Part shown: positions 1 through 64,000 of the stretch, in pieces
Layout: each line of letters begins with the position of its first letter
How positions within the stretch are numbered: position 1 is the stretch's first letter
Virus record (IMG/VR): IMGVR_UViG_3300028840_008185
Span: 62,001 to 126,000 of that record
Strand: one strand, 5' to 3'
DNA: 64,000 bases
Program-made: the position numbers and the translations under genes
Notes under the pieces: model-generated
What the model was told of the DNA's origin: nothing
Databases searched by the model: none
Seen by the model: the letters and a program-made list of their open reading frames with translations, nothing else

Positions 1-916
1 AGAGCTTTATCTTTCCTAAGAACTGGTGGTTGGATGCGCGAGTCTCAAACAACAGCTTCGTAATCCACTGCCCAGTCGGGCTCTTGGGATCTATCCAGTC
101 TAATTCCGCATTCAATTTCTTATACTGGTCATCAATAGCACTTCCCTTACCTAGCACAGATGCAACATTTTTGGCGTCCAAGAAGGTGTCCAAAGTGTCA
201 TGTTTCTCCATGATCTTGTCTATGGTATCCAACCTTAGGGATGCCGGGTCAATCTTGTGTGGAAGCACATGAGGAATAAGGCTATAGAACTGACTGGTTA
301 GTTGGTCATATTCGCTGGAACCAGACTTAGTTTTGGCATTAACTCTGGATTTACAATCATCCAGAACCGCTCGTCCCTTATCAATCTGCTCTTTCGTCAA
401 TTGTCCAAGGGGACACTTCAGCGTCATTGTGATAAACTGGCCGGTTGTCCCAAACCAACCAGACACCATGCGGACCACTTCTGGGTGCAAAGATGAGCTG
501 CCATCAGCTTGCTTGATCTTTCCCTTAACTTTAAGCCCCGTCATGGGCTTCTTGATTTCCTTGGCTCCCTGTGAGCCAACATCCGTAATAGCCAGATCCA
601 CTTCTCTATAGGGATTTCTCTTTCTGTCCCTTTTCTTTCTAACTAGCGACTCATAGTCGCTTATACAGGCTGATTCGGATTGATAGTATCTGTGTTCCGT
701 CGTGGGATTTTTGGCTCCAACTCTTCCATACATCGTCATGATTCTGGCCTTACCGTTTGCAGCAACCTGAATCTCAGCATGATAGAACTTGTTATTGTTC
801 TTTGCAACGTCGGTGCAATTCCCTTCCCACCTTTTCGTGACCTTGAAAGTAGATGGAAAGTTGGGCTGCTTGGCATCGCCAGCCTTCCAAGCCTTCACCT
901 TCATAGATGCGCCCAT
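1..916 (-). CDS. PARP1-like ADP-ribosyltransferase, N-terminal 305 aa (WGR + PARP regulatory domain); continues beyond left edge
   Basis: Translated by hand (not in ORF track). ATG at 916 behind AGGAGG, open frame to window edge. WGR-type TDVAKNNNKFYHAEIQ...MYGRVG; regulatory-domain PLGQLTKEQIDKG, LTSQFYSLIPH, IDDQYKKLNAEL. Confidence 0.88.
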   Translation of the reverse strand, partial: MGASMKVKAWKAGDAKQPNFPSTFKVTKRWEGNCTDVAKNNNKFYHAEIQVAANGKARIMTMYGRVGAKNPTTEHRYYQSESACISDYESLVRKKRDRKRNPYREVDLAITDVGSQGAKEIKKPMTGLKVKGKIKQADGSSSLHPEVVRMVSGWFGTTGQFITMTLKCPLGQLTKEQIDKGRAVLDDCKSRVNAKTKSGSSEYDQLTSQFYSLIPHVLPHKIDPASLRLDTIDKIMEKHDTLDTFLDAKNVASVLGKGSAIDDQYKKLNAELDWIDPKSPTGQWITKLLFETRASNHQFLGKIKL

Positions 917-924
917 AGCTCCTC

Positions 925-1197
925 CTATACTAACGCTTTCAAAAATTCAATGTGAGCCTCAAGTCTCTCATGTCTTCTGCTGCCGGGAGCAATTCCCTGT
1001 AGCTTATCAATAGGCTCTTTCTTTTTACCCTTCAATTTCCACCGCTTCTTACCCTCGTTGAACCTAGCTAGCAGCTTATTAAGTTTCTTCTCGCACCTGC
1101 GAATCTCCGTTTTAATTCTGCGAATTCTGTTGCTGGCCTCATTGCGAATCTTCAGCTTGCCAGAACTAGACTTGCCCTTCGTCTTTCCTGCTACCAT
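925..1197 (-). CDS. Basic Lys/Arg-rich hypothetical protein
   Basis: 90 aa ORF, GGAGG RBS, helical and basic. Confidence 0.6.
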   Translation of the reverse strand: MVAGKTKGKSSSGKLKIRNEASNRIRRIKTEIRRCEKKLNKLLARFNEGKKRWKLKGKKKEPIDKLQGIAPGSRRHERLEAHIEFLKALV

Positions 1198-1210
1198 TGT
1201 TTCCCTCCAA

Positions 1211-1245
1211 TAAAAAAGGATACACCAACATCGGTGTATCCTTTT
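1211..1245 (-). terminator. Intrinsic terminator
   Basis: 13-bp inverted repeat AAAAGGATACACC/GGTGTATCCTTTT, followed by a U-run on the minus strand. Confidence 0.8.
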
Positions 1246-1270
1246 AAGGTTTGTATGTATTCGTTTTAGA

Positions 1271-1942
1271 TTATAGGAATTTCCTTATCTCTTCTAAGCC
1301 GACTGCGTAGTTTCCACCTGGAATCAGCATCGAGGAAAAAACCGACATTCTAAGATAAGAGATGCTGTCTACAACACCAACCAGCTCCCCTCTCTCATTG
1401 AACACGCCGCCGCCAGAATTTCCAAAGAATACATCGGCGGTGAATCTGTAAGTCAAGCGTTTGGGCTTTTCCTCCCAAACAAAATTGCTTAGGTTGCCCT
1501 TGGTCACTGTAGATTTAACGCTCATCGGAGTTCCAATGGCCCACACAGTATCTCCTATGTTAGGAGATTTTGTCGCCACTCTAACGTATGGGCCATCGCT
1601 TACCTCTTTCGCATAACCCATTAGTAAGGCTAAATCCTTTTTCTCATCTAACTTAACCACCTTCATCGGTTTGATGGCGCTACTATAGGTAAAAGTAATG
1701 TGTATGGCCTTCTTTCTTTTCTGCATGCTTTTTATCACATGGGCGGAAGTTATTACCATCATATAATCGCCACCCTTGTTCCAAATAATCGTTCCACTGC
1801 CGGAAGATTTTCCGACATTGTTAGTAACGGAAACGCTCGAAAAATACATATCTTCAATTTTTTGATTTACGAAACCAGAACGATTAAAGGTGTAGCAGCT
1901 AGCTAAGAATAGGCAAAGAATAAGTGCTAAGATTTTTTTCAT
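1271..1942 (-). CDS. Trypsin-like (S1) serine protease, probable lipoprotein
   Basis: TSAH (His), DLALL (Asp), GNSGGG (Ser); lipobox-like LASC. Confidence 0.88.
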   Translation of the reverse strand: MKKILALILCLFLASCYTFNRSGFVNQKIEDMYFSSVSVTNNVGKSSGSGTIIWNKGGDYMMVITSAHVIKSMQKRKKAIHITFTYSSAIKPMKVVKLDEKKDLALLMGYAKEVSDGPYVRVATKSPNIGDTVWAIGTPMSVKSTVTKGNLSNFVWEEKPKRLTYRFTADVFFGNSGGGVFNERGELVGVVDSISYLRMSVFSSMLIPGGNYAVGLEEIRKFL

Positions 1943-2355
1943 AGATTTTTAAAGAAACCCTCCTTATCGATTCTCTTAATCCATCGAGCAGCGAATCTGT
2001 CGGCGTACTTTTCTGCCGTCTCGTGGTCATCCCATCGGGGATCGTCTTCCCCGTATTTTTGATGGACATACAAATGTCCAATTTCATGAAGCATAATCTC
2101 AGCAAATCGCCGTGGCATAGTGCCTCTAAAACTAAAATCTAAGTCCACTGGCACATGAATCGTCCAGCCTTCGACATCGCAATAGGCGCACGGCGGATCT
2201 CCACTTTCTTTGCCTTCGGTTTTTGTATAATATTCTCTTAGCTTTTGAGTGCTGCTGTGAACCACAAGCCTAGCCTGTGGATAGGTGTTTGGAAGCCTAT
2301 CAAGAAGGGCTTTATATACTTTTCGTATCCTTTTTCTAGAATGAATATACATCAA
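1939..2355 (-). CDS. HEXXH zinc metallopeptidase-like protein
   Basis: MLHEIGH plus downstream E (HETAEKYAD). Confidence 0.6.
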   Translation of the reverse strand: MMYIHSRKRIRKVYKALLDRLPNTYPQARLVVHSSTQKLREYYTKTEGKESGDPPCAYCDVEGWTIHVPVDLDFSFRGTMPRRFAEIMLHEIGHLYVHQKYGEDDPRWDDHETAEKYADRFAARWIKRIDKEGFFKNL

Positions 2356-2430
2356 CCTCCCTCCCAGCAGAGTCTCCTTTCCATCTAAATGGACAGAAAT
2401 TAGTAGAGAGACATAAGTGGGCGAGAGAAT

Positions 2431-2463
2431 TAATAAAAAGGGCGGGCCGAAGCCCGCCCTTTT
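2431..2463 (-). terminator. Intrinsic terminator after hsp20
   Basis: AAAAGGGCGGGC-TTCG-GCCCGCCCTTTT, UUCG loop, U-tail. Confidence 0.9.
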
Positions 2464-2884
2464 AGTTGGCTCCCTTAATCTTTATTTGTTTGGGGACCGC
2501 TTCTTTCTTTTTGGGAATAGTAATCTTCAATATTCCCTTGTCGTAAGAAGCTGAAATCTTTTCACTATCAGCCGAGGTGGGGAGAGAGAAGGACCGAATA
2601 AATGCCCCGTAGTATCTTTCAGCCCTATAAAAATCACCTTCTTCTTTCTTTTCCAGCTTCTTCTCACCCTCGATGGTCAGCGTATTTTTTTCCACTGTAA
2701 TCTTCACATCTTTGGGGTCAACACCAGGAAGTTCAACATCGACCGCGATTTCTTTTGTATCTTCTCTTACATCTACCGGTGGCCTAAAGAGCCCTTCTCC
2801 AGTAAATTTATCAAAATCCATCAACCTTCTTACTACTTTTTCAGCCGCGCTGATCTCCCAAAAAGGACTCCATCTCATTAACAT
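2462..2884 (-). CDS. hsp20: Small heat-shock protein Hsp20
   Basis: Alpha-crystallin motifs: PPVDV, ELPGVD, ERYYGAFIRSFSLP, ASYDKGILKITIPK. Confidence 0.95.
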   Translation of the reverse strand: MLMRWSPFWEISAAEKVVRRLMDFDKFTGEGLFRPPVDVREDTKEIAVDVELPGVDPKDVKITVEKNTLTIEGEKKLEKKEEGDFYRAERYYGAFIRSFSLPTSADSEKISASYDKGILKITIPKKKEAVPKQIKIKGAN

Positions 2885-2929
2885 CTTAAACCTCCTTTGA
2901 AAAATATCTCAGTTTTCAACACATATACT

Positions 2930-2957
2930 AAGATAATCATTCTGGAGATTCAGTCAA
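2930..2957 (-). promoter_or_regulatory. Sigma70-like promoter upstream of hsp20
   Basis: TTGACT-N16-TATCTT with TG just upstream of -10; AAGGAGG RBS downstream. Confidence 0.5.
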
Positions 2958-2975
2958 GCCCCTTTTGTTGATTTT

Positions 2976-3482
2976 TTACGGCAATCGTCCCTCACGCCTC
3001 CGCTTTTTGTCCGCCCTGCGCTCAGTCCTGAAATGAACAGTAGCTTTCCTGGCCCAAGCGGGCTTGTGACTCATCTTGCTAAGGTAAAGCTCTGCGGCAG
3101 TTTTCAAGATGATTGCTGGGGGCAGCTCCCCAGCCTCCGGTGCTAGCTTAAGCACGCCGCGTTTTTTACTGTGTTCTGGATATTGAATGTGTTCTCTAAT
3201 ATACGCCCTACCCTTGGCCTTAGAGAAATTATCCTCTGGGGAACAAAGGGCAACTGCGTAGTAAAGCTTATCACCAACGCGCGTGCCACCAACAGTCATA
3301 GCACCATCACCCACCTTGAGATGAGCAAAAGTAAACTCATTAGACCAGCAGAGATATTCACGATGTAGCTCGTTCGCAAAATCAAACTCTACCACTGGCT
3401 CCTGCGTAGACTCTTTTTCCTCTTCAGTAAGTCCGTAATGCTCAAACCCGTAGAACAGTGTGTTGAAGTCAGTTTCATGCAT
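2976..3482 (-). CDS. Hypothetical phage-type protein
   Basis: 168 aa coupled ORF; ALCSPEDNFSKAKGR motif. Confidence 0.55.
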   Translation of the reverse strand: MHETDFNTLFYGFEHYGLTEEEKESTQEPVVEFDFANELHREYLCWSNEFTFAHLKVGDGAMTVGGTRVGDKLYYAVALCSPEDNFSKAKGRAYIREHIQYPEHSKKRGVLKLAPEAGELPPAIILKTAAELYLSKMSHKPAWARKATVHFRTERRADKKRRREGRLP

Positions 3483-4005
3483 TTTCTTCTCCTCTTGTTT
3501 TTCTTAGAAATCTCACAAGTTCATCAACGTGGATAGGTTTGAAATCCCAAACATCTACGCCAACATTGACATTCTTTCCTTTGACCTTCCACTTCTCGTG
3601 GACGTGGCCACAGATTATAAAGTCGTAAACATCTAATAGGTGAAGTTCTGGCGAGGTGTGGTTGTATTTCCAACCCACCTCTATTGGCCAATGCGTAAGG
3701 AAACATTTAAACTCAGCCAATTTTAGAGCTATACCATCAACCGCCAAGTCAAAACATTTCCAATGCCGCTTATTGTCGTGATTTCCCTTGACCAGAACAA
3801 CCCTGCCATTCAATCTGTCAATGTATTTATCCGAATGGAATGAGAAATCTCCCAAATGATACACAATATCATCTGGCATTATGACTTCATTCCAGTAGTT
3901 AGACATTTTGACATTCATTTCATGGGCATCACCAAACGGCCTATCGCAGTAGCCTATGATATTTCCGTGACCAAAGTGATGGTCGCTAGTAAACCAAACG
4001 CTCAT
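3475..4005 (-). CDS. Calcineurin-like metallophosphoesterase
   Basis: FTSDHHFGH, HLGDF, KGNHD, CGHVH; start adjusted to MSVW. Confidence 0.9.
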   Translation of the reverse strand: MSVWFTSDHHFGHGNIIGYCDRPFGDAHEMNVKMSNYWNEVIMPDDIVYHLGDFSFHSDKYIDRLNGRVVLVKGNHDNKRHWKCFDLAVDGIALKLAEFKCFLTHWPIEVGWKYNHTSPELHLLDVYDFIICGHVHEKWKVKGKNVNVGVDVWDFKPIHVDELVRFLRKTRGEENA

Positions 4006-4006
4006 A

Positions 4007-4531
4007 TTACCCCGCAAAGAAAGAGATTGTAGAGAGTGCAATTGGCAACGCCATATAGATTATGGCCCCAACCGAAAGCGCCTTAAACAACTTCACAGGG
4101 AGATCCAAGCGCCGCTGAAATCTCCACATATCGCTCTCGTTCGGTTCTCTAAAGAACACAGACACAAAGCCAGTGCAGAAATCGATGAAGTTGAACCAAG
4201 TAAAAGTCAAGAATATAATTGAAGCAACTTTGTTAGTGATTGCAGCAGATAGTATGGCTGCCATGATTATGAACACAGCATTGACTATCTTTGGCATCAC
4301 TGACACCAGCGCCTTATCTTTATCCGTAAGTTCCTTGCTTTCTTCTGTCTTCTCGTATTTCACATGAGCGAAAGTGAATCGCCCAAGCTTCCAAGACGGA
4401 AATGGCCACAGCTTAAACTTCCACTTCCATCCTATATACCTGGTGAGGCCGTGCGATAGTTCGTGGATTGTGTTCTGAAGCAACCAGAACGGGATAAGTA
4501 AAACCAGAAATACTATCCATTTGGTTTCCAT
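4007..4531 (-). CDS. Membrane protein with HEXXH (M50-like peptidase)
   Basis: TIHELSHG inside a hydrophobic segment, several TM helices, NxxD-like NFIDF. Confidence 0.6.
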   Translation of the reverse strand: METKWIVFLVLLIPFWLLQNTIHELSHGLTRYIGWKWKFKLWPFPSWKLGRFTFAHVKYEKTEESKELTDKDKALVSVMPKIVNAVFIIMAAILSAAITNKVASIIFLTFTWFNFIDFCTGFVSVFFREPNESDMWRFQRRLDLPVKLFKALSVGAIIYMALPIALSTISFFAG

Positions 4532-5402
4532 CTTTTAAACTCCTCTCTCAAAATAAGTTGTATATCCGATCTTCCAGGGAAGATGTCGTGAAGCATAATG
4601 TTAATGACATCTATGGCCTGAGGCCCATAATTAAGCCATGGAAATAATTGGTCCACAATTAAGTCTACGATATTTTTGTTGTATCTACTTCTTTCCATTT
4701 TCTTTATTATCATTTTCTATTTGAGGTTTCCTCTCCCAACAAACATGCACGCAATTGATTATACAACATAGGTCTGGCGTGAGCAATAAAAGATGCTGGG
4801 CTTTCAAAGCTCCGATATGACTTCATGAGCCTTGATAAGAGCTGGTAAATTTCTGATGGCATGTCAAAATGGAACCAACTCATATGTTTGTTTTCAATCA
4901 TCCTAATTTCCACAGGCTAAGCTCCATTAGCTCAAAATTCAACCGCCACCTAATCGGATCACGCAGCCCATAATATCTTATAAAGCTGTGCAACTGAATT
5001 TGACGAACTAACAACACCAATGAATCATGAGTCCTTTCTCCATCTTTATACAAAGATGTATTATATACAGCCCGCCTTATTTCCATATATACCAATCTCT
5101 TAGTAACTGATAATGAAGCCACGTATGAAATATATCATACGGATTATAACCGCGATCATAGAACCAGACATTAAACCCAAAAATTGGCTTTATTTCCATT
5201 TGTCTAAAATTAGTTTCCATATCGCTGTTCGCGTCTCCAACAGAGAATTTCTTAACTCATGATGCAACTGCCTTTTGGCCGGGTCAAGATCTCCATTTTT
5301 TCTCCGCAACTTATTAACGAACGTGGGCATAAAGTCTGGGTGGCTGGAATCAAAATCAGTGTCATAAAGCCACGTTCCAAAAGGCTTGACTTTCTTGATC
5401 AA
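4513..5402 (-). CDS. Chain of five coupled microproteins (5190-5402, 5077-5199, 4898-5086, 4710-4913, 4513-4713)
   Basis: Starts MIKK, MEIKP, MEIRR, MEIRM, MIIKK; 5077-5199 (40 aa) found by hand; overlapping junctions. Confidence 0.6.
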
Positions 5403-6454
5403 AATTGAACCCCTGTGCCCATATTAATCGTTAAGCCGCCTGCCGTATCCAGACCAATCTGTGGACTTAGATATAGATTGGTCAGCAACGGCATCGGTTT
5501 GCCCAAGTTGAAGGCAATTGGGGCGAAGGCAAAGTGCCCAGCTCTCCTTTCTATGTTGTATCCTAAACTAAATCTAAACAATCTAAACCAACTATCAACC
5601 TTCGTCTCGCCGTAAGATGATAGTGATATTCCTAAGTCCAAGCCCATAGACAGGATGCTATCCGGTCTTCCTGGGCCTTGAGCAAAGCCATACACATTTC
5701 CGCCCGCAAAGAAGTTGGCATCCAACCTTGGATTGAGCCAGAACATTCTATTTGGAGGCGGAGCTTGCCTATACTGAGATGAAACAAGATTAACCTTGTA
5801 GGTTTTCTTGGACTTCTCAGGCATAGAGTATTCTAAATTATGATGTAATACAAGCTGGCCACTTTCTTTCTTACTTACAGCCGTGACGAGCTTATACTGA
5901 CGCTTATAGACCTCATAACTCCAAGGCTTCTTCTTCGCCGCATTAAACTGAACTTCAGTCAGCGGGGCCAGATTTGTATCTGTGACGAGCTTGATCTGTG
6001 GCTTCTTGGTATAGCCGTGCGTATCAACCAGGCGACCATCATCGCAAGTTTCGGGATTGGGGTTCTCTGGCCCCTCGCTGTCGCTTGCTTCCAGCCTGGA
6101 AACTTTCCTGCCGATTACGCCAACGGTCTTTCCAACCGCCGTGAGCCTTGTGCCAAGCTTCTTAATGTCACCCTCAAGCGCGGCTAGGTCTTCCTTCTTG
6201 AGCATACCCTTGAGATCATTTTCTAGATCATCCTTAGTCGCCCAAGTCGTACTGCTCCTCACGAGACTTTCCGTGAGCTTCTTAAACTGCGTAATATCAT
6301 TTCTTAACTGGGCGTTCTCCTCGGTCAAACTCTTATAGACATAGTATCCTGCGACAATACCTAATGCAACTAAGATGACCAGAACGAAGTTTAGAATTGC
6401 CGAAAATTTGCTACTTCCACTTTTAATAATCACAGTGCCTTCCTCTACAGACAT
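5399..6454 (-). CDS. Membrane-anchored coiled-coil protein with beta-rich C-terminal domain
   Basis: N-terminal TM, heptad region, alternating hydrophobic strands, terminal ...GTGVQF. Confidence 0.6.
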   Translation of the reverse strand: MSVEEGTVIIKSGSSKFSAILNFVLVILVALGIVAGYYVYKSLTEENAQLRNDITQFKKLTESLVRSSTTWATKDDLENDLKGMLKKEDLAALEGDIKKLGTRLTAVGKTVGVIGRKVSRLEASDSEGPENPNPETCDDGRLVDTHGYTKKPQIKLVTDTNLAPLTEVQFNAAKKKPWSYEVYKRQYKLVTAVSKKESGQLVLHHNLEYSMPEKSKKTYKVNLVSSQYRQAPPPNRMFWLNPRLDANFFAGGNVYGFAQGPGRPDSILSMGLDLGISLSSYGETKVDSWFRLFRFSLGYNIERRAGHFAFAPIAFNLGKPMPLLTNLYLSPQIGLDTAGGLTINMGTGVQF

Positions 6455-7710
6455 TTTAATTCCTCTTTTACGAGTTGTATTTTTCCTCTTACCATCATCT
6501 CATAAGCTCGATTTGGATCCAGAATATTGAGGCAATTATTAATCACCCAGAACAAACCTTCAAGAATATCATTCGTAAAAATACAATGCAACGGATTGTT
6601 GAATTCCGGTGCCTGTTGAACATATTTGGTTTCCATCAAAGCTTTTAGATGTCCCCTTTTTGTTCCACTTATTTCCATCCGCTTTCCATAGAGCGCGTAA
6701 AACCTCTTCTTAAAGGAGGCCAAGACCAATTCATATCCATAAGTTTAACTGCTATTGGCCTAAACTCATACTCGCCCAAACCATATCTCATGCGAAATTT
6801 ATTTTTAAGATACAGGGAGCTTAATTCGTATGTTACTTTAATCTCCATTCATTTTCCTCGTAGCCTCTTTCACCTTAGATTTCAAAAACCAAACTGGCGA
6901 TGTATCGAATGTGAAGCCATTTGAGTATCTTAGAGCCACATATGGCAACAAAACTTTCTCAATACCCTTGATTATAAAAGAGCCCCACTCATTATTGTCC
7001 ATATATGTATAACCAGTATTGTCAAGAAGGTGAACACCCTCAAGACCATAAATGAATCTCGCTTTTGCATGCCCGATTTTATTAGCTTCTATCATTTTTC
7101 ACTATCCGGCTGCCATTTCACGAACACCACATCCTTCTTGGCAGGGCACCATTCGGGCCAAGAGCTTTCATCTTCCAGCGCCTCGTCTGGAATCTCTTTG
7201 TGGATTGCCCGGCATAACTCTTTATCATTAAGCCGAGAGCGTAGCACGCAATCAGCACATCCGTAAATTTTAATGAACATTTCTATCCCCTCATGACTAC
7301 TCGTTCAAACCCCGCAAAACTTTCAAGCTCTTCGTAGAGCGACCTCTTGAAAAATACCTTCACGGCGAAGATTGGACTACTCACCGCATTTCTTAATTCA
7401 AATTCAAAACCAGAATCTTCCATTGCCCAGCGTATAGGCGTATGGAATCTTTCATATTTTAAGGGTCTAATAATCATAAGTATGGCCTATTATATCTCCA
7501 ACAGCGAAGGGGCCTATCAATTTGGTGCTTTCCAATTTCCAAAGAGTTAGGATCTAGGATTCTAAGCACATTTGCTATACGACTAGACAGCCCAATCCAT
7601 TCCATATGATAATCAAGCACGGAAGACATATTAAGTTTGAACAATATTCTTTGCCTGATATCGTTGGTTACAACACGCCGCATATTACTCCCAGTTTTCT
7701 CCATCACCAA
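6445..7710 (-). CDS. Run of small hypothetical proteins (6445-6678, 6669-6848, 6838-7095, 7092-7280, 7283-7477, 7474-7710)
   Basis: Coupled ORFs; 6669-6848 MEIKVTY (59 aa) found by hand; 7092 has CxxC/C/C. Confidence 0.55.
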
Positions 7711-8035
7711 CCTCTATCTTGATGTTCTCTGGTTTCATCATTTCTTCTATCTTGGCCTCAAGATCCCTGTGTCCCTGTAGACGAGCCGCAGCTTCAAGCC
7801 TGAGCCAAGATTGAAACTTCTCGCTTTCCACCAAGCGATTGAAAGCTATTTTCTTATTCTGTTCCTTAGACCTTTCGTCGCGGCTGATTCCTTCTGCGCC
7901 TGATGCCGTATGTCTTATTCTGCAAGCGGAGGATGTCTTGTCCCCTTTTTGGCCACCGTGTTTCCCTGCGCGAAAATACTTTATATCTAGATCTTTCTTC
8001 GTTATTGAAAAAAGCAGCTTTTTCTTTTTTGACAT
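7685..8035 (-). CDS. Stand-alone RF-1 domain peptidyl-tRNA hydrolase (GGQ)
   Basis: RAGKHGGQKGDKTSSACRIRH; RSKEQNKKIA; no codon-recognition domain. Confidence 0.85.
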   Translation of the reverse strand: MSKKKKLLFSITKKDLDIKYFRAGKHGGQKGDKTSSACRIRHTASGAEGISRDERSKEQNKKIAFNRLVESEKFQSWLRLEAAARLQGHRDLEAKIEEMMKPENIKIEVGDGENWE

Positions 8036-8260
8036 GTCCCCATCTCAGTTTTGTTGTTTCGTTCGCAAGTTTAATCTTGAAATCGAAAAAGGCAAAATAT
8101 ATGGCGCTGCCCAAGGGGTTGGCAAAGCGATCTACTGAATCTTTGATGTGATCCAAATGAGGCGAAGAAAATATTCGTGTCATAAAGGGCAATGCAATTG
8201 GCTGATCTTCCCAGGCCCAATTCATCCTTGTTGATATTCTCTCGCGCTTAAAGTTTCTGG

Positions 8261-8894
8261 TCAGCATAACTCTTTCCTGAAAGACTCTATTATGTACTCT
8301 CGTATCGGCTGCCCGAGTCCAAATAAGGTGCGCCTCTTAGCCTCCATCTTGAAAGAGTAGCCAACTTGGCGCCTAAATCCCCAATAGAAAACATTACGCC
8401 TGGCATCTCTGTGAATTGGTTTGATCATGTTATTCCTCAAGCTGATCTATCAGGCTCCATTTTAATTCAGTGCGCGTATCTCCACTCAGATGCAATAATT
8501 CTGCTTGGATTCGGGTTCTTATTCCCCACACATCAATGGGCCAGTGCCGCATCTCCCACAGCCATCCAGCTTTCATGTAAGAACGACGGATGTAATCTAC
8601 AAGATGCATATGTCCCACTAGAGATATTGAGCGATGCACAACTTACCTCGACATACGCATGCAGTTTGACATAAGCACGGCCAGATTTACGCTCAAACCA
8701 CTAAGACCGCTTTGAAGCCTATCTACCACTCCTACATGATCTCTTACCACTATATCATAGCACATATAATCTCTAGGTTTTGAAATAATTACACCATTAC
8801 TTATCAGGCATGTTGATATTACAGGCTCGTCAAAAAACTCCCATAAACATTGTCTAAGCCCTTCGGGGCGTTTTAGAGATATTGAGCGATGCAC
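8261..8894 (-). CDS. Three microproteins (8261-8428, 8430-8639, 8643-8894)
   Basis: 8261-8428 MIKPIH found by hand; the other two both start MHRSISL. Confidence 0.5.
8619..8894. repeat. Exact 21-nt direct repeat (8619-8639 and 8874-8894)
   Basis: tagagatattgagcgatgcac occurs twice. Confidence 0.95.
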
Positions 8895-10261
8895 TCTTCC
8901 GGCTCCTTGTCCGCTGGTCCCTTATATATCGGAAATCTCAGAGCAAATACGCCGTCTTTCTCAGGCTGGCGAGAATCAAACTCGACCTTAATGGTCTGGT
9001 CAATCAGATCATCGCCTTCCTCGTAGAACTCTATGCGCTGAGGATCCGTGAAGCCACCACCACATTTACCACAATCAATCCACTCCCCAGTCTCAGGATG
9101 AACCTGCTTGATGTAGAATCCACCAAGTCTGCCCATATTCTTACCACTGCCTTCGTAGTAGCCAGTGATTACGAACTCATCTTCATACTTGGGCTTACGC
9201 TTCCATATACCATCCGGTCTCTGTGCCTTGCCGTCAAAACTATAGGCTTTATCACCATATACGGCATCGGCGTCTAGAGCAACAAAGCCTTCGGCTTTAA
9301 GCTCCTTGGCCAGCTCCAGATCGTCACCCGTGCTTGTCTCATAGATCTTGATTGGACCGATATGAAACTTCCGCAGGATCCCCTCACGCAACTTGCTCTC
9401 TCGGAGCTTTCTGCGGCGATCTGAGGCGAGTCCGGTGCTGAGTGCTAGTCTGTCATCTAATTTCTGGAAAATCTTCCTCAGGGCCGCCAGGCGGCTTCTC
9501 ACGGTCAGTCTTGATATGAGATCGGCTCCGCTATAGAAAGCGATGTCAAAAACGTAATAGGACACTTTCCCAAGAACTTCCTTATCCTTTTTGCCCTTGG
9601 GAAACTTTCCAAGTCCCTGATATGCCAAAGCTAAATCGGGATCAGAGCGACATATTCTTGAGGTTCCCAAGAAATCATCCGACCCATCGTCTTTCAATAG
9701 GGTCATTTCGCCAAGAAGAATTGTGTTGTTTGGAAGGTCTAAAAGCTCAACACTTTCAATAATATGTGGGAACTTCTCCGTCACCAGATCCATACGGCGG
9801 GAGTAAATCTCAACCTCGTCTTCCCGCTTCACAATGATGTGGCACATGCCATCGCGCTTGAGAGTCCAGATAGCCCTCCCATCTTCCTCAAGCTTGGCCA
9901 GTTTCTTATCTGAAATCTCCTTCTTCGGCTTGAAGAAACAGAGATGTTTTGGTAGAGGTTCATCAAAATCAATAGCCGTGGAAAGCTCTTCCACTGGTTC
10001 GCCGTCTATGTATTCAACATAGCCTTGCTCGCGCTTCTTCCTGATGTCTCTGCTAATGCAAAACTTTACATACTCTTCCGGCGTCTGATAATCGGAATGA
10101 CCTTCAACGCCGCAATCCCCAGGAGAATCGGAAGTCTCCTGCATGGCCCCATCCAACTGACCCCACTTAACGATGTAGGTTTCGGGGTCGTTGGGATCCA
10201 CACCAATAAACCACACTTGCGGGCGCTTATTGCGCCCTGTTGTCTTCCTGAACTCTCTCAT
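8873..10261 (-). CDS. lig: ATP-dependent DNA ligase with N-terminal WGR-like domain
   Basis: KRDG adenylation motif, LLGE, YYVFDI, EGFV, KRKP, OB fold (GSGKNMGRLGG...LRFP); N-terminal KWGQLDG...KKREQGY. Confidence 0.9.
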   Translation of the reverse strand: MREFRKTTGRNKRPQVWFIGVDPNDPETYIVKWGQLDGAMQETSDSPGDCGVEGHSDYQTPEEYVKFCISRDIRKKREQGYVEYIDGEPVEELSTAIDFDEPLPKHLCFFKPKKEISDKKLAKLEEDGRAIWTLKRDGMCHIIVKREDEVEIYSRRMDLVTEKFPHIIESVELLDLPNNTILLGEMTLLKDDGSDDFLGTSRICRSDPDLALAYQGLGKFPKGKKDKEVLGKVSYYVFDIAFYSGADLISRLTVRSRLAALRKIFQKLDDRLALSTGLASDRRRKLRESKLREGILRKFHIGPIKIYETSTGDDLELAKELKAEGFVALDADAVYGDKAYSFDGKAQRPDGIWKRKPKYEDEFVITGYYEGSGKNMGRLGGFYIKQVHPETGEWIDCGKCGGGFTDPQRIEFYEEGDDLIDQTIKVEFDSRQPEKDGVFALRFPIYKGPADKEPEECIAQYL

Positions 10262-10570
10262 CTCACTTTATCCTTGCGAAAAAAGCTCCTAAAGAACCAT
10301 CTATCAGTTTCGAGCCCGCCATCGCCAAGCACCCAATCTACATTTGCTTCAAGACTGGCCGGCAGGTTAAATCTAAGACCCAAATAGTAGCTCACGGGAG
10401 GCGCGTCTTTAATCTCCAATATTAATTCTCCTGGCTAATCGGTTGCGCATAAGCCAACGAAAATCACCACCCATGACTTTAATTCTGCCGCCCACAGGAA
10501 AAAGAAATGTAGGCACAAAAGAAAGAGGCACAATGATGTTCGTCCAGGTCAATCTGCGTTTAATTTCCAT
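10258..10570 (-). CDS. Two 53-aa MEIK microproteins (10409-10570; 10258-10419 with TTG start)
   Basis: Hand translation: MEIKRRLTW... and (M)EIKDAPP...; GGAG RBS before the TTG. Confidence 0.55.
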
Positions 10571-10821
10571 CATTCCAGTGCCTTAATTGAAAGTTCAGCC
10601 AAATTATCAAAGAGAAGAACAGAGCCAACGATGACAAAAGCCGCAAAAACCACCAAAATAATCATCCACATAACAAACTTTCTAGTGGCCTTCTTCTTGC
10701 TCTTTTTCATCAAGAGATCAAAGTCAGAAGTTATCTTCGCCCTTTTTCTTAACTCAGGTTCCACACCGACAACTTCCAATAAGAGATCAGCGGGCTCACG
10801 GTTTTTATCATCAAGGCTCAT
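10570..10821 (-). CDS. Single-TM hypothetical protein
   Basis: 83 aa, one hydrophobic helix. Confidence 0.6.
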   Translation of the reverse strand: MSLDDKNREPADLLLEVVGVEPELRKRAKITSDFDLLMKKSKKKATRKFVMWMIILVVFAAFVIVGSVLLFDNLAELSIKALE

Positions 10822-11111
10822 TTCTTCTTTCTCCTGTTGGCTTGTGCTCTCTGTCTTGCTTTTCTGCCGCGAGAACGACGCATCTTCTTAATAGCCTCAC
10901 GCCGCTCCCTCCTCTTTTTCTCGGAGGGCTTCTCTGCAAAGCGCCTGCGTTTGAGTTCAGCCAAAACGCCCTCATTAGACATCTTCTTTCTCAAAGCTCT
11001 AATCGCCCCTTCCAGATCTCCGTCCCTGACTTCCACCTCCAATGGCCTCACTCTGGGCTCTCTTTTCTCTTTCTTCTTCCAAGCTGGTCTTCTGTCGTCG
11101 CTCATTTTCAT
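10818..11111 (-). CDS. rpsU: Ribosomal protein bS21
   Basis: VEVRDGDLEGAIRALRKK...LKRRRFAEKPSEKKRR. Confidence 0.9.
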   Translation of the reverse strand: MKMSDDRRPAWKKKEKREPRVRPLEVEVRDGDLEGAIRALRKKMSNEGVLAELKRRRFAEKPSEKKRRERREAIKKMRRSRGRKARQRAQANRRKKK

Positions 11112-11409
11112 CTTTCCTTATTGATCTAATGGCCAACATAGCAATCAGGAAGCCAATTAAATCGCTAATAGTATCACCAACAATTTTATTTATGAATAAC
11201 TCGTTACCCGCATATGGGAAGTTGGGTATGTTTTGAACAACCCAATGTTCAAACACTTCCCACATGAAAGCAATTCCAACAGCACCCATCCAAGCATGAC
11301 GCCTGAATACAGAGTATAACATAACCGTGATGGCTATAAACCATACTACATGGTGCAGAGAATACGTATCGAATAAACTAGTCCCTGCTTTTCCCCAAAT
11401 TAGATCCAT
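10999..11409 (-). CDS. Small membrane protein
   Basis: 3 TM helices; HH, WEVFE and GD residues; overlaps rpsU. Confidence 0.55.
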   Translation of the reverse strand: MDLIWGKAGTSLFDTYSLHHVVWFIAITVMLYSVFRRHAWMGAVGIAFMWEVFEHWVVQNIPNFPYAGNELFINKIVGDTISDLIGFLIAMLAIRSIRKDENERRQKTSLEEEREKRAQSEAIGGGSQGRRSGRGD

Positions 11410-12727
11410 CTTGCATAGCTTTCTTAAATAACTCCTCTAAGCTCTTATCTGGGTGTACAGGAACCTGAGTCTCTTTCGGTTCCAAAGAAGCCAGATTGGA
11501 GTGCAGGTTAATGAGGGCAGCATTGCAATACTTACGAGAAACTTCTAAGTCCACAACGCTTTCCTCAATAATCTCGCCATCTTTTATATTACAGTCCAGA
11601 AGAGGCGTGAGGTTTTCTTCTGGTTCAACCGCTCCCTCTATTGCTAATAGATGTTTCCACTCACCATTTCGCTGATCCAAGAAGACTTGTTTGCGGCCAG
11701 GAAAGGTCTTCTTGCCTGCGGACAGTTTCATAAGTGGTCTATCATCTGTATCGTCATATACAACTTTATACACAGCCCCCAGAGAAGGAACATCTCTGGA
11801 AACAACAAGCTCAGTGCCCACAGCAAAAGTGTCGATAGGGGCACCACAACGGGCCAGGTTGTCTATGGCATATTCGTTGAGGTCATTAGACACAATAATC
11901 TTAGCTGACTGCTTGCCATTACTATCCAAAATTCCCCTAACTTTTTTGGACAATGTTTCCAGATTTCCAGAGTCCAGCCTTACTCCTTGTAGTAGCGGAA
12001 TTTGTGCGGCATAAACAGCGCCCATGTCCGTATCGTAGGTGTCAATTAGTAACACAGGGCTTCTATACACATCCTTAAAATCACTGAACGCTCTGGATTC
12101 ACTCTTAGAAACCATGACCCACATATGAGACATTGTTCCAGCAACAGGGATGCCGTATGTTCTGCCCGCCTCAACATTGGAGGTTGCCGCAAACCCAGCA
12201 AGATAGGCAGCTCGGGCTGCTCTAATAGCAGCTTCATGGTGGGTTCTTCTGGTGCCAAACTCTAAGACTGGTCGCCCACGGGCGGCGAGAACAATTCTCG
12301 CCGCCTTGGAGGCAACCTTAATATCATGGTTCAACACCGAAAGGGCAAAGGTTTCGGCCATATGAACTTCCGGCAGCGTTCCAGACACCCTTATAAGTGG
12401 CTCACCAGCAAAAGCAATCTCGCCTTCCGCCATCGCCCAGAAGTCACCCCTGAAGGAGAAATCTTCCAAGTATTTAGCGAAGTTAGACATAGAGAAAGCT
12501 GGCTTGAGAGCTTTAACTTCCCTGAGATACTTGATGTCGTCTGCCGTGAATCGCAGGCTGGTGAGGAAGTCTCTAATCTCCTCGGTCCCAGCCATCACGA
12601 GAAACCTTCTCTCTGGGGGCAACTTCCTCACAAAACCTTCACAAGTCACTTTCTTTTTGTGAAGACCTTTCACATAGTAAGCCGCCATCATTGTGAGCTG
12701 ATAAAGGTCAGTCTTTAAAGCGTCCAT
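11378..12727 (-). CDS. pncB: Nicotinate phosphoribosyltransferase
   Basis: TDLYQLTM, EFGTRRTH, TSNV, GTMSH (phospho-His), IDTYDT, VRLDSG, SNDLNE. Confidence 0.95.
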   Translation of the reverse strand: MDALKTDLYQLTMMAAYYVKGLHKKKVTCEGFVRKLPPERRFLVMAGTEEIRDFLTSLRFTADDIKYLREVKALKPAFSMSNFAKYLEDFSFRGDFWAMAEGEIAFAGEPLIRVSGTLPEVHMAETFALSVLNHDIKVASKAARIVLAARGRPVLEFGTRRTHHEAAIRAARAAYLAGFAATSNVEAGRTYGIPVAGTMSHMWVMVSKSESRAFSDFKDVYRSPVLLIDTYDTDMGAVYAAQIPLLQGVRLDSGNLETLSKKVRGILDSNGKQSAKIIVSNDLNEYAIDNLARCGAPIDTFAVGTELVVSRDVPSLGAVYKVVYDDTDDRPLMKLSAGKKTFPGRKQVFLDQRNGEWKHLLAIEGAVEPEENLTPLLDCNIKDGEIIEESVVDLEVSRKYCNAALINLHSNLASLEPKETQVPVHPDKSLEELFKKAMQDGSNLGKSRD

Positions 12728-12728
12728 A

Positions 12729-12857
12729 TTACCACCATATCTCCTGTTCTGGGAACAGAAATTTGCGTCCCCATCGATCATAGACCAAAACCCACTCGTC
12801 ATTATAATAAAATTCGTGGATATAAACCCTACCCAAAACAGGATTCCAGCCGGCCAT
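12729..12857 (-). CDS. 42-aa aromatic-rich microprotein
   Basis: Hand translation MAGWNPVLG...EIWW; exactly fills the gap between genes. Confidence 0.5.
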   Translation of the reverse strand: MAGWNPVLGRVYIHEFYYNDEWVLVYDRWGRKFLFPEQEIWW

Positions 12858-13315
12858 TAGAAATACCAGTTTGGCCAAGGCCCCATTTTTGCTTCATCCC
12901 ACTGATTAAACACGAGCCTCAACTCTCGTCTTGCGATCAGCATTTCCTGCATCAGGCGAAAATAAGCCCGTTTGCGCTTTTCGTATTCAGCATCGCTTCT
13001 TATAGGGCGAGGTTTATACTGTCCCTCTTCCTTTCCACGAGGCGGGCGCACCAGCCCGGAAGAAACTGAAACTGGCTCGGGGGTGATAATTCCCCTGTCG
13101 ATTAGTTCCTGTCGCTTTCTAGCGCTGGCTTCCTTAGTTGATAGAGCCACGGGATTTCCCTTTTTGATAAATAGCTCTGGGTTTTTGGACGGTCTAATCA
13201 TACCTACATAGATGAGGGCATTCCTTCTAGCAGCACACTCTTCGTCAGTAGCAACCGGCAACTCATCATGAACATCATTAGCATTAAGAATTTTACTCAT
13301 CTTTGTTTCTCCCAA
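12857..13315 (-). CDS. Hypothetical protein with internal repeat
   Basis: ECAARRNALIYVGMIRP / EASARKRQELIDRGIITP. Confidence 0.6.
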   Translation of the reverse strand: MGETKMSKILNANDVHDELPVATDEECAARRNALIYVGMIRPSKNPELFIKKGNPVALSTKEASARKRQELIDRGIITPEPVSVSSGLVRPPRGKEEGQYKPRPIRSDAEYEKRKRAYFRLMQEMLIARRELRLVFNQWDEAKMGPWPNWYF

Positions 13316-14184
13316 AATCGTTTGCGTTCGTCGGGAACTTTATTCAAATTCTCCTCAGTGTTTAGTTTAGTATTATATACATTATCTATGCTAAATTCAA
13401 CTCCGTGAGACCTGATGTCTTCACGGTCAATGGCCTTTCTAGCGTAGTTCATTATGATGGTTGCGGCACTTACATTAACCTGCATATTTTGGGGCGCCGA
13501 GAGCGCCCTGTCTGCACAAGAAAGCTCGGAGTTGAAACCATCTTCACTGTCTATGAGTTCTGGATAGTGATCCATAACACAGGGCAAACTGAATTCTCCA
13601 ACCGCATTACCACTAAAAGGGCCAGCCTTTATAATTCCATAGTGTCCTCTCCTAGTTGGCGCGTAGCCACAGACAACCTGCCCCGCCTTTTCTTCGTTTC
13701 CAGAATCAATCCAGAACTTAGCATGAAAGTCTTCAGTTGTAAACCACTCATGTATTACCCTACGAGAGGCGTTATTATCCACACAGCCTATCACCATATA
13801 GGCAGAATCACTCCCGATTGAGTAGTGATTCAGAGCATCATTTATATCCTCCACCTTCTCTAAATCATTGGGGATTGCTTTAATCTCCAAACCAAAAGCG
13901 GAAGAATATCTTTCCGCCATCACCATGGCCTTGTTCTTGGAGATGTCCTGCATAATAAAGTGCTGTCTTTTAAGATTCTTTTCCTCGACCATATCTCCAT
14001 CGGCCAGAATTAGATTTACAGTTCTGCGCTCACCAGAATCGTTTTTGACTTTTACATACCTAGCCAAATGGGGGATCAAGTGCCCACCAGTCCCGCCACA
14101 ACCAATAACAAGAATGGTTCTGACGGGCCTATAGCCGGCCAGAGAATAAACTTTCTGGAGTATCTTAATTTTCTTCGCAGCCAT
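13297..14184 (-). CDS. ThiF/E1 ubiquitin-activating-like enzyme (PRTRC ThiF type)
   Basis: IGCGGTGG, DGDMVEEKNLKRQ, CVDN, WIDSGN, catalytic-type LSCAD. Confidence 0.92.
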   Translation of the reverse strand: MAAKKIKILQKVYSLAGYRPVRTILVIGCGGTGGHLIPHLARYVKVKNDSGERRTVNLILADGDMVEEKNLKRQHFIMQDISKNKAMVMAERYSSAFGLEIKAIPNDLEKVEDINDALNHYSIGSDSAYMVIGCVDNNASRRVIHEWFTTEDFHAKFWIDSGNEEKAGQVVCGYAPTRRGHYGIIKAGPFSGNAVGEFSLPCVMDHYPELIDSEDGFNSELSCADRALSAPQNMQVNVSAATIIMNYARKAIDREDIRSHGVEFSIDNVYNTKLNTEENLNKVPDERKRFWEKQR

Positions 14185-14185
14185 T

Positions 14186-15226
14186 TTAGAACTTCTTTCC
14201 TCTATGATCAGTTGGCTCGGCTTCAACGCGCTGGCCACGCTCCACATACCACTGCTTCTCGCCATCCTTTACAAACCAGAGCTTATCATCCTCTCTGACA
14301 TAAAACCCCTCATCCTCATCATCGTCATCATCGTCATCGGGTAGATAATGCATGCTGTGGCCAAGATGCTCATCATCAAAGAGTTTAGCTACATCATCGA
14401 TTTCATCTATCTCTGCACCAGAACCAAACATCGAAATCTGTCTGCCGGGCCAACCGCCGCCGGGAAAAGTGTACGCTTGGTTGCCGCCCTTGCCCCTGGT
14501 TCTTTTGGTCTTCTTCGGCTTTTTCTTCTTTATTCTATCGACCCAATCGCTCGGGAAATTTTCGGCGTGATAAAGCTCATCGTCCATCTCGAACAAATCT
14601 TCAACATCTACTTCATACTCTCTACCACCTACCACCAAGCGCAACACCATGTCTGGGAAGAAATCAGTGATGCTTCCAATCACTCCATAGAAACGATCAG
14701 ACTTCTCATCTGCATCATCAACCATAGAGAATGAAGCGCCCATGTTACCGTGGCTATGAATCTCAAAGACAAGAATCTTTGAATCATATTCGGGGTCATT
14801 CTTGTAATTTACAGACGCCCCACTAACCACCTGCTTAGGGCAGTGAAGAATATATTTCTCTTCTTTTTGATCGTAGTAGAACTGTAAGAACACTTCGCTT
14901 GAGTGTTTCCTATAGATGCGACGGAAGAAGGCCACAGTAGTCCCCAAAAGATTGATGGGAATCTTTGGAACATTAAGCTCCCAACCACTAACCATGGTTT
15001 CATCCAGACCAGGGACGGCCACCTTGGCAATTCTCGAATCAAAAGTCCCAAGCCTATTAATCCTGCGCTCCCAAAGACCATCACCCTGAAGAACATATAT
15101 GATCTTCTTCTTGCAGTCTTCTGGGATGCTTTCTACGTAGTGGCCAACCATCATCTTCTGGAGAGCCAGTCTCTTGTCCTTGTCCACCTTTGGCTTCGGC
15201 TTCTTATAACTTCCCCACACGCTCAT
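14186..15226 (-). CDS. Prokaryotic JAB deubiquitinase-like protein (PRTRC A type) with acidic tail
   Basis: SSEVF; EIHSHGNMGASFSMVDDADE; poly-Asp tail. Confidence 0.85.
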   Translation of the reverse strand: MSVWGSYKKPKPKVDKDKRLALQKMMVGHYVESIPEDCKKKIIYVLQGDGLWERRINRLGTFDSRIAKVAVPGLDETMVSGWELNVPKIPINLLGTTVAFFRRIYRKHSSEVFLQFYYDQKEEKYILHCPKQVVSGASVNYKNDPEYDSKILVFEIHSHGNMGASFSMVDDADEKSDRFYGVIGSITDFFPDMVLRLVVGGREYEVDVEDLFEMDDELYHAENFPSDWVDRIKKKKPKKTKRTRGKGGNQAYTFPGGGWPGRQISMFGSGAEIDEIDDVAKLFDDEHLGHSMHYLPDDDDDDDEDEGFYVREDDKLWFVKDGEKQWYVERGQRVEAEPTDHRGKKF

Positions 15227-15918
15227 TAGCTACTCCCTTCAATAACTTGGGCCAACGTATAGCCCTTCTTGTACATTAAATCCTCAGGAAACTCTTCCAT
15301 ATTCTCTACATACTTAACCAAGCCCCACAAGTTGTCTACGGGGTCTTCTCCGGGGCCCACTGTCGGGTGGACAAAAGCGCCCTCATTAATCAAATCCCCA
15401 TTAAACCCAGAATCAAAGAACATAGCAAGGGCGCCGATCAGATCCATGGGTTTTGTGATGTTGCCCAAACGTGCATCACCCCAGCAAATTCTACCATCCT
15501 CATATACATTACCATATGGGAAACCATATAACGACTCTGACCAATTATTAAGTGGCGCAGCAAGGCAGAAAAGCCAAGTGTTAAAGGACCGGTTGTTTTT
15601 AATGTGCATCACAAACAAGCTTCTTGGAACTGGCAAAAACTTTCTAACGCCATCTTCAACATTGTCTATCTGTAATGGACGCTTCTTTGGAATCAATTCC
15701 ACACCTATGTAATAATCCGAGGGGCTTCCTTTATAGAACCTTGTCCCTCGCGGCAAAATGTCAGTAGATATGCGATGAGAACTTGCGAGTTGTGTTATTA
15801 AATCATCGACAGATATAGTCTTCTGACCCACTGTCCCATCAGGACCAATTAAACTAACCTGCACCTCCGAGGAGTTTGAAGATATTCTCGCAGTCAGGTC
15901 ATAACTTCCAGCATCCAT
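15226..15918 (-). CDS. Prokaryotic E2 family protein (PRTRC B type)
   Basis: LPVPRSLF; FPYGNVYEDGRICWG with catalytic Cys; FFDSGFNGDL. Confidence 0.8.
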   Translation of the reverse strand: MDAGSYDLTARISSNSSEVQVSLIGPDGTVGQKTISVDDLITQLASSHRISTDILPRGTRFYKGSPSDYYIGVELIPKKRPLQIDNVEDGVRKFLPVPRSLFVMHIKNNRSFNTWLFCLAAPLNNWSESLYGFPYGNVYEDGRICWGDARLGNITKPMDLIGALAMFFDSGFNGDLINEGAFVHPTVGPGEDPVDNLWGLVKYVENMEEFPEDLMYKKGYTLAQVIEGSS

Positions 15919-16745
15919 TAAGCTCCTCCTCCACCTCCAGCAGACCTATTTCCTCTGAATCTGCTAAGGGCTTGCTCAAATCTGTTCTGTGCATTCTCTC
16001 TTCTTCTATCAGCTTCCGCAGAGACCTGTGCGGCAACAGCCGCTCGTCTCTCCTCTTCTATTCTATTGGCTTCCGCTGCTTCTGCATCTCGGGCTGCTCT
16101 TTGCGCCGCCAACTCTCTGTCGGCCCTGTACCTTGCTTCCTCTGCTGCACGCCTTTGTTCTTCACGCTGCCTTCTTTGCTCAGCCTCTATTTCATCCCGT
16201 TTTGTCTGGAAAAAATCATAGAAGTCGCGCAACGATTGTATATTAGTGTCCCACAACTCTTTGAATTCAATACAATCTAGCGCACACTCATAAAACTTCT
16301 CGCTGGGTCTGTATCCACCCATTGTGTTGGATCGGTTAATAGCACATACCTTTATTTCATATGGAAGATAAGGAGCTACATAAGAGGTTCCAGTTGCGAG
16401 CTGATTATATTTCTCAACCGCATTTGCTCCCATATCTCCACATGCTTGCCTTAGGCGAGTGTCATACGTCAGGGTATTGATTGTATTGAGCATTTGCCTA
16501 TCATCGCGCGAAATATTTACGCGGAGACTCTCATATTGAGTCTGGACTTTGGAACCGACAAACAGGTGTTTTTCTAAGAGAGATTTTAAAAGCCTTCTTC
16601 CAGCAGCGGTGGCCGTATTGTCGCCATCATATTCCGTGGGCATTTTTCTTTTACGCTTTGCTACACCCAAAGAACGACACAACCTAAAAAGGCGCAGAAA
16701 ATCTATCTGCATGTATTGCTGTCTAAACGAAAACATATCCCTCAC
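15918..16745 (-). CDS. Hypothetical protein with long charged coiled coil (PRTRC F position)
   Basis: 275 aa; Glu/Arg/Ala-rich helix; synteny only. Confidence 0.55.
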   Translation of the reverse strand: MRDMFSFRQQYMQIDFLRLFRLCRSLGVAKRKRKMPTEYDGDNTATAAGRRLLKSLLEKHLFVGSKVQTQYESLRVNISRDDRQMLNTINTLTYDTRLRQACGDMGANAVEKYNQLATGTSYVAPYLPYEIKVCAINRSNTMGGYRPSEKFYECALDCIEFKELWDTNIQSLRDFYDFFQTKRDEIEAEQRRQREEQRRAAEEARYRADRELAAQRAARDAEAAEANRIEEERRAAVAAQVSAEADRRRENAQNRFEQALSRFRGNRSAGGGGGA

Positions 16746-16748
16746 GCC

Positions 16749-17003
16749 TTAAATAAAGTTAATCTTAGTTGCCCTAACCGCTGGCAAGTTCAAAATTATT
16801 TGCTTGATATTAACGGCTTGCGGAATCTGCGCAGCCATCCTATCAAGCTCATCCTCTAAAGCTTGGAGTTCTGCGTCAGTTGCAAAGTCATCATCAAAGC
16901 TCATGGGCGTTTTAATGGCCATGAGTTTATCAAGCAGCTCTTTACAATCCGCATTAAACTCTCTTAGCTCATCACAATTATCAAATATCTGTTTTGGATT
17001 CAT
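16749..17003 (-). CDS. Small acidic hypothetical protein in Ubl cassette
   Basis: 84 aa coupled ORF. Confidence 0.6.
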   Translation of the reverse strand: MNPKQIFDNCDELREFNADCKELLDKLMAIKTPMSFDDDFATDAELQALEDELDRMAAQIPQAVNIKQIILNLPAVRATKINFI

Positions 17004-17019
17004 ATTGAAACCTCGTAGT

Positions 17020-17049
17020 GGCCCGCCTGGGAGCGACCCCAGGCGGGCC
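17020..17049. other. 12-bp GC hairpin directly after the Ubl gene
   Basis: ggcccgcctggg-N6-cccaggcgggcc; no U-tail on the coding strand. Confidence 0.8.
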
Positions 17050-17055
17050 TAGTTT

Positions 17056-17238
17056 TTACCCCTTGGAACCAGCACGAAGTGCAAAGGTGTAGCTGCCGTC
17101 GGGATTCTCGACAACTTCCGCATTGGCGATGGCCGCGTGGCAGTCTTCCCAAACAGCCCTAACCTCATCAACACTCATATCAGCAGGAGCCTTGATCTCT
17201 TCATCCATGAAACGGTAAATAGTGAATTCTTCAGACAT
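17056..17238 (-). CDS. Ubiquitin-like protein (PRTRC C type)
   Basis: 60 aa, predicted beta-grasp pattern, C-terminal RAGSKG; AGGAGG RBS; synteny with E2/JAB/E1. Confidence 0.8.
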   Translation of the reverse strand: MSEEFTIYRFMDEEIKAPADMSVDEVRAVWEDCHAAIANAEVVENPDGSYTFALRAGSKG

Positions 17239-17249
17239 TTCTTCCTCCT

Positions 17250-18759
17250 TTAGCCTTCAAGACGCTCAAGTAGAGCAACGGCACGGTCAAATCCCATCTC
17301 ATCCAGGGCATCCTTAAAATTCTCGATGTGCCGAATATCGACAGGACCATACCCGCCGTCGAGAACCATGCTAATAGCCTGGTTGAGTGCATCCTCAATA
17401 CTCTCGTAACTGATCGCACCACGAATCTCACCATCGAGATTAATGCGAGCAAGATACACCTCTTCCTCATCCGCCCACTCATTTTCCTGAGTCGGCACCG
17501 CACCGACAGTAACCACGACGCGGTTTTCATACTCTGCAAAGAGTCTACCGAGTAGCTCTTCGGCTTCACTGAGTCTAATCATGTTTCCTCCTTTTTAAAC
17601 TCAAAAAAATACATATCCATAGACAAAAACTTCTCACCTCCTCTCTTTACTTTCCGCCTCTGTCTCTGCCGGGAGAGCGAGAAGTTCCCTCTCGCCTACG
17701 GACAGTTTCCCAATCAAGCCACTGGCCAGTGGTTTCATCGATAATTACTAGGGCTTGATCCTTGTTAATTCTGCGCACAGGAATACCGGCAAGCCTACCA
17801 TTAGTTGCCCTGTTCGCACCAGCATACTTCACGTTATACCGCTTGAGAGACTCAACAAGCAGGTGGTCTCTATGAGCCTCAAGAACCTTGACTCGCATCT
17901 CCTGCTTCGTCTGGTCAAACTGCGAGGTCTTGCGAGTCGCATAAATAATATAAGTGTGATTACTCGTCCTTACTTGATCCTGATCCGACATCTTCTTTCT
18001 CCTCTCTCTTTATTGCTTCGATCACTTGATCAACCTGCTCCTTGCATGAAGCAGTTTTCACTACACCATCTAATTCTTCATTGAGCTTGACTAACTGCTC
18101 CTCAGTAATGAGCCCCGACTTTACAAATGTCTGCGCAATTACTTTCGAAGCAAGCATGAAACTAATGAACAACGTCCCAAATGGAACTGGGGAATCTTTC
18201 GTGAGACCCGCAATTCTTATAAAATGGTCGATGAACAATTGAGTCACATCGCTCAATCCTTTAAACCTTTCCATCATGATCCTCAACAAACTTGCCGTTC
18301 CAGTAATATCCGAACCAACACCAGAAGGCACCCATGATACAGAGCACAGCGAAGTGTGGCACTGGAGCGACAAGATACGTGACAGCACTCCCGATCATAA
18401 ATATCACCGCCAGGATCAAAAATATCTTCCGGAGCACTTTAGATATTTGAGATTGCAAGCTCATCTGTAAACTTCTCCATATCCATGAGGATTTCGTCAG
18501 CCGGTTCAACGGCAGCCTCCACATCCTCCATCTTGTCCAGTATCGTCTGTATCTCCTCAAGAATATCAATAACTCGCGAAAGCCTGGCCATCCAGTTGTC
18601 AGATTTCTTCATTGCGGGAAGTAAATCTCTGGCCTTCTGGAGCCTCGTACTGATATACACCTCTACATCTCTTAGCCTATCCGTTGTATTCAGGGCACTT
18701 TTCTCAAATTCCTCCAATTGGTCTGAAAGCTTCCTTGAAATATCATCTAGTTCGTTCAT
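17250..18759 (-). CDS. Hypothetical proteins (17250-17582, 17647-17991, 17960-18277, 18261-18464, 18439-18759)
   Basis: Coupled ORFs; one with TM helices, one coiled coil. Confidence 0.5.
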
Positions 18760-18998
18760 ACGCGTCTCTGCACTTTCTTTTCATAAACTACTGGGATGAC
18801 CTCCTTGGGTGGATCCACCCTTTTCCACACCGTCCTGCCACACTTCTTACTTCTACATTTCCAAAATATTCCCCCGGCAGAATCGCCAGGCCCGCGAAAT
18901 CTCATCCTGTTTCCACAATGGGGACACTTCATTTCCACTTTTTCCTTCTCCCTTTCTTTTTTCCTCTGCCTGGGAGGGCCGTCACGCTTTTTTACCAT
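18756..18998 (-). CDS. Zinc-ribbon protein
   Basis: CPHCG...WKCRSKKCG. Confidence 0.6.
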   Translation of the reverse strand: MVKKRDGPPRQRKKEREKEKVEMKCPHCGNRMRFRGPGDSAGGIFWKCRSKKCGRTVWKRVDPPKEVIPVVYEKKVQRRV

Positions 18999-19036
18999 TA
19001 TTCACTCCGTTGATATAGATAAAGGTTTCACTCGGA

Positions 19037-19081
19037 AAGAGCGAAAAAAATCAAATATCCCGCTCCACACGCGCAATTTTT
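19037..19081. promoter_or_regulatory. 45-bp dispersed intergenic motif, copy A
   Basis: 35/45 identical to 61522-61566. Confidence 0.6.
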
Positions 19082-21422
19082 AACCTTCCAAATTGATAAG
19101 CGACTCCTCACCGGAGTTCACTTTCCCCATGGGCTTCTTATCCACGCTGCCATTGGTGCCCATCATAATTATATCCAGCGCCTCTTCCAAGTTGGATACA
19201 GGCGTTAGTTTGATGCTATTCTTCACATCGTTAGGAACCTCCTCCAGGTCGCACTTGTTTCTTATGGGGAACACAACTTCACTAAGGCTGGCTCTGTGAG
19301 CCGCAAGAGTCTTCTCCAGAAGGCCACCAATAGGGAGGACTCTCCCGCGCAAAGAAATCTCACCAGTCATTCCAACATCATTTCTAATTGGCCTGTCCGT
19401 GAGGGCAGATAAGATTGATGCAGCAATGGCGATTCCAGCGCTCGGGCCATCCTTAGGTGTCGCTCCAGCTGGAAAGTGAATGTGGACATTATTCTCAGCG
19501 AACTTTTCAGGGCTAAGACCAAACTTGTCAGCGTTGGACCTAATCCAAGTATAGGCTGCTGACGCAGATTCTTTAAGAACCTTGCCAAGATTGCCTGTCA
19601 GAACAATTTTGCCCTTGCCTTTGACCAACGCAGATTCCACAAACAGCAGTGAGCCCCCACTAACCGCCCAAGCGAGTCCAGTAGCAACACCAACAGAGGG
19701 CTCCTCAATCGCCTGCTGAGTAAAGATCTTACTTGGCCCCAGATACTTGTGAATCATGTCGGTCTTTATAATGGCGGGCGGCTTCTTCTTAGAGGCAACC
19801 TGAACAGCAACCTTCCTGAAAACACTGCCGCACTCTCTTTCGAGGGATCTAACACCAGCTTCACTCGTATATTCCTCGATGATTTTGTTGATTGCATTCT
19901 TGGAGAAAGCAATCTCATGATCCTTGAGCCCCTTCTCCTCTTTCTGCTTGGGAATCAAGTGCTTCTTGGCAATCTGTAGCTTATCATGCGGGGAATAACC
20001 AGGCAGCTTGATAATCTCCATCCTGTCTAACAGAGCGGGCTGGATGTTGCCCCTGGTATTAATTGTAGCAATGAAGAACACATTCGACAAGTCAAAAGAC
20101 ATGCCGAGGTAATTATCGTTGAAAGAGTGATTCTGCTCCGGGTCAAGAACCTCCAACAGTGCCGAACCAGGATCGCCTCTGAAGTCTCTGCCCAACTTAT
20201 CCAACTCGTCCAACATGAACACCGGATTATTAACACCAACCTTCTTGATGAGCTGGATAATCCTACCTGGCATCGCGCCAACATAGGTTCTTCTGTGGCC
20301 ACGAATCTCTGCCTCATCATGGACACCACCAAGCGAAGTGCGGATAAACTCACGTCCCATAGCTTCTGCGATGCTCTTGCCAAGGCTCGTTTTACCTGTT
20401 CCAGGAGGGCCAATAAAGCAAAGAATCGAGCCCTTTCTCTCTGGAGCAAGCTTCTTAACCGCAAGAAACTCCAGGATTCTTTCTTTTGGTTTCTTAAGAC
20501 CAAAGTGATCTCTGTCCAGAATCTCTTTGCCCTTCTCAATATCCAAGCTGTCTTCAGTGCTCTTGCCCCACGGCAAAGAAGCCAACGTTTCCAAGTAATT
20601 AAACATAACTTGGAACTCTGCGCCATTAGGAGGGGTCATAGAGAGCCGCCTCATTTCCTGCTGTGCAATCTTCATGTTTTCTTCAGGCATTCCGGACTTC
20701 TGGAGCTTCTCGGCCAGCCGCCTAATTTCAGCCTGCATGGGATCTTCGCCCTGCTGTTGTGGGTCATTTGAAATCAAAACTTCAGTATTTTTGGACAACT
20801 CCGTGACCATCGCAACAAGTCTTTTCAGTCTTTCCGCTGGGCTTGGTATATGCAGAAGATCAAGGAGTTTCTCTCGCGAAACGATTCCCTGTTTATCAAC
20901 CTGTAGCTGACCAGCGATGTCGTCCAAAAAAGCCGCAAGATCTTGGCTGTTTTTGGGAGTTTCTTTCTTCTTGAGAGCAATACTAGGTAGGTGCTCAGAG
21001 ATCGTATCGTAAAGAACCTTCACCTGCTCCTTGATATCATCGGTGATCTCAACCTCTTCTTCTTGCACATATTCAATCTCACCCTGGAGATACTGCTCTT
21101 CTCCTTCTGTAAGCCCAACAATTTTGAGATGGGCCCGCCTAACACCAACGAGAATGACTCTAAGATGTGGCTCATCTTTTGCGCCTGCTTTCAACACACT
21201 TTTAATCTGTGCCTCCGTGCATTGACCGAGAAAGTCTTTGGCCACTGGCTCATCAACATCTTTGTCTGTCTGCAAACCTACAATGATGTTAATCTCGTTA
21301 TTCTTGGCCACATTTATGGCGTTTACAGAGAACTCTCGGCCAACTTCCACCTCGCAAAAGTTTCCAGGAAAAACCACCAGGTCGGGGTCTCGAATGGGCA
21401 AAATAGGTAGAGTCGCTTTCAT
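19080..21422 (-). CDS. lon: Lon protease
   Basis: LON_N domain; GPPGTGKT; MLDELDK; PKDGPSAG (Ser); IGGLLEK (Lys). Confidence 0.97.
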   Translation of the reverse strand: MKATLPILPIRDPDLVVFPGNFCEVEVGREFSVNAINVAKNNEINIIVGLQTDKDVDEPVAKDFLGQCTEAQIKSVLKAGAKDEPHLRVILVGVRRAHLKIVGLTEGEEQYLQGEIEYVQEEEVEITDDIKEQVKVLYDTISEHLPSIALKKKETPKNSQDLAAFLDDIAGQLQVDKQGIVSREKLLDLLHIPSPAERLKRLVAMVTELSKNTEVLISNDPQQQGEDPMQAEIRRLAEKLQKSGMPEENMKIAQQEMRRLSMTPPNGAEFQVMFNYLETLASLPWGKSTEDSLDIEKGKEILDRDHFGLKKPKERILEFLAVKKLAPERKGSILCFIGPPGTGKTSLGKSIAEAMGREFIRTSLGGVHDEAEIRGHRRTYVGAMPGRIIQLIKKVGVNNPVFMLDELDKLGRDFRGDPGSALLEVLDPEQNHSFNDNYLGMSFDLSNVFFIATINTRGNIQPALLDRMEIIKLPGYSPHDKLQIAKKHLIPKQKEEKGLKDHEIAFSKNAINKIIEEYTSEAGVRSLERECGSVFRKVAVQVASKKKPPAIIKTDMIHKYLGPSKIFTQQAIEEPSVGVATGLAWAVSGGSLLFVESALVKGKGKIVLTGNLGKVLKESASAAYTWIRSNADKFGLSPEKFAENNVHIHFPAGATPKDGPSAGIAIAASILSALTDRPIRNDVGMTGEISLRGRVLPIGGLLEKTLAAHRASLSEVVFPIRNKCDLEEVPNDVKNSIKLTPVSNLEEALDIIMMGTNGSVDKKPMGKVNSGEESLINLEG

Positions 21423-21425
21423 ACT

Positions 21426-22025
21426 TTACTCCTTTTCGTAAAAACAGTTGTTATTCCACACCGTCACTTTGTTGTTCCTTATTAAGCACCCGACGGCTTT
21501 TTCATCATTGTGGGTTGGCACTACATGTCCACTTCTAATCAACTTATACATAATGTCTTTCTTATTTGGCGAGTGGGGCAGCCCGAGTATGTGTCCAATC
21601 TCATGGGTCATCAAAGCATAGAATTTATGCGGACGGACAACGAATATATCTCCGCCTATCCCCTTGGGTCTTCCCATTATTGTAATGGCCACACATGGCT
21701 GTTTGCCTTTGTGCGTGCAGCCTTCTCGTTTAGCGACTGCCCTCTGCCATTTGTATTTCCCGCTATAAATGGTCGAGACTCCATCATATCTCCAGTTAGT
21801 CTTCTCATCTTTATTGAGCGGGGTTTCTCCAATAATAAAGCAAACTTGTCTTTTCGAAAGCTTATACCAGACCTTTGCTGCCGCATATACAATATTCTGC
21901 TGCTTCTTGGTAAGCTTATTATCCACCCTCAAAACAACAACCTTCTTGCACCTATCTTTTCCGACAGCGTGCGTGGGAACAAGCAAGAGCGCAAGACCAA
22001 CTAGCAACGTTCTAAATAGCACCAC
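21426..22025 (-). CDS. Secreted matrixin-like metzincin protease
   Basis: Signal peptide; HEIGHILGLPH; Met-turn DIMY. Confidence 0.85.
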   Translation of the reverse strand: MVLFRTLLVGLALLLVPTHAVGKDRCKKVVVLRVDNKLTKKQQNIVYAAAKVWYKLSKRQVCFIIGETPLNKDEKTNWRYDGVSTIYSGKYKWQRAVAKREGCTHKGKQPCVAITIMGRPKGIGGDIFVVRPHKFYALMTHEIGHILGLPHSPNKKDIMYKLIRSGHVVPTHNDEKAVGCLIRNNKVTVWNNNCFYEKE

Positions 22026-22524
22026 AGTATCCCTCCTTTAGACACCTATAACTGATTCTCAATTTTGTATATCCTCTATTCTTAATTATCTTTAGCAGTT
22101 TGGGGTTTCCAGATTTATAGGCCTTAGAGACCCACAAAATATGTAAATGATGGTTCCTGCTGTTCCAATTGTAATGCCTAAGCCAGTGGTTATATCTTCT
22201 ATGCTTGTGCTGATTTAGGCAGGCATAACGCCAGAGGGCCATCTGCCTTGTTCCCTCTTTAATATTGCATCCTATTTTTAGCAGGTTGCATCTGGCTCTG
22301 GAATATTTCTTATTAACTTGCATGAGTCCATAATCACCTGTCTTGCTTACCAACCGGCGATTAAAACTGGACTCATGCCTTATCAAAGCTAAGACATCAT
22401 GAGGATCGAGTTTCCTCACTTCTGACCAAGCACAGACCCTCTTGGAGATCTTATAGATATTTGGACTATTGGGATAAGGGCTTGTAGCTACAATCAAGCT
22501 CATTATCATCTTAACGCAAAACAT
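22012..22524 (-). CDS. SLT-type lytic transglycosylase
   Basis: ALIRHESSF, GLMQV, NIKEG, YN motifs. Confidence 0.85.
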   Translation of the reverse strand: MFCVKMIMSLIVATSPYPNSPNIYKISKRVCAWSEVRKLDPHDVLALIRHESSFNRRLVSKTGDYGLMQVNKKYSRARCNLLKIGCNIKEGTRQMALWRYACLNQHKHRRYNHWLRHYNWNSRNHHLHILWVSKAYKSGNPKLLKIIKNRGYTKLRISYRCLKEGYCGAI

Positions 22525-22527
22525 TAA

Positions 22528-23151
22528 TTAGCTGTCCTTTTTAGCCTTAGATTTCTTAAACAGCGTATCTAACTTGGCTCGCTTAAAAGCCTTCGCTATG
22601 TCCAGAGTGAATTGGCCCGAAGGATAATATCCCTTGGCTCCGTAGCGTGCTATTCGTTTGATACATACGGATAGATTGTCCGTGTAGATGAAGTTAAACT
22701 CCTTGGCCATGGCGTCATTTTTTGCGTCCATGATATAGCAGAAGTCATCTCCGTCTATGGCAAAACAGCACACAGTAAAGTCAAACTTCCTAAAAATATC
22801 AGCTACTTCTCTATACCAGTGCCGCGTAACCAATTGTAAATCAACACCGGCAAGTTGAAAAGTCACGCTCCACTCGCTCTCCGTAGTTTTAACAAACCCT
22901 TTGCTCTCAAAGATTTGCTTTGCTTCACCCCACCGTTTTCGCGAACTAAAGAACACATCCCAGTCTTTAATCTGGTTGTAATCTCCCGTGTATAGAGCAA
23001 GCGCGGCCCCTCCTGCAATCCAACATCCCTCCATATTTTTGGTCGTGTCAATGATTAACCTATCTATGGAGGGCAGAGAAAGTATGCTGGACCTTCTATC
23101 TTGAAGCACATCATTAAAGGGCTCTCTAACCACCGTAAAATCCGGGGCCAT
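22528..23151 (-). CDS. Nucleotidyltransferase (poly(A) polymerase/CCA head-like)
   Basis: IAGGAA, DWDVFF, FDFTVCCFAI. Confidence 0.7.
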   Translation of the reverse strand: MAPDFTVVREPFNDVLQDRRSSILSLPSIDRLIIDTTKNMEGCWIAGGAALALYTGDYNQIKDWDVFFSSRKRWGEAKQIFESKGFVKTTESEWSVTFQLAGVDLQLVTRHWYREVADIFRKFDFTVCCFAIDGDDFCYIMDAKNDAMAKEFNFIYTDNLSVCIKRIARYGAKGYYPSGQFTLDIAKAFKRAKLDTLFKKSKAKKDS

Positions 23152-23161
23152 TTTTTACCTC

Positions 23162-23461
23162 CTAACACATGCCTGTTAGGCCAACCAAATGATAAACGGC
23201 CACTGCTGAATAAACACCGGCCGCCAGAATACCCCCAACCTTAGCTACTTTAAAGCGTTCCCAAAATCCAACGACCAGGAACAATACCAAGGAGGCAAGG
23301 AGAATCTTTATGTAAAGAAACCCGTCAATACCGAAACTATTTATGCACCACAGCATTAGTGGATTCGTTTCTTTTCCAATATGATGTTCTACTGCATATG
23401 CCGTAGCCCCAGCATCGAAGATGCAGAGCAAAAATATCGCCAATCCCACAAGCCACTTCAT
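23162..23461 (-). CDS. Small membrane protein (DUF5658-like)
   Basis: D..AT..A...ETNPLM, 3 TM helices. Confidence 0.6.
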   Translation of the reverse strand: MKWLVGLAIFLLCIFDAGATAYAVEHHIGKETNPLMLWCINSFGIDGFLYIKILLASLVLFLVVGFWERFKVAKVGGILAAGVYSAVAVYHLVGLTGMC

Positions 23462-24401
23462 TAATTTACTACCTTGTCTTTATCCTCTAGAACCTCTTTG
23501 AAAAGTCTCTCGGCATCGTCGTAGCCCATCTTATAAAGCTGCCTAGCAAAATGGGCTGTGACCAACTGGAAGTTTTCTGCGGAAGGGCCAAAGATTTTCA
23601 GCTTCTCGCTCATAAGCGCAGACCAATCTTCCACGAGCTTCTGGTACCGCCAGTAAAGAGGATCCTCCACTCGCGGATTATATTTCTTTTCGTCGCTCAT
23701 TCTTTCATCTCCTCAAGCATAGCCGCATATTCAAGCACAGCTAAGCCTTGGTCTTCCGTAAAGCCGGCTTCTACTGCCGCTTCCCTATATCTTTCTTTCA
23801 TAGCGGCGAGCTGGGCATCTTCCACGGCCAAACCGTCCTCAATGTAAGAAGCCACGTCCTCTTTTGTAGGCATACTGATTTTAGATGTAGCTTCCAGAAG
23901 CTTCAAATAATCCCCATAGCCCATAAAGAAAAGGCGCTTGCCTATATCAAACGCCTTCTTCACAGCCAGTTTTGTCTCGTTGTACATTTTCACTCTTCTT
24001 TTGCTCTGATCGTGCCGTATTTGTCTATTCCCTTGTTCCAATCTTCATAGAGTTCTTCTTGCGTAACATCAAGCTCTAATTCCGCGTGTTCATATCCAAC
24101 CTCTTCATCCCACCCAACTCTCATATAATCGAAGCCCCCATCTACAAAGGTTTTTCCACACGAGCATTGGTGCCAATCGTGTCTTGCTCTGCTGTAGATT
24201 GTGTCCCCGCAGCCGAGACATTTTATTGCGAAAATCTTCATCTTTAAATCTCCCAAAGAAAAAATGTGCAGGGCGAAGCGCTCCGAAAGGTCTGCTTGGC
24301 CTTGCTAAAAGGTCCCAAAATGATACAAAAGGTATACCATCACCATTACGCGAACGACTGAGGCGTTCTGCAAGTGGATAAGTATAGACAGGCTCTATCA
24401 T
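23461..24401 (-). CDS. Small hypothetical proteins incl. Zn-finger 23990-24256 and MIEPV microprotein 24105-24401
   Basis: CLGCG...CSCG motif in 23990-24256. Confidence 0.5.
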
Positions 24402-24455
24402 ATCGCCCTCTCGGGCCAACATAATGGCTCGGTCTTGACCGTCATCAAGAGATCT

Positions 24456-24989
24456 TTAAGGGGCCTCTTGATTATATTCTCTGCTTCTAAATACAACGGG
24501 TGGCTCCACGGGTAATCCCAGAATTTCTCTTTGAGATTGTAATACATCCTTAACTCTATCTTCATCCAACATCTCCCTTGGATCTGGATATGGTGGCTCC
24601 ACGCCCCACATTGGACCTGGATCTGGACCTGGACCTGGACCCGGCCAATCTGGTTCTGGGTTGTATTGCCTTGGCCTACAGTCTTTCCAGCAACTCGTCA
24701 TGCTTTCTTTGTAGCAAATACCATCGCCGCAGTATCCGTTCTTTGGTCCACCATAAGGATCAGAACAATCCCAATAGCAGCTCCAGTAATCTTCGCCCTT
24801 CTCAACTTCACAAACCCCGTTGCCGCAGTATTCAATTGGCTCTTCGACTTTCTTATCAGGTTTGGGCAATGGAGTAGGATCTGGATCCTCAATGACTCCG
24901 CCACAACCAAAAAGTAATGCGGCCAACAAAGTCGCCACGAAGAATGCTAAGCTAATTGCTATAAGCCTACTTGCCGTCAATTTATTCAT
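24456..24989 (-). CDS. Lipoprotein with Cys-rich CGxGxC repeats and Pro-rich linker
   Basis: LLFGC lipobox; CGNGVCE..C..DC and CGDGIC..C..DC; PGPGPDPGP. Confidence 0.7.
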   Translation of the reverse strand: MNKLTASRLIAISLAFFVATLLAALLFGCGGVIEDPDPTPLPKPDKKVEEPIEYCGNGVCEVEKGEDYWSCYWDCSDPYGGPKNGYCGDGICYKESMTSCWKDCRPRQYNPEPDWPGPGPGPDPGPMWGVEPPYPDPREMLDEDRVKDVLQSQREILGLPVEPPVVFRSREYNQEAP

Positions 24990-25198
24990 TTTCCACTCCC
25001 GAAAGCATCCTTAAGCAAACCTGAAACTACTATTAACAAAACTACAATGGGTATGAACCATATTGTAAATGGAATTGTAAGCCAGAACCAGGCCCGCTTC
25101 CTTTTACTACAAAATCCAATGTGCTCTGCGTAGAGATAAGCCAGCGAATAAATCACCATCAGGGCATATAGCACCCCCAAAATCATTATAATATGCAT
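24986..25198 (-). CDS. 2-TM small protein
   Basis: Two hydrophobic helices. Confidence 0.55.
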   Translation of the reverse strand: MHIIMILGVLYALMVIYSLAYLYAEHIGFCSKRKRAWFWLTIPFTIWFIPIVVLLIVVSGLLKDAFGSGK

Positions 25199-25199
25199 C

Positions 25200-26093
25200 T
25201 TATCCTCCCTTCAGGGCGTCGGCACAGGTTTCCATAATCTTCATCACTGCGTTCTTGAACCTATCCGGTTCCACATAAGCATCCTTGAGCGTGCCGTAGT
25301 GATGTTCAAGACACTTAAACAGAAGCTTCTTTAGTTCCTTCTCGTCTGGTCCCCAAGGCAACCCGCTTTGCTCGTAGGCTGAATTGAGCGCATGTTCCTT
25401 TTGTTCGAAGAACTTTTCCACGCGCTCTTGGGACCACTCCCCACGCCTAATGGCCTTGAGAACCTCGGAATTCTGATCAAGATGGAGATCTCCTGCGGTG
25501 AGGATTTCCTCAACCTCATACATCAAGCGAACAAGATGATAAGCGAACTTCACATCATAGCCGTATTTCTCTACATATTCCGCACGCTTACTTCCTGGCT
25601 CGGGGTTCTTGATGGCCATTTTGTGAAGCTGGCTGTAGGCGTAGCCCCTGAACTTGTGCCAGCAACCTCTATGGAGAAACAACTTTCTGTTCTCCCTTAC
25701 GATGTTGCCCACGGCACTACAATGGATTACGCATCGCTCGGGGACGAAGAGAGCATCAACCATGTTCGGATTATTATCCATGCATAGCTGGAAGAACTTC
25801 ACGATGTTATACACACTGAAGTCATACTCTTTGCCCTTGACTTCATCGTTGATATGATGTTCCTGCCACTGATCAAACCGCTTGATCTGCTTTCCGAACC
25901 CGGCGATCTCGCCAGCAAGATGCGGAAAGATCATTTGTTTCGGAGGAATACACCAGCCATATATATCGCAATCAGAATCATCACCCGCTACGCCGTATGC
26001 GAAACTCCCCATGATGCAAAGGTAATGTGTAGTGCTGGGAAGCCAGGGTGGAGGGTGGATTAGATTTCTGGATTGTAAATCGTTTAGTAGCAT
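25200..26093 (-). CDS. Pol-beta superfamily nucleotidyltransferase (RlaP-like)
   Basis: GSFAYG..DDSDCDIYG; NPNMVDALF; YDVKFAYHLVRL. Confidence 0.8.
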   Translation of the reverse strand: MLLNDLQSRNLIHPPPWLPSTTHYLCIMGSFAYGVAGDDSDCDIYGWCIPPKQMIFPHLAGEIAGFGKQIKRFDQWQEHHINDEVKGKEYDFSVYNIVKFFQLCMDNNPNMVDALFVPERCVIHCSAVGNIVRENRKLFLHRGCWHKFRGYAYSQLHKMAIKNPEPGSKRAEYVEKYGYDVKFAYHLVRLMYEVEEILTAGDLHLDQNSEVLKAIRRGEWSQERVEKFFEQKEHALNSAYEQSGLPWGPDEKELKKLLFKCLEHHYGTLKDAYVEPDRFKNAVMKIMETCADALKGG

Positions 26094-26096
26094 AAC

Positions 26097-26399
26097 TTAC
26101 CTCTCGACAACTTCTTTTATTTCTTGCAAGGCATCAAAAATATCTTGGTAGTCAACATCCCAAGCCGACCTAGGAAAATCAGACCAATCCACAGCGTCGA
26201 GTATCTCCTTAACTCTTAAGACTTTCCACTGAGCCATTTTAAACATCAGTGTGCGATGCACTTGAGCTTCGGCAGATGTATACATGACCCACGAGCCAGA
26301 ATGGCAATTGTTGCACGTCGGTTCGTGGTATTGATGCGCCGAGCATATACTCGCCCACCAATATTGTCCGTGCTCTTCTTCATTCATATTATCTCTCAA
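26097..26399 (-). CDS. Hypothetical protein
   Basis: 100 aa; CxxH...CxxC. Confidence 0.5.
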   Translation of the reverse strand: MRDNMNEEEHGQYWWASICSAHQYHEPTCNNCHSGSWVMYTSAEAQVHRTLMFKMAQWKVLRVKEILDAVDWSDFPRSAWDVDYQDIFDALQEIKEVVER

Positions 26400-26401
26400 T
26401 T

Positions 26402-26690
26402 CTAATCTTTAAGTAAAAGCCAAACTCCAAGACAGAACAAAATACAAGAGGCTGCTAATATAATACCCAGTAGCACGCCCATCTCTCAATTCCAATCCTT
26501 AGTCAAAAACCAAATTCCGACGCAGGCCAAAAGAAATACGCCTGCAAATATTCCTGCATACAGCGGATCTATCATCTTTCACCTACTTCATCATCAAATT
26601 ACATGCGTGAAACTGCAAGCCAAGCATAATGGCCATGCCTATAATTAATCCAGCATAGATAATAGCATCAGCAATCTTTTTAGTGTCCAT
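26402..26690 (-). CDS. Three tiny single-TM peptides (26402-26482, 26486-26575, 26583-26690)
   Basis: Hand translation: 26, 29 and 35 aa; the first two are a tandem duplication. Confidence 0.6.
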
Positions 26691-26935
26691 CAATCTTCCT
26701 CCAACTCCTTATGTATTTGTTGGGCGAGTTCAATAGCCGGCTCATGGCTGCTCCAATACTCTACCCATTTTACTGACTTCTCCAGCAATCTCCGCAGCCG
26801 CTCCACCTTTTTCTCCCAGCAACCGTCAAGAGCATTCATATCTCGGACGAGTTCAGCATTCCGCTTTTTGCAATTTGGCCAGCTCTTGCTCGCAATTTTC
26901 CAGCTTGCCCGATATAAAACTACAAAGCGATCCCA

Positions 26936-29113
26936 TCACTTATCCTCCAATTCATCCATCCAATCGGTAATGTCTGCGAAGCACCCGTGCATTGGGTTCT
27001 CTGCACTAACTTGCCTCCGCAATTCTGCCCAACGGTTCCGCAACTTGGCGTTGTCCGCGATTTGCCCACGCAGAATATCGCCTTGCTCGTCAAGCTCCGT
27101 CTCCAACTTTTCAACCCGATCTTGGAGACTATCGCGCAGGGCACAGTCTTTACAAATGTGCTGTTCGCAAGTTTCACAAAGATCCACATCCACAAGAGGC
27201 GAGCGCTCATCTTTTTTCCAGGATACTCCCATCACTCATCTTCCTTGCGCAGGGGGATTACCTGGTATGCCTCTAAGGTGAATCTAATTGCGGATTCGGT
27301 ATTGTCCCGCAATTCCTCTTCTCCGCGACGACGGCCAACACCATTCCAAGAGGCGTTCATCATTGCGTCTTGCACCAGATCCGCAATCAAATGTTCGGCT
27401 TCAGAAGCGTTTATCTTATCCTCTTGTAGCGATTCAACCAATTGTTCCAACTCTTTCACGCGGGCACGGAGAGCAGCATTTTTTTCGGTCAGCATATCAT
27501 ATGAGACTGGCATCACTCACGCCCCCATGTCCGCCCAGTTTCAGGCCACCTCACCAACGTCTTCTCTACAACACCCTGATATTTATGTGCATCCAATAGT
27601 CCAGCCCTATACAAATCATCTACGATTTGTCGGGCGAGAAAGTCAGATATATTCTCCCAATCATCAAACGTGATTTTGTTTTTATCATCAGTCATTTATA
27701 ACCTGCCGTTCCACAACTTCATCAAAGCGGTAAGGGCCACTCTCCATAGCTTCCCTAAGTTTGTCTAACAGATACAGTGGCAGCGTGGCTTCAACTGTCT
27801 GACCAGAAACCGACATAGATGCCCAATTCACGCGGCAATGAAACGTTTCAAGAATCTCCCCAATTTTTTAAACTTCCTTATCAGGTTCTCCCTGCGCTCC
27901 CTACGATCAACGCCGGTTATTCCAAACTTATACTGGATGGTTATTTTCTGTTCTCCACTTGCAACAAAATCTGGGTCGAGAGGCTTATAGGTTCCAGCCG
28001 TGGTGTGAAGGTTCAGATCATTATCTACAGTTAAAGCAATCCGGATCATCTTAATTGGCCAACCAACAATCATGAACGGGCTGGGATTATTAAGGGCCAT
28101 GGAAGCAAGCCACAATATAATACCAATGCCCAAGTATATCGCAAGGCAAATGCCTATGATTATTCCTACAAACAAAGTCATCAGTATCCCCAATCCTCTC
28201 GTTCTTTCAGCGTTTCTTTAATCTGCCTTCGCATAGCGGTGGTGAGTTTCCAGTAAAACTCATAGTTCTCACCTTGGCCACCCTTACCAGACTGAGGAAA
28301 CCAAGACTTCCGCATAAGGCTCAAAGCCCTAGCAACCAGATCCAAATCGCAAGCGTCTGTCACTAGCTCATCTACTTCTTTGCCGCTGGTTTTGCCTTGA
28401 GCAGCAAGGCTCTTGATGTATTCCCTGTATGGCTTCCAGGCATCATATATAGGGGCACCAGCAAAACCCCTATCGTTGAAGACTACAGCAAACTGATTAT
28501 CATATCTGCTTGATTTCTCACACCTATCATTCCGCGAGTTAAATAGCATATGATCTTTCAGCTCATCGCTCAACATATCTTCCCCATAAATTTCTTTCAG
28601 TCTCTCCGCTTCTTCAACAAGAAACTTCATGAAATATCTGGCATCTTGGCGCATATGTTTTCTTGGATAAGTCTCACAATATCTTTCGTATGATGTTCTA
28701 ACACCCTTGAGAGATAGGGCTATATCTTCCAAAACCATAAATAAGCCGACGGGGAACTTTTCTATGTATCTTCTTTCTTCCTTATCTTCAACATAGAAAG
28801 TATAACTATCTCTCTCAACCTGGTCATTTAGTAAAGTTTCGATGTCTGGAAACTTATCTCCCTCTGTGTCTCGGAAAATATCCAGAATCAACTCCGTGTT
28901 ATAGTTCTCCTCAATGCTCTCTATTCCGCCGTAATCGTTATACTTCCCGCGAATAGGAAGCGTCATAGGAAAACCCAAGTCTGTTGAGTAGCAGTGACCA
29001 CTTGAACTGGGGTTGTCTCTATAACCGGCAACACCAATAAGAAACGCCCAAATCCTTTGGCCTGCTAAGATTGGCATTTGGCTAATGCCGCAGGTTCCAT
29101 TCCAACAGCCCAT
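26936..29113 (-). CDS. Hypothetical proteins (26936-27235, 27232-27516, 27513-27695, 27828-28193, 28181-29113)
   Basis: Coupled minus-strand ORFs; no recognisable family. Confidence 0.5.
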
Positions 29114-29664
29114 TAGTCCTCCCTCTTCATTGACCGCACGCGGAAGGGCGCACAGACACCAGCACTGAAATATGCAGCAATTTCCAGCGACTTCTTGATT
29201 CGAGTCTCTGGCTTTAGTTTCGCAAGTGCGGACATAGCACCCAGGGCAAACTGGCTTCCGCAACCCACAGCATCAAAACCATCAGACATTTCTGACACTT
29301 GGAAGTCGCCATGCATGGTATAGATCTTGCCCTTGTAGGCAACTATAAAAGTGCCGCCCGTTTCGTTGTTGCTTGCGATGGTAGAAAACCCCTTTTCCTT
29401 AAGCAGCTCTCTTACCTTCTCCGCAAACTGAACCACCATATATTCTTGGTCGCTCTGTTTAGGATTCTGTGCAGGAACTTCAAGCCAGTGTTCAAGTAGC
29501 TGACCCATACGAAAACTGGTAGTGTATCCAATAATAAAGGGGCCGCGCTTAAAAACTTTAGGCACGTTGGTAGGTCTGGTGATTAATTTATCCACATTCA
29601 CCGACGCAGAATCGGCACCAACATAAACACGGTCTTTACCCACCAAGCCAATAATACAGGTCAT
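29113..29664 (-). CDS. N-terminal Thr (Ntn) hydrolase, proteasome-beta/HslV-like
   Basis: M-T-CIIG start behind GGAG; GADS; PKVFK; AVGCGSQFALGAM. Confidence 0.75.
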   Translation of the reverse strand: MTCIIGLVGKDRVYVGADSASVNVDKLITRPTNVPKVFKRGPFIIGYTTSFRMGQLLEHWLEVPAQNPKQSDQEYMVVQFAEKVRELLKEKGFSTIASNNETGGTFIVAYKGKIYTMHGDFQVSEMSDGFDAVGCGSQFALGAMSALAKLKPETRIKKSLEIAAYFSAGVCAPFRVRSMKRED

Positions 29665-29665
29665 T

Positions 29666-29947
29666 CTATTCTCCAATCAAATATGTTTCGATGTATTCTT
29701 TCACCTCGTTTGGAGCTATACCGGGGCCGCTCCACTCGCCAGTTTCTCTATCTTGTTTCAAGTCCAAACCTGGATAGAGATCATGATAAGATATTCTATG
29801 AACTTTCCTATCTGGGGATCTCACAAGAACACCTGGATTGCTGCCACTTCTCACCACAACCCATTGCCACTCTTGGCCATCCACATGAACTTTTCTCTCA
29901 TTTTTCCACGCCATCATCCACCTCGTCCACCTCGTCCCATTCGACAT
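29666..29947 (-). CDS. Hypothetical protein
   Basis: 93 aa ORF. Confidence 0.5.
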   Translation of the reverse strand: MSNGTRWTRWMMAWKNERKVHVDGQEWQWVVVRSGSNPGVLVRSPDRKVHRISYHDLYPGLDLKQDRETGEWSGPGIAPNEVKEYIETYLIGE

Positions 29948-30070
29948 TCACATCAAAGCCTAGGTCGGAAAACAACTTTCTAAGCACCGAGATGCGATAT
30001 TCAAAACTAGAGTGTTCTTCTACTTCCATGCGCTTGATAAGAGCAAAAAATACTAACCTATCTTTTTGTT

Positions 30071-30622
30071 TCACGGCATCTCCTTGAGACTCTCCACGAG
30101 CTTTCGTGATTCCAGATATTCCAAAACCGCCTTCGGAACCATGTGGGAAACATCTTTTCCTTGTTTAAGGAGCCAGCGTATATAAGAAGAACGAATCTGC
30201 AACACTGGATTGCTGGCGTATAGCTGGGCAGGAACCCACATAATATCCGCCAACTCTCTAATTTCATCACTCTTATACCACTTTTTATCAAACTCAAAGA
30301 ACAGGTCATCACCCAAGATAAGAGTATAGCGAGCTTCCGGATAGTCTGCAATTAAGTATTTCAACAAGTCGTAAGTTCTTCCAGTGTTTATTTCCTTTTC
30401 ATAATCTACAGCCATGACATTATGAGGGAAAAGCTTCCTAACCATGATGTTGCACATATATAACCGATTATAAAAAGACAGCATCTTATCTTTGAACGGA
30501 TGCTTATAGCAGGGAGCAACCAAAATCTCATCGAAATCTTCCCTGGCCAGAGCATATTGAATCATTGCAGCATGGCCTATGTGGGGCGGATTGAAGCTTC
30601 CTCCTACAATTCCTATTCTCAT
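30071..30622 (-). CDS. nadD: Nicotinate-nucleotide adenylyltransferase
   Basis: GGSFNPPHIGH, ILGDD, IRSSYIR. Confidence 0.9.
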   Translation of the reverse strand: MRIGIVGGSFNPPHIGHAAMIQYALAREDFDEILVAPCYKHPFKDKMLSFYNRLYMCNIMVRKLFPHNVMAVDYEKEINTGRTYDLLKYLIADYPEARYTLILGDDLFFEFDKKWYKSDEIRELADIMWVPAQLYASNPVLQIRSSYIRWLLKQGKDVSHMVPKAVLEYLESRKLVESLKEMP

Positions 30623-30632
30623 TTTAATCTCC

Positions 30633-31115
30633 CTAGTGTGGAACCGGTCTATCACACTCTATAACTATGACCTTGAAACCTTCGTATTCGCTGGGCAAGT
30701 CGGACTTTGAGCCATCTATTAAGTAAGCTTCGATGACTTCCTCACCATCTTCAAGCCCTATACCACAGCCCCACATATTACCATCGGTGTGGTTCATACT
30801 AAAAGAATCCACAGCTCTTTCTATTGGGCTCGGCTCTTCCAGAGCCCTTTCCCAGCCATATACCAATGGCGGATCCACACGCACTTCCTCATAGAGAACA
30901 ACCTCACCCTTTTTAACTGCTTCAATTTGACTTTGGAGCCAACCTATCGCACTTTCAGCAGCATTCACGAAAAGTATTGAGGCAGCGGTTTTTCCCATTT
31001 GCCATGCCATTCCTGGAGGGGGCAAAGCCCCAAAACCAAATTCTCTTTTTGGCGTGTCTTCTGGCAGTGGACAAGGGCTGGGAGGAACAGAATCCTCAAA
31101 GTCTCTCTTACCCAC
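30633..31115 (-). CDS. Hypothetical protein
   Basis: 160 aa, coupled to vWA gene. Confidence 0.5.
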   Translation of the reverse strand: MGKRDFEDSVPPSPCPLPEDTPKREFGFGALPPPGMAWQMGKTAASILFVNAAESAIGWLQSQIEAVKKGEVVLYEEVRVDPPLVYGWERALEEPSPIERAVDSFSMNHTDGNMWGCGIGLEDGEEVIEAYLIDGSKSDLPSEYEGFKVIVIECDRPVPH

Positions 31116-31899
31116 CGAAACCTCCCATTGCCGTCTTGCTAAAGTTCATGCTGCTTTGGCTGGCCTGAACTGCACTCTTGCTGAACAACTGGAAAGCCCT
31201 GCGAATTTCAGTTGGGGTGTTCTGTGGCGTGAGAATCCACTCGTCCCTGAGCCCCATCTCTTTGAAAACCTCACGAAAGCTTGTAGCACCACCATCATCA
31301 AAACCCATGGCCGCAACGATATGATTTTCTTGGCCAAGCATATCAGCCACAATGTTCTTTACAGCCGCAGCATCATGGCGACTGGAGTGTAGGTCACGTC
31401 CATCAGTCATAACAAGAGAAATCGTTCTCACAGGAACTCCGTTGTCCGCAAACTCGAAAGTCTTGGCGAGAACAGTGCCCAGAAAAGAAACTGTTTCATC
31501 ATAAAGGGGCGTGCCCTGATTGGGGTCGTAATTGCTTCTATCCATTTCAACGGCTTGATCAAGCGAACAATACGGATAAAGAACCCCGCCGTTCAAGTAT
31601 CGAGTATGGGCCAAGATATTATCCTGCTGCTTGGAATCCGTCAAAGCACGAATCAACTCATTGTGGCCATCACGAATCGGCTGGGCATTCCCAGAGAATC
31701 GAATAGAACCAGAATCATCAACCATTACGGAAACAAGCACAACCTCACTTGCCTCGACATCATCAACATCCACACCCAAGCCAGCCTGAATCTGCTGACC
31801 AATATCATGAACCATTAGAGCCTGGGAAGACTCAGGAGAAAGAAGCCCTTCATCCTGAGCATCTTCAAAAAGCTCATTAATATTCTTGCTTTCACTCAT
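31108..31899 (-). CDS. vWA domain protein (TerY-like)
   Basis: MIDAS DDSGS, GTPLYD, MTDGRD. Confidence 0.8.
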   Translation of the reverse strand: MSESKNINELFEDAQDEGLLSPESSQALMVHDIGQQIQAGLGVDVDDVEASEVVLVSVMVDDSGSIRFSGNAQPIRDGHNELIRALTDSKQQDNILAHTRYLNGGVLYPYCSLDQAVEMDRSNYDPNQGTPLYDETVSFLGTVLAKTFEFADNGVPVRTISLVMTDGRDLHSSRHDAAAVKNIVADMLGQENHIVAAMGFDDGGATSFREVFKEMGLRDEWILTPQNTPTEIRRAFQLFSKSAVQASQSSMNFSKTAMGGFGG

Positions 31900-32437
31900 T
31901 TGATTCCTCCAAATCATAAACATACACATCGCACGCTGTAAGCAAAGCTCCGATAAGCTCACTTACAATTCCCCAATCTCCGCCGCCCAAACCGCAACCA
32001 ATTCGCGGCATATGGATTGAAAGGTGAGTGTTAGTGGGCGGCAGAACCATACGACTCTTTAGATGACAATAGTGACCAATCCAGTTGTTCAAATCAGCCA
32101 GACATGCACAAAGCATATCATACCTAACGGCAACTGGATGGTCTGGAGCAGTGTATCCCTCTTGTGCGATCATGTTGCACACATAGAGCGGACCTTCCTT
32201 TTTAGGATCTTTCACCTGGACGAGTTGTATTTGCCCCAGCGGCAGCGTTTTGTTTGTGTCGTCCGTAGCCCACTTGAACCACTCTCTATACTTTCTCTCT
32301 GGTTCAGGCCACTTGTTAGACAGGGCAACAACAAAACCGCTCCCCCAACCTCCAAGATCATTACAAATATGAGCGATGATTCTCGCTCCCTTATTAACCT
32401 GGGGCTCTGTGGCATCGCCAGTTAGGTAGTGTATCAT
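31892..32437 (-). CDS. Macrodomain ADP-ribose hydrolase (TARG1/DarG/Poa1-like)
   Basis: GDAT, IAHICNDLGGWGSGF, MPRIGCGLGGGDW. Confidence 0.9.
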   Translation of the reverse strand: MIHYLTGDATEPQVNKGARIIAHICNDLGGWGSGFVVALSNKWPEPERKYREWFKWATDDTNKTLPLGQIQLVQVKDPKKEGPLYVCNMIAQEGYTAPDHPVAVRYDMLCACLADLNNWIGHYCHLKSRMVLPPTNTHLSIHMPRIGCGLGGGDWGIVSELIGALLTACDVYVYDLEESNE

Positions 32438-33459
32438 AGGGTAATCCCATCCCAGGTGGTAATTGGGTCAGTAGATTTAACAACATGCATCCCAGCCTTC
32501 TGGAACCTCTCGAAAGCCTCGTTAGCCTGGTCGGTGAAATCGATGCCAGGAATCACAACCGGAGAGGTGCAATCCTCCAGAAGATAAACCTTCTTGACCA
32601 GCTTGGGATCCTTGGTGTTAATCTCATTGAGCAGATCGTCAATCGTCCAAGCAACACAGTGAGACTTAGCCTGGCCAGCAATCACAACCGCATCAAAGTT
32701 GAGCAGCTTCTCGATAAAAGCAGTGTTCTTCTGGGCAATAGCAACGCCCTTTGCGGTGGTAAGAACTTCTGGACGAAGCACCGAATAGTTCTCAGTCAAG
32801 GGATTTCCACCCTTAATCTGGAAGTCGGTCTGGCTTCCACGAGCGATGTCATGGAAAAAGATGGCTTCTTCAAGAAGGGGAACAAGCGCATGGCCAACTC
32901 CACCAAGCATCGCGTGGTGTGGCCAGATAAGCAAAGCATACTTGCCCTCGTCAGCGAGAGTCTGTGTGTAGTGAAGGGCATACTTATGAAGCCCGGTGTA
33001 GCTGGCGTTAAGAACGCTGGCCATAACCGGATTCACCTTCCACACGCCCTTCTTAACATCGTCCGCAGAAATCATAGTGACACCGGGAGGAGGATGCTCA
33101 CCCTCATCATTGACCCAGAAATCCTGGTGGAAAATCTGCTTGCTCAAGTGAGTGTCCATCGTGGGAGAAATATTGGTAATTACATCCATATTCCTATAGA
33201 TAAACTCACAAAGCCGCACGATGTCTTTGTCCGCATCTACCACAGAAAGCTCCCCATCGGGATACGGCATACAGAAAGTATTCTGGCAGTCAATAGCAAT
33301 CAAGCAGACGCGAAGCTTATCTTTGGCCGCAGGCTGGAGGTCATGTCGCTTGGCCCACTCCTTTGCCCTGGTGAAAATATCCTCATACTTAACATGGAAA
33401 AGCTCATTAACTTTGCTCGCATCAAAGTGCGAGGGAACCGGAAGATCCAATTTACTCAT
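32434..33459 (-). CDS. pncA: Nicotinamidase (isochorismatase fold)
   Basis: IDCQNTF (Asp), MDTH, WPHH, KGGNPLTENYS (Lys), GQAKSHCV (Cys). Confidence 0.8.
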   Translation of the reverse strand: MSKLDLPVPSHFDASKVNELFHVKYEDIFTRAKEWAKRHDLQPAAKDKLRVCLIAIDCQNTFCMPYPDGELSVVDADKDIVRLCEFIYRNMDVITNISPTMDTHLSKQIFHQDFWVNDEGEHPPPGVTMISADDVKKGVWKVNPVMASVLNASYTGLHKYALHYTQTLADEGKYALLIWPHHAMLGGVGHALVPLLEEAIFFHDIARGSQTDFQIKGGNPLTENYSVLRPEVLTTAKGVAIAQKNTAFIEKLLNFDAVVIAGQAKSHCVAWTIDDLLNEINTKDPKLVKKVYLLEDCTSPVVIPGIDFTDQANEAFERFQKAGMHVVKSTDPITTWDGITL

Positions 33460-33470
33460 TTGTTTTCTCC

Positions 33471-35327
33471 TTATGAAATCGTAAGCAGCCTAATCTCGTG
33501 TTTGGACACAACATATAGGCCATTTTTGGAAACTAGAAGGTGGCAGCCTGAATCAACAAACGGCTCAGTATCAGGAAACTCTTTAGCAACATCCAGCATC
33601 CCGCCGCCTGGTTCAACTCTAACAATGCCGTCATCTGTGGCGGCAAACAAGAAGTTCCCAGCGGCAGCCTTACCACGAATCCTACCCAGCCAAGTTCCAT
33701 CGCCTTCTATACCTATTGCCGAATCTCCAACTCTACCGTCGGATTTGATAATAACACACCTGTTAATCGTTTGGCCTTTCTCCCTTGTTGAATAGAAAAA
33801 CCATGCCCAGTCACCAGCAAAATAGCAGGTGGCATCAATCAACTGCCCTGGAATTATAGGCATCTTCACCGTATCGTTGATTCCTCCTTTATCGGCGTTG
33901 AATAGAAAACCAACATTAATATTACCCGCTCGGTAAAAACCGAAACCAAACTTGGGGCCAACCCAAAAGAGTGTTTGTCCTCTAAGCACATCTCCTATGT
34001 ATTTTGGCCCAACCCTTTCATCTCTAAACAATTGACCATCATAAGACCAATATTTATGATTCCCATTTGAATCAAAAAGCGTAAGCATATTGAGGCTATC
34101 CACAGCAACCTTGCTTGGCTGGCCGCCGGGAACTATGGAAACAAACTGACCATTACTACCAATCAACGTTTCCTTGCCCTTGATTCTAAATCTCATCGTG
34201 GGGCTCAACGAGCCCTTTACCACTTCTACTTCATTTTCCCTAATGAATCTATTATCTTTGTGATACAAATATCTCAGCTTATCATTTTGAACGGTGGAGT
34301 AGATGATGAGGCCAGGCGTCTGAAACACACGAACGCACTTGATATTGCCCCTGATTGTTTCCACAACTGCCATGGGAGAATAAGTTGCACAGCCAGGACA
34401 CACACGCTTCGCGTGAATTGTCCCGCATTTAATACAAGTTGTCCATCTTATATCCAGTAGGTTCTCTGGATACTCGCCTCTCTTGTCCTCTTGAAATAGC
34501 AGATGAAAGTGCTGAAGCATATCATCTGGTAGGACATCATAATGAGTCGCGGGCTTAGGATACTTAACCTCTGAATTAAATACCGTGATTCTCTTCAGCG
34601 GTCTCTCGCCCTGCTTAACTCTCTTTGATTTGTCTTTTGGCTTGTAGATTCCACCATACGGGCCAACATAAAGTAAGCTCTGCATGAGCATAATGGCGTA
34701 AGCATACCAATCAGATCCCTCGTTGTGGCTCCTGGTTAGAATTGGCCTGGTTTCATTTGGGTCGCAAAGTAGCGGATCCACAAATCTTTCTGTGAAAAGA
34801 TGACAGAGAAAGCCTCCATACTGGAAACTATCCGCATCAATTATGTGAGCTTCATCGCCCTTTATCATTATGTTAAGGTCATTGAAGTCCCCTATGATTG
34901 CTCCAGCCCTATGGATCCCTTTAACCGTGGCGTGAAGATCCTTGAAGACTTCAATAACATCTTCGTTGCTCACGCCCGCTTGTCTGTATGAGCGATCAGA
35001 ATACTTCAGGAGAACTTCGCAGCCTTTAAGAAAGGGCATCACATAGCCAACTACTTCTTTGCCGTTTTTGTTGGTGAGTATGCCATGGGGAGCTACGACC
35101 CTGCCCGGCAGATTCTTGGGAAACGCGGGAAGCTTCGTTTGGTGCTCGGCTATTCTTATCTTGGCCGCTTGTTGTTCATGGGGGAAGCCTCGGAAATCTG
35201 GGTGGTTGGGCTGTTTGAAAACCTTGAAGGCCATGTTGCCCTTGGCGAAAATATCTGCCTCGCCACCCTTGCCGATTGAATCGGCGGGATTAAGACGATA
35301 CTGCTTGCCGTTCAGATATACTATCAT
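33471..35327 (-). CDS. Ser/Thr kinase with Zn ribbon and beta-rich C-terminus (TerY-K-like)
   Basis: IGKGGEADIF, AFKVFK, GDFNDLNI, IDADS; CIKC...CPGC. Confidence 0.8.
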   Translation of the reverse strand: MIVYLNGKQYRLNPADSIGKGGEADIFAKGNMAFKVFKQPNHPDFRGFPHEQQAAKIRIAEHQTKLPAFPKNLPGRVVAPHGILTNKNGKEVVGYVMPFLKGCEVLLKYSDRSYRQAGVSNEDVIEVFKDLHATVKGIHRAGAIIGDFNDLNIMIKGDEAHIIDADSFQYGGFLCHLFTERFVDPLLCDPNETRPILTRSHNEGSDWYAYAIMLMQSLLYVGPYGGIYKPKDKSKRVKQGERPLKRITVFNSEVKYPKPATHYDVLPDDMLQHFHLLFQEDKRGEYPENLLDIRWTTCIKCGTIHAKRVCPGCATYSPMAVVETIRGNIKCVRVFQTPGLIIYSTVQNDKLRYLYHKDNRFIRENEVEVVKGSLSPTMRFRIKGKETLIGSNGQFVSIVPGGQPSKVAVDSLNMLTLFDSNGNHKYWSYDGQLFRDERVGPKYIGDVLRGQTLFWVGPKFGFGFYRAGNINVGFLFNADKGGINDTVKMPIIPGQLIDATCYFAGDWAWFFYSTREKGQTINRCVIIKSDGRVGDSAIGIEGDGTWLGRIRGKAAAGNFLFAATDDGIVRVEPGGGMLDVAKEFPDTEPFVDSGCHLLVSKNGLYVVSKHEIRLLTIS

Positions 35328-35985
35328 GCAACCCTTCCTTGAGACAAGGTAAGAAACAGAGTCTTAAACATAAGATTCTGGCCCAAATCAGACCTATTTC
35401 TGGCAAAATTAACACCCATCCAGAATATTGCCGGGGATACAGCCCCGACATGAGGAGCAATGGACACTCGTAAGTCTGAAGTATAAACCAGTTTAATCAC
35501 TTTAGCCATTTTCTCAAACCCCAAGACACCAGACCTAGCAAAGTGTCGTCCTCATCGTCAAAGGTCCAAAGCTCATTTAGGTTGTTGAAAAACAAACCAG
35601 TGAGGAGACGCCAAAAGTTAAGGGTCCTTTTTGACGCAGAACGAATTGGCTCAATCATTTCCCCACCTGCTTAATCCCCATCCACCTAATGTCCCCATAA
35701 GTAGTTTGTGTCCAGCAAGAACTATGCTTGGTCTAATATAGTTCAACAGGAAGTTGCCCATATTATATGTGGCGGCACTCACTTGTTTCTCACTTAGCCA
35801 TTTTCGCCTGTGATCGGCCCAAATTGGAATTATCACCATGAGTAGCCCCAACAAAAATCTCTTGGACGAAGCGCATGCACAAATAAATCACCAAGATGGT
35901 ATAGGGGATGCGACTCAAACTGAAATGCAAACTGAACCCAGAGTTTATGGCGATGCCGGTGGTTATTACTATTATCTATTTTCAT
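35324..35985 (-). CDS. Four microproteins between kinase and PP2C (35324-35524, 35497-35658, 35651-35854, 35833-35985)
   Basis: Two found by hand: MIEPIRS (53 aa) and MKIDNS...KLWVQFAFQFE (50 aa). Confidence 0.5.
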
Positions 35986-36805
35986 CTTTCCGTCTTATAG
36001 CAACCACGGTTGTATCATCCTTCAGGTGTCCATGCTGACGAGTAGCCACGCCATCAACTACCTTCACCACTTCTTTATTTATCCTGACCAGGCGCCTTTG
36101 TAAAGCCATTTTGTTGGTGAAGTATTTGTCCTTTGTCCAGAACTGGCTAAGTGGCCCAACCAACTCATCTTTGCCTGGGATACTCTTATTCTCGGCAGCC
36201 TGAAAGTCATCAAGCCCATCTGTCCCAATCACTAAGCTCTGGAAATTTTCAGCAAGGATTATCTCATTAACTTGAAACTTGGGGTTCCTAAACCGTTCAT
36301 CAACCGCCTGCGGAACAATACCGTATGAGGAATAGGGTGGGGCATTATTGGGAAAGGGGCCAATAGTTTTGACCTCTCCGTTTAGGGCATACACACCATC
36401 ACCAATGGACGCAATAGCAACCCAATACTTAGTAATGATGGCCACCATACAGGTGAATAGGAAATAGTCTTTAACAACCCCGACCAATTTCTCCTCAACT
36501 TTTCCTGTCCCCCAGATCATTTTCACGGCCAAGTCGGTGATATTGACGTTCAATTCCACGAGCCCCGTCACTTCCGTTTTGTCGAGGTCTCCAATATCCG
36601 CAATAAGTCTAAGCTGGTGGGGCAACATATATGCTGCAATCTTAGCTCCCACTTCGCTGTGAGCACCGCTTCCACAACCATCACAAACTACAGCAACTAT
36701 ACTGTCTGGTCTATGGACAACATTGTAGGCGTCGTGGTTATTCTTGTTGAGCCGCAAGTGGTCTTTGCCGATCACAGAACCGGCAGCAATCTCAAACCCC
36801 TTCAT
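35972..36805 (-). CDS. PP2C-like phosphatase (TerY-P-like)
   Basis: GKDH...NHDA, VCDGCGS, IGDG, GTDG, DDTT. Confidence 0.85.
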   Translation of the reverse strand: MKGFEIAAGSVIGKDHLRLNKNNHDAYNVVHRPDSIVAVVCDGCGSGAHSEVGAKIAAYMLPHQLRLIADIGDLDKTEVTGLVELNVNITDLAVKMIWGTGKVEEKLVGVVKDYFLFTCMVAIITKYWVAIASIGDGVYALNGEVKTIGPFPNNAPPYSSYGIVPQAVDERFRNPKFQVNEIILAENFQSLVIGTDGLDDFQAAENKSIPGKDELVGPLSQFWTKDKYFTNKMALQRRLVRINKEVVKVVDGVATRQHGHLKDDTTVVAIRRKDENR

Positions 36806-37115
36806 CTTCAGCCTGTTCCTTTAGCTGGCCTCGCAACTTCTCATTTTCTTTAACCAACACTTCGGTGCCCGCTTGTAAGGCTGCAAACATCTCCCTAACC
36901 TTAGCTGTAGAGGCTAAGGTAAGTTCGTTAAGAAAAAACAGAATGCCACCAAACACCCAGCCAATTCCCGCACCGAAGTCACTCATAGTGCCTCTAAACC
37001 CATTTGCCGCATTAACAACTACCAGTGCTGCTACAACTACCATAATAACAAGACGCATGGTGTTGCCTTTATAAAAATCTCTGAGAATATCAAAAATAAT
37101 CTTTAATTTTTCCAT
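36792..37115 (-). CDS. 2-TM protein with coiled-coil tail
   Basis: Hydrophobic helices. Confidence 0.55.
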   Translation of the reverse strand: MEKLKIIFDILRDFYKGNTMRLVIMVVVAALVVVNAANGFRGTMSDFGAGIGWVFGGILFFLNELTLASTAKVREMFAALQAGTEVLVKENEKLRGQLKEQAEDEGV

Positions 37116-37127
37116 AGGTGCCTTCTC

Positions 37128-38489
37128 CTAACCAGTTGAAACTGTTTCTTTTGGCCTGCCGTTGCCCCTTTTTCTTCTTTTGAGTCTCCTCGCTGTTTTG
37201 CTTACCAGTTGTGGGCCATCTGGGCTTACGGGCTCATCACCCTCCTCTTCATTGCACACACCAGCCATCGTCTTCATGTGCTCCACAACCTCTTTCAATT
37301 CCTCAAACTTACCCTCGGTAATCGCCTCCTTGATTTCACCATACTGTCTAACAGTAATCTGGAGAGCCACTTCTCTCAAATAAGCAGGCGTCATACCTTC
37401 AGTAATTTCAGCAACTTCATCAAGATAAGCATTGGCCAGGCGCATCTCGAAAGAATCAAGGTAGGCTTTGACTATCGCTCTGCGCTGTTCAACATTGGGA
37501 AAATCAAACATGATGATCTCATCGAATCTTCCAGGGCGCCTCATCGGCTCGGGCAACTCGCCCAGATGATTCACGGCGCCCATGATTACTACGTTGCCAC
37601 TTCCCTTATATCTGTTGAGCGCTTCGACAGTGCCCAGCAGCATATCTAATCCCTGCTCTCCAATCCTATCCATATCATCAAACAAAACGACGCTCGGAGA
37701 AAGAGCCCTAAAGATCTTCTCCAAGGGAAGAGAATACTCCGACGCAAAGTTGAGAGCAGGAGCATCTATCACTATAAGCTGGCCATCGAGCATACTGGCT
37801 ATTTTAGCGGCCAGAGTCGTCTTTCCACAACCGGGCGGACCAAAAAGTAGGGAAGATCGATTGAGATTCATCTTCTGGAACCTCTTGATATTATCGAAGA
37901 ACTTTCCCTCATCGAAAGTAGAAACGTATGTATCCAGCGGAATCTCTATCTCTCTAATGCGGATGAATGTGTTCCAACCCTCTATGCCCATAACAACCGA
38001 GATGTTTTGGCCCATGTTTTCTCGAACGACTTTCGAGAAGGCATCAATAAACTTATCCTCGTCCTCTGCCCACATCCCTTCTAAAGACCCATTTTCAATA
38101 GCAAAATAGGCATCACAACCAGGCAACTCATAAAGAACAGTTCTAATATCACTGCCCTCTTCTTTCTTAACGAAAGGAGTGGAGTAAGGATAGTCAATCT
38201 CTTGTAGAGCATAATAAACAAGGCGTTCCATCCTATAAAGGATGGGCTTCAGACCAGTATCGCGCAGTCTGGACAAAAGATCCTTCTCCTCTTTTTCAAA
38301 GATCTTTTCAAGAGCATCGTAAGTGCTGGCCAAACTCATGCCCGCATATATAAGATCCTTCTTCTTGATGGCCAAATATATCTCAAAGCCAGCTCTACCA
38401 ACGGCTATGGCCTTTCTGATCTTCTCCTTGATCTTTCTCTTGTCGCGCCTATATTCTATTGTCGATTCTTTGTCGCGCTCAAACATCAT
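37128..38489 (-). CDS. Classic-clade AAA ATPase
   Basis: GPPGCGKT, VLFDDMD, second region of homology VNHLGELPEPMRRPGRFD. Confidence 0.9.
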   Translation of the reverse strand: MMFERDKESTIEYRRDKRKIKEKIRKAIAVGRAGFEIYLAIKKKDLIYAGMSLASTYDALEKIFEKEEKDLLSRLRDTGLKPILYRMERLVYYALQEIDYPYSTPFVKKEEGSDIRTVLYELPGCDAYFAIENGSLEGMWAEDEDKFIDAFSKVVRENMGQNISVVMGIEGWNTFIRIREIEIPLDTYVSTFDEGKFFDNIKRFQKMNLNRSSLLFGPPGCGKTTLAAKIASMLDGQLIVIDAPALNFASEYSLPLEKIFRALSPSVVLFDDMDRIGEQGLDMLLGTVEALNRYKGSGNVVIMGAVNHLGELPEPMRRPGRFDEIIMFDFPNVEQRRAIVKAYLDSFEMRLANAYLDEVAEITEGMTPAYLREVALQITVRQYGEIKEAITEGKFEELKEVVEHMKTMAGVCNEEEGDEPVSPDGPQLVSKTARRLKRRKRGNGRPKETVSTG

Positions 38490-39394
38490 ACCACCAGACC
38501 TTTTCTCTTCAAGTAATCTCGTGGGATTTCTGGGGGCGGCTCAGCCTTATGACGAGTGGCTTTCTCCATTTTCCTCATGGCCCTAACAACTTTACACTGC
38601 TCTTCCGTATAGCCGAACTCCTCGGGGTCAGTATCTTCCGCCAAACCCCGAATCAAGCCAAAATCTTCATCCTCTCTGCTGCACCACTCAATAGTTCCCA
38701 TCTCTTCTTGACCTGGGCGAGTGTAAGTTAGTGGAACTCCACAGAGATCTTCTAACTCTTCTTCGTCGTTGTGTTCCTCACCAACTCCCCAAAGATCTGG
38801 AGTAGGAACGGCATTGATGATCTCCTCTGGGACGCCCAGATGTTCCGCCAATTCCCATACTTCGCTCTTAAACAAGGAACCAATCCAATTAGAATCGACT
38901 TCTCCATCGCCTCCCTTTTGGTAAAACCGAACATACTGATCTTCATCCCTGTTTCCTGTTCCTTGTCTAATCCCTCCGCCAAACAACCTATTCACGAAGC
39001 GCCCAACGGGCGCCCTGATACAACTTCTAAAGCTGCCGTAAGTTGTTGGGTTCTCATTTTCATCAGGCCAAGGGAGCCCAAGACGCTCAAACTCTCGCCT
39101 AATTTGGGCACGAACCGTAAAGAACACGGGAGCCAGGTGTAGCTCTATGAAATTGAATCCAAAAGTCTTAGCAACCAATCTGGCTCGTCTAAGAGACTCG
39201 GGGGAAGAATTAACATCGCTATAAACCCCGATTACATTTTCGGAGCCAAAAGCCCTACAAGCCAGAGCAGCCACAACGGCACTATCAACGCCACCAGAAA
39301 TATCAATCTCAGCTTTGTCTGTATGAGCTTCGTTGGCCTGCTTTCTCATATACCAAACTATCTCTTCAACGAGCTTTTCGTAATCAAGAATCAT
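38486..39394 (-). CDS. nadE: NH3-dependent NAD+ synthetase
   Basis: ISGGVDSAV, GTGNRDE, KGGDG, LFKSEV, PTPDL; no glutaminase domain. Confidence 0.93.
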   Translation of the reverse strand: MILDYEKLVEEIVWYMRKQANEAHTDKAEIDISGGVDSAVVAALACRAFGSENVIGVYSDVNSSPESLRRARLVAKTFGFNFIELHLAPVFFTVRAQIRREFERLGLPWPDENENPTTYGSFRSCIRAPVGRFVNRLFGGGIRQGTGNRDEDQYVRFYQKGGDGEVDSNWIGSLFKSEVWELAEHLGVPEEIINAVPTPDLWGVGEEHNDEEELEDLCGVPLTYTRPGQEEMGTIEWCSREDEDFGLIRGLAEDTDPEEFGYTEEQCKVVRAMRKMEKATRHKAEPPPEIPRDYLKRKGLVV

Positions 39395-40027
39395 TTGGAT
39401 CCTCCTTCATGGCTCCATTTACGACAAGAACAATCTGGCCGTCCTCAGTATCCGTACAAGAATCATTAAGGTTGTCTCTAACATGATTATAATAAGTCTG
39501 GCTTATGTTCTTTTCCAACCAATTCAATATAGCCTCTTTAATCTCATGTTCGGTAAACTTGATGTTGATCATCTTTTCTATTTTCATCCCTCATCTCCCG
39601 CCTTGATCTCTTCATAGAGTTCCTCAAGGAGCTTCTCGGCTTCCTGTAGCTCCTTCTCAACGATCCCCATCATTATGCTTTTCTTGAGCTTATTGTCTCC
39701 CTCGTCCAATTCTTTCAGTTCTTTCAGGAGCTTATCTCTTCTGGCCTTGTGATATGCGAACTGAACAATCTTGGGAGATCTGGCCAGTTTGTTTTGGAAC
39801 TCCACATTGTCTTTATCTTTTGGGTTTATGGGCTTCTCGGCGCGAGAAAGTCTGTCCGCTTCTCTGCCGATTCTTAAGAGAACGATAAGCCGATGATCGG
39901 AGGCATCCTTGTGCCTATTCCCCGTGGCAGTTTTACCACCCTTGGGCTTAACCAGCTCGCCGTAGGTCTTGGCTCCAGGCAGTATTGGATGTCCCTTTTC
40001 GTCGCGCTTTATTTTTTTGCTCGGCAT
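39384..40027 (-). CDS. Two hypothetical proteins (39384-39587, 39584-40027)
   Basis: Coupled ORFs. Confidence 0.5.
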
Positions 40028-40036
40028 GTTTCTCCT

Positions 40037-40803
40037 TTATATGCCCCAAACAAGCTGGCCACATTTGCTACAAATACAAGCCATACGGATTATCTTTCCA
40101 GGCGCTCCGCACTCTTTACAGCGGTCTTCTCTATTATTAGATAGTTTCACTCCGTTTGCCAAAACAAACGGAATTATCGTCTTATCATTGCAGAATGAGA
40201 AGTCATCCTTGTGTACCGAAATAACTAACGGATCTTCGTCAGTATATTCAAGTCTAGTCACTACATCTAAATAGTTTGAATCGTATTGATTAAAATCCAC
40301 AGATAGAACGTCTAAAACCCTATTTTCCCAAGTCACCCACTTTATCAGAAACTTGTTGGGGAGTGGATGCTTGGCCATCTCTTTACACCACAACACAAAA
40401 GCCTCGCTCATCTTCACCTTGCTGCCAACTGCGAACATTATATCCCCCAAATCAAGCTGCCGCAACTTGGGCACATACAACACATTCCTTTCACCTCCCC
40501 CATGGCCCCACAATTTCCACAAACATCATCCTCGCTTGATTCGTTTCTGGTTGGGCTATAGCCTTCTGCCTCTACTAATTCAAAAACGGCAAACCCATCG
40601 CGCTGGCCATCCTTGTCGATTATGATCTTTCGCAAATAACCTTCCCCGGTAAAATACACAACATAGGAGGGGCCGTTATGGCTAATGCCGTCAAGAGTAA
40701 CCTTCATTACTTCTAGTTTTCTACCTTTAATGTTTTCAAAATTGGAGTCGTGTCTTATGTATTCTTCAGTCATTCTCACGACATCACCCGTTTTGGGGAC
40801 CAT
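40037..40803 (-). CDS. Tandem paralogs with C-terminal Zn ribbon (40037-40438, 40438-40803)
   Basis: Both end CxxCG...CxCxxCGxLxWGI. Confidence 0.7.
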
Positions 40804-41913
40804 TTATTCCTCCTCTTCGGGCTCATAAATGATGGGTTGGTTTGAGAAACAACCCCTGTCTAACTGCGCTCTTTCACAAAGTTCCCCAGCATCAAGCTCA
40901 TGCATAGCATTAACGCCAGGCGGAACAAGACCATCCTTAATCATCGTAGCCACGGCGCCCACCACATATCCAGTTGCCTGGGCCATAGCTGGAAGATCAT
41001 ATTCGTAATCATACTCAAAAAAGTATCTCTCAATTATCTCATCGCCATCTTCGTAATCTATGTGGAAACATAGGGTAACCACGTCCGGATTGTCCGCATT
41101 AATTTCCGGCAAAACGCTGTCCAACACGTAGACTGGATCCTGTTGATTGAGAATATGGTTTTGGACGAACTCCCAATGACCTGGGAAACGTAATGTCTTA
41201 TAGGCAAGGTTCTGGATATTGAGTCCATAAGGCAGTATTGATAAACCACCTGACGTGCGACGGGCTCTGAGTAGTCCCAAGCCTGGGACAAACACATCTT
41301 CTTCACCTGAGAGGGCCGGATAATTACGGACTTCTCCATTCACAATCTCCCTTGCTATGCCCAGATATTCTTTAATCATGCCGCCGGTATAGAAAGTTTT
41401 ACCGTGATAATGCGGAGCTTCTGGATATTTCACAAGCCCAGCACAATAAATCCTAATACCAATCACGCCGTCGTCTTTAGCTATGTCGGCAGCCATAGGA
41501 GAAATAATACCTGGGGCTAGGCCAGCCTCAAGAACGTTTATGGAGCCAACTTTCGCTGCCTTATCATGTAGTTCCGACTGCTTCAAAGCGACCTCAGTGC
41601 TTCCACCCAGGTCGATGAAATGATGAACATATCCCTTAGCCGATTCATCCAAGCAATACTTCATAATTCTCAGGTTTTCCTCTGTAGGCAAGCAGCTAAT
41701 AACAATGAGTTGCTCTTCTTCTTTTGTCTTGGGCATAAAGGAATAGGAAAAGCCATTCTCTTTGTGCTCCAACCTATCGCCACACATTTCTACTATGTGC
41801 TCAGGCGGCGGCTTTGGATCCAATACAACCATCTTATCTTTAGTTTCCTCGTAAAGATATTTGGTTATGGCTTGGCCCTGGATTCCAGAACCTCCAAGTA
41901 TTACGAATTCCAT
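40804..41913 (-). CDS. Saccharopine dehydrogenase-family oxidoreductase
   Basis: Rossmann ILGGSGIQG, FIDLGG, AGLAPG, YKTLRFPGH. Confidence 0.85.
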   Translation of the reverse strand: MEFVILGGSGIQGQAITKYLYEETKDKMVVLDPKPPPEHIVEMCGDRLEHKENGFSYSFMPKTKEEEQLIVISCLPTEENLRIMKYCLDESAKGYVHHFIDLGGSTEVALKQSELHDKAAKVGSINVLEAGLAPGIISPMAADIAKDDGVIGIRIYCAGLVKYPEAPHYHGKTFYTGGMIKEYLGIAREIVNGEVRNYPALSGEEDVFVPGLGLLRARRTSGGLSILPYGLNIQNLAYKTLRFPGHWEFVQNHILNQQDPVYVLDSVLPEINADNPDVVTLCFHIDYEDGDEIIERYFFEYDYEYDLPAMAQATGYVVGAVATMIKDGLVPPGVNAMHELDAGELCERAQLDRGCFSNQPIIYEPEEEE

Positions 41914-42046
41914 ATGTTCCTCCTTATGAAATCGTAGACTGTTCCAGCCACGCGGAACGGCCACTCAACATAATCAAATATAGTACATCTCAAATCAAAT
42001 AGCTTTTGATCTAAGGTTCTTTCGGGCTCTTCTTCAGACTCAATCC

Positions 42047-43456
42047 TCACGGCTTTTCTTTTCCAACCAAGCAACGCCATTGTTTTGGATCCTTATCTAA
42101 TTTAGGCTGGGAATACTTTATCCAGAACTCAATGATTTGTTCTGGGGTCATGTCTGCGCTAATCTTATTCTCCAGCAAAAGCCCATCGAGTATCTTTTTA
42201 ATCTCGCCAACCTTCGCCCCAGGTTCAAGATGGAACCTATCCATGATGGCGTTTCCAATGCCCTTGGGCAACCTGGGACGCGCATCCTTTTCTCTAATAG
42301 CTTCAAGGGCTTCCTTGAGAAGCCTGCTGTGAGCACCATGTCTCTCTTTGATATTAGGCTTGTTAGAGGTGCAGTCTGCGGAGAAGAGGTCGATTAAGTC
42401 ATCAATGTCGCAGCCTCTTTCATCACAGTCTCTAATCAGCCTCCGCAGCGCATTCTCGCTTACCGGTGGGTCATATCTTCTGCTCACTACATCGCCTACT
42501 CTTTGGTGCAAGGCCACAAGACCCTTAATAGAACGCCGAAGCTTGTTAGACATTCTATATCTTCTGGCTATACCTTCCACCATCTCAGCACCAAGATATT
42601 CGTGCTGCCAGAAATGAACTTCGTTAACATCCTCAAACCTGGTGTAGGGCTTGCCGATGTCGTGTAGAATAGCAGCCCATCTAAGGGCCAGCCTTGCGGG
42701 CGTTCCAGCGGTCACAAGCATCGTGTGCCGGGATAGGTTTTTACTCGCAACTTTGGCCTGAGGATCATTAAGCGTCATCGCATACACTTCAGGCAGCAAG
42801 TATCCAAGCAGTCGTGAGGCATAAAGAAGAGCAAATCCCTTGTTGATGTTGCCCAGCAGAAGCTTGCTCATCTCATCAAACCACCTCTCCCTGCTTACGG
42901 TCATAATGGCTTGAGCATATTCCTTAATGGCACTCAAAGTTCTATCTTCCATGTCAAAATCAAGCTGGGAGCAGAACCTCACTGCCCGTAGCATCCTCAA
43001 CGGGTCTTCACCAAACCTTGCTTTGGGAGAGCCCGTAGCTTTGACCAATCTTCTGCCGATGTCTTTGAGGCCACCAAAGGGATCAACAACTTTGCCCTTG
43101 GCGTCCATGGCCATTGAATTAATTGTGAAGTCTCTTCTCGCCAGGTCTTCTTCCAGATTGTCCGTGAAGACCACATCGGGGTGACGCCCAGGCGTCATGT
43201 CTTTGCGATGAGTGGTGATTTCCACATCCATCCCATCAAATTTGGCCGCAATCGTGCCGAATTTCTCGCCTAAAGGCCAGTGTTTATATCCTGCTTTATC
43301 AAGTATCTCTTTGGTTTGTGGTGGTCTTGCGTCTGTTGTGAAGTCATAATCCTTGGGCTCTCTCCCAAGCATGATGTCTCTTACAGAACCACCAACATGG
43401 TAGAGTTTATATCCACCATCCTCAAACGCTTGGAATAACTTTTCGAACATTATCAT
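42047..43456 (-). CDS. cca: CCA tRNA nucleotidyltransferase with HD domain
   Basis: VGGSVRD, DYDFTT, DLARRDFTINSMA, EDPLRMLRAVRF, LHDIGK. Confidence 0.92.
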   Translation of the reverse strand: MIMFEKLFQAFEDGGYKLYHVGGSVRDIMLGREPKDYDFTTDARPPQTKEILDKAGYKHWPLGEKFGTIAAKFDGMDVEITTHRKDMTPGRHPDVVFTDNLEEDLARRDFTINSMAMDAKGKVVDPFGGLKDIGRRLVKATGSPKARFGEDPLRMLRAVRFCSQLDFDMEDRTLSAIKEYAQAIMTVSRERWFDEMSKLLLGNINKGFALLYASRLLGYLLPEVYAMTLNDPQAKVASKNLSRHTMLVTAGTPARLALRWAAILHDIGKPYTRFEDVNEVHFWQHEYLGAEMVEGIARRYRMSNKLRRSIKGLVALHQRVGDVVSRRYDPPVSENALRRLIRDCDERGCDIDDLIDLFSADCTSNKPNIKERHGAHSRLLKEALEAIREKDARPRLPKGIGNAIMDRFHLEPGAKVGEIKKILDGLLLENKISADMTPEQIIEFWIKYSQPKLDKDPKQWRCLVGKEKP

Positions 43457-43598
43457 TTTCTAAACCTACCTTTAACCTTTTCTTCCCATCTGACCAATCT
43501 CGTTTGCAGCTTGTCGATAGGCTTTTCCAGTAATGGACTGAGAAGTATGGCGGCGATTATCCCGCCCAGGAGCGCCGCAATGAACGTTGTCGCTTCCA

Positions 43599-43797
43599 TC
43601 ACTGTTCCTTTTTCTTCTTCTTTTCTATTCTCCCAAACTTTCTGCCCAGAGTGAAGTTCCAGATTTGCTTATAGAAAATTCCCCATACAACACCCACCAC
43701 GACCAAAACATACGTTCCAGTAGGGCCCATATATCCCATGGGGAAAGATAGAGCGAGCACACACAAAACACCCAAAGCAAAGGCACCAAGATCTCTC
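43599..43797 (-). CDS. 2-TM small protein
   Basis: MRDLGAF start behind AAGGAG. Confidence 0.55.
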
Positions 43798-43812
43798 ATC
43801 TTCTTCTCCTTT

Positions 43813-43848
43813 AAAAAACCCTGGCCCCATATTTCAGGGGCCAGGGTT
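43813..43848 (-). terminator. Intrinsic terminator
   Basis: AACCCTGGCCCC-N8-GGGGCCAGGGTT plus U-run. Confidence 0.9.
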
Positions 43849-43857
43849 GCGGGCTTT

Positions 43858-43995
43858 CTACTGCCCGTTTCTCCTGCGAGTCTCCCACGCCTTGCGAGCA
43901 CGCTCGCGCAGCTTACGGGTGCGAGCAGCCTTGCGGGCACGGCGAGTCCGCCACGCCTTATGGGCACGCTCACTAAGCTCTCTCTTAGTCGCCAT
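43858..43995 (-). CDS. 45-aa Arg/Lys-rich protamine-like protein
   Basis: Hand translation MATKRELSERAHKAWRTRRARKAARTRKLRERARKAWETRRRNGQ; AAGGAGG RBS; own terminator. Confidence 0.8.
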   Translation of the reverse strand: MATKRELSERAHKAWRTRRARKAARTRKLRERARKAWETRRRNGQ

Positions 43996-44066
43996 GTTTT
44001 CCTCCTTAAATGGCCATTTGGAGTAAGGACGAATTGAATATCATCATCCAAAACGCCAGTCTGTAA

Positions 44067-44490
44067 TTACCACCACAAACTACCTCTCAGTTCTATGATT
44101 CTCTCTCTTATTAGTCTTCTATATTCCACGGCATCGAGCCCCTTAACAATAACATCTTCCACTATCTTATGGAAAAAGTTGGCGTAGGATATGTTGCCTA
44201 CCCGCATCTTGCTTGCGAAAAGATCATACATATCATGCCATATATCGTTCTTGAAGCCGCTGCCCCTATATGTTCTGGTTGGTTTAATTTCCATCTACCC
44301 GATCCTTAAGGATTTTACACTGGCACCAAAAATCTACAAACAAGAAATCCTCAAGGACATCGTAAGCGGGCCACTTGCCAGCAAATATATCACTGGCGAC
44401 ATGCCCCCAGAACATACAATACGGATAGAAAGTTCTATCTATTCTTTCATTACCTTCCACGCCCTTGATGTTCCTCTTTTCAATCTGCAC
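44067..44490 (-). CDS. Two microproteins (MEIKP 44067-44294; MQIEK 44284-44490)
   Basis: 11-nt overlap ATGGAAATTAA. Confidence 0.55.
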
Positions 44491-44621
44491 GCAAAACCTC
44501 CCACAAAATTCCAGAAATCGTTTGGGATTCTACGCGAATATCAGATATGAAATAGGCAAGATCGACCATCGGCCAAAAGTAATCAGGTGGCGCTTTAAAC
44601 ACCTTGTTCAGCACCCTTACA

Positions 44622-45542
44622 TCAACCCACATAGCCCTGCCTGAAATGGTCAAAAGCATCCACCGCCGTAGAAAGCCACTCTTCTTTCAAGCAGATTTCA
44701 TCGCACAGCATCATTTTCTTATAGCCAATATCATACAGCCACGCAAGCTGTAGGAAGTCGGCACAAGAGGGAACGGGGGCATCAACGATGGAAAGCAACA
44801 TCCTCGAACCCACAAGAGCTTTGGGATCTCGCTCGATGATTAGCTTGAGAGCCTTGGTAATCTCATGTGGCTTCTCAACCTCCACATACATATCACCAAG
44901 AGCAGCAACCAGACGCAACCCTTCTTGATCACGATACTCTCTGGCTACATACTCCAAGCCTTTCTGGTTCTCAATCTTGGCGATAATCAAAGAATCTTTG
45001 CCTACAAACTCCCTGAACTCATCAATATCCCGTTGGCTTTCCACATACGAGAGAAAGAACTTGTTGAATCCAGCCTTCCTGGCTTTCTCAATCTTCTCAA
45101 TCTCAAAGGGCAGAAAAGTCGGGCCAAGAACTTCCAGGCTTGGATCTCTAATGTGCAGAGATTCACCCTCATATACCATGTATTCTGGCCCGCTCTCGAA
45201 GACCAGATGGGTTCCGTCCCTCACCTCTTTCAACAGGCAGCAATCTTCGCCCGCCTTGAAAAGAACCATGGTGGGAGTCTTCACCTTGATGGGGTGGTTA
45301 AGCTTGAGTTCCAGCCTGTCGGGGAGAATAATTGTCTCAACAATACGAAGTTGCTTGCCTTTAATATCGAAATACAAAGGCACGGAATCTTGAATCTTCC
45401 TAGCAATATCAAGCTCGGTGTCTAACGCTTCTCCCTTAACCATCGCACTATTAAGCCTGATGCCGTTGAGTCGTTTATCAACCACGAATCTCTTGAAGTG
45501 AGAAAAGGTTGGCCACATCGTCACCATTAAATCCAAGCCCAT
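44622..45542 (-). CDS. Truncated pyruvate-kinase-like protein
   Basis: GIRLNS, FDIKGKQLR, IAKIENQKGL, ALGDMYVEV; lacks PK C domain. Confidence 0.75.
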   Translation of the reverse strand: MGLDLMVTMWPTFSHFKRFVVDKRLNGIRLNSAMVKGEALDTELDIARKIQDSVPLYFDIKGKQLRIVETIILPDRLELKLNHPIKVKTPTMVLFKAGEDCCLLKEVRDGTHLVFESGPEYMVYEGESLHIRDPSLEVLGPTFLPFEIEKIEKARKAGFNKFFLSYVESQRDIDEFREFVGKDSLIIAKIENQKGLEYVAREYRDQEGLRLVAALGDMYVEVEKPHEITKALKLIIERDPKALVGSRMLLSIVDAPVPSCADFLQLAWLYDIGYKKMMLCDEICLKEEWLSTAVDAFDHFRQGYVG

Positions 45543-45543
45543 A

Positions 45544-45735
45544 TTATCCTCCAAACAGCTTGTATAAGACATACGCCAGTGGGCCAAATCCAACGGCCAA
45601 TATAATCACGACAAGTAGTTTTTCGACAGTGTGCTGGGCACCGCCGCCACTAGTAGTCATAATCAAGCCCAAGCACCCACAAACCACAGCCCACGCAATA
45701 GAAAAGACAAGGGCTATTGCTAAAATAGCTTCCAT
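45544..45735 (-). CDS. 2-TM small protein
   Basis: Hydrophobic 63 aa ORF. Confidence 0.5.
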   Translation of the reverse strand: MEAILAIALVFSIAWAVVCGCLGLIMTTSGGGAQHTVEKLLVVIILAVGFGPLAYVLYKLFGG

Positions 45736-45747
45736 TAACTTACCTTT

Positions 45748-46728
45748 CTATAGCAACGACTTGGTTTTCTTGCCCTTGGTCTTCTTGTGAAGCTTAGAGG
45801 CAGACTTCAGAAGCTTGCGATCCTCAGGCGGAGAAACCTTATGAATCGTCTTGAGCGATTTCATAACCGTCTCGACCTGATGTGGCTCCTGCCTATCCTT
45901 GATTTCCTCCTTGAAATACTTAATCTTATCGGTTTCTTTGGCCAGAATACCGAAGATTGTATCAACAACTCGGCCAGCTTCAGGCAGGATAGAGATATGG
46001 TCAGCACCAAGAACCTTTTCCCACTGTGAGTAGATGGCCTTATCGATTGGGCTCATGTCGTCAGTTCCAGTGGATCTGTAGGGCTTCCTGATCAGATAGA
46101 CCGAGAATTTTCTCTTAAGCTCCTCAAAAACATCCACAGAATTCATACGCTTCTGCATAGCGGTCTTAGCGAACTTCTCGCCAAGGCTCTTGTTGATTGT
46201 GTCGTAGAACCCTTCGTCACCAATGATGATACAAATCGGGTTAATGGCCTTGGGCATGTGGATGTTTCGGGCACAGTAAAGAGCAGCAATCTCGTAGGTC
46301 TCCTGCTTGGAGCCTCCACCACCACCCTCGATGACAAGCTCCTTGAGCTTCTCTTTGATGTCGGTGTCCTTTGAGAACTCCCTAATCTGGAATGGATAGG
46401 AGTCATTGCACATAGCATCGCCAATGGCTCCCCACGCAATCTCCATATCCTTGCCCAAATACTCTTTGGTTTCGTGCTCAAGATACGGGAGCTTTGAGAA
46501 CATGGTGGCTGGCCATGCACCCATGGAGCCCGTCACATCACAAAGAATAACAAGAGGTGCAGGGCTGTTGGTCGTAATCGAATCAGGAATCAGATCAGTG
46601 CTTCCCTTGTTCGCAGCCTTAGCATCACCATAGCTTCTATTAACATGTCGGTCATAGACCTTGCGGGCATCCGAAAAAGAGGTGTGCCCCTTCCATTTTC
46701 CTGGGTTATAATCAGCAGTTTCAGACAT
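45748..46728 (-). CDS. vWA domain protein
   Basis: CDVTGSM, GAIGD, EGGGG, ETYE, IIGDE. Confidence 0.75.
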   Translation of the reverse strand: MSETADYNPGKWKGHTSFSDARKVYDRHVNRSYGDAKAANKGSTDLIPDSITTNSPAPLVILCDVTGSMGAWPATMFSKLPYLEHETKEYLGKDMEIAWGAIGDAMCNDSYPFQIREFSKDTDIKEKLKELVIEGGGGGSKQETYEIAALYCARNIHMPKAINPICIIIGDEGFYDTINKSLGEKFAKTAMQKRMNSVDVFEELKRKFSVYLIRKPYRSTGTDDMSPIDKAIYSQWEKVLGADHISILPEAGRVVDTIFGILAKETDKIKYFKEEIKDRQEPHQVETVMKSLKTIHKVSPPEDRKLLKSASKLHKKTKGKKTKSLL

Positions 46729-46891
46729 TTTTGTTCTCCTTTTCATGTCTCCAATCATACAAAGTCGAATTCATATCCCAAGCCCAAGGAGCCACAACTT
46801 CCAAATCTCTTAATACTTGAGAGATAGTGGGACTCCAACCTTTAAGCTTGAGCCTAGCTTTAGCTTTACGCATCTCCAATGCTTCTATCAT
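46721..46891 (-). CDS. 56-aa microprotein
   Basis: Hand translation MIEALEM...; overlaps both neighbours. Confidence 0.45.
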   Translation of the reverse strand: MIEALEMRKAKARLKLKGWSPTISQVLRDLEVVAPWAWDMNSTLYDWRHEKENKNV

Positions 46892-47928
46892 TTAAAACCT
46901 GGAATGTTCATACCAAAAGAACATGTCCTTTTGAAAGTTTGCTGTCTGATGTTTTGCAGCTCCTCCATCAAACTCTCTTCGTTCCATCTTGGCCTGGCCA
47001 AAACATCATACACAATCAACTTCTTGATGAATTCACAAACCAGGTCGGGCGTTCTTTTTGGAACGTCCCTGCTCCCCACATCACCGCCCAGAGCATAAAC
47101 CATCGTCATCCCAAGCGAATAATAATCCGACTCGGGGAGTAAAGGCATGCCCTTGATTTGCTCAGGTGGGGCAAAATGAGGAGTGTAGCCCAGACTCTTA
47201 GAGCTACTATTTGGTCTGACTACCGAAAGGCCATAATCTACGAGAACAACCGTATGACTACTGGGCTGAATAATAATGTTCTGTGGCTTCACGTCGCCAT
47301 GAACAGTGGCGTGATAGTGGAGATACATTAGGGCATTAAGGCATCTCTCAGTGATCCAGCATACGTGCTCTGCATCCAAGCCGCCGTTTTTCTCAATGAT
47401 TTGTTCCAGGGTTGGCCCAGGAATGTAGCTCATGACCAAGGCCAAGCTGCCGTCATCCAGCTTTAGAATATCTCTAATAGCCGGAATGGCAAAGTGCCTC
47501 AAATCCCAAATAGATTTTGCCTCTCCCATCAGGATTTCCTCATCCTGAGGAGAGATATTTGAGGCGTGCTTGATACAAACTGGAGTGCCCAAGCTCACAT
47601 GCTCGCCCTTGTATGTCTTTCCGAAGCCACCTTCAGCAATTTGCTCAAGGATTCTATAAGCCCCAACTACAGTTCCCTCAAGATCATCTTTGCCAGCATC
47701 ATACTTCTTGCGGGATTTGGCGTTAGATAATACTTGGTGAGCTTCATTGAGCTGCTTGGAAACTCTATCATCTTCGCACTTGTCGGGATGAAAGATTTTC
47801 ATCAAGGCTTTATATGCGGCTCCAATTACCTCTGGCCGTGCCCTCGGAGAAACCTCAAGCACGTCGTAATAATCCTTCTTACGGCTCGCCACGACCGACC
47901 TCCTTGTTTCTTTTGCATCCATTTTCAC
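46888..47928 (-). CDS. J-domain / Ser-Thr kinase fusion
   Basis: DYYDVL...FHPDK...RKKYD; IAEGGFGKTY, HGDVKPQN, DYGLS, APPEQ, DYYSLG. Confidence 0.9.
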   Translation of the reverse strand: MKMDAKETRRSVVASRKKDYYDVLEVSPRARPEVIGAAYKALMKIFHPDKCEDDRVSKQLNEAHQVLSNAKSRKKYDAGKDDLEGTVVGAYRILEQIAEGGFGKTYKGEHVSLGTPVCIKHASNISPQDEEILMGEAKSIWDLRHFAIPAIRDILKLDDGSLALVMSYIPGPTLEQIIEKNGGLDAEHVCWITERCLNALMYLHYHATVHGDVKPQNIIIQPSSHTVVLVDYGLSVVRPNSSSKSLGYTPHFAPPEQIKGMPLLPESDYYSLGMTMVYALGGDVGSRDVPKRTPDLVCEFIKKLIVYDVLARPRWNEESLMEELQNIRQQTFKRTCSFGMNIPGFK

Positions 47929-49909
47929 AGTCTATAACAACATCGCCGGTTTTGTTTAAGTGAAACCCCCGGCCATGACACTTGGCGCATGACTGAGCAA
48001 CACTTCCTCCAACCACATTGAGCTTGGACATATCAAAAAGATTGCCGCCCATTGACCCATCGTGGTAGTGCTTTCCATCAGTGTGCTCGGGAATGGTTTC
48101 ATCCATCATATAAGCACACTTATTTGGTGTGCATTGAATAATATAGACGCTGTGCGTCTTTATATCAACCTCTTTGAGATTTGGACAATACTTTGCGAGC
48201 CTTTCAAAAAGCTGCCTCTGCTCCGTGATGTTAAGCCAATGTTCGGGGAACGACAGGAACAAGCTCTTTACATCCTTCCTGACTTCCATCCGGTCGTATA
48301 GGCTCTCCAGGACACCACGACCCATGAACATTTCCATTTCGAGACTGTCATCTCTCAAATTGGGGCGTGTGTAGATATACACAGAAAGTTCAAACGGGTA
48401 ATCACGCATCATCTTCCTCGTCGGCAACGGGAGCATCCCAATCAGGATCTCGCTCAGGGTCATCCACAAACTCTATCTCATCCAGGGCCAGGTGAGCGTC
48501 TCCCCTCATTGCGGCCACAGACACATCCTCAATATCCATATCGCTGGGGTCTTCTTCGCTCCAGATAATTATTACCCTCTTCCACAATCCTTTATTTGGA
48601 TTCATAGACCTCCTCGACTTTCTTCTTTTGCGTGGCGGGAGAAGTTGTCTCCTCGTCCAAATAGTAATGGCCAAAGACCAGAACACCAATTATGAGCAGA
48701 AGCAGAAAGATGAATCGCCCATGAACCATCTGGTCATTTGATAGGCAATATTTACATCGCCCAGCCATTATTGGGATGCTGCTCCAGCAGTGGAAACATA
48801 GCTTTTTCATTCTGTTCCTGCCTTCTCCACTATGCCAAAGGCTATGCTTTGTGGAACGAACATCAACTCATCTTTGCCGTTGTCAAAAAAGGCGAAAGAC
48901 CAGTATGGCTTGGAATCAGTTGGAGGGACAACGCCCTTGAGCCTTCCAAACCACCTATTCTTGGCTCCATGATAGATGTATAGTATGACGTTCTTGCCGA
49001 CAAAATCTCCTAGTTCCAACGGCTTTGCGTTGTCTCTATAAACACTCATTTATACACCGTCCCGCCTCTGCTTATCACAACTATCTCGCCCTTCTTTGTC
49101 CCCGACAAACACTCGCAGAAATAAGTTCCCTTGTTTCGCGGGCTTAGGCGAAATATATCAACGCAGTATCCATGACAGGCATCGAGCGCGTCGTTAGTAT
49201 AGAAGGGCTCTTTCTTGGTTTCACGCACGGCCACTACGCAACTGGCCAGAAGGAAAGCCAAAATAATCAGTATCTTATACATCGAAGCACTCCTTAAGAA
49301 GACCAATAATCTTCTCCGCCATTTCTTTGTCCCTAACGATAAAGTATGAATATCGTTTATATGTGCCCCCTTGACTCTTGAAAGCAGCGAGCATCGTTTC
49401 TTCTGGCCCATACATCTCACCAGACCCCTCACGATCTTGAAACTTAAAAGCCAGTGCTGCCCAAGGCCCACCCTTTTTAAGGAGCCTCTTGTCTGTCTGC
49501 CTTCTCAGTTGGACACCAAGCTGGCTATATCCAACATCAAGCTCATCTATGGTTTCTGCTTGCAGGCCAGATGTTTTCCGCATCACCTTATCTTCCATTA
49601 GTCTTCCTCTGGTATAAAATAGCCAAGTTGCCCATGGGAGATGTGTTTATGATACATCAGTTTACGCTTATCACGCTTATCCTCTGGCTCCTCCCATACC
49701 CTCATCTCTATTCCTTTTTCCATGAGCGTGATCTCTAAACTATGACGGTCATCAAGTTTTCTCGAAACAGTATCGTCATCTACAACCCATTTGTATTGAG
49801 ACAAATTCTCACTCCTCGTCTTCCTCGTCCTCTTCCACGAGACAAACAACGTCTTCCAATTTGGCAACAACAACGTTCTCAGGTGCTCCAAGACCAAGTG
49901 GAATAGCAT
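47879..49909 (-). CDS. Run of hypothetical proteins (47879-48469, 48402-48602, 48592-48810, 48807-49049, 49046-49282, 49275-49598, 49598-49909)
   Basis: Coupled small ORFs; some Cys-rich or exported. Confidence 0.5.
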
Positions 49910-50096
49910 TGTCTATAAGATAGACAATCTCATCACCTTCGTCTATGCCGAGGTCATCAGAGGCCACCACTCTTCCCCTGCCAAAAAAGGGAGTGGATTT
50001 ATTAACCACTTTGATTGGCCCATCATCAGCGGCACCTTCTTCTAACTTCTCGATAATAATGAACTCACCCACAGCTTCAAGCTTTTTAAGGTCCAT
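49809..50096 (-). CDS. groES: GroES-like co-chaperonin
   Basis: LEAVGEFIIIEK...GRVVA...EGDEIVY...LEDVV pattern. Confidence 0.7.
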   Translation of the reverse strand: MDLKKLEAVGEFIIIEKLEEGAADDGPIKVVNKSTPFFGRGRVVASDDLGIDEGDEIVYLIDNAIPLGLGAPENVVVAKLEDVVCLVEEDEEDEE

Positions 50097-50375
50097 TTCT
50101 TTCTCCTTGCCTTATTCCTAAGCTCGCAGAGCTTATTGTGATCAATCTTCTCTCCACATACCAGACAAGACCAGTTGTCTAAGTAGTCTTTATATAGAGC
50201 GTAATGTAGCCCTCCATTACACTTATTTTTTAACACTTTTAAAACCCCCAAATATCTTTACATGCTTGTAGCTTAAATATTTGTGGTAAACCCTGCTGCT
50301 CACAAAGACCAGAAAAACAGCGAGTAGAAGGGCGGCGGCAATGCCGCCAAAAAACAACAACATGGCATCTTCCAT

Positions 50376-50810
50376 CTAGCTTTCCTTTAAGTCTAACATA
50401 GATCTAACCATCAGATCATAAACCCTCATATCAACATTGTGTTTGGTAAATACATAACGAGCCCTCGACAAAAGGTCTTCCTCAACTTTAAGGAACCACT
50501 CGTTACTCTCTTCCTCAGCTTCAAGGTTGTCGTTATTACTTGGGTGCATTAACTTTTGGAAAACAGGGGACTTGGCGAAGTTCACAAGCTCATCCAGCTC
50601 CTCTTCATCAAATCTATTCGCAAGTCTCTTGGCATGACCTTCGATTAGAAAGGAGTAGTCAAGATCCGCGAACAGTTCAGTCCAAGCAACTGCCGGGGCT
50701 TGAGGGGCCATACTATAGTGCATTTGAACCATCATATCAATGATGTCATCCTTGAACCCAATTTCCTCAAGATACTTAAGAGCTTTGCTGAGTTTCGGGT
50801 CGCTTTCCAT
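50376..50810 (-). CDS. DUF2059-like helical protein
   Basis: FDEEELDELVNFAKSPVFQKL. Confidence 0.6.
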   Translation of the reverse strand: MESDPKLSKALKYLEEIGFKDDIIDMMVQMHYSMAPQAPAVAWTELFADLDYSFLIEGHAKRLANRFDEEELDELVNFAKSPVFQKLMHPSNNDNLEAEEESNEWFLKVEEDLLSRARYVFTKHNVDMRVYDLMVRSMLDLKES

Positions 50811-50821
50811 TAATCCTCCTG

Positions 50822-52733
50822 TTAATCCTCGACCGAGATATAAAAATCGATCTTCTTACCTTCTCTATCAAAACACTTACATTTGCCAAAAGTTCCGTGG
50901 ACATCACGGAACATGAAAGTAGATCCCACATTGTCGGATTGCTTTTGCTTGCACATCTGTTTGCATCTGGCCCTCAGGCTGTTGTAGTTTTTACCGCAGT
51001 CAGAGCACCCCGATGTTGCCAAAACCAAGACAACTAAAACAGCTTTCCAAAACATTTCTCCTCCTTCAAGTTGCACACATTATAGGCAACATCACGCACA
51101 GTGCAACTACAACAAACATAAAAATAAAAGGGAGCCAGTCTCTACACCATTCGCCCATTTTACCTCTTTTAATCAGCGACCATACACCACTCATTAGAGT
51201 AGTCTTTGATTTCTTTGGCTTTCTCTCTTATCTCATCCGCAGTCCAGAGCAAAGCCTCCTTGTTTCCACCTGCTAAATTATGAACAAAGCGAGTGGGGGT
51301 CAAGGGGCTTTTTGGCCCCGATGCAGCAAGAACGGCGACAAGAATATGACTACACCCAGTTGCCAATATTCTTGCAGTCTCAGCTTCATCGATGTCTGGG
51401 TCGGCTAAGTATGCATCTAAAGTATATACGACTACGGCAACATTATCGACTTCCGCCGCAAAGGCTCTTTTTAGATAGAGTTTAACCGATTCCCTGTGGC
51501 TTCGAATTACATAATCTTCTGGATTCATTGTCCTTTTACCGACACCAGAAGAAACCCACTTGCAACATTTATCGGGCAGGACTATGTAGGCTTGACCTGG
51601 CTGGCGACAAGAACTCCAATCGAACTTCTCTACTTCCTCGTACAAAACGCGCAGGAAATCCATTTGGTCTTGCCACCAAACCTTTGTGCCTACCGTTCCT
51701 TCTTCCTGAAAGGCTGTCAAGATGTCAGCGAATCCAATTTTAGTTCCCATGCAACCACCTCCTTATACAGCCAATTCTCAAGTAGCCTGAAAAGACGCGA
51801 ATCAAATTTGGTCATCACCGTGGCGCCAAAGTTCAAATAAGATCTACTATCAAAGGCGCCGCAGGCTGCGCTTCGCCGCTTGGAAAGAATACAAATTTCT
51901 ATATCCATGCGGGCTGCCCCCATTTCTTTTCCCAAAAACCATCATGAACGGTATTAACTACCGTATGCGAAAGCTCACCCAAAAGTGGAGCCATCAAGGG
52001 ATAGAAAGGGTTGCCATTGAAACCCACCCAACTACAATAGCCGACCTGATTATGTATCCTCCCCTTGTTCGGGCTCATCATCTCCAGTTTCATCTTCTTC
52101 CTCAAGCTCAGCCAAGTAGTCCTCGGTTCGCATCTTTCTTTGTCTTTTCTCACGCTTATCTTTATGTGGGCCAGCTTTACCGTGAAGCCCCTGTTCTTCT
52201 CTACTTATCTTCTTCAATGCTTTTAGTCTGTCCCACTTCTTTTTCTTAGCCATTTCTTCTACCCGGTATTTTCATTTTCGAAAGAACCAATCTTCTTATT
52301 TCATTGCCGGCAGGCAACCAAGCACTAACAAGCTTTTTCCTAATTACTTCCCACAAAGGAACAGAGATATAATCCTCGATTTCTGGATTGTATCTTCCTC
52401 GCAGACAAATCATTTGCGTCCATACTTTCTTATCACATCGGCTATGCCGTCGGCTTCCACTTCCTCTAATTTATCACCGGCCAACTCAGCTGCTTCTTTC
52501 TTAATGCTCTCGGCGTCACCTTCTTCAATATCTCCAGATAGTTGCCCGTAATTGATTAGGTCTTCGCCCATCCTAAACATAGACACAGCGACATCTCTAA
52601 AGGTAAATCCCATTTCTAAAGCCTTCGATACAATAAAAAGGCTGGCCATAGCGCAGAAGGTCTTGAACTTTTTCTCATTGGTTTGTGGCTCTGTGCGATC
52701 CTCATACGGAATCTTGGTCATTATCATCTCCAA
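50822..52733 (-). CDS. Hypothetical proteins incl. lipoprotein 50822-51076, 51169-51750, microproteins 51717-51908 and 51899-52153, 52050-52253, 52410-52733
   Basis: Coupled ORFs. Confidence 0.5.
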
Positions 52734-53235
52734 ACAAATCTTCTAAATATCTCCACATCTTAGCAACTCTAGGATCCATTTCCTCCGTGCTGTGAAGTGC
52801 GTTATAAAAACCTGGCCACTCCTTCTTATACATATCAAAGAAGCCAGAGTCGGTGCCTTTGGAAAATTCCATGTTCGCTATTCGGTCAGCAAGCTTCAAC
52901 GCCAGAGCATCTCTGGACTGCCTGATTTTCGCATAGGTTTTCTCGTGTCTTTCTTTGCGGTTCCTTCCCATCTCGTTGGTCACGGCATAAACGATGTCCG
53001 CAATTTCCTGACCAAACCCACACTTGATTTGGTCGTAGGAAATTTTTGTATCCTCGATTACATCATGTAGCCACGCCGCAGTCCTGAGCCTGAAATCTTC
53101 CACAAAGCCAAATCTATTTAGGGCCATCTCTACTTGTTCGAGGTGATAGGTATAATCGTGGGTGCCGTATTTCTGCTTACAGTGAGCAACCTCACCAAAC
53201 CATTTAGCTTTTTCACGAAGGTCTTTCCAACACAT
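52702..53235 (-). CDS. HD-domain hydrolase, Mesh1/SpoT-like
   Basis: YTYHL, AAWLHDVIEDT, LKLADRIANM. Confidence 0.85.
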   Translation of the reverse strand: MCWKDLREKAKWFGEVAHCKQKYGTHDYTYHLEQVEMALNRFGFVEDFRLRTAAWLHDVIEDTKISYDQIKCGFGQEIADIVYAVTNEMGRNRKERHEKTYAKIRQSRDALALKLADRIANMEFSKGTDSGFFDMYKKEWPGFYNALHSTEEMDPRVAKMWRYLEDLFGDDNDQDSV

Positions 53236-53401
53236 TTTTGATTCTCCATTTTTCTACAGCAAACCTATACCCGCACCGATTTCTAAGCTGGTCCCACATA
53301 ATTGACCAATATTGATCCCAATGATCAGGATTAGCAATATAAGTACTTATGGAACCCCATCTCTGTTCCTTTCTCTTCCAAAAATCAGTATTTATTTCCA
53401 T
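53213..53401 (-). CDS. MEI microprotein
   Basis: MEINTDFW...WDQYWSIMWDQLRNR. Confidence 0.55.
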   Translation of the reverse strand: MEINTDFWKRKEQRWGSISTYIANPDHWDQYWSIMWDQLRNRCGYRFAVEKWRIKNVLERPS

Positions 53402-54256
53402 CTATCTCTTCTCCAAGACAAACAGCTCAGACCTCATCGGCATCACACTATCCACATATTTCTCTGAGTGGCTGGATAGGATGCGCCAGTTTAGATTTTC
53501 CAGGCGCCTGAACAAAGGATCGGGCATCAATATATCATATTGAAATTCCGTAATCTTCCGCCCGCCACAGGTGGTCACATTAATCACGGAAACTGTTTGA
53601 GATGTATTATGTATCGCTTCAGCGATTTGGTCAAGCAACTTATTTGTGATGATACACATCAGGTCGAAATCATAGACCGAAAACTTCTTATCTGTTTCTT
53701 CAAGGAAGTCAAATATATCTTCCGCGTGAAACGAGACGCTCGCCGCTGGGGCGAAGTGTCTCTTGAGCATGAACATGAAAGCCATCATCTCTACGCTTCT
53801 CTCACAGGCATCTACGGAGTCATAGTTCCTTGCTGCCATGAGAATCTGACTTGCTGGGAGGCCAACATAATTGGCCTCTTCTTCCACAAACATATCAACC
53901 ATCAGCTCGAACTTGCTATAAACCAAGTCTTTGCCGTATCTTGCGATGAGTCTATTATCAAACGGTTGACCGCTGAAAGAGGAAGCCGCCATGGGTTTCC
54001 TCTTGCCCGCCTTCAAAGATCTATAGTGAGTCTGGATGGTCGCTTCCGTCAGACTAATCCCATACTCGGCCAACCGTGCTTGCGCTTTTGTGGCCCACCG
54101 ACGATATTTTCCTAGCACTGATCGGATGTATTCCTCGAATATGATTTGGTTAATCACCATATTGCGAGTGGTGGAATCTACCCAGTTCTGTATGGGCAAA
54201 TTCCTGCTACTGCGTTTTTGACCAGTTTCCATTTTGTTTCCCGCGATTTCAAGCAC
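53402..54256 (-). CDS. Hypothetical protein, possible N-terminal DNA-binding helices plus methyltransferase-like Rossmann domain
   Basis: DSVDACE, AEDIFDF, YDFDL pattern; weak. Confidence 0.4.
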   Translation of the reverse strand: MLEIAGNKMETGQKRSSRNLPIQNWVDSTTRNMVINQIIFEEYIRSVLGKYRRWATKAQARLAEYGISLTEATIQTHYRSLKAGKRKPMAASSFSGQPFDNRLIARYGKDLVYSKFELMVDMFVEEEANYVGLPASQILMAARNYDSVDACERSVEMMAFMFMLKRHFAPAASVSFHAEDIFDFLEETDKKFSVYDFDLMCIITNKLLDQIAEAIHNTSQTVSVINVTTCGGRKITEFQYDILMPDPLFRRLENLNWRILSSHSEKYVDSVMPMRSELFVLEKR

Positions 54257-54328
54257 TTAGAACTTTTCGCTTGACGATTTGGATTTACGAATTAAGTTGA
54301 TCATAGAAGCCCAGAGAAGTATATACAT

Positions 54329-55309
54329 TTAACAAATGAAGAACTTTAGTACATAGCCCACCAACCAACAAAGACCTACAGCGCCTCCTATAACACCTGC
54401 CGTAAAAACTCCAGCAAGTAAGGTTCCCTTAACGCTATTTATTCTATCACGCCGCACACGAGCATAGTGCTCAGGATACTCTTTCCTATCTCGCCTCTCC
54501 CTTTCCCGCGCTTCTCGCCTCTCCCTGATTTTTTCTGGTATTTTAAAGAGAGAGATAAAGCCGTGGATTAAGTATGAGAAACCAAGCGATAAAATACCAC
54601 ACCAAACCAGAAACATAAAACCCCATACGACCGTGGGATTCTTACTGGTAGAACAAGTATCGGCGGGCATAAAAGAAACATTTATAATTCCGGCAACAAG
54701 CCCTAAAACTATTCCTGCTACTTTGGTCCTAAAATGCATTGGTCTTTCCTTAAAACTTGAATGTTGGATACTCGACGCTTGTTTTCTTAACGGAGCCTGT
54801 AGATCTTTCTACCCATCCCGATTTGAATTCTCTTATTATTACCTTGCCTTTGGGACTAATGCCTACCACCACTCCCTCACATTTTATATTACCTCTCCTA
54901 CTTGTTTTCCAAAATTCTATCGCATCACCGACTTTTATTTCCTCATCCATTACCAATCCTCCGGAAGCGGGCCAAGAATATCCGCAAGGCTCTCGCCAGT
55001 TTCCTCGCCCCATTGTTCTCTTGGAGCTAATCGCTGGCCAGAAGAATTGTAGTCTGCCCCACACTCACAAGTATTCGTGAAGCCATCACAATAAACTTCC
55101 TCACCGCAATCACACTCAACGAGAGTATATCCTGGAACTACATGTGAATACTCAATTGTTTCCCTTCTCCAATACCCATCGCAGTTAGGATTGGGACACG
55201 GCCTCTCAGTCAAATCTTTCGTATTTCCACAACCACACTTATCACATCCAACATGCTCTTCTTCATATTCATGTAGTTTGGAAGCCACACGCTCAATCAC
55301 TTTAGACAT
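54329..55309 (-). CDS. Hypothetical proteins (TM 54329-54739; 54750-55064; Cys-rich 54950-55309)
   Basis: TM helices; multiple CxxC. Confidence 0.5.
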
Positions 55310-55871
55310 TTTTCTTATCTCCGTCCAGAATTAAGCACTCAAATGGAATATCATCGGACAATACAATTCTATCATCCGCACTCTTATAGAACTTCACACC
55401 TTTATACCTGGCGTGAGATATAGCCACCTCAATCAATACTACATGCCTGCTGCGCCTACGAGCAGCCTCAATAGTAATGTCTTTGTCGTATGATAAATGA
55501 ACCTTCTGCCTGTTCATAGCACAGAGTCCAGATTTCTTGATGTCTTTTAGAGCTTCTTCTGTGGTCGCATGATAAATAGGCTTATCAGGCAAAATCTCTG
55601 TGTAGCCCTCGACCTCAATCGAATGCCCATGACCAGCTCTAATATAGCCCCCCTCTAACTCAAACCTCGTCTTAACTTTTGGATCCTTAGACGGACGGGT
55701 TAGAGAAATAACATCTTGTTTTGATACACTAAACTTCATCTTGGCGTTTAGCTTTTTCAACAGGTCATCCAGTTTGCAGCACCCTCTTGAATCCAGCTCC
55801 AAATCGCCCGGCTTGTGCCGAAGCAGCAAGCTCATATATTTAGACAGCTTTTTCTTATCCTGGGATTTCAT
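55302..55871 (-). CDS. kptA: RNA 2'-phosphotransferase Tpt1/KptA
   Basis: MSLLLRH, RFE, IRAGHGHSI, YHAT, MNRQKVHLS. Confidence 0.92.
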   Translation of the reverse strand: MKSQDKKKLSKYMSLLLRHKPGDLELDSRGCCKLDDLLKKLNAKMKFSVSKQDVISLTRPSKDPKVKTRFELEGGYIRAGHGHSIEVEGYTEILPDKPIYHATTEEALKDIKKSGLCAMNRQKVHLSYDKDITIEAARRRSRHVVLIEVAISHARYKGVKFYKSADDRIVLSDDIPFECLILDGDKKNV

Positions 55872-56599
55872 TAGACCCTCTCCTAAATACCCTTTTACTG
55901 TTAAGTTTCATAGTTTCATCATGGACACGACTGCTCAAAAAGTTATGAGATGTATAAATGTGTCGGAGGATGTGTATCCCTTCACAATAATAGACAGAGT
56001 GCCAATGAACAAAGGCACCCTGAAATGCATTGGCTTTTCTAGGCTTTATCATACTTCACAAACACCGGATTGGGGTGCTCCCTCATCTCTGTCCGTTTCT
56101 TATACTCAATCCACTCAATCCTGGGCAGAAGAGCTTGTCCATTTCTTTTGATGAGCACATGATGAGGTCCGATTTTAGAAATCTCGTTGTCCGCCTCACA
56201 TCTCCAGCATTTCTTTCTGCTACATCTATAGCCCACAAAGTATTGTTTTTGTTTGTTTCCAGTCTTCTTGTCCTCTACTTCGGCCAAGAAAGAGACATGA
56301 ACAAGAGTTAGAGGAGCCTCTCCATCACACCAGCCCGTAAAATGATAGTCTGGATGCCAGCCGAGTTGCTCCCCATTCTCAAAAGCACGAGCGATTTCAT
56401 CAAAAGTTAGTGGCTTCATTTTTTATCCTTGATTATAAACCGAAATGACATGACGCCGAAACCGCACCACCTCTTCGTCCCAGAGCTGAGACTTTAAGTT
56501 GCCACCAAATATATCACTTAAACTAAAAAGAAAGGGAAGGGCAGGAATCCAGACCGAAGCAGTAACCATGTTTCTATTGCGCCGCTCGATTATTTTCAT
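55855..56599 (-). CDS. Small proteins 55855-56052, 56039-56419, 56423-56599
   Basis: MIKP and MKII starts; coupled. Confidence 0.5.
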
Positions 56600-56775
56600 A
56601 TTATTTTCCTGAGCTGCCCCCAAAGTTGAGACTCAAGCCGACTCCAAAGCTGATTCCCAAGCTGAGGTTCAAACTGAAACCCAAGCTGAAACCTAATCTG
56701 AGCCTCAACCTGAGCCTGAGCCTCAACCTGAACCTGAGCCCAAAGCCGACTCTTAGGCTGAGATCTTATTTCCAT
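56596..56775 (-). CDS. 59-aa tetrad-repeat microprotein
   Basis: MEIRSQPKSRLWAQVQVEAQAQVEAQIRFQLGFQFEPQLGNQLWSRLESQLWGQLRKII; degenerate 12-nt repeat. Confidence 0.7.
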   Translation of the reverse strand: MEIRSQPKSRLWAQVQVEAQAQVEAQIRFQLGFQFEPQLGNQLWSRLESQLWGQLRKII

Positions 56776-57423
56776 TTACTTTTTCCTGCAAACATAGATG
56801 TCAGTATTCCTATTAGGGCGTAGAACTTCAACGTCCAGTGTCGGAGAGAGCCAGTCCATAAACTCATCTGGAGAAATCCAAGCGAAACTCGTATAATGAG
56901 GCTCGCATCCCTCTCTCATCTGGAAGTGATGGACAACATTACCAACCGTATAGTAGCACTCGGCCACAACATCTTCATTCGCAGCCTTGTAGCCTTTGAA
57001 AGTAGGATCCTCCGGCGGACGATAATGAAAGGTATTGAACACAAACCTCCCGCCATCCTTTAGGCGCTTGTGAATTATAGTAGCCGATAGTCTGGTAAGC
57101 CAGTAATTAACTGCCTGTTGGCTGAAAATCGTATCCCATTTGACAATCGATTGACCAAGAAAACAACCAACACTGCTATTTACAAGATCGATGCAATGCT
57201 TTTTCAAGCCCTCTTCATCAGCCATATTTATATCAGCATCCACCACATTTATGATTCCAGCACCACGCTTACGAGCAGCAATAGCAAGACGGCCAGAACC
57301 ACCGCACAGATCCAAAACAGATTCGCCCTCTTTCAACTCAGCCGCATCGAGCAGAGGATCCGGGGATCTTTCCAAGTATCGTTCATACAAAAGCTCGTAG
57401 CTTTTTTTATCTAAGTAGTTCAT
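56776..57423 (-). CDS. Class I SAM-dependent methyltransferase
   Basis: VLDLCGGSG, VVDAD, FSQQAVNY, LKDGGRFVF. Confidence 0.85.
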   Translation of the reverse strand: MNYLDKKSYELLYERYLERSPDPLLDAAELKEGESVLDLCGGSGRLAIAARKRGAGIINVVDADINMADEEGLKKHCIDLVNSSVGCFLGQSIVKWDTIFSQQAVNYWLTRLSATIIHKRLKDGGRFVFNTFHYRPPEDPTFKGYKAANEDVVAECYYTVGNVVHHFQMREGCEPHYTSFAWISPDEFMDWLSPTLDVEVLRPNRNTDIYVCRKK

Positions 57424-58540
57424 CACTGTCTCCATACAACCAAAAGACTCCGTGGTGTTCAATCTCAAAACTCTCTCTACAAACCCTACAAGAATCCCTG
57501 ACGGTTCCAGGCGGAGCCCATGCTACAAGAGGCAAATCCGTATTGGTTTCGTGAGCATGGACAATGGTCCTACATTTAGGATTCAGCTCGAATAGATAAT
57601 GGAGCAATGGCGCGTTGAGAGTTGCTTTTGGACCTTCGACTGTAACCACCTTTTCCCTATGATCAACAGAGCTTACATGCGTCCAGTCACTCATGTCCTC
57701 TTTTCCTCTGACCGTGGTGACAAAAGAAACATCTTCTCTGTTCTGCACCCTCGTTGCAATTGTACCGAACCTATAGCCTTGTTTGCCGTATGTCTTATGG
57801 AACTTGTCTGCAAACGCTACGGCATATCTTTTGCATAGCTTACGGGCAGCTACAATATCAAGCTCTTCAACTGTGGTTCTCTCCAACCATCCATCCCGCA
57901 ATCGAGTTGCGTAATATTTGTCCTCAAGCATTTCGCAGACGAACCTAGCAAGATCCTCATTGCCCACGATTTCCTGAACCGAATGTTCCTTGGTAATCAC
58001 CAGCTTCCGATCCAAGTTAGTAGCATCATTGGCAAACACGGCAGAGGCTCTTGACTCCAGCACAATATCATAAGCCGCTCCCAACAACTCTTCTTCCGGA
58101 ACAGCCTTGAGAAGCTTGAAGCCAAACAGGTGGGTATTAGGATTGGCTTTCTTGACTTCATCAATTACTCTGGGAGCAATGGTGAAGTCGATGGGGATTA
58201 TGTCTCCCGGCTCATAGTCGTGAGATGGAAATTTGCCCTCCCATGGATTAACTGGAATCAGGTTGGCGACCGCGCCTCCGAGAATCACGGCATCAAATTT
58301 AGGAGCAAGTTCAACAACTTGCTTCATATAATCATGGAAGCCATCGTGAGTTAGGAGAGTATGACCTGTGAAAGTTCTGGGCTTTGTTTGCTGTGAGGTT
58401 AGATATGTGACAGAGTATCCCAAATCATAGAGCTTGTTTGCAAGATCGACCATCCGGCCACCACGAAAGCGGTTCGTAATGATCTTCACCGCATCCAGCT
58501 TCGCATGAACTGGGCCTCCCGTAACCAAGATCTTTTTCAT
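57407..58540 (-). CDS. CoaB-like ligase domain fused to class II aldolase/adducin-like domain
   Basis: ILVTGGP..LDAVKIITN, GAVAN, FGFKL, FAND; C-terminal LHYLFE...IVHAH. Confidence 0.7.
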   Translation of the reverse strand: MKKILVTGGPVHAKLDAVKIITNRFRGGRMVDLANKLYDLGYSVTYLTSQQTKPRTFTGHTLLTHDGFHDYMKQVVELAPKFDAVILGGAVANLIPVNPWEGKFPSHDYEPGDIIPIDFTIAPRVIDEVKKANPNTHLFGFKLLKAVPEEELLGAAYDIVLESRASAVFANDATNLDRKLVITKEHSVQEIVGNEDLARFVCEMLEDKYYATRLRDGWLERTTVEELDIVAARKLCKRYAVAFADKFHKTYGKQGYRFGTIATRVQNREDVSFVTTVRGKEDMSDWTHVSSVDHREKVVTVEGPKATLNAPLLHYLFELNPKCRTIVHAHETNTDLPLVAWAPPGTVRDSCRVCRESFEIEHHGVFWLYGDSDELLR

Positions 58541-59860
58541 TGTGGCCCCTTGCTAGTGGTTCGAAATCTACCAAGCTTTAATGCTGAACACCTTTCAACA
58601 GCACAATCTATATCACAATTCATCCCATCCCTGAACGGACAAATACCTTCATCTGGGCAATCATACTTATATGGCCTATACCTCTTAATCAGCTTCCATC
58701 CAAGCTTGTGAAGCCAGCCATCCAGTCTGCTTGGGCCGGATGTTATGTGTGGAATAATAACAGCTTCACGATCCCTAATTCTTTCTTCGATCTCTTTCAA
58801 CTCATCAAGTAGCTGCCCGCGTTTCCCATATAGAGAAGCGATGCTGTCCCTGTATGGCCCGTCGGATCTGGGCACACGCCAAACCCTGGAGTCAGGCGCA
58901 TCGTCTAATGCTGTCTCCGCAGCTCTCGCCTTCTTAGTTGGCGACCAAGGTGGGGGCATATTGTTCTCCTTTTTCACCATGATGCCTGGCATGCCAGGCA
59001 TGTAGCTGGAAGTCTTAAAAGTTGGCACTCTCTTTTTCATCTCTTCGTCGTATTCCCCTAAATCATCCGGCATTTTCTATCTTTCTGGTCCGCCCGCAGG
59101 GCGAAAGCTCACTACGGACGGGTGGATCGCGTTCTTTTTTGATCTTTAGAAATCAAATCCCGAATCTGACGCGGCTTCAATCGTCTCGGTTTTCGGCTCG
59201 GTTGTTTCCGTCTCGGGCTCGGTTTCGCAAGCAGCCAGAAGCTCGGCAGCAAGCTCATCCCGCTGCTCCTTCTTAAGGCGACCCTGGCAATAAGATTTCA
59301 CGAGAGCATCCAGAACAACGTCGTTTTCCTTGATGATGTCATAATGCTGAACCACGAAAGCCTTGATGTGGTCACGCCGCTTGGGCTGACTGGCCACGGC
59401 TTCCTGCTTGGCTCTCATATCGTTTTTGATCTTATCTTTCAGGGCGACGGGATTGGAGAGATCCTCATCCTTGATAAGCTCCACAATATCCTTCACCTTG
59501 GCCTCAGTGCCATCAGTCTTCAACAGAACCCGAATACAACTAGCGATTTCCCTTACTTCCTTTTTGTCATTGGCCATTTCTTTCTCCTTTCAGTTAGTTA
59601 AGAACAGTGTCCTCGTTTTTGGACATCTCTTCAAGGCCGTCCCAAATCTCTTCAAACATCGCCAAAATCTTCTCTTTTGGCTCGCCAAGCTTTTGGGCAA
59701 GTTTAATGACTATATTCATCATCACATTTGCCGTCCAATTGGCGAAGCGACCATCCTTAAAAGTTTCAGGATGTGAATCGCGCATACTGCTCAAAGCTTC
59801 CGAAATTACTACTTGAATTTCATTAGCAGCTTTTAGTTCCTCTTCTCCTTTCATTATCAC
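58537..59860 (-). CDS. Hypothetical proteins (58537-59073, 59146-59577, 59594-59860)
   Basis: ORFs with RBS; 59146 has ETEP repeats. Confidence 0.55.
59090..59121 (-). other. Intergenic RNA hairpin
   Basis: CCGUCCGUAG/CUGCGGGCGG 10-bp stem with two G-U pairs only on the minus strand; no U-tail. Confidence 0.6.
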
Positions 59861-59902
59861 CTCGGTTTCATTATTTATCCGCCCGCTCGCCCTACCCCTA
59901 CT

Positions 59903-61036
59903 TTATTCGCAGATTTCTGCTTTACTATGAGTAGTTTGCACAACTGGAAACTCCTGCATAACAAAACGCATAGCCCGCATAAGAACCCTCAAATTCTTAT
60001 GGGTTTTTAGCTCAAGCAGATAATAATCCCTATCACCACGAACTCTATCTGCTGAGACTAAAATATCTTTGTTGAAGGCCACATACCTAATAAAATTGAG
60101 GGCATGTGTCTCTCCGCCATGAATGCCCTTCAAGAAATTATTTGCCCATACATCTGGCAAACTTCCAGCTTCTTCATCGCTCTCAGGAAAATACATCCAA
60201 TACAACTTCTCCTTGGCGATGGGGAAGAACCTGCACTGCTCAACCTTGCCAGAAGTAGCCTCCATAGCTCGTGTATAAACTATTTGCGCTGTATAATGAC
60301 TGCCAGCAGGCTTCCCTTCCATTTCACCCGGCGCATCAGGATTGGTTCGTCTCCTAAACCTTATCTTAGCTCCCCTACCAGAATAGTTGGGGAGCTTCGC
60401 ATCGAAGTATCTGTCGTAATACGTTAGAAGCTGCTGGGTTTCCAGCCCGAACTCCTCAGTCGCAATGCTCATAATCTCATCAGGATCAGCTTCAGCATTG
60501 ATGAAAAACCTTGCTTCGTAATATCTCTCTAACTTGAAACCCACCTTCTTGGCCCTGCGCTTAAAGAACCAGTATCGTAGCTCAGTAACACCAACCTCAA
60601 TCCCAGCAACCGCAACCACCGCGATAATAAAGCTCATCGCTGCTAAAACCCACGCTGGAGTCTCAGGGTATATAGCGAAGCCAGCCATCATTAAGATAAT
60701 ATACAGAGGGTCATGGATCAGAACATCTTCAGCGAGACTAACCGAACCTCCCTTGATTGCCTGCTTTGCGTAATGGCGCAGAGGCTTTCTCTTTTTAATA
60801 GGAGTCGTCCTATAGATTTTCCAGGCTTCCCAAATGTGAGCTGGAAAAAACCCAATCTTTTCAACAACCGGGCCAGCTATGGACAACACTAAAACGCTGG
60901 TGGAAAACAGAGAAACTATCGCCGTGCCCACCACATTGACGAGCATGGCGATTGCTTCATCTCGGCCAAACCTCTTGAAGACCTTCCAGAACGGACTGCC
61001 TGGAAGCTCAATTGGCTTCTCCGCAAATCTTTTCAT
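59903..61036 (-). CDS. Membrane domain fused to CYTH-like triphosphatase domain
   Basis: About 4 TM helices, then YEARFF, YYDRYFD, IRFRRR, LELK. Confidence 0.6.
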   Translation of the reverse strand: MKRFAEKPIELPGSPFWKVFKRFGRDEAIAMLVNVVGTAIVSLFSTSVLVLSIAGPVVEKIGFFPAHIWEAWKIYRTTPIKKRKPLRHYAKQAIKGGSVSLAEDVLIHDPLYIILMMAGFAIYPETPAWVLAAMSFIIAVVAVAGIEVGVTELRYWFFKRRAKKVGFKLERYYEARFFINAEADPDEIMSIATEEFGLETQQLLTYYDRYFDAKLPNYSGRGAKIRFRRRTNPDAPGEMEGKPAGSHYTAQIVYTRAMEATSGKVEQCRFFPIAKEKLYWMYFPESDEEAGSLPDVWANNFLKGIHGGETHALNFIRYVAFNKDILVSADRVRGDRDYYLLELKTHKNLRVLMRAMRFVMQEFPVVQTTHSKAEICE

Positions 61037-61074
61037 TTGTGGCCCCTGTTATAACTATAACAATTTTTCTTAGG

Positions 61075-61482
61075 TCACTTTGCTTTATTGACGTATTTGT
61101 TGGTTACAGGATCATACAGCCTGTTGCGAACCATAGTGCAAACGTCCCTCGTCATATTGATCTGGCTAAAAGCGGCATCCCAACTACCACCCTTAACCTG
61201 AACGTAGTCATAAGAACCAGAGACATGGATGAGGTTCCCACTTACCGTATCCTTCCAGTAGATCCCATCAGATCCTTCTTCACTGCTTAGGGCCACATTC
61301 CTCAGCTCCCAACAACGATAGGGCGTGCCGTCCATCTCCGTAAGCTCAACAACCACCCAATCAGCGCCCATGTTCTCCGCCCAGCAAGACGAGCAACCAC
61401 GATCAATGCTGGCACAACTCACCATAAAAACACAGAAAGCCACAAAGAGCCACAGGTGGCTATTACTAATCAGTTTCTTCAT
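61075..61482 (-). CDS. Predicted lipoprotein
   Basis: MVSC lipobox. Confidence 0.6.
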   Translation of the reverse strand: MKKLISNSHLWLFVAFCVFMVSCASIDRGCSSCWAENMGADWVVVELTEMDGTPYRCWELRNVALSSEEGSDGIYWKDTVSGNLIHVSGSYDYVQVKGGSWDAAFSQINMTRDVCTMVRNRLYDPVTNKYVNKAK

Positions 61483-61521
61483 CGATTTTTCTCCTTAAGC
61501 CGCAACAAAGGCTTTGTTAAT

Positions 61522-61566
61522 AAGAGCGAAAAAAGGTCGATCTCCCTCTCTACATGCGCGATTTTT
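61522..61566. promoter_or_regulatory. 45-bp dispersed intergenic motif, copy B
   Basis: 35/45 identical to 19037-19081. Confidence 0.6.
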
Positions 61567-62426
61567 TAATCTTGAAAGCTCATCCTTGATACGACAATAC
61601 CTCCTATCACTAAGATTGAAGCAACCCAGAGAAGCCGATTCCAAGCACCTCCGAACCAAACAGTTGAAATGATTAAAGCCAGAATTGGAATAGCATACAA
61701 GCTGCTTGATGACTTCTGGCCAATCCTCCTAACCACGCTAATCCAAAAAGAATAAGACAAAGCCATATGAACAATTGCGAAAACGAGGATAAGTGCTGTG
61801 GAGCACAGCGAAGAGACATTGTTCCAGTTAAATGTCCCAGTCAAGTGCCCAACAAAGAAAGCGGCAACACTACTGACGCCCTGAGCAACTCCCTGTAGAA
61901 AGAATCTTACTTTCTCGTGCTCCTCTTCAAGGGAAGCACTATATCCCGCCCATAGAAAAGCAGCCACAATTCCAAAGAGTATGCCAATAATATCATCAAC
62001 TACAATATCCCCAATCGCCGGGGCAAGTATGACGGCAACTCCGAGAAACCCCATCACGCAGCCGACAAAAGCATTCTTCGAAAGCTTCTCTCCCCTTCTC
62101 CTGGCTATGAAGACAACCAGAAGTAATGGCCAGAGATAGTTGGCAAGAATGGCGTATTGAATTGTGAGACAGAAATAGATGGCCAGGAGAACAAAGATGT
62201 CGTAAAAGCCGTTGAGAAGCGCCAGCTTAAAGAACTTGCCCCTATCTACTTGCACTTTTGATTCGCCCTTAGCGAAACCTATGAAGCACAATATAGAGGC
62301 TGCGATGCCGTTATACATAGTAGCCACAGCAGCCCAATCTCCGTTCGAACAGACAAGCATCTGTTTTACAAAGGGGCTCGCTGAAGCCCAGACGATAATT
62401 ATGAACCAAAAAAGGATGTGAAACAT
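61566..62426 (-). CDS. EamA/DMT family transporter
   Basis: About 10 TM helices, two internal repeats; ANYLWP, GEKLS. Confidence 0.85.
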   Translation of the reverse strand: MFHILFWFIIIVWASASPFVKQMLVCSNGDWAAVATMYNGIAASILCFIGFAKGESKVQVDRGKFFKLALLNGFYDIFVLLAIYFCLTIQYAILANYLWPLLLVVFIARRRGEKLSKNAFVGCVMGFLGVAVILAPAIGDIVVDDIIGILFGIVAAFLWAGYSASLEEEHEKVRFFLQGVAQGVSSVAAFFVGHLTGTFNWNNVSSLCSTALILVFAIVHMALSYSFWISVVRRIGQKSSSSLYAIPILALIISTVWFGGAWNRLLWVASILVIGGIVVSRMSFQD

Positions 62427-62742
62427 TTCAACTCAGATCCGCACCGATGGGTTAAAGGCCCCGTATGTAATGGCCCAAAAATAACATACCGGCTCTTCCT
62501 CCAGAGAGAATTCTCCACCAAGAGCAGGCCCATAAACGAAGTCCTAAACCCCGGCCAGGTCTTCACACGCCTGGATTTTATCTCCACAACAACACCAACT
62601 CTCTTTCAAGCTCGCTTCTCAGTGGAAAGGAAATAATCGCCCTGAAAGGAGCACGACATCTATACTTCATATCTGCCCTCTTAAATACCACCTCACTTAC
62701 AGACGCCTCAGCTGGATACATGAAAACTGGTTCAATAACCAT
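62399..62742 (-). CDS. Two microproteins (MEIKS 62399-62587; MVIEPV 62578-62742)
   Basis: 10-nt overlap GTGGAGATAA; second found by hand. Confidence 0.55.
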
Positions 62743-63511
62743 ATTTCATTTCATAAGCTCGCTCGCGAGCATCCTCCGCAAGAAACTGCAAATAATCGTT
62801 GTACCTTTCCAGCACTTTTTCGTCTGCAAGCTTCTCATCAATCTCGGGCACCACCCTCTTTCCATTACACTCATAACAAGGAACATCATAGAAACCGGAC
62901 ATATAGTTTTCTCGATCCTCGTAGCTCCAGTCTCGATCCCATTCATCGCCCGTGATTCCATGCGAGTCGATACTTGGATTCACATGCTTCCCTTTACCCT
63001 CGCAAGTCGGACAGACCTCAAACCTAATGGGAACTCTAACCTCCTCCTCACAATCGCCACCACCGCACTCACAATCCTCACCACAAGGCAGCGTAAGAGT
63101 GGCCATTAGTCTATTTTCATCAATACTATTCCACCATTTACCTTTGAGCGCTGCAAAATCTCTACAGTCCATTTTTCTTCTCCCTGATTTCCTCCCGTGC
63201 CAACTCTATTTCATTCTGAGCGTCTTGTAGGGCCCACATCACACAATCTTCGCGTCCCTCTTCAGCATACTCCTCAAGAGCACTGCCAAGTTCCTTGATG
63301 GCATTGCCTACACGCTTGATGAATTCCGTGTCCATGGCATCTCCTTTAGTTCTTTGCCTCTGAAGATATGAATGGGGCCAGTGCGCCGTGTGGCCAAATC
63401 TTTTGCAAGAGCTTCAGCCTCTATATAAGTATCCACAACTTTGTAGAACAGGCCATCACTATGAATTGGGTCGTCGGCGTAAGCAGCAATTACCAAATAC
63501 CTATCATCCAT
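62732..63511 (-). CDS. CxxCxGxG zinc-finger protein 62732-63172 and small hypotheticals
   Basis: CPTCEGKG, CYECNGKR. Confidence 0.55.
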
Positions 63512-63713
63512 TTTCCTACACCCCTATCCTACAACTCATCCAAAGAAAAGGTGCCAGTGTCATTAACGACTAAAACGCGCTTTCTACAGCCAGAGCAAGT
63601 GGCCCAAAAACAAGCCTCTCTAAACCTTTGCACATAGTCGGGCTCACCCTCGTAAGGCCCCTCAACTTCATCGTGCATACATTCTTCCAACTCTCTTTCT
63701 TCCATCATATCTC

Positions 63714-64000
63714 CTAAGCGAAAATAGCTATGATTTCTTTGACCTCTTTTCTACCACCCGCCTTGGCGGAGATAGACCTCCTAACACTTACCTCTACGAT
63801 ATTAGCGCCCTCGTAAAGCTGCCTGGTAAATTCAGTGTCGTGATTGCTGATTAAAACTGTCGCTCCTCTTTCACAAGCCTTTCTGGCCAGTTCAGCCAAT
63901 TCCTCTTGATCCTCTTTGGAGAACCCAACACCAGAATAGTTCGTAAAGCCGCTTTCATTGAGCGGCACGTAAGGCGGATCGCAATAGATTACATCCCTAT
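63714..64000 (-). CDS. dam: DNA adenine methyltransferase, C-terminal part
   Basis: Frame open to window edge; VIYCDPPY, LISNHDT, RRSISAK. Confidence 0.88.
   Translation of the reverse strand, partial: RDVIYCDPPYVPLNESGFTNYSGVGFSKEDQEELAELARKACERGATVLISNHDTEFTRQLYEGANIVEVSVRRSISAKAGGRKEVKEIIAIFA

What the first reader, a model, noticed from the sequence alone, without database searches (positions are those of the whole stretch)
13297..17238. Phage-borne ubiquitin-like conjugation cassette (Ubl, X, Y, E2, JAB, E1) without ParB
Seen: co-oriented 60-aa Ubl ending GSKG, E2 with ICWG Cys, JAB with HSH-x7-S-x2-D and E1 with nucleotide loop and SC Cys. Known: this matches the C-F-B-A-ThiF order of PRTRC cassettes on plasmids/ICEs, whose function is unknown. 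Bacterial E1/E2/JAB systems (CBASS Cap2/3, Bil) are anti-phage. Inference: the element runs its own protein-tagging system against host or competitor proteins, or to decoy host Ubl defences. The two unassigned genes may be E3 or substrate adaptors.
Basis: partly seen in the sequence, partly recalled or inferred. Interest (0 to 1): 0.85.

Follow-up and report, generated by a model that had tools for sequence, protein, structure and literature searches.

The report
Ubiquitin-like tagging cassette in huge phage
A huge marine-sediment phage (at least 318 kb) carries an apparently complete six-gene kit for attaching a small ubiquitin-like protein to other proteins; it is a divergent, ParB-less relative of the long-known but never tested PRTRC cassettes, and it sits next to a phage Lon protease.

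Summary
Six co-oriented, tightly packed minus-strand genes encode:
- a 60-aa Ubl ending KG;
- a small protein X (84 aa);
- protein Y (275 aa);
- a Prok-E2_D E2 with Cys145;
- a JAB/JAMM protease with the full E..HSH..S..D motif;
- a ThiF-type E1 whose real start is M28 (295 aa), with a GxGGxG loop and an invariant SC cysteine.

C, B, A and ThiF match the PRTRC models significantly but below NCBIfam cut-offs. Y does not match PRTRC_F. No ParB domain was found in 66 ORFs of the window.

The contig is an IMG/VR huge phage. About 1,200 E1 relatives exist, and 179 lie on viral contigs.

New evidence for real conjugation:
- 28 of 29 Ubl homologues end in KG. Half of those carry one extra residue, and one relative has a tandem Ubl, so they are precursors that need trimming.
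- X always ends in an aromatic-hydrophobic tail.
- A GC-rich hairpin follows the Ubl gene in five of eight relatives checked.
- Layout-A phage loci carry Lon or ClpP within 8 kb (9 of 11, against 0 of 69 others).

This cassette type was described in 2006, and PRTRC genes are already annotated in phage Dina. I call it a new variant of a known kind. Targets and role are untested.

The parts
17056..17238 (-). Ubl: 60-aa ubiquitin-like modifier ending AGSKG, with a strong AAGGAGG ribosome-binding site
   Evidence: TIGR03738 E=0.0076. It aligns with canonical PRTRC_C. The AF2 model has pLDDT 86.8 with a beta-beta-alpha-alpha-beta-beta order. The top Foldseek PDB hits are ubiquitin-fold proteins and GB1, but E is at least 0.07. 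28 of 29 homologues end in KG or KG plus one residue.
17020..17049 (-). GC-rich stem-loop (12-13 bp) between the Ubl stop and the X start. Candidate partial terminator or mRNA stabiliser that would set Ubl in excess over the enzymes.
   Evidence: The fold is -34.4 kcal/mol with z = -4.3. Equivalent hairpins with unrelated sequence sit at the same place in L002 (with a U-run), L005, L012 and L019, but not in L003, L004 or L072.
16749..17003 (-). X: 84-aa protein of unknown function with a conserved C-terminal aromatic-hydrophobic tail (..NFI)
   Evidence: Homologue in L002 at 45% identity, E=5e-21. Positional equivalents of 78-128 aa in many loci end in FI, YI, FV, YF or CF, with two exceptions (L019 ends MLI, L042 ends DFL). 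No family match. The Atlas gave no lead.
15918..16745 (-). Y: 275 aa (gene callers start it at M4, 272 aa). It has an N-terminal alpha/beta globular part with a KRKRKMP motif, one long charged helix (residues 151-270), and a conserved C-terminal AQxxFxxAL motif.
   Evidence: 85 representatives in 1.84 billion proteins, all 60-307 aa. AF2 pLDDT 94. No PDB fold match. The only significant BFVD match is a 509-aa viral protein, the same length as gp213 of Bacillus phage WH1, which sits in the Y position (hhalign E=2.3e-4). No similarity to PRTRC_F.
15226..15918 (-). E2-like conjugating enzyme (Prok-E2_D, PRTRC_B-like); candidate catalytic Cys145 with Asn137 eight residues upstream
   Evidence: N137, C145, P98 and F167 are invariant in 15 sequences that include canonical PRTRC_B.
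14186..15226 (-). JAB/JAMM metalloprotease (PRTRC_A-like) with an N-terminal alpha+beta domain and a long acidic C-terminal extension
   Evidence: TIGR03735 E=8.1e-12. E111, H157, S158, H159, S167 and D170 are invariant.
13297..14184 (-). E1: single-domain ThiF-type adenylating enzyme, 295 aa from M28 (the ORF runs up to 14265)
   Evidence: TIGR03736 at 131.2 bits against a cut-off of 144.75; PF00899. Start site. Nucleotide-loop, Arg/Gln, Lys and Asp residues are conserved, and Cys250 is invariant where aligned.
12857..13315 (-). dn152: 152-aa protein that overlaps the E1 stop. Membership of the cassette is uncertain.
   Evidence: Conserved at the same place in L002-L005 only. No family match.
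19080..21422 (-). Phage Lon protease (780 aa), 1.8 kb upstream of the Ubl gene. Candidate functional partner by linkage only.
   Evidence: Pfam LON_substr_bdg, AAA, Lon_lid and Lon_C. Syntenic in L002, L003 and L005. ClpP takes its place in L006, L010, L012, L019 and L072.

Best explanation
The six genes encode a self-contained ubiquitin-like protein conjugation pathway that the phage brings into the infected cell.

Proposed steps, all inferred from homology and conserved residues:
1. The ThiF-type E1 binds ATP and adenylates the C-terminal glycine of the 60-aa beta-grasp Ubl.
2. The Ubl passes as a thioester to the invariant E1 cysteine (Cys250) and then to Cys145 of the E2-like protein.
3. 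The E2 transfers the Ubl to amino groups of target proteins.
4. The JAB metalloprotease trims Ubl precursors to expose the glycine and probably also removes the tag. This window's Ubl already ends in Gly. Half of its relatives carry one extra residue, and one relative has a tandem Ubl.

X and Y are conserved accessory subunits. Y has a globular head, a helix of about 120 residues and a conserved tail motif, and it is the best candidate for a scaffold or target adaptor. X docks somewhere through its invariant aromatic-hydrophobic C-terminus. A hairpin after the Ubl gene probably makes the modifier more abundant than the enzymes.

The most likely biological role is phage-directed remodelling of the proteome of the infected cell, possibly by marking proteins for the phage's own Lon protease (ClpP in related phages). 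This step is inferred from linkage alone.

I put the biochemical core at about 0.8 and the link to proteolysis at about 0.25.
For: - Homology of four components to PRTRC C, B, A and ThiF and to Prok-E2_D and ThiF.
- All catalytic-type residues are invariant across phage, plasmid and genome copies.
- The Ubl model is confident and has a beta-grasp-like order of elements.
- Ubl ends: 14 of 29 homologues end in KG, 14 end in KG plus one variable residue, and one paralogue lacks KG. L002 has a head-to-tail di-Ubl, and phage Dina's Ubl carries a 62-aa extension after KG.
- The six genes are packed with gaps of -1 to 3 nt, apart from 52 nt that hold the hairpin.
- The six-gene layout recurs in at least four separate E1 lineages and on plasmid pAZI09.
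- E2-JAB-E1 occur together in 59 of 80 viral and 53 of 80 genome loci.
- Lon or ClpP lies within 8 kb in 9 of 11 layout-A viral loci, in 0 of 69 other viral loci and in 0 of 80 genome loci. The two proteases are unrelated, their positions differ, and the loci fall in three E1 lineages.
- Neighbours are Gad2 (a family named for an anti-defence protein), NAD-salvage genes, RNA-repair genes and chaperones.
Against: - No experiment exists on any PRTRC-type cassette, as far as my searches show.
- The Ubl's structural matches are not significant (E at least 0.07), as expected for 60 residues but still weak.
- The role of Cys250 rests on invariance only. Solved E1 relatives align only to the nucleotide-binding half.
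- E2 and JAB have no solved relative.
- No RNA run was listed, so expression is not shown for this phage.
- The Lon/ClpP linkage could reflect shared ancestry of these jumbo phages. No background frequency could be computed.
- X and Y have no assignable activity.
Confidence: 0.5

Rival explanations
1. Exclusion of competing phages. The cassette works like the bacterial Bil system and tags structural proteins of co-infecting or superinfecting phages, so that the resident phage keeps the cell for itself.
For: [quoted passage not shown] The same four enzyme classes are present here.
Against: The cassette sits in a block that is syntenic across 243-441 kb phages whose E1 proteins share only 44-50% identity, unlike typical variable defence islands. 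No PADLOC model other than weak CBASS E1-E2 hits matches. The E1 is single-domain, not the IAD-AAD-CYS type of Bil.
Confidence: 0.12
2. Counter-defence by deconjugation or decoy. The JAB protease strips host Ubl or CD-NTase conjugates, or the phage Ubl and E1 soak up host enzymes, and so disarm Bil- or CBASS-type immunity.
For: Neighbours include a Gad2-family gene (named for an anti-defence protein), NAD-salvage genes and RNA-repair genes. The JAB active site is intact.
Against: A pure deconjugase would not need its own Ubl, E1, E2, X and Y, all of which are conserved with intact active sites. The JAB is closest to PRTRC_A, not to Cap3 or BilC models.
Confidence: 0.1
3. Not protein tagging. 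The Ubl is a sulfur carrier, or the E1 is a MccB-like peptide-adenylating enzyme that makes a small modified product. In that case X, with its conserved C-terminus, could be the substrate.
For: The best solved sequence relatives of the E1 are MccB and ThiF. X has a strictly conserved C-terminal tail, like a precursor peptide.
Against: An E2-like protein with an invariant Cys and Asn, and a JAMM protease, are conserved with the E1. No sulfurtransferase or desulfurase is in the cassette. One-residue and tandem Ubl precursors are hallmarks of conjugated modifiers.
Confidence: 0.05
4. Maintenance module. As the PRTRC name implies, the cassette serves partition or stable inheritance of the element, as assumed for plasmids and ICEs.
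For: Homology and shared gene order with plasmid PRTRC. The 'partitioning cassette' reading is repeated in PMC13366799.
Against: No ParB domain is in the window. The partition role has never been tested. None of the components has a DNA-binding signature.
Confidence: 0.03

Closest known systems
PRTRC cassette (ParB-Related, ThiF-Related Cassette; TIGR03734-03742), which is operon type 6d of Iyer, Burroughs and Aravind 2006 (PMC1779556)
   Same: Ubl (C), E2-like (B), JAB (A) and ThiF-type E1 are homologous and in the same order. A small gene and a large, rapidly diverging gene lie between Ubl and E2, as on plasmid pAZI09. The Ubl ends in G-x-K-G. E1 has the SC cysteine and E2 the N-x7-C motif.
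   Different: All four scores fall below the curated cut-offs. Y shows no similarity to PRTRC_F. There is no PRTRC_E, PRTRC_D or ParB match. The JAB carries a long C-terminal extension. The His that Iyer et al. describe after the E2 Cys is Asp in most phage copies. The carrier is a huge phage, and the cassette is linked to Lon or ClpP.
PRTRC genes annotated in small temperate phages (Ralstonia phage Dina NC_055026; Burkholderia gladioli prophage AB2 and phage BgVeeders33)
   Same: A phage-borne Ubl-E2-JAB-E1 cassette. No ParB is annotated in the 8.7 kb stretch of Dina that was read (PMC13366799).
   Different: Those cassettes pass the PRTRC models and carry F and E. Their E1 groups with the plasmid PRTRC, far from the window's clade in the E1 tree. 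Dina's Ubl is fused to a 62-aa extension.
Bil (BilABCD) anti-phage ubiquitination systems
   Same: Separate Ubl, E2, JAB peptidase and E1. The Ubl is conjugated to proteins (PMC11601596).
   Different: [quoted passage not shown] Here the E1 is a 295-aa single domain and the Ubl a 60-aa single beta-grasp. Bil is host-encoded and this cassette is phage-encoded. No PADLOC hit beyond weak CBASS E1-E2 matches.
Type II CBASS Cap2/Cap3 and 6A-MBL E1-E2 fusions
   Same: The E1 adenylation domain is distantly related (NF058523 E=1.2e-6, PADLOC E1-E2 E=3.6e-8). A JAB partner is present.
   Different: In those systems E1 and E2 are fused and there is no Ubl, because the CD-NTase itself is conjugated. Here the enzymes are separate and a dedicated Ubl exists.
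Bub (6E/DUF6527) operons
   Same: The Ubl precursor must be cleaved by the system's own peptidase before use. Poly-Ubl forms exist (PMC11601596; compare the L002 tandem Ubl).
   Different: Bub fuses the peptidase to an E1 that lacks a catalytic Cys, and it uses a DUF6527 E2-like protein. Here there are a JAMM peptidase, a separate E1 with an invariant Cys, and a Prok-E2_D.

Membership tests
PRTRC cassette (NCBIfam/TIGRFAM definitions) | ThiF-family E1 that passes TIGR03736 | tested here: not met
   131.2 bits against a cut-off of 144.75, E=3.8e-38. This is clear homology just under the curated threshold. IMG names close homologues 'PRTRC genetic system ThiF family protein'.
PRTRC cassette (NCBIfam/TIGRFAM definitions) | Proteins A (JAB), B (E2) and C (Ubl) that pass TIGR03735, TIGR03737 and TIGR03738 | tested here: not met
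   45.1 against 101.8, 30.1 against 131.45 and 16.4 against 45.95 bits. All are homologous (E=8e-12, 3e-7 and 0.008) but far below the cut-offs.
PRTRC cassette (NCBIfam/TIGRFAM definitions) | Protein F (TIGR03742) between C and B | tested here: not met
   None of 21 phage Y-position proteins hits TIGR03742. The two canonical F proteins hit it (best E=1.4e-105). hhalign of the Y profile against both canonical F proteins gives probability 0.1%.
PRTRC cassette (NCBIfam/TIGRFAM definitions) | ParB-family protein and proteins D and E nearby | tested here: not met
   No ParBc among 66 window ORFs of 100 aa or more at E<=1e-4. No PRTRC E or D hit for the flanking ORFs. The rest of the genome was not seen.
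PRTRC cassette (NCBIfam/TIGRFAM definitions) | Gene order C - (small) - large - B - A - ThiF on one strand | tested here: met
   The window has 60-84-275-230-346-295 aa, and pAZI09 has 69-78-339-252-225-267 aa.
Iyer 2006 operon type 6d (Ubl, JAB, E1, E2-like, alpha-helical protein) | All five protein classes are present. [quoted passage not shown] The helical protein diverges rapidly. | tested here: met
   Y is largely helical and diverges fast. The 'absolutely conserved His after the Cys' is Asp or His in phage copies, so this sub-feature is only partly met.
Pfam Prok-E2_D, ThiF and Prok-JAB | Score at or above the gathering threshold | tested here: met
   PF14460 scores 30.5 against 25 and PF00899 scores 57.2 against 28.1. 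PF14464 Prok-JAB scores 20.5 against 25, which is not met, although the JAMM motif is complete.
Ubiquitin-like modifier (conjugated beta-grasp protein) | Beta-grasp fold and a C-terminal Gly that is exposed or exposable by processing | tested here: inconclusive
   The fold is modelled at pLDDT 86.8 with a beta-grasp-like order, but Foldseek E is at least 0.07. The terminal KG is conserved in 28 of 29 homologues and half carry one extra residue. Conjugation itself cannot be tested here.
Bil (BilABCD) | [quoted passage not shown] | tested here: not met
   The E1 is 295 aa with a single ThiF domain. The Ubl is 60 aa with a single domain.
Type II CBASS Cap2/Cap3 | Fused E2-E1 protein next to a CD-NTase, with no Ubl | tested here: not met
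   E1 and E2 are separate genes and a Ubl is present. Only weak partial E1 hits were found.

The most novel reading that the evidence does not exclude
Huge and jumbo phages run their own tag-and-destroy pathway. The phage Ubl system marks host or phage proteins, and the tagged proteins are fed to the phage-encoded Lon or ClpP protease. X and Y would act as target adaptor and delivery factor. This would be a viral, bacterial-world analogue of the ubiquitin-proteasome and Pup-proteasome systems, used for host takeover or to destroy defence proteins.
Probability: 0.15. Interest if true: 0.9.

Novelty: new variant of a known kind. Interest (0 to 1): 0.62.

Why it matters
Bacterial ubiquitin-like systems studied so far (type II CBASS, Bil, Bub) are host-encoded. 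CBASS and Bil are shown to act against phages, and an immune or stress role is only suggested for Bub. The PRTRC or 6d type has been known from sequence since 2006, but I found no functional test of it.

This cassette shows that a large, widespread clade of huge and jumbo phages keeps a complete and apparently active version of that type in a conserved part of the genome. About 1,200 E1 relatives exist, 179 of them on viral contigs.

The precursor-type Ubl ends, the conserved X tail and the repeated linkage to Lon or ClpP give concrete hypotheses that can be tested. Cultured relatives exist for knock-outs and proteomics: Bacillus phages WH1, Edson and KLEB27-3, Salmonella phage Arash, Vibrio phages D69, D148 and D181, and Ralstonia phage Dina.

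If phages use Ubl tagging offensively, that would mirror how eukaryotic viruses exploit ubiquitin.

Tried and rejected
- **Y as a diverged PRTRC_F.** No NCBIfam hit for any phage Y. hhalign gave probability 0.1%. jackhmmer from a canonical F protein pulled in no phage Y. Not supported.
- **Fold of Y.** The model is confident (pLDDT 94), but nothing matched in the PDB. The only viral match is a protein whose length equals that of the WH1 protein in the Y position.
- **X.** No family match in any library, and the Atlas gave only chance-level leads.
- **ParB.** None found in the window.
- **Reverse transcriptase next to E1 in relatives as a diversity-generating retroelement.** This was suggested by a 2026 preprint on a prophage PRTRC protein B. 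No template/variable repeat pair was found in five loci, and the enzymes score as retron-type. Rejected for these loci.
- **'Structural protein' label on the E1 and E2-position proteins of Salmonella phage Arash.** The virion proteome listed 116 proteins out of the record's 272 annotated features, including ribonucleotide reductases. It shows at most that the proteins are made.
- **Expression.** No RNA run was listed.
- **Selection from population variants.** The three DNA runs hold identical sequence, so nothing could be computed.
- **Upstream ORF (17250-17582) as a PRTRC_E equivalent.** It is conserved only within sublineages and has no model hit.
- **DNA-level similarity to deposited phages.** None found.
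- **Structure prediction with canonical PRTRC_C rows.** I repeated the prediction without those rows.

Full report
**What is there.** The stretch 13297-17238 holds six co-oriented minus-strand ORFs:
- Ubl, 17056-17238, 60 aa, ending GSKG.
- X, 16749-17003, 84 aa.
- Y, 15918-16745, 275 aa.
- E2, 15226-15918, 230 aa.
- JAB, 14186-15226, 346 aa.
- E1, 13297-14265.

The genes are packed. The Y/E2 and E2/JAB junctions overlap by one base, and X/Y are 3 nt apart. Homologue N-termini and the sequence around the JAB stop (TAA, one base, then ATG with GAGGAAAG upstream) place the E1 start at M28. That makes E1 13297-14184, 295 aa. The only real spacer is 52 nt between Ubl and X, and it holds a 12-13 bp GC-rich hairpin.

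**Family assignment.** NCBIfam gives:
- PRTRC_ThiF: E=3.8e-38, 131 bits, cut-off 144.75.
- PRTRC_A: E=8.1e-12, 45 bits against 102.
- PRTRC_B: E=2.8e-7, 30 bits against 131.
- PRTRC_C: E=0.0076, 16 bits against 46.

X, Y and the flanking ORFs match nothing. Pfam gives ThiF and Prok-E2_D above their gathering scores and Prok-JAB just below. PHROGs has no family for any of the six at a significant level. PADLOC gives only weak partial hits of the E1 to CBASS E1-E2 proteins. The cassette is therefore homologous to PRTRC but belongs to a divergent branch that the curated models would not name.

This cassette type is operon type 6d of Iyer, Burroughs and Aravind 2006: Ubl, JAB, E1, an E2-like protein and a rapidly diverging alpha-helical protein (PMC1779556).

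**Active sites.**
- In an alignment of 15 E2 proteins that includes canonical PRTRC_B from plasmid pAZI09 and phage Dina, P98, N137, C145 and F167 are invariant. The Asn lies eight residues before the Cys, as in classical E2 enzymes.
- In the JAB alignment, E111, H157, S158, H159, S167 and D170 are invariant, which is the complete JAMM motif. Phage JABs carry long, variable C-terminal extensions that the canonical proteins lack.
- Across 84 E1 proteins, G55, G57, Q101, K112 and D163 are invariant, R100 is present in 82, and Cys250 is present in all 73 that align there, the canonical ones included.
- Solved structures related by sequence (MccB, ThiF, UBA5, UBA6) align only to the nucleotide-binding half of E1. 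The catalytic role of Cys250 is therefore inferred from invariance.
- No solved relative of the E2 or JAB was found.

**The Ubl.**
- It aligns with canonical PRTRC_C over its whole length, including the terminal G-x-K-G.
- An AlphaFold2 model from 12 sequences has pLDDT 86.8 and the order beta-beta-alpha-alpha-beta-beta.
- Foldseek against the PDB returns Elongin B, ubiquitin, BAT3/BAG6 UBL domains and protein G B1 at the top, but no E-value below 0.07. The fold is consistent with a minimal beta-grasp but is not proven.
- The C-termini are stronger evidence. Of 29 homologues from a 5.8-billion-protein search, 14 end in KG. Another 14 end in KG plus exactly one variable residue (N, Q, A, L, R or C). 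One paralogue lacks KG. Four of the 29 carry Pfam PF14454.
- In the related 244 kb phage contig L002, the Ubl gene is a head-to-tail duplication (..RAGTKG then AERTYRF..RAGTKGV), followed by a third Ubl-like gene without KG.
- In Ralstonia phage Dina the Ubl continues for 62 residues after KG.
- One-residue caps, tandem Ubl genes and fusions are what eukaryotic ubiquitin precursors look like. They imply a processing peptidase, for which the JAB is the obvious candidate.

**X and Y.**
- The canonical PRTRC cassette on plasmid pAZI09 also has a 78-aa and a 339-aa gene between C and B, so the six-gene layout is shared.
- X-position proteins (78-128 aa) are hardly alignable. Nearly all end in an aromatic residue followed by a hydrophobic one: NFI, TFI, DFI, FFI, TYI, DYF, DFV, TFV and, on pAZI09, PCF. 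L019 (MLI) and L042 (DFL) are the exceptions.
- In a second group of phages, which includes Salmonella phage Arash, the order of the X-like and Y-like genes is swapped.
- Y has 85 representatives among 1.84 billion proteins, all 60-307 aa and without names.
- Y's AlphaFold2 model is very confident (pLDDT 94). It shows an alpha/beta globular part (residues 1-150, with a KRKRKMP motif), one uninterrupted helix from 151 to 270 rich in Glu, Arg and Ala, and a conserved AQxxFxxAL motif near the end. Shorter homologues lack most of the helix, which suggests a spacer of variable length.
- Nothing in the PDB resembles Y. The single significant viral match is a 509-aa protein (E=2e-4). It has the same length as gp213 of Bacillus phage WH1, which sits in the Y position and gives a weak profile match (E=2.3e-4). 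I could not verify that the two are the same protein.
- Y shows no similarity to PRTRC_F.

**Carrier and distribution.**
- The window is part of IMG/VR contig IMGVR_UViG_3300028840_008185 (318 kb). The same genes lie on a 452 kb contig and on others from independent samples.
- The stretch is identical in whole contigs of two sediment or seawater DNA runs, and in fragments of a third run.
- Nearly all genes are on one strand. Neighbours include ribosomal protein S21, an RF-1-like protein, a Gad2-family protein, Lon, HSP20, DnaJ, NAPRTase, NAD synthase, a cytidylyltransferase-like enzyme, Tpt1, RlaP, DNA ligase, a CCA-adding enzyme, a protein kinase and PP2C.
- E1 relatives number about 1,200 in the large protein collection, many on contigs of 150-460 kb. 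They lie on 179 viral contigs and at 298 places in bacterial genomes; the best 80 of these, which were the ones listed, are mostly gut Clostridia.
- Four viral contigs of 243-441 kb (L002-L005, E1 identity 44-50%) keep the whole cassette together with some of the same flanking genes.
- Cultured phages with relatives include Bacillus phages WH1, Edson and KLEB27-3, Vibrio phages D69, D148 and D181, Salmonella phage Arash and Ralstonia phage Dina. Dina is already annotated with PRTRC E-C-F-B-A-ThiF.
- Phage-borne PRTRC is therefore not new as an annotation. I found no functional study of it.

**Regulatory hint.** The hairpin after the Ubl gene folds at -34.4 kcal/mol (z = -4.3). Hairpins of unrelated sequence occupy the same place in L002 (followed by a U-run), L005, L012 and L019. 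In L003 and L004 the Ubl and X genes abut and there is no hairpin, and L072 has no comparable stem. Position is conserved but sequence is not. That fits a partial terminator or a 3' stabiliser that would make the modifier more abundant than the enzymes. This is an inference.

**Linkage to proteases.**
- Among the 80 viral loci, Lon (L001, L002, L003, L005) or ClpP (L006, L010, L012, L019, L072) lies within 8 kb of the cassette in 9 of the 11 loci with the window's gene layout. It lies within 8 kb in none of the other 69 viral loci and in none of the 80 genome loci.
- ClpP sits upstream in some loci and downstream in others.
- In an E1 tree, these loci fall into three separate lineages: the Lon clade, L006/L012/L019 and L010/L072. 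The layout itself is scattered on both sides of the midpoint, next to the canonical plasmid form.
- Two unrelated proteases that keep company with the same cassette is suggestive of a functional tie. The carrier phages may be related, and I could not compute a background frequency, so I rate this link at about one in four.

**Conclusion.**
- The biochemical reading rests on homology, invariant catalytic residues, precursor-type Ubl ends and operon structure. It runs: adenylation by E1, thioester relay through E1 Cys250 and E2 Cys145, transfer to targets, and maturation and reversal by JAB. I put it at about 0.8.
- What is tagged, and why, is open. The leading idea is remodelling of the proteome of the infected cell, perhaps coupled to the phage protease.
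- The rivals are exclusion of competing phages in the manner of Bil, counter-defence by deconjugation or decoy, a non-protein product, and a maintenance role.
- The cassette works like the PRTRC or 6d type and descends from it, but it fails the curated membership thresholds and lacks recognisable F, E, D and ParB. I therefore file it as a new variant of a known kind.

Noticed in passing
L006:10085-10954, L010:9066-9917, L012:9686-10720, L019:8954-9808, L072:9242-10132, L023:13267-14457 (relatives; not in the window): A retron-type reverse transcriptase (Pfam RVT_1; PADLOC retron RT classes, best E=1e-53 to 1e-70 per protein) is encoded just downstream of the E1 gene in 13 of 45 E1-identity groups of viral loci. 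In L019 it abuts the E1 stop codon. No template/variable repeats were found, so it is not a diversity-generating retroelement. I know of no retron type with Ubl-system partners.
   Followed up: partly
L006:11529-11934 and L012:11273-11726: Phage-encoded tmRNA genes (Rfam RF00023, 90 and 71 bits) lie about 3 kb downstream of the Ubl cassette, in loci that also carry ClpP. That puts a second protein-tagging system beside the first.
   Followed up: no
L002:4568-4918 and L002:4921-5100: A tandem, head-to-tail di-Ubl gene with a one-residue cap, like a polyubiquitin gene. It is followed by a third Ubl-like paralogue that lacks the terminal KG.
   Followed up: partly
window 22528-23151 (-): A 207-aa protein with a precomputed Pfam PF26128 (Gad2) hit, three genes upstream of Lon. 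The family is named for an anti-Gabija phage protein.
   Followed up: no
window 10818-11111 (-) and window about 8100-8450 (-): Ribosomal protein S21 (PF01165) and an RF-1-like protein (PF00472) are called on the same contig close to the cassette. Both are translation-related genes.
   Followed up: no
window 11378-12802 (-), with further NAD and RNA-repair genes elsewhere in the window: An NAPRTase-like gene lies two genes downstream of E1, as it does in L002-L004. In Bacillus phage WH1 a NADAR gene directly follows the E1. The window also holds NAD synthase, a cytidylyltransferase-like enzyme, Tpt1, RlaP, DNA ligase and a CCA-adding enzyme, which looks like an NAD-salvage and RNA-repair neighbourhood.
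   Followed up: partly
L088-L164 (Clostridia genome loci) and L007-L016: In the Clostridia-type loci the genes upstream of E2 differ. Several proteins in the same locus end in Ala-Ala (..KEAA, ..ERAA, ..RKAA), and no G-x-K-G Ubl was found. This may be a different modifier or a processing signal.
   Followed up: no
L084 (Salmonella phage Arash gp246c and gp248c): The E1 protein and the protein in the E2 position are annotated 'structural protein' from a virion mass-spectrometry list of 116 proteins. The list also holds ribonucleotide reductases, so it shows that the proteins are made, not that they are packaged.
   Followed up: partly
window 14229-14375: The poly-Asp run in the JAB C-terminal extension (GAT/GAC repeats) attracts many unrelated short contigs in the read layout. 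The depth spike there is an artefact of low complexity.
   Followed up: yes
window 17647-17991 (-): A 114-aa protein two genes upstream of the Ubl is better conserved (59-71% identity in L002-L004) than any cassette protein. It has no family match.
   Followed up: no

What the first reader, a model, noticed from the sequence alone, without database searches (positions are those of the whole stretch)
30071..36805. TerY-P-like triad (PP2C, kinase, vWA) fused into the NAD/ADP-ribose operon
Seen, in transcription order: PP2C, kinase, PncA, macrodomain, vWA, ORF, NadD, with NadE and the AAA just upstream. Known: the vWA/PP2C/kinase TerY-P triad is a bacterial stress/defence phospho-switch. Inference: phosphorylation control of NAD+ recycling or ADP-ribose removal, repurposed by a phage-like element.
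Basis: partly seen in the sequence, partly recalled or inferred. Interest (0 to 1): 0.65.

Follow-up and report, generated by a model that had tools for sequence, protein, structure and literature searches.

The report
Phospho-switch nicotinamidase module in jumbo phage
A giant phage carries a four-gene module (phosphatase, kinase, nicotinamide-deamidating enzyme, vWA protein), also found in bacteria under an ADP-ribose-sensing repressor, set among enzymes that together could rebuild NAD+ from nicotinamide, possibly a regulated counter to NAD+-depleting host defences.

Summary
On the minus strand lie NadE, AAA ATPase, PP2C, kinase, a nicotinamidase-like enzyme (PncA), macrodomain, vWA, a 160-aa ORF and NadD, mostly overlapping. 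The genome is a 318-kb virus record.

The vWA/PP2C/kinase set has TerY-P architecture, including a zinc ribbon after the kinase. No PADLOC family matches it, and the kinase carries an extra beta-propeller.

The main result is that the triad was not simply fused to NAD genes in this phage. PP2C-kinase-PncA-vWA recurs as a cassette in about 20 other loci:
- **Cellular copies** (cyanobacteria, Patescibacteria, other MAGs) sit beside the ADP-ribose-sensing repressor NrtR. They have NrtR-type operators upstream and often an ADP-ribosylglycohydrolase.
- **Large-phage copies** (this window and three relatives) lack NrtR and its operators. They are joined to NadE, NadD, PncB and a macrodomain.

This phage encodes PncA, PncB, NadD and NadE, a complete nicotinamide-to-NAD+ (Preiss-Handler) route. 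Catalytic residues of the kinase, PP2C, PncA and the vWA metal site are conserved.

My best reading is a phosphorylation-gated nicotinamide-salvage and ADP-ribose clean-up module, used by the phage for NAD+ reconstitution. All biochemistry is inferred. I found no description of it in the literature I could search, and rate it a new variant of known kinds.

The parts
38486..39394 (-). NadE, a single-domain NAD+ synthetase (302 aa)
   Evidence: Pfam NAD_synthase 2e-28; NCBIfam TIGR00552 at 102 bits, above its 63.65 cut-off. Its end overlaps the start of the AAA gene by 4 bases. NadE lies next to the cassette in L004, L006 and L049 too.
37128..38489 (-). Classical AAA+ ATPase (453 aa) with an N-terminal ~200 aa of unknown function
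   Evidence: Pfam AAA 2e-19; weak similarity to PAN/CDC48/FtsH and IetA-type models, all below cut-off. The same position directly upstream of PP2C is kept in relative L006. It is not part of the cellular cassettes.
36792..37115 (-). 107-aa ORF of unknown function
   Evidence: An open frame only. No family match and no homologue in the related loci.
35972..36805 (-). PP2C-type Ser/Thr phosphatase (277 aa)
   Evidence: Pfam PP2C_2 5.5e-17. The metal-binding Asp residues D25, D42, D136, D196, D263 and D264 are invariant in 12 homologues.
35328..35971 (.). 644-base spacer between PP2C and the kinase, holding only unconserved short ORFs
   Evidence: The ORFs at 35324-35524 and 35651-35854 have no homologues in related loci. 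No Rfam match. Relatives hold other genes here, such as an actin-fold gene in L006, or nothing, as in L049.
33471..35327 (-). Atypical Ser/Thr kinase (RIO/Bud32-like) + zinc ribbon + C-terminal beta-propeller (618 aa)
   Evidence: Weak Pkinase match (0.003). Invariant in the family are the Gly-rich loop, K35, D147 and D164/D166, and the Zn-ribbon residues C298/C301/C310/C313; N152 is kept in at least 90% of the 10 sequences. The zinc ribbon matches Nop10. In the AlphaFold model the C-terminal ~300 aa is all-beta at pLDDT 85-93, and Foldseek finds LRRK2 kinase-WD40 and the propellers Ycf48 and BamB. 2021 homologues, none with an informative name.
32434..33459 (-). Long-form nicotinamidase-like cysteine amidohydrolase ('PncA', isochorismatase fold, 341 aa)
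   Evidence: Weak Pfam and NCBIfam matches, below cut-off. The catalytic D57, K216 and C268 and the metal ligands D102, H104 and H182 are invariant in 15 homologues. The best solved relative by profile is M. tuberculosis PncA, 3pl1. Atlas neighbours are named nicotinamidase. Family members outside the cassette sit directly before NAPRTase and behind NrtR operators.
31892..32437 (-). Macrodomain of the ALC1-like/SCO6735 type (181 aa), a predicted ADP-ribose hydrolase
   Evidence: PDB 2afc 3.8e-33, 2fg1 5.8e-33, 5e3b 'Macrodomain protein' 2.5e-32; phrog_335 2.6e-29. It overlaps PncA by 4 bases. Homologues lie near the cassette in L003, L006 and L049.
31108..31899 (-). vWA protein with an intact MIDAS metal site (263 aa from the ATG at 31899)
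   Evidence: The MIDAS residues D61, S63, S65, T130 and D166 are invariant in 9 homologues. AlphaFold model at pLDDT 90.4. Foldseek gives 202 vWA-domain matches at E<=0.001. No Pfam or PADLOC match.
30633..31115 (-). 160-aa ORF of unknown function, a conserved accessory gene
   Evidence: Homologues occur in L006 (4e-14) and, directly after vWA, in L049. No family match.
30071..30655 (-). NadD-like nicotinate/nicotinamide mononucleotide adenylyltransferase (194 aa)
   Evidence: Pfam CTP_transf_like 1.6e-11. NCBIfam NaMN adenylyltransferase models PRK08887 (1.7e-29) and TIGR00482 (3.9e-29), both below their cut-offs. NadD also lies beside the cassette in L029, L033, L049 and L050.
11378..12802 (-). 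PncB, nicotinate phosphoribosyltransferase (474 aa). It lies 20 kb away and completes the pathway.
   Evidence: NCBIfam TIGR01513 at 409 bits (cut-off 297) and PRK12484 at 401 bits (cut-off 330). Pfam NAPRTase_N 3e-29. It is the only NAPRTase-family match in the genome.
28181..29676 (-). HslV/proteasome-like subunit (29113-29676) and an actin-fold (ASKHA-like) protein (28181 to about 29113), possible accessory genes
   Evidence: Pfam Proteasome 2.5e-07 and a weak FtsA match. The actin-fold gene lies between PP2C and the kinase in L006, at 44% identity. Whether these belong to the module is uncertain.

Best explanation
The region holds a conserved four-gene module:
- a PP2C phosphatase;
- an atypical Ser/Thr kinase fused to a zinc ribbon and a beta-propeller;
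- a long-form nicotinamidase (PncA-like);
- a vWA protein with a MIDAS metal site.

In cells this module is an operon next to, and apparently repressed by, the ADP-ribose-sensing regulator NrtR. It often includes an ADP-ribosylglycohydrolase. That pattern fits a response to NAD+ cleavage. NAD+ cleavage yields nicotinamide plus free or protein-bound ADP-ribose. PncA would turn nicotinamide into nicotinate, and the glycohydrolase would remove ADP-ribose.

In this jumbo phage the module has lost NrtR and its operators. It sits with NadE, NadD and a macrodomain, and PncB lies 20 kb away. The phage therefore encodes every step from nicotinamide to NAD+ (PncA, PncB, NadD, NadE) plus an ADP-ribose hydrolase.

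I propose that the phage uses this to rebuild NAD+ and clear ADP-ribose during infection, for instance when host NADase defences fire. I further propose that the kinase/PP2C pair sets the phosphorylation state of the vWA protein or of PncA. The vWA MIDAS site would act as the adaptor that binds a phosphorylated or acidic peptide, so that salvage is gated after translation.

**Shown:** gene content, domain architectures, conserved catalytic residues, conserved linkage, and NrtR genes and operators in cellular copies with their absence in the phage.

**Inferred:** all enzyme activities, who phosphorylates whom, and the anti-defence role.
For: **The cassette recurs.** PP2C-kinase-PncA-vWA is found in:
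- phage-like contigs L001, L003, L004, L006 and L049;
- MAG contigs L009, L010 and L029-L033;
- cellular loci L038-L044 and L050, and Neosynechococcus.

**Kinase and PncA travel together.**
- Of 23 kinase-bearing loci, 21 hold PncA within 10 kb.
- In 201 sampled cyanobacterial species genomes the kinase occurs in 4, and in all 4 PncA and vWA are adjacent.
- Cassette-linked PncAs cluster apart from a clade of PncAs that occur without the triad. The tree needs 3 label changes against 13 in shuffles, with 0 of 500 shuffles as low.

**The NAD/ADP-ribose link recurs.**
- An NrtR gene lies adjacent in L010, L029-L032, L038, L039, L041-L044, L050 and Neosynechococcus.
- TAGTGT-N7-ACACTA palindromes, often paired, lie within about 320 bases upstream of the first cassette gene. 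There are 21 hits at <=1 mismatch in 664 kb, against about 1.5 expected. This fits the 21-bp GT-N7-AC NrtR motif of PMC2330246.
- An ADP-ribosylglycohydrolase is inserted in L038, L041 and L042.
- NadE, NadD, a NadD-NAD-kinase fusion, PncB, NADAR or Nudix genes flank the cassette in L004, L006, L010, L029, L033, L049 and L050.

**PncA identity.** The catalytic triad and metal ligands are conserved. The best PDB relative is PncA. Family members outside the cassette sit directly before NAPRTase.

**The pathway is complete in this phage.** PncB passes NCBIfam equivalog cut-offs. NadD and NadE are identified.

**Active sites are kept.** Kinase, PP2C, vWA MIDAS.

**The phage copy is deregulated.** The genome has no NrtR, ADP-ribosylglycohydrolase or Nudix match, and the window has no operator.

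**It is a virus.** IMG/VR virus record of 318 kb; a tail-protein PHROG, ribonucleotide reductase and helicase are present.
Against: - No experiment or expression data. Only DNA runs hold the sequence.
- PncA and NadD score below curated family cut-offs, so substrate specificity is inferred. PncA could act on NMN, nicotinamide riboside or another amide.
- One cellular locus (L050) carries a canonical short PncA beside the cassette. The cassette enzyme may therefore not be a plain nicotinamidase.
- The window's PncA, like L006's, lacks 3-5 residues of a conserved loop just after the catalytic Asp.
- Nothing shows that the kinase targets vWA or PncA. The one complex prediction gave no verdict.
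- The cassette is rare and patchy (2% of sampled cyanobacteria), which also fits a conflict system.
- No NADase-defence context or host is known for this phage.
- My split of contigs into 'phage-like' and 'cellular' rests on neighbouring genes and NrtR, not on complete genomes.
Confidence: 0.55

Rival explanations
1. The cassette is chiefly a conflict (defence or counter-defence) system of the TerY-P kind. The kinase/PP2C/vWA switch would sense infection or ADP-ribosylation. The isochorismatase-fold hydrolase would be its effector, acting on NAD(P), on an NAD-derived signal or on another amide, rather than doing housekeeping salvage. The phage copy would serve superinfection exclusion or would disarm the host's version.
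For: - TerY-P-like architecture, including the zinc ribbon after the kinase.
- Rare, patchy distribution across distant phyla and phages.
- Neighbours such as Uma2 nuclease-fold genes and toxin-antitoxin genes in L038 and L039.
- Resemblance to the NrtR + ADP-ribosylglycohydrolase + phosphatase + vWA systems proposed to counter viral ADP-ribosylation (PMC9503650).
- A canonical PncA coexists with the cassette enzyme in L050.
Against: - No PADLOC family matches any component.
- The enzyme keeps the nicotinamidase-type triad and metal ligands.
- Its relatives outside the cassette form classic pncA-pncB pairs under NrtR operators.
- Flanking genes are biosynthetic (NadE, NadD, PncB, NAD kinase) rather than nucleases or other toxic effectors.
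- A deamidase of free nicotinamide is not an obvious toxic effector.
Confidence: 0.2
2. The vWA protein, possibly with the phage's AAA+ ATPase, is a metal-insertion or assembly chaperone for the metal-dependent PncA. This would parallel known AAA+/vWA pairs such as NorQ/NorD, CoxD/CoxE and the Mg-chelatase subunits. The kinase and PP2C would only tune this maturation step.
For: - An intact MIDAS in vWA.
- Conserved metal ligands in PncA.
- vWA immediately follows PncA in most loci.
- In the window and L006 an AAA+ gene directly precedes PP2C.
- That AAA+/vWA pairs act as metallochaperones is my own knowledge, not tested here.
Against: - The AAA+ is of the classical CDC48/FtsH-like type, not MoxR, and is absent from all cellular cassettes.
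- PncAs outside the cassette function without a vWA neighbour.
- The complex prediction of PncA with vWA gave no verdict.
Confidence: 0.1
3. The juxtaposition is incidental. A signalling triad and NAD genes merely lie side by side in a gene-dense phage genome, with no functional link.
For: - Gene order around the core differs among the related phages.
- A 644-base spacer separates PP2C from the kinase in the window.
- The scans found no operon-defining promoter or terminator.
Against: - The kinase-PncA-vWA linkage holds in 21 of 23 loci from phages and several bacterial phyla.
- NAD/ADP-ribose genes and NrtR recur beside it in unrelated genomes.
- The PncA subfamily tracks the triad on the tree.
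Confidence: 0.03

Closest known systems
TerY-P triad (Anantharaman, Iyer and Aravind 2012, as summarised in PMC11090510; stand-alone defence version of Gao et al. 2020)
   Same: Three linked genes for a vWA protein with a MIDAS site, a PP2C phosphatase and a Ser/Thr kinase with a zinc ribbon C-terminal to the kinase domain.
   Different: - No PADLOC family matches, and Pfam vWA models miss the vWA protein.
- The kinase carries an additional ~300-aa beta-propeller after the zinc ribbon.
- A nicotinamidase-like enzyme is a fourth, near-constant member.
- The partners are NrtR and NAD/ADP-ribose enzymes, not Ter proteins or restriction systems.
Phage NAD+ reconstitution pathways NARP1 (Adps + Namat) and NARP2 (Nampt + Nmnat) (Osterman et al. 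2024, as summarised in PMC13728456)
   Same: Phage-encoded enzymes that could rebuild NAD+ from the products of NADase defence effectors. An adenylyltransferase and a phosphoribosyltransferase are present.
   Different: - The route here is the four-step deamidated (Preiss-Handler) path: PncA, PncB (a nicotinate, not nicotinamide, phosphoribosyltransferase), NadD and NadE.
- It is coupled to a kinase/phosphatase/vWA set and a macrodomain.
- A 2022 survey of viral NAD+ systems lists only NadV, NadM and NadR for phage NAD+ synthesis (PMC9503650).
- No anti-defence activity has been tested.
NrtR regulons for NAD salvage (pncA-pncB, nadD-nadE) (Rodionov et al. 2008, PMC2330246)
   Same: Cellular copies of the cassette sit beside an nrtR gene and behind 21-bp palindromes with a GT-N7-AC core. 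pncA, pncB, nadD and nadE are classic NrtR targets, and ADP-ribose releases NrtR from DNA in vitro.
   Different: - That paper's tables list no kinase, PP2C or vWA genes in the regulon.
- The phage copy has neither NrtR nor operators.
ADP-ribosylglycohydrolase-centred systems predicted to counter viral ADP-ribosylation (Iyer et al. 2022, PMC9503650, section 3.8)
   Same: A Nudix-wHTH (NrtR-like) repressor, an ADP-ribosylglycohydrolase, a phosphatase, a vWA 'chaperone', and optional Macro or NADAR genes. Several cellular cassettes contain NrtR + the glycohydrolase + PP2C + vWA.
   Different: - Those systems use rhodanese-type, calcineurin-like, HD or HAD phosphatases.
- That paper never uses the terms PP2C, isochorismatase, nicotinamidase or 'protein kinase'.
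- Here the constant core is kinase + PncA + vWA, and the glycohydrolase is optional.
Deinococcus radiodurans vWA-kinase-FHA-PP2C operon DRA0331-0334 (bioRxiv 10.64898/2026.01.23.701218)
   Same: An operon combining a vWA protein, a Ser/Thr kinase and a PP2C phosphatase as a signalling module (abstract seen).
   Different: That operon has an FHA protein and a DNA-damage context, and no nicotinamidase or NAD genes. I did not compare the sequences.

Membership tests
TerY-P triad | A vWA (TerY-like) protein with a MIDAS site | tested here: met
   vWA fold (pLDDT 90; 202 vWA matches) and invariant MIDAS residues. Whether it belongs to the TerY subfamily was not established; Pfam vWA models do not match.
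TerY-P triad | A PP2C-type phosphatase gene in the same neighbourhood | tested here: met
   PP2C_2 5.5e-17. Metal-binding Asp residues are invariant.
TerY-P triad | A Ser/Thr kinase fused C-terminally to a zinc ribbon | tested here: met
   Kinase motifs and a CxxC...CxxC ribbon are conserved, and the ribbon matches Nop10. An extra beta-propeller follows, which the definition does not include.
TerY-P triad | Sequence match to the TerY-P defence-system profiles (PADLOC) | tested here: not met
   No PADLOC family matched at E<=0.01 except stray hits (PDC-M21C 0.009; MkoA 0.002). That PADLOC-DB contains TerY-P models is my own knowledge.
TerY-P triad | Association with Ter proteins or restriction/DNA-processing systems | not tested
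   None was seen among the neighbours examined. I did not screen the whole genome for Ter genes.
Nicotinamidase (PncA, isochorismatase-like hydrolases) | Asp-Lys-Cys catalytic triad on an isochorismatase fold | tested here: met
   D57, K216 and C268 are invariant in 15 homologues. The segments align to M. tuberculosis PncA D8 and C138.
Nicotinamidase (PncA, isochorismatase-like hydrolases) | Metal-binding Asp/His ligands typical of nicotinamidases | tested here: met
   D102, H104 and the WPxH histidine H182 are invariant. The WPxH segment aligns to PncA W68-H71. Assigning these as metal ligands rests on my knowledge of PncA.
Nicotinamidase (PncA, isochorismatase-like hydrolases) | Score above the curated family cut-off | tested here: not met
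   Pfam Isochorismatase 19.4 bits against a cut-off of 27. NCBIfam nicotinamidase 17.7 bits against 174. It is a divergent long form of ~340 aa.
Nicotinamidase (PncA, isochorismatase-like hydrolases) | Genomic pairing with pncB or membership of an NAD regulon | tested here: met
   NAPRTase directly follows family members outside the cassette (L015; probably L018, L021 and L027). NrtR operators lie directly upstream in L011, L025 and L026.
Nicotinamidase (PncA, isochorismatase-like hydrolases) | Hydrolysis of nicotinamide to nicotinate | not testable with these tools
   Needs an enzyme assay.
Phage NAD+ reconstitution pathway NARP2 | Nicotinamide phosphoribosyltransferase (Nampt/NadV) plus NMN adenylyltransferase | tested here: not met
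   The only phosphoribosyltransferase of this family in the genome passes the nicotinate-PRTase equivalog cut-offs. The adenylyltransferase is NadD-like.
Phage NAD+ reconstitution pathway NARP1 | ADPR-pyrophosphate synthetase (Adps) plus nicotinamide ADPR-transferase (Namat) | not tested
   I did not search for these families.
NrtR regulon | An NrtR gene and/or a 21-bp GT-N7-AC palindromic operator upstream | tested here: not met
   Not met for the window: no NrtR_WHD or Nudix match in the genome, and no operator at <=2 mismatches. Met for the cellular homologues.

The most novel reading that the evidence does not exclude
PP2C-kinase(Zn ribbon, beta-propeller)-PncA-vWA is a previously undescribed module that gates nicotinamide deamidation by phosphorylation, and in cells it is induced by ADP-ribose. 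Jumbo phages have captured it, removed its repressor, and combined it with PncB, NadD, NadE and a macrodomain. The result would be a third, regulated phage NAD+ reconstitution pathway (a Preiss-Handler 'NARP3') that counters NADase-based immunity.
Probability: 0.3. Interest if true: 0.8.

Novelty: new variant of a known kind. Interest (0 to 1): 0.62.

Why it matters
NAD+ depletion is a common end-point of bacterial antiviral immunity, and only two phage routes for rebuilding NAD+ have been characterised.

- **A possible third route.** A four-step deamidated route in jumbo phages, tied to a kinase/phosphatase switch, would add a third route. It would also be the first with built-in post-translational control, which bears on the reported cost of unregulated NAD+ overproduction by NARP2.
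- **A testable output for vWA/PP2C/kinase triads.** For cells, the cassette links a TerY-P-like triad to a defined enzyme (a nicotinamidase) and a defined inducer (ADP-ribose, through NrtR). The function of such triads has stayed speculative.
- **A family worth naming.** About 2000 kinase homologues are annotated as hypothetical or misnamed Nop10 or Bud32. They would gain a functional context.

Tried and rejected
- **DNA search against phages.** A distant-mode DNA search of the region against 50,697 phage records found nothing, so all relatives were found at protein level.
- **PADLOC.** No match to any defence family for the triad.
- **Sequence-profile search of PDB.** The vWA family gave only chance hits; the fold had to be predicted.
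- **Complex prediction, PncA with vWA.** No verdict (score 0.00, controls not run). This is neither for nor against binding.
- **Rfam scan of 28000-41000.** No match.
- **Promoter and terminator scans.** Terminator-like sites were no more frequent than in shuffles (10 against 10.0). Promoter-like sites were only about 2 sd above (25 against 16.4, sd 4.0), and none marks operon boundaries.
- **Short ORFs in the 644-base spacer and the 107-aa ORF.** No homologues in related loci. I do not count them as genes.
- **Direction of transfer.** The kinase tree separates a cyanobacterial clade (98) from the phage and MAG rows but does not resolve donor and recipient. I dropped my earlier idea that this is a cyanophage that took the cassette from cyanobacteria.
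- **Host.** Unknown. The DNA occurs in marine sediment and seawater metagenomes.
- **Expression.** No RNA run holds the sequence, so I did not use read laying.
- **NAD+-consuming enzymes in the phage.** Pfam SIR2 and the ADP-ribosylating exotoxin family were not found; other transferase families were not searched.
- **Literature.** Six full-text searches found no paper describing the combination. The original TerY-P paper is not held, so its definition comes second-hand from PMC11090510.

Full report
**Setting.** The window is bases 62001-126000 of a single 318,373-base contig held as an IMG/VR virus record. Almost all long ORFs lie on the minus strand. Elsewhere the genome encodes a tail-protein PHROG, ribonucleotide reductase, a DNA helicase and phage-only families of unknown function. 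I treat it as a jumbo phage with an unknown host. The DNA is found in marine sediment and seawater metagenomes, and no RNA run holds it.

**Checking the observation.** In transcription order (minus strand) the region holds the following genes.
- NadE, 38486-39394: NAD_synthase 2e-28; TIGR00552 above its cut-off.
- A classical AAA+ ATPase, 37128-38489.
- An unconserved 107-aa ORF.
- PP2C, 35972-36805: PP2C_2 5.5e-17.
- A 644-base spacer.
- A 618-aa kinase, 33471-35327.
- A 341-aa isochorismatase-fold protein, 32434-33459.
- A 181-aa macrodomain, 31892-32437.
- A vWA protein, 31108-31899.
- A 160-aa ORF, 30633-31115.
- A NadD-like adenylyltransferase, 30071-30655.

Three calls were weak by family scan, so I tested them separately.
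- **Macrodomain.** It matches the solved macrodomains 2afc, 2fg1 and 5e3b at 1e-32 to 1e-33.
- **vWA.** It has no Pfam match. Its MIDAS residues (D61, S63, S65, T130, D166) are invariant in nine homologues. Its AlphaFold model (pLDDT 90.4) gives 202 vWA-domain matches.
- **Kinase.** The Pkinase match is only 0.003. Across ten homologues at 47-62% identity, the Gly-rich loop, K35, D147 and D164/D166 are invariant and N152 is kept in at least 90%. A CxxC...CxxC zinc ribbon follows (it matches Nop10). Then comes an all-beta domain of ~300 aa that Foldseek matches to beta-propellers and to the LRRK2 kinase-WD40 arrangement.

The PP2C keeps all its metal-binding aspartates.

**What the 'PncA' is.** The 341-aa protein belongs to a large family of ~340-350-aa proteins that sources annotate as isochorismatase or nicotinamidase-related amidase. 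D57, K216 and C268, the Asp-Lys-Cys triad of cysteine amidohydrolases, are invariant. So are D102, H104 and the WPxH histidine, which align with the metal ligands of M. tuberculosis PncA. That protein is the only solved structure the family profile finds. Atlas neighbours are named nicotinamidase.

Context agrees with this reading. Where family members occur without the triad, the next gene is a nicotinate phosphoribosyltransferase in a Bacteroidota genome, and a related phosphoribosyltransferase in Herpetosiphon and Poribacteria. NrtR-type operators lie directly upstream in Prochloron and Anaerolineae. I therefore call it a long-form nicotinamidase. Its scores are below curated cut-offs and its substrate is untested.

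**The linkage is conserved.** This is the main result. Protein searches and local HMMs built from the hits show the same four genes, PP2C, kinase, PncA and vWA, together in many loci.
- **Phage and phage-like contigs.**
  - A gut phage fragment, L001.
  - Two huge phages, L002 and L003; no PncA was found in L002.
  - A 253-kb IMG/VR phage, L004.
  - Two large phage-like contigs syntenic with the window, L006 and the 461-kb L049.
- **MAG contigs.** L009, L010 and L029-L033.
- **Cellular chromosomes.**
  - Neosynechococcus.
  - Leptolyngbya sp. 'hensonii', L038.
  - Aerosakkonema funiforme, L039.
  - A 1.7-Mb metagenome contig, L040.
  - Four randomly sampled cyanobacterial species, L041-L044.
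  - A Patescibacteria MAG whose neighbours include transketolase and an rRNA methylase, L050.

Of 23 kinase-bearing loci, 21 have PncA within 10 kb. The exceptions are L002 and a Prochloron MAG, where the kinase lies on a different contig from PncA.

In a sample of 201 cyanobacterial species genomes, the long PncA occurs in 60 and the kinase in 4. In all 4 the kinase is adjacent to PncA and vWA.

On a PncA tree, the cassette-linked proteins cluster apart from a well-supported clade of 16 PncAs that occur without the triad. The tree needs 3 label changes against a shuffled mean of 13. Relatedness inflates such counts.

**The NAD/ADP-ribose connection is also conserved, and it predates the phage.**
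- **NrtR genes.** Cellular cassettes sit beside a Nudix-winged-helix NrtR gene in 12 fetched loci and in Neosynechococcus.
- **Operators.** Upstream of the first cassette gene, often as a pair overlapping a TTGACA box, lie palindromes of the form TAGTGT-N7-ACACTA. This fits the published description of NrtR sites as 21-bp palindromes with a GT-N7-AC core (PMC2330246). At <=1 mismatch there are 21 sites in 664 kb of fetched loci, against about 1.5 expected. Nearly all lie directly upstream of the cassette or of a PncA outside it.
- **Inducer.** The same paper showed that ADP-ribose releases NrtR from DNA in vitro. The cellular cassette is therefore plausibly switched on when NAD+ is being cleaved.
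- **ADP-ribosylglycohydrolase.** Three cyanobacterial cassettes carry one between PP2C and the kinase. One locus has NrtR|glycohydrolase-PncA with no triad.
- **A full salvage island.** The Patescibacteria locus embeds the cassette as NADAR, NrtR, PP2C, kinase, PncA (with a 235-aa N-terminal extension), vWA, a canonical short PncA, a NadD-NAD-kinase fusion, Nudix and PncB.

**What is special about the phage version.**
- The phage genome has no NrtR, Nudix or ADP-ribosylglycohydrolase match.
- The window has no operator, even at two mismatches.
- The related phage-like loci L004, L006 and L049 also lack NrtR.
- In place of NrtR, the cassette is interleaved with NadE, NadD and a macrodomain. It is further interleaved with a conserved 160-aa ORF and, in L004, with PncB.
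- In this genome PncB lies at 11378-12802 and passes two NCBIfam equivalog cut-offs for nicotinate phosphoribosyltransferase.

The phage therefore encodes all four steps from nicotinamide to NAD+ (PncA, PncB, NadD, NadE) plus an ADP-ribose hydrolase. Gene order around the core differs among the four phages, yet the same set stays within about 12 kb. That argues for selection on the set rather than inheritance of a frozen block.

**Mechanism.** I think the most likely function is regulated salvage of the products of NAD+ cleavage. NAD+-consuming enzymes (ADP-ribosyltransferases, sirtuins, the NADase effectors of Thoeris, DSR, SIR2-HerA and others) release nicotinamide and free or protein-bound ADP-ribose. 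PncA converts nicotinamide to nicotinate. PncB, NadD and NadE then rebuild NAD+. The macrodomain (the glycohydrolase in cells) removes ADP-ribose.

The kinase and PP2C, both apparently active, form a reversible switch. By analogy with TerY-P, the vWA protein is the likely substrate or adaptor. Its MIDAS site could bind an acidic or phosphorylated segment, and its conserved Ser-rich C-terminal tail is a candidate acceptor. The beta-propeller and zinc ribbon of the kinase are candidate docking or sensing domains.

In cells there would be two layers of control: NrtR with ADP-ribose at transcription, and the phospho-switch afterwards. The phage keeps only the second layer. This fits the published point that unregulated NAD+ overproduction by NARP2 is a liability.

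None of these biochemical steps is shown. I put 0.55 on the general statement and much less on any particular wiring.

**Rivals.**
- **A TerY-P-like conflict system with the hydrolase as effector (0.2).** The patchy distribution, the mobile and toxin-antitoxin neighbours, and the second canonical PncA in L050 favour it. The nicotinamidase-type active site, the pncA-pncB pairs and the biosynthetic neighbours count against it.
- **A vWA (plus AAA+) metallochaperone for PncA (0.1).** This borrows from known AAA+/vWA pairs. The AAA+ is phage-only and not MoxR-type.
- **Chance juxtaposition (0.03).** The conserved linkage contradicts it.

**Comparison with known systems.**
- **TerY-P.** The triad works like one and meets its architectural definition, but it fails the only sequence-membership test available. 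It also differs by the propeller and by the fixed fourth gene.
- **NARP1 and NARP2.** The NAD+ route is neither of these. A 2022 survey of viral NAD+/ADP-ribose systems lists only NadV, NadM and NadR for phage NAD+ synthesis and never uses the terms nicotinamidase, PncA, PP2C or isochorismatase.
- **Glycohydrolase-centred systems.** The cellular cassette overlaps in theme with the systems proposed in that survey (NrtR-like repressor, glycohydrolase, phosphatase, vWA). Its phosphatase class differs, and its core is a kinase and a nicotinamidase.
- **Literature.** Full-text searches found no paper describing the combination. The library is incomplete, and the original TerY-P paper could not be read.

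**Limits.**
- Alignments hold 9-15 sequences.
- Trees were 'quick' searches with many unresolved forks.
- Calling a contig phage-like or cellular rests on neighbouring genes.
- ORFs in fetched loci were called mechanically.
- The operator motif was derived from the same loci in which it was then counted.
- No expression or biochemical evidence exists.

**Verdict.** The finding is better described as a conserved PP2C-kinase-nicotinamidase-vWA module, under NrtR control in cells, that jumbo phages carry without its repressor inside a complete nicotinamide-to-NAD+ gene set. I rate it a new variant of known kinds, with interest 0.62.

Noticed in passing
window 13297-15226 (-): A ThiF/E1-like protein (322 aa, ThiF 1.8e-15) overlaps a protein with a weak prokaryotic JAB-domain match (346 aa). 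This may be a ubiquitin-like conjugation/deconjugation pair in the phage, just downstream of PncB.
   Followed up: no
window 29113-29676 and 37128-38489 (-): An HslV/proteasome-like subunit (Pfam Proteasome 2.5e-07; weak HslV match) and a classical AAA+ ATPase with an unknown 200-aa N-terminus flank the module. Together they might form a phage-encoded protease-unfoldase pair.
   Followed up: partly
window 28181-29113 (-); L006 6424-7317: An actin-fold (weak FtsA match) protein of ~300 aa lies downstream of the module here, but between PP2C and the kinase in relative L006 (44% identity). It may be a further accessory of the module.
   Followed up: partly
window 35328-35971: A 644-base stretch between PP2C and the kinase has no conserved ORF, no Rfam match and no similarity to the genes that occupy this position in relatives.
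   Followed up: partly
window 32434-33459, residues ~64-72 of the protein: The window's PncA, like L006's, lacks 3-5 residues of the otherwise conserved 'LFVGGRSG' loop that follows the catalytic Asp motif in homologues. The effect on activity is unknown.
   Followed up: no
L050 11869-13611; proteins P0016, P0027, P0030, P0123: Some cassette PncAs are 580-585 aa, with an extra N-terminal ~235 aa that has no Pfam match.
   Followed up: partly
window 8873-10261, 25200-26093, 40804-41964, 42047-43456 (-): Other auxiliary genes in the window: an ATP-dependent DNA ligase, an RlaP-family nucleotidyltransferase, a saccharopine-dehydrogenase-like protein, and a CCA-adding/poly(A) polymerase with an HD domain. 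Several are syntenic in L006 and L049.
   Followed up: no
L014 8233-11038: A MAG locus has NrtR divergent from an ADP-ribosylglycohydrolase-PncA pair, with an exact NrtR-type palindrome between them and no kinase, PP2C or vWA. It may represent the simpler operon from which the cassette was elaborated.
   Followed up: partly
L033 4444-5865; L050 16607-17989: A fusion of a NadD-like adenylyltransferase with an NAD kinase domain (460-473 aa) lies close downstream of the cassette in two unrelated loci, directly after vWA in L033.
   Followed up: no
whole window: GC skew is negative in every 2-kb bin across all 64 kb, and nearly all genes lie on the minus strand.
   Followed up: no

What the first reader, a model, noticed from the sequence alone, without database searches (positions are those of the whole stretch)
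45748..47928. J-domain-kinase fusion paired with a vWA protein: a second vWA/kinase module
Seen: an intact HPD J-domain fused to a complete Hanks kinase, next to a DxTGS vWA gene. Known: HPD J-domains activate DnaK. Inference: a kinase targeted to DnaK or its clients, i.e. phospho-hijacking of the host chaperone.
Basis: partly seen in the sequence, partly recalled or inferred. Interest (0 to 1): 0.6.

Follow-up and report, generated by a model that had tools for sequence, protein, structure and literature searches.

The report
J-domain kinase, vWA, mini pyruvate-kinase cassette
A huge phage carries a chaperone-recruiting J-domain fused to an active protein kinase. Its conserved partner seems to be the neighbouring vWA protein and a stripped-down pyruvate kinase, a pair that comes from bacterial NAD-synthesis operons, so the kinase more likely controls that module than attacks the host chaperone.

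Summary
Window 46888-47928(-) encodes a canonical HPD J-domain fused to a catalytically complete Hanks kinase. Window 45748-46758(-) encodes a vWA-fold protein with an intact MIDAS-like site (DVTGS...S/T...D).

1. The pair belongs to a three-gene cassette, J-kinase, vWA, mini pyruvate kinase (44622-45593). It recurs in more than 1000 metagenomic relatives, 18 of 20 viral loci and 78 of 80 species-representative loci, while the flanking genes change.
2. A control-checked complex model (0.76 against 0.00) docks the kinase C-lobe on the vWA body. It puts the vWA's conserved basic Ser tail in the catalytic cleft. That tail occurs only where a kinase is the neighbour.
3. vWA plus mini-PK is the older core. 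In true bacteria it sits between an NMN adenylyltransferase and NAD synthase, with no kinase. An intermediate clade has a kinase without a J-domain.

The J-domain is therefore a late addition, and its HPD is lost in 14-31% of relatives while the kinase residues never change.

'Phospho-hijacking of DnaK' is not excluded, but it is not the best reading. The kinase more likely regulates, or is regulated by, the vWA/mini-PK module, with Hsp70 recruited to that complex. I found no published description of this architecture.

The parts
46888..47928 (-). J-domain-kinase gene (longest ORF 346 aa; probable start GTG 47892 behind AGGAGG, giving 334 aa)
47698..47874 (-). J-domain (residues 19-77); HPD codons at 47782-47790
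   Evidence: Pfam DnaJ E 5e-15; same coordinates from the own-genome scan; helices II-IV in the model; codons read
46933..47658 (-). Hanks-type Ser/Thr kinase domain, non-RD type (HGD). Pfam covers 47080-47658; the modelled C-lobe runs to about residue 332
45748..46758 (-). vWA-fold protein gene (longest ORF 336 aa; probable start ATG 46728 behind AAGGAG)
45928..46566 (-). vWA fold proper (residues 65-277) with MIDAS-like D74-x-T76-x-S78, S/T154 and D181
45751..45819 (-). Disordered basic C-terminal tail of the vWA protein (residues 314-336). It holds conserved Ser321 (codon 45796-45798) and the ...KKTKSLL end, and is predicted to lie in the kinase catalytic cleft
44622..45593 (-). Mini pyruvate kinase: about 305 aa, too short for the C-terminal regulatory domain, and no PK_C match. 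Probable start ATG 45542 behind GGAGG. Third conserved gene of the cassette

Best explanation
The two genes are the first two of a conserved three-gene cassette: J-domain-kinase, vWA protein, mini pyruvate kinase.

The old core is vWA plus mini-PK. In free-living bacteria this pair sits inside an NAD-synthesis operon (NMN adenylyltransferase, vWA, mini-PK, NAD synthase). There the vWA protein ends in a zinc ribbon. In phage-like and small-genome lineages a Hanks kinase was added upstream, and the vWA protein gained a basic Ser-containing tail in place of the zinc ribbon. In one clade, which includes this phage, the kinase then gained an N-terminal J-domain.

Proposed mechanism (inferred): the kinase C-lobe docks on the vWA body. 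The vWA tail, with Ser321, sits in the catalytic cleft as a substrate or as a substrate-like gate. Phosphorylation then switches the vWA/mini-PK module. That module is a PK-type phosphotransferase with all catalytic residues kept, and it probably serves NAD or ATP supply. The J-domain and the MIDAS face stay free. The J-domain recruits host DnaK to this complex, plausibly onto the Leu- and Lys-rich tail, to assemble, release or reset it.

Shown by tools: the domains, the conservation, the gene order and its history, and the control-checked complex model. Inferred: phosphorylation of Ser321, the role of DnaK, and the chemistry of vWA plus mini-PK.
For: Domains and catalytic completeness.

vWA fold and invariant MIDAS, kept down to 28% identity.

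Cassette conservation: J-kinase, vWA and mini-PK in that order in LR745208 and in 18 of 20 IMG/VR loci, while none of eight flanking window genes recurs. vWA is followed by mini-PK in 78 of 80 species-representative loci.

Complex model: ipSAE 0.76 against 0.00 for the best of 3 controls. That mark was reached by 58 of 80 solved complexes and 2 of 110 mismatched pairs. The runs agree in at least 97% of contacts and the partner's pLDDT is at least 77. My own alignments were used, so the calibration counts hold only roughly. vWA tail residues 314-336 touch kinase residues 100, 212, 214, 234 and 246-256. Kinase residues 282-311 touch vWA residues 168-174 and 215-219.

Tail: Ser321 is present in 116 of 120 homologues within the motif ...SG+S[VI][MT]+...KKTKSLL. 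The tail occurs in the kinase-linked groups. It is replaced by a CPxCG...C..C zinc ribbon in 10 of the 17 loci that lack a kinase, all those from large bacterial contigs with this operon among them.

History: group B has a kinase in 17 of 17 loci, with only 0-40 residues before the kinase domain where the ORF start is on the contig (no J-domain), an NMNAT-like gene in 15 and NadE in 14. Group C has no kinase, an NMNAT-like gene in 11 of 17 and NadE in 8 of 17.

Mini-PK keeps the PK motifs R-x-N, D-x-K-x-x-x-x-R, K-I-E and G-D.

This phage also carries a NAPRT-family gene, a NadD-like gene, a nicotinamidase-like gene and NadE within 33 kb of the cassette.

The 318-kb record holds no Hsp70 and no second J-domain, so the Hsp70 partner must be the host's.
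Against: - No experiment. The complex model is a prediction made with my own alignments.
- I could not see which tail residue faces D212.
- In this copy the tail differs from the consensus (SASKL in place of SGKSVM).
- In the J-bearing clade the cassette is almost never next to NAD genes (1 of 46 loci). The NAD link for this phage therefore rests on ancestry and on loose proximity.
- What vWA plus mini-PK does chemically is unknown. The five bacterial genomes I searched all have NadC, and three of them also have a NAPRT-family match, so no missing step points to a role.
- Most relatives keep HPD, so Hsp70 engagement clearly matters in most lineages, and DnaK could still be a phosphorylation target.
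Confidence: 0.45

Rival explanations
1. The J-domain tethers host DnaK, or DnaK-bound clients, to the kinase, which phosphorylates them and so takes over the host chaperone. The vWA protein is an accessory or a targeting subunit.
For: Canonical J-domain with HPD and a basic helix II in this copy. Active kinase joined to it by a short linker. No phage Hsp70 in the record. HPD kept in 103 of 120 close homologues. A phage J-protein that hijacks DnaK is known: Rki of RB43 (PMC3486835). From my own knowledge: Legionella LegK4 phosphorylates Hsp70, and the DNAJB1-PKAc fusion recruits Hsp70 to a kinase.
Against: The kinase-vWA-miniPK linkage predates the J-domain (group B: 17 of 17 loci with a kinase, none with a J-domain). 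HPD is lost in 11 of 36 species-level relatives while every kinase residue stays. The modelled cleft is filled by the vWA tail. The mycobacteriophage homologue keeps HPD but has lost the catalytic Asp (HGA) and the Gly loop, so there a J-domain is kept without a working kinase.
Confidence: 0.2
2. Two unrelated jobs in one polypeptide. The J-domain recruits host DnaK to help fold or assemble phage proteins, or the cassette's own proteins. The kinase is a general host-takeover or anti-defence kinase like T7 gp0.7, with many host substrates. The vWA neighbour is one substrate or an unrelated neighbour.
For: J-domain co-chaperones are scattered among jumbo phages and are thought to aid folding and assembly (PMC7824862). 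Phage kinases of PHROG 2361 are widespread.
Against: Strict co-inheritance and gene order of kinase and vWA from huge phages to cluster C mycobacteriophages at 24-28% identity. A specific, control-checked interface. A tail motif that tracks the presence of the kinase.
Confidence: 0.15
3. The vWA tail is a pseudosubstrate inhibitor. The vWA protein holds the kinase inactive until a ligand binds the MIDAS face or DnaK pulls the tail out. The released kinase then acts on other targets. This is a sensor-switch reading of the same complex.
For: The tail lies in the cleft. The MIDAS face and the J-domain are outside the interface. The tail is rich in Leu, Lys and Arg, which from my own knowledge resembles DnaK-binding peptides.
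Against: The conserved residue is Ser (116 of 120), not Ala as in classical pseudosubstrates. No ligand is known.
Confidence: 0.15
4. Chance neighbours: three unrelated genes kept together only because the phages are related.
For: All close relatives form one clade of large phage-like genomes.
Against: The flanking genes are not conserved while the three genes are. The pair persists at 24-28% identity in mycobacteriophages, and vWA plus mini-PK persists in bacteria of several phyla.
Confidence: 0.03

Closest known systems
Rki (gene 057w) of T4-like phage RB43, a phage class C J-domain protein (PMC3486835)
   Same: Phage-encoded protein with an N-terminal HPD J-domain that acts through host DnaK.
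   Different: Rki has no kinase domain and no vWA or PK partners. Its known effect is stabilisation of sigma-32. No sequence kinship beyond the J-domain was tested.
DNAJB1-PRKACA chimera (J-PKAc; PDB 4wb7, 8fe2, 8fe5)
   Same: J-domain fused N-terminally to an active Ser/Thr kinase catalytic domain. Foldseek aligns the whole model to it (E 7.5e-17, 382 columns).
   Different: A somatic human gene fusion with an AGC kinase and a class B J-domain. The overall rmsd is high (25 A), so the relative placement of the two domains differs. This is analogy, not homology of the fusion.
Bacterial Hanks kinases PknA and PknB/Stk1
   Same: Best sequence and structure matches for the kinase domain: profile E 1.5e-28 to S. 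aureus PknB/Stk1, TM by target 0.75-0.79 for PknA and PknB, NCBIfam Stk1 family E 7e-33.
   Different: No transmembrane segment or PASTA repeats. Non-RD catalytic loop (HGD). Scores far below the equivalog cut-off (114 against 450 bits).
Cluster C mycobacteriophage pair (Catera gp249 'kinase' and gp250)
   Same: Homologous adjacent pair in about 200 phages. The profile alignment runs from J helix II, including HPD, through the kinase (99% probability). gp250 keeps the DVTGS site.
   Different: Catalytic Asp replaced (HGA), no Gly loop, DWC in place of DFG: probably a pseudokinase. No mini-PK. An adenylosuccinate-synthetase-like gene lies two genes downstream.
Kinase-PP2C-vWA gene triads and vWA conflict systems (Kaur et al. 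2020, PMC7159879)
   Same: A Hanks kinase genetically coupled to a stand-alone vWA protein.
   Different: No PP2C in the cassette (the nearest is 9 kb away, beside another kinase-like gene). No NTPase. The vWA family here has no Pfam match and is tied to a mini pyruvate kinase.
Phage NAD+ reconstitution pathways NARP1, NARP2 and NARP3 (bioRxiv 10.1101/2024.02.11.579819; PMC13464706)
   Same: Phage-borne NAD synthesis genes. The ancestral setting of vWA plus mini-PK is an NMNAT/NadE operon.
   Different: None of the defining enzymes (Adps and Namat; NMN-based salvage; PnuC and NadR) is part of the cassette. No vWA or PK-like component is mentioned in the NARP3 paper that I searched.
Pyruvate kinase
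   Same: Profile matches to the PK barrel (E 4e-10) with the metal and phosphate ligand motifs kept. Atlas structure TM 0.83 by query to full-length PK.
   Different: About 305 aa with no C-terminal allosteric domain. 42 bits against a cut-off of 306 for the PK equivalog. Always paired with the vWA protein.

Membership tests
J-domain proteins (class C) | Pfam DnaJ profile match over the whole J-domain | tested here: met
   55.8 bits against a cut-off of 27.8, profile positions 1-63 of 63; 59.5 bits in the genome scan
J-domain proteins (class C) | HPD tripeptide in the loop between helices II and III | tested here: met
   H47-P48-D49, codons at 47782-47790; helices 32-46 and 54-68 in the model. 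In relatives: 103 of 120 and 25 of 36 keep it
J-domain proteins (class C) | Stimulates Hsp70/DnaK ATPase | not testable with these tools
   Needs a biochemical assay.
Hanks-type (eukaryote-like) Ser/Thr protein kinases | Complete catalytic set: Gly loop, VAIK Lys, alpha-C Glu, HxD Asp with Asn, DFG Asp, APE Glu | tested here: met
   G100-G103, K120, E136, D212, N217, D231 and E256 invariant; 120 of 120 catalytic loops intact; Pkinase 108.8 bits against a cut-off of 31.7
Hanks-type (eukaryote-like) Ser/Thr protein kinases | Arg before the catalytic Asp (RD kinase, regulated by activation-loop phosphorylation) | tested here: not met
   HGD in all 120 homologues: a non-RD kinase
von Willebrand A (vWA) domain | Alpha/beta/alpha Rossmann-like vWA fold | tested here: met
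   Z 14-15.6, rmsd about 3 A, 184-198 residues aligned to integrin beta-I and alpha-I domains; NorD vWA is also among the Foldseek hits
von Willebrand A (vWA) domain | MIDAS motif DxSxS ... T ... D | tested here: met
   Variant D74-V-T76-G-S78, S/T154 and D181; invariant from phages to bacteria. Metal binding was not tested
von Willebrand A (vWA) domain | Match to a curated vWA sequence profile (Pfam or NCBIfam) | tested here: not met
   No Pfam or NCBIfam family at E up to 0.01. Only PHROG 2971, of unknown function. The vWA assignment rests on fold and motif
Pyruvate kinase | PK barrel with the catalytic Lys and the metal and phosphate ligands | tested here: met
   Motifs R-L-N, D-I-K-G-x-Q-L-R, K-I-E and G-D conserved; Pfam PK 36.7 bits against a cut-off of 30
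Pyruvate kinase | C-terminal allosteric domain and a full-length equivalog score | tested here: not met
   About 305 aa; no PK_C match; 42 bits against a cut-off of 306 for TIGR01064
Kinase-PP2C-vWA triad (Kaur et al. 2020) | A PP2C phosphatase gene adjacent to the kinase and vWA genes | tested here: not met
   No PP2C in the cassette here. The window's PP2C (35972-36805) lies beside another kinase-like gene
NARP1, NARP2 and NARP3 NAD+ reconstitution pathways | Adps plus Namat; or NMN-based nicotinamide salvage; or PnuC plus NadR-like | tested here: inconclusive
   The cassette proteins are none of these. The phage has a NAPRT-family gene, a NadD-like gene, a nicotinamidase-like gene and NadE elsewhere in the window. 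Adps, Namat and PnuC were not searched for

The most novel reading that the evidence does not exclude
vWA plus mini pyruvate kinase is an undescribed two-protein enzyme or energy module of NAD metabolism, for example a PEP-driven phosphotransfer that feeds the adenylyltransferase and NAD synthase steps. Huge phages and small-genome lineages would have placed it under a dedicated kinase switch and, in one clade, coupled it to Hsp70 through a J-domain. That would make it a new phospho- and chaperone-controlled route by which a phage keeps NAD or ATP supply going in an infected or NAD-depleted cell.
Probability: 0.2. Interest if true: 0.8.

Novelty: new variant of a known kind. Interest (0 to 1): 0.62.

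Why it matters
**A widespread architecture with no description found.** J-domain proteins and Hanks kinases are both well known. A natural J-domain-kinase fusion with more than 1000 relatives, in phage-like contigs of up to 654 kb, does not appear in the papers I could search.

**A testable model.** The work turns a bare domain observation into a specific proposal: a kinase docked on a vWA protein, with that protein's tail in the catalytic cleft.

**A possible gap in NAD metabolism.** The vWA/mini-PK pair sits in bacterial NMNAT-NadE operons and has no assigned function. NAD supply is a main battleground between phages and bacterial defence (the NARP pathways), so a new NAD-linked module under kinase and chaperone control would interest both phage biology and NAD enzymology.

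**A caution for annotation.** An intact HPD in one copy does not show that Hsp70 activation is the conserved function. A third of species-level relatives have lost it.

Tried and rejected
- **DNA search against phages.** A megablast of the locus found nothing, so the relatives had to be found at protein level.
- **Promoter and terminator scan of 44300-48700.** Counts were no better than in shuffles: 9 against 6.1 +/- 2.4 promoter-like sites and 4 against 3.6 terminator-like sites. No operon boundaries can be claimed from it.
- **vWA plus mini-PK as a replacement for nicotinate phosphoribosyltransferase.** Rejected. The phage has a NAPRT-family gene. All five bacterial genomes I searched have NadC, and three also have a NAPRT-family match.
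- **A phage-encoded Hsp70 as the J-domain's partner.** None in the 318-kb record, which is 79% complete.
- **The 341-aa gene at 32434-33459 as the 'first' vWA.** Rejected. It is isochorismatase- or nicotinamidase-like.
- **The upstream overlapping gene (47879-48469) as part of the cassette.** Rejected, because it is not conserved in any related locus.
- **Is the record cellular rather than viral?** Pfam terminase and tail-sheath profiles found nothing. However, the record has 40 tRNA genes on one strand, no 16S motifs, near-uniform gene orientation and IMG/VR classification as a virus, all of which fit a huge phage. The 780-aa 'PHROG 15585' protein proved to be Lon-like, so it is not a viral hallmark.
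- **Literature.** Searches for a J-domain-kinase fusion in phages found no description. The review by Barriot et al. 2020 on J-proteins of bacteria and their viruses is not held, so prior mention there cannot be excluded.
- **Sequencing runs.** The stretch occurs only in sediment and seawater DNA metagenomes, with no RNA run. I did not lay reads, because contigs cannot show expression.
Full report
**What the record is.** The window is bases 62001-126000 of a 318-kb IMG/VR virus record. The whole record has 40 tRNA genes, all on one strand and 35 of them in the first 50 kb. It has no 16S motifs and nearly all long ORFs lie on one strand. In the window every gene near the finding is on the minus strand. 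That fits a huge phage. The Pfam terminase and tail-sheath profiles found nothing, so the viral nature rests on IMG/VR's classification, the tRNA array and the relatives described below. The same stretch occurs in sediment and seawater DNA metagenomes, with no RNA run.

**The observation.** The ORF at 46888-47928(-) carries a full Pfam DnaJ domain (residues 19-77, E 5e-15) followed by a Pkinase domain (residues 91-283, E 4e-31). HPD is encoded at 47782-47790. An AlphaFold2 model (pLDDT 88.5) shows the J helices followed by a complete two-lobed kinase. Its best structural matches are M. tuberculosis PknA and S. aureus PknB. The human DNAJB1-PKAc chimera, another J-domain joined N-terminally to a kinase, is also among the top hits.

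In 36 aligned homologues the Gly loop, K120, E136, H210-G211-D212, K214, N217, D231, G233, P255-E256, D268 and R312 are all invariant. The catalytic loop is intact in 120 of 120 homologues. It is a non-RD kinase (HGD).

The ORF at 45748-46758(-) has no Pfam or NCBIfam match. It folds with pLDDT 84.5 into a vWA domain: Z 14-15.6, rmsd about 3 A over about 190 residues against integrin I-domains, with NorD vWA also among the hits. D74-x-T76-x-S78, S/T154 and D181 form a MIDAS-like site that does not vary.

Starts with good Shine-Dalgarno sequences lie at 47892, 46728 and 45542.

**A third gene.** Both proteins have more than 1000 relatives in metagenomes, on contigs of up to 654 kb, and the two hit lists share many contigs. 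In the 485-kb phage LR745208 and in 18 of 20 IMG/VR loci the order is J-kinase, vWA, then a homologue of the next window gene, 44622-45593(-). None of eight flanking window genes recurs in those loci.

That third protein is a pyruvate kinase cut down to about 305 residues. The profile matches PK structures (E 4e-10). The R-x-N, D-x-K-G-x-x-x-R, K-I-E and G-D motifs are conserved, and there is no C-terminal domain.

**Do the kinase and the vWA protein touch?** A complex model scored ipSAE 0.76, against 0.00 for the best of three controls. That mark was reached by 58 of 80 solved complexes and by 2 of 110 mismatched pairs. The three runs agree in at least 97% of contacts and the partner's pLDDT is at least 77. 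My own alignments were used, so the calibration counts hold only roughly.

The kinase C-lobe (residues 282-311) sits on vWA residues 168-174 and 215-219. The otherwise disordered vWA tail (residues 314-336) touches G100, D212, K214 and the activation and P+1 segment (residues 246-256). The J-domain and the MIDAS residues are not in the interface.

The tail has a conserved motif, with Ser321 present in 116 of 120 homologues and the end ...KKTKSLL. This is support for binding, not proof of it.

**History of the module.** A scan of species-representative genomes with the vWA alignment gave 80 loci, and vWA is followed by mini-PK in 78 of them. They fall into three grades:

| Group | Loci | Kinase beside | J-domain | Mini-PK | NMNAT-like | NadE |
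|---|---|---|---|---|---|---|
| A: vWA at least 43% identical to the window's | 46 | 42 | 34 (by tblastn) | 46 | 0 | 1 |
| B: vWA below 43%, kinase beside | 17 | 17 | 0 | 16 | 15 | 14 |
| C: vWA below 43%, no kinase | 17 | 0 | 0 fused (1 separate DnaJ gene) | 16 | 11 | 8 |

- In group B only 0-40 residues precede the kinase domain where the ORF start is on the contig, which leaves no room for a J-domain. The J hit in group C (L099) is a separate class B DnaJ gene (DnaJ plus DnaJ_C), not a fusion.
- Group C includes Chloroflexota, Polyangia, a complete 8.8-Mb Thermoanaerobaculaceae chromosome and Acidobacteriota. The typical order there is NMNAT-like, vWA, mini-PK, NadE.
- In 10 of the 17 group C loci the vWA protein ends in a CPxCG...C..C zinc ribbon in place of the basic Ser tail; they include the Chloroflexota, Polyangia and Thermoanaerobaculaceae loci with this operon.

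So vWA plus mini-PK is the old core, and it is tied to NAD synthesis. The kinase came later, together with the tail. The J-domain came last.

The DVTGSM site and the PK motifs are unchanged across all three grades.

**How firmly is the J-domain's function kept?** HPD is intact here and in 103 of 120 close homologues. Fifteen carry substitutions such as HSD, SKD, SPD, GPD or RPE, and two are alignment gaps. Among species-level relatives with a J-like region, 25 keep HPD and 11 have lost it, while all kinase residues stay.

Cluster C mycobacteriophages (about 200 genomes) carry a homologous adjacent pair. Catera gp249 aligns from J helix II, including HPD, through the kinase at 99% probability. 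It has HGA in place of HGD, no Gly loop and DWC in place of DFG. gp250 keeps DVTGS. So each half of the fusion can decay in some lineage. What never breaks is the adjacency to the vWA gene.

**Interpretation.** The best-supported reading is that the kinase's dedicated partner is the vWA protein. Its tail is either a substrate or a gate in the cleft, and this controls a vWA/mini-PK module of NAD-linked ancestry. The J-domain then brings host DnaK to that complex; the record itself has no Hsp70 and no other J-domain.

The tail is rich in Leu, Lys and Arg, which from my own knowledge resembles DnaK-binding peptides. Loading DnaK onto the tail is therefore a reasonable but untested step.

It does not explain the J-less clade, the repeated HPD losses or the modelled occupancy of the cleft.

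What vWA plus mini-PK does chemically is open. It does not simply replace NaPRT. This phage already carries a NAPRT-family gene (11378-12802), a NadD-like gene (30071-30655), a nicotinamidase-like gene (32434-33459) and NadE (38486-39394).

**What is known.** Phage J-proteins are known: Rki of RB43 (PMC3486835), and scattered DnaJ-domain proteins in jumbo phages (PMC7824862). Kinase-PP2C-vWA triads are known in bacteria (PMC7159879). Phage NAD reconstitution pathways NARP1-3 use other enzymes (bioRxiv 10.1101/2024.02.11.579819; PMC13464706). I found no description of a natural J-domain-kinase fusion or of a kinase-vWA-miniPK cassette. One relevant review could not be read.

**Verdict.** I rate this a new variant of known kinds, with a specific and testable mechanism and an unexplained NAD-linked enzyme pair behind it.

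**Open point.** Group A loci include records labelled as CPR bacteria and DPANN archaea. Among them are a 1.16-Mb chromosome (CP010425.1) and a 1.24-Mb contig. The genomes of the five such loci I searched (L042, L045, L048, L067, L093) have DnaK, and in CP010425.1 it lies about 10 kb from the cassette. I did not resolve whether these are cellular copies, integrated elements or mis-binned phage.

Noticed in passing
window 11378-12802(-), 30071-30655(-), 32434-33459(-), 38486-39394(-): A near-complete nicotinate/nicotinamide salvage set spread over 28 kb: a NAPRT-family protein (Pfam NAPRTase E 1e-8), a NadD-like nicotinate-nucleotide adenylyltransferase (NCBIfam E 2e-29), a nicotinamidase/isochorismatase-like protein (weak matches only) and an NAD synthase (E 2e-28). 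The phage invests heavily in NAD supply.
   Followed up: partly
It comprises a 284-aa protein with a DDSGS motif (vWA by motif only, not folded), a 618-aa protein with a weak kinase match followed by a Cys-rich segment (CxxC...CxxC, zinc-ribbon-like by eye) and a C-terminal part of unknown fold, and a PP2C phosphatase (E 5e-17). It resembles the kinase-PP2C-vWA triads of Kaur et al. 2020.
   Followed up: partly
window 47879-48469(-): The gene upstream of the J-kinase overlaps its start by 14 bases (50 bases for the longest ORF). It ends with a CxxCxGxG motif, the DnaJ zinc-finger repeat, followed by a CxxxC. It has no family match and is not conserved in any related locus.
   Followed up: partly
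window 29113-29676(-) and 37128-38489(-): A proteasome-subunit-like protein (Pfam Proteasome E 2.5e-7) and an AAA ATPase whose best NCBIfam matches are proteasome-activating nucleotidase and CDC48 (E about 1e-18). Together they may be a phage-borne proteasome-like degradation pair.
   Followed up: no
G000:C1:1-50000 and 149000-185000 (outside the window): 40 tRNA genes, all on the same strand, 35 of them packed in the first 50 kb of the record. A CCA-adding enzyme lies in the window at 42047-43456.
   Followed up: no
L067 (CP010425.1, 1.16-Mb 'Archaeon GW2011_AR15' chromosome), L048 (1.24-Mb Patescibacteria contig), L045, L042, L093: The vWA/mini-PK core, with the J-kinase in four of the five (no kinase in L093), occurs in records labelled as DPANN archaea or CPR bacteria. 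Their genomes of 1.2-1.5 Mb also carry Hsp70. In CP010425.1 DnaK lies about 10 kb from the cassette. I could not tell whether these are cellular copies, integrated elements or mis-binned phage.
   Followed up: partly
L003 (Mycobacterium phage Catera, 6317-7645) and L028 (Vibrio phage SRILMA, 2312-2962 and 4830-5942): In both phages the vWA homologue lies one or two genes upstream of an adenylosuccinate-synthetase-like gene (Pfam E 3e-55 and 1e-40). The Vibrio phage has no kinase beside it but has a NADAR-domain gene two genes upstream (E 7e-49). This is another nucleotide or ADP-ribose context for this vWA family.
   Followed up: partly
window 19080-21422(-), 8873-10261(-), 25200-26093(-), 40804-41964(-): A Lon-like 780-aa protein (PHROG 15585, E 6e-241, annotated 'lon' in Acinetobacter phage records), an ATP-dependent DNA ligase, an RlaP RNA-repair nucleotidyltransferase and a saccharopine-dehydrogenase-like protein.
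   Followed up: no
L084, L085 (records labelled Promethearchaeota and Sigynarchaeum): vWA homologues with the bacterial-type C-terminal zinc ribbon and a mini-PK 1.5-2.3 kb downstream, with no kinase, in records labelled as Asgard archaea.
   Followed up: no
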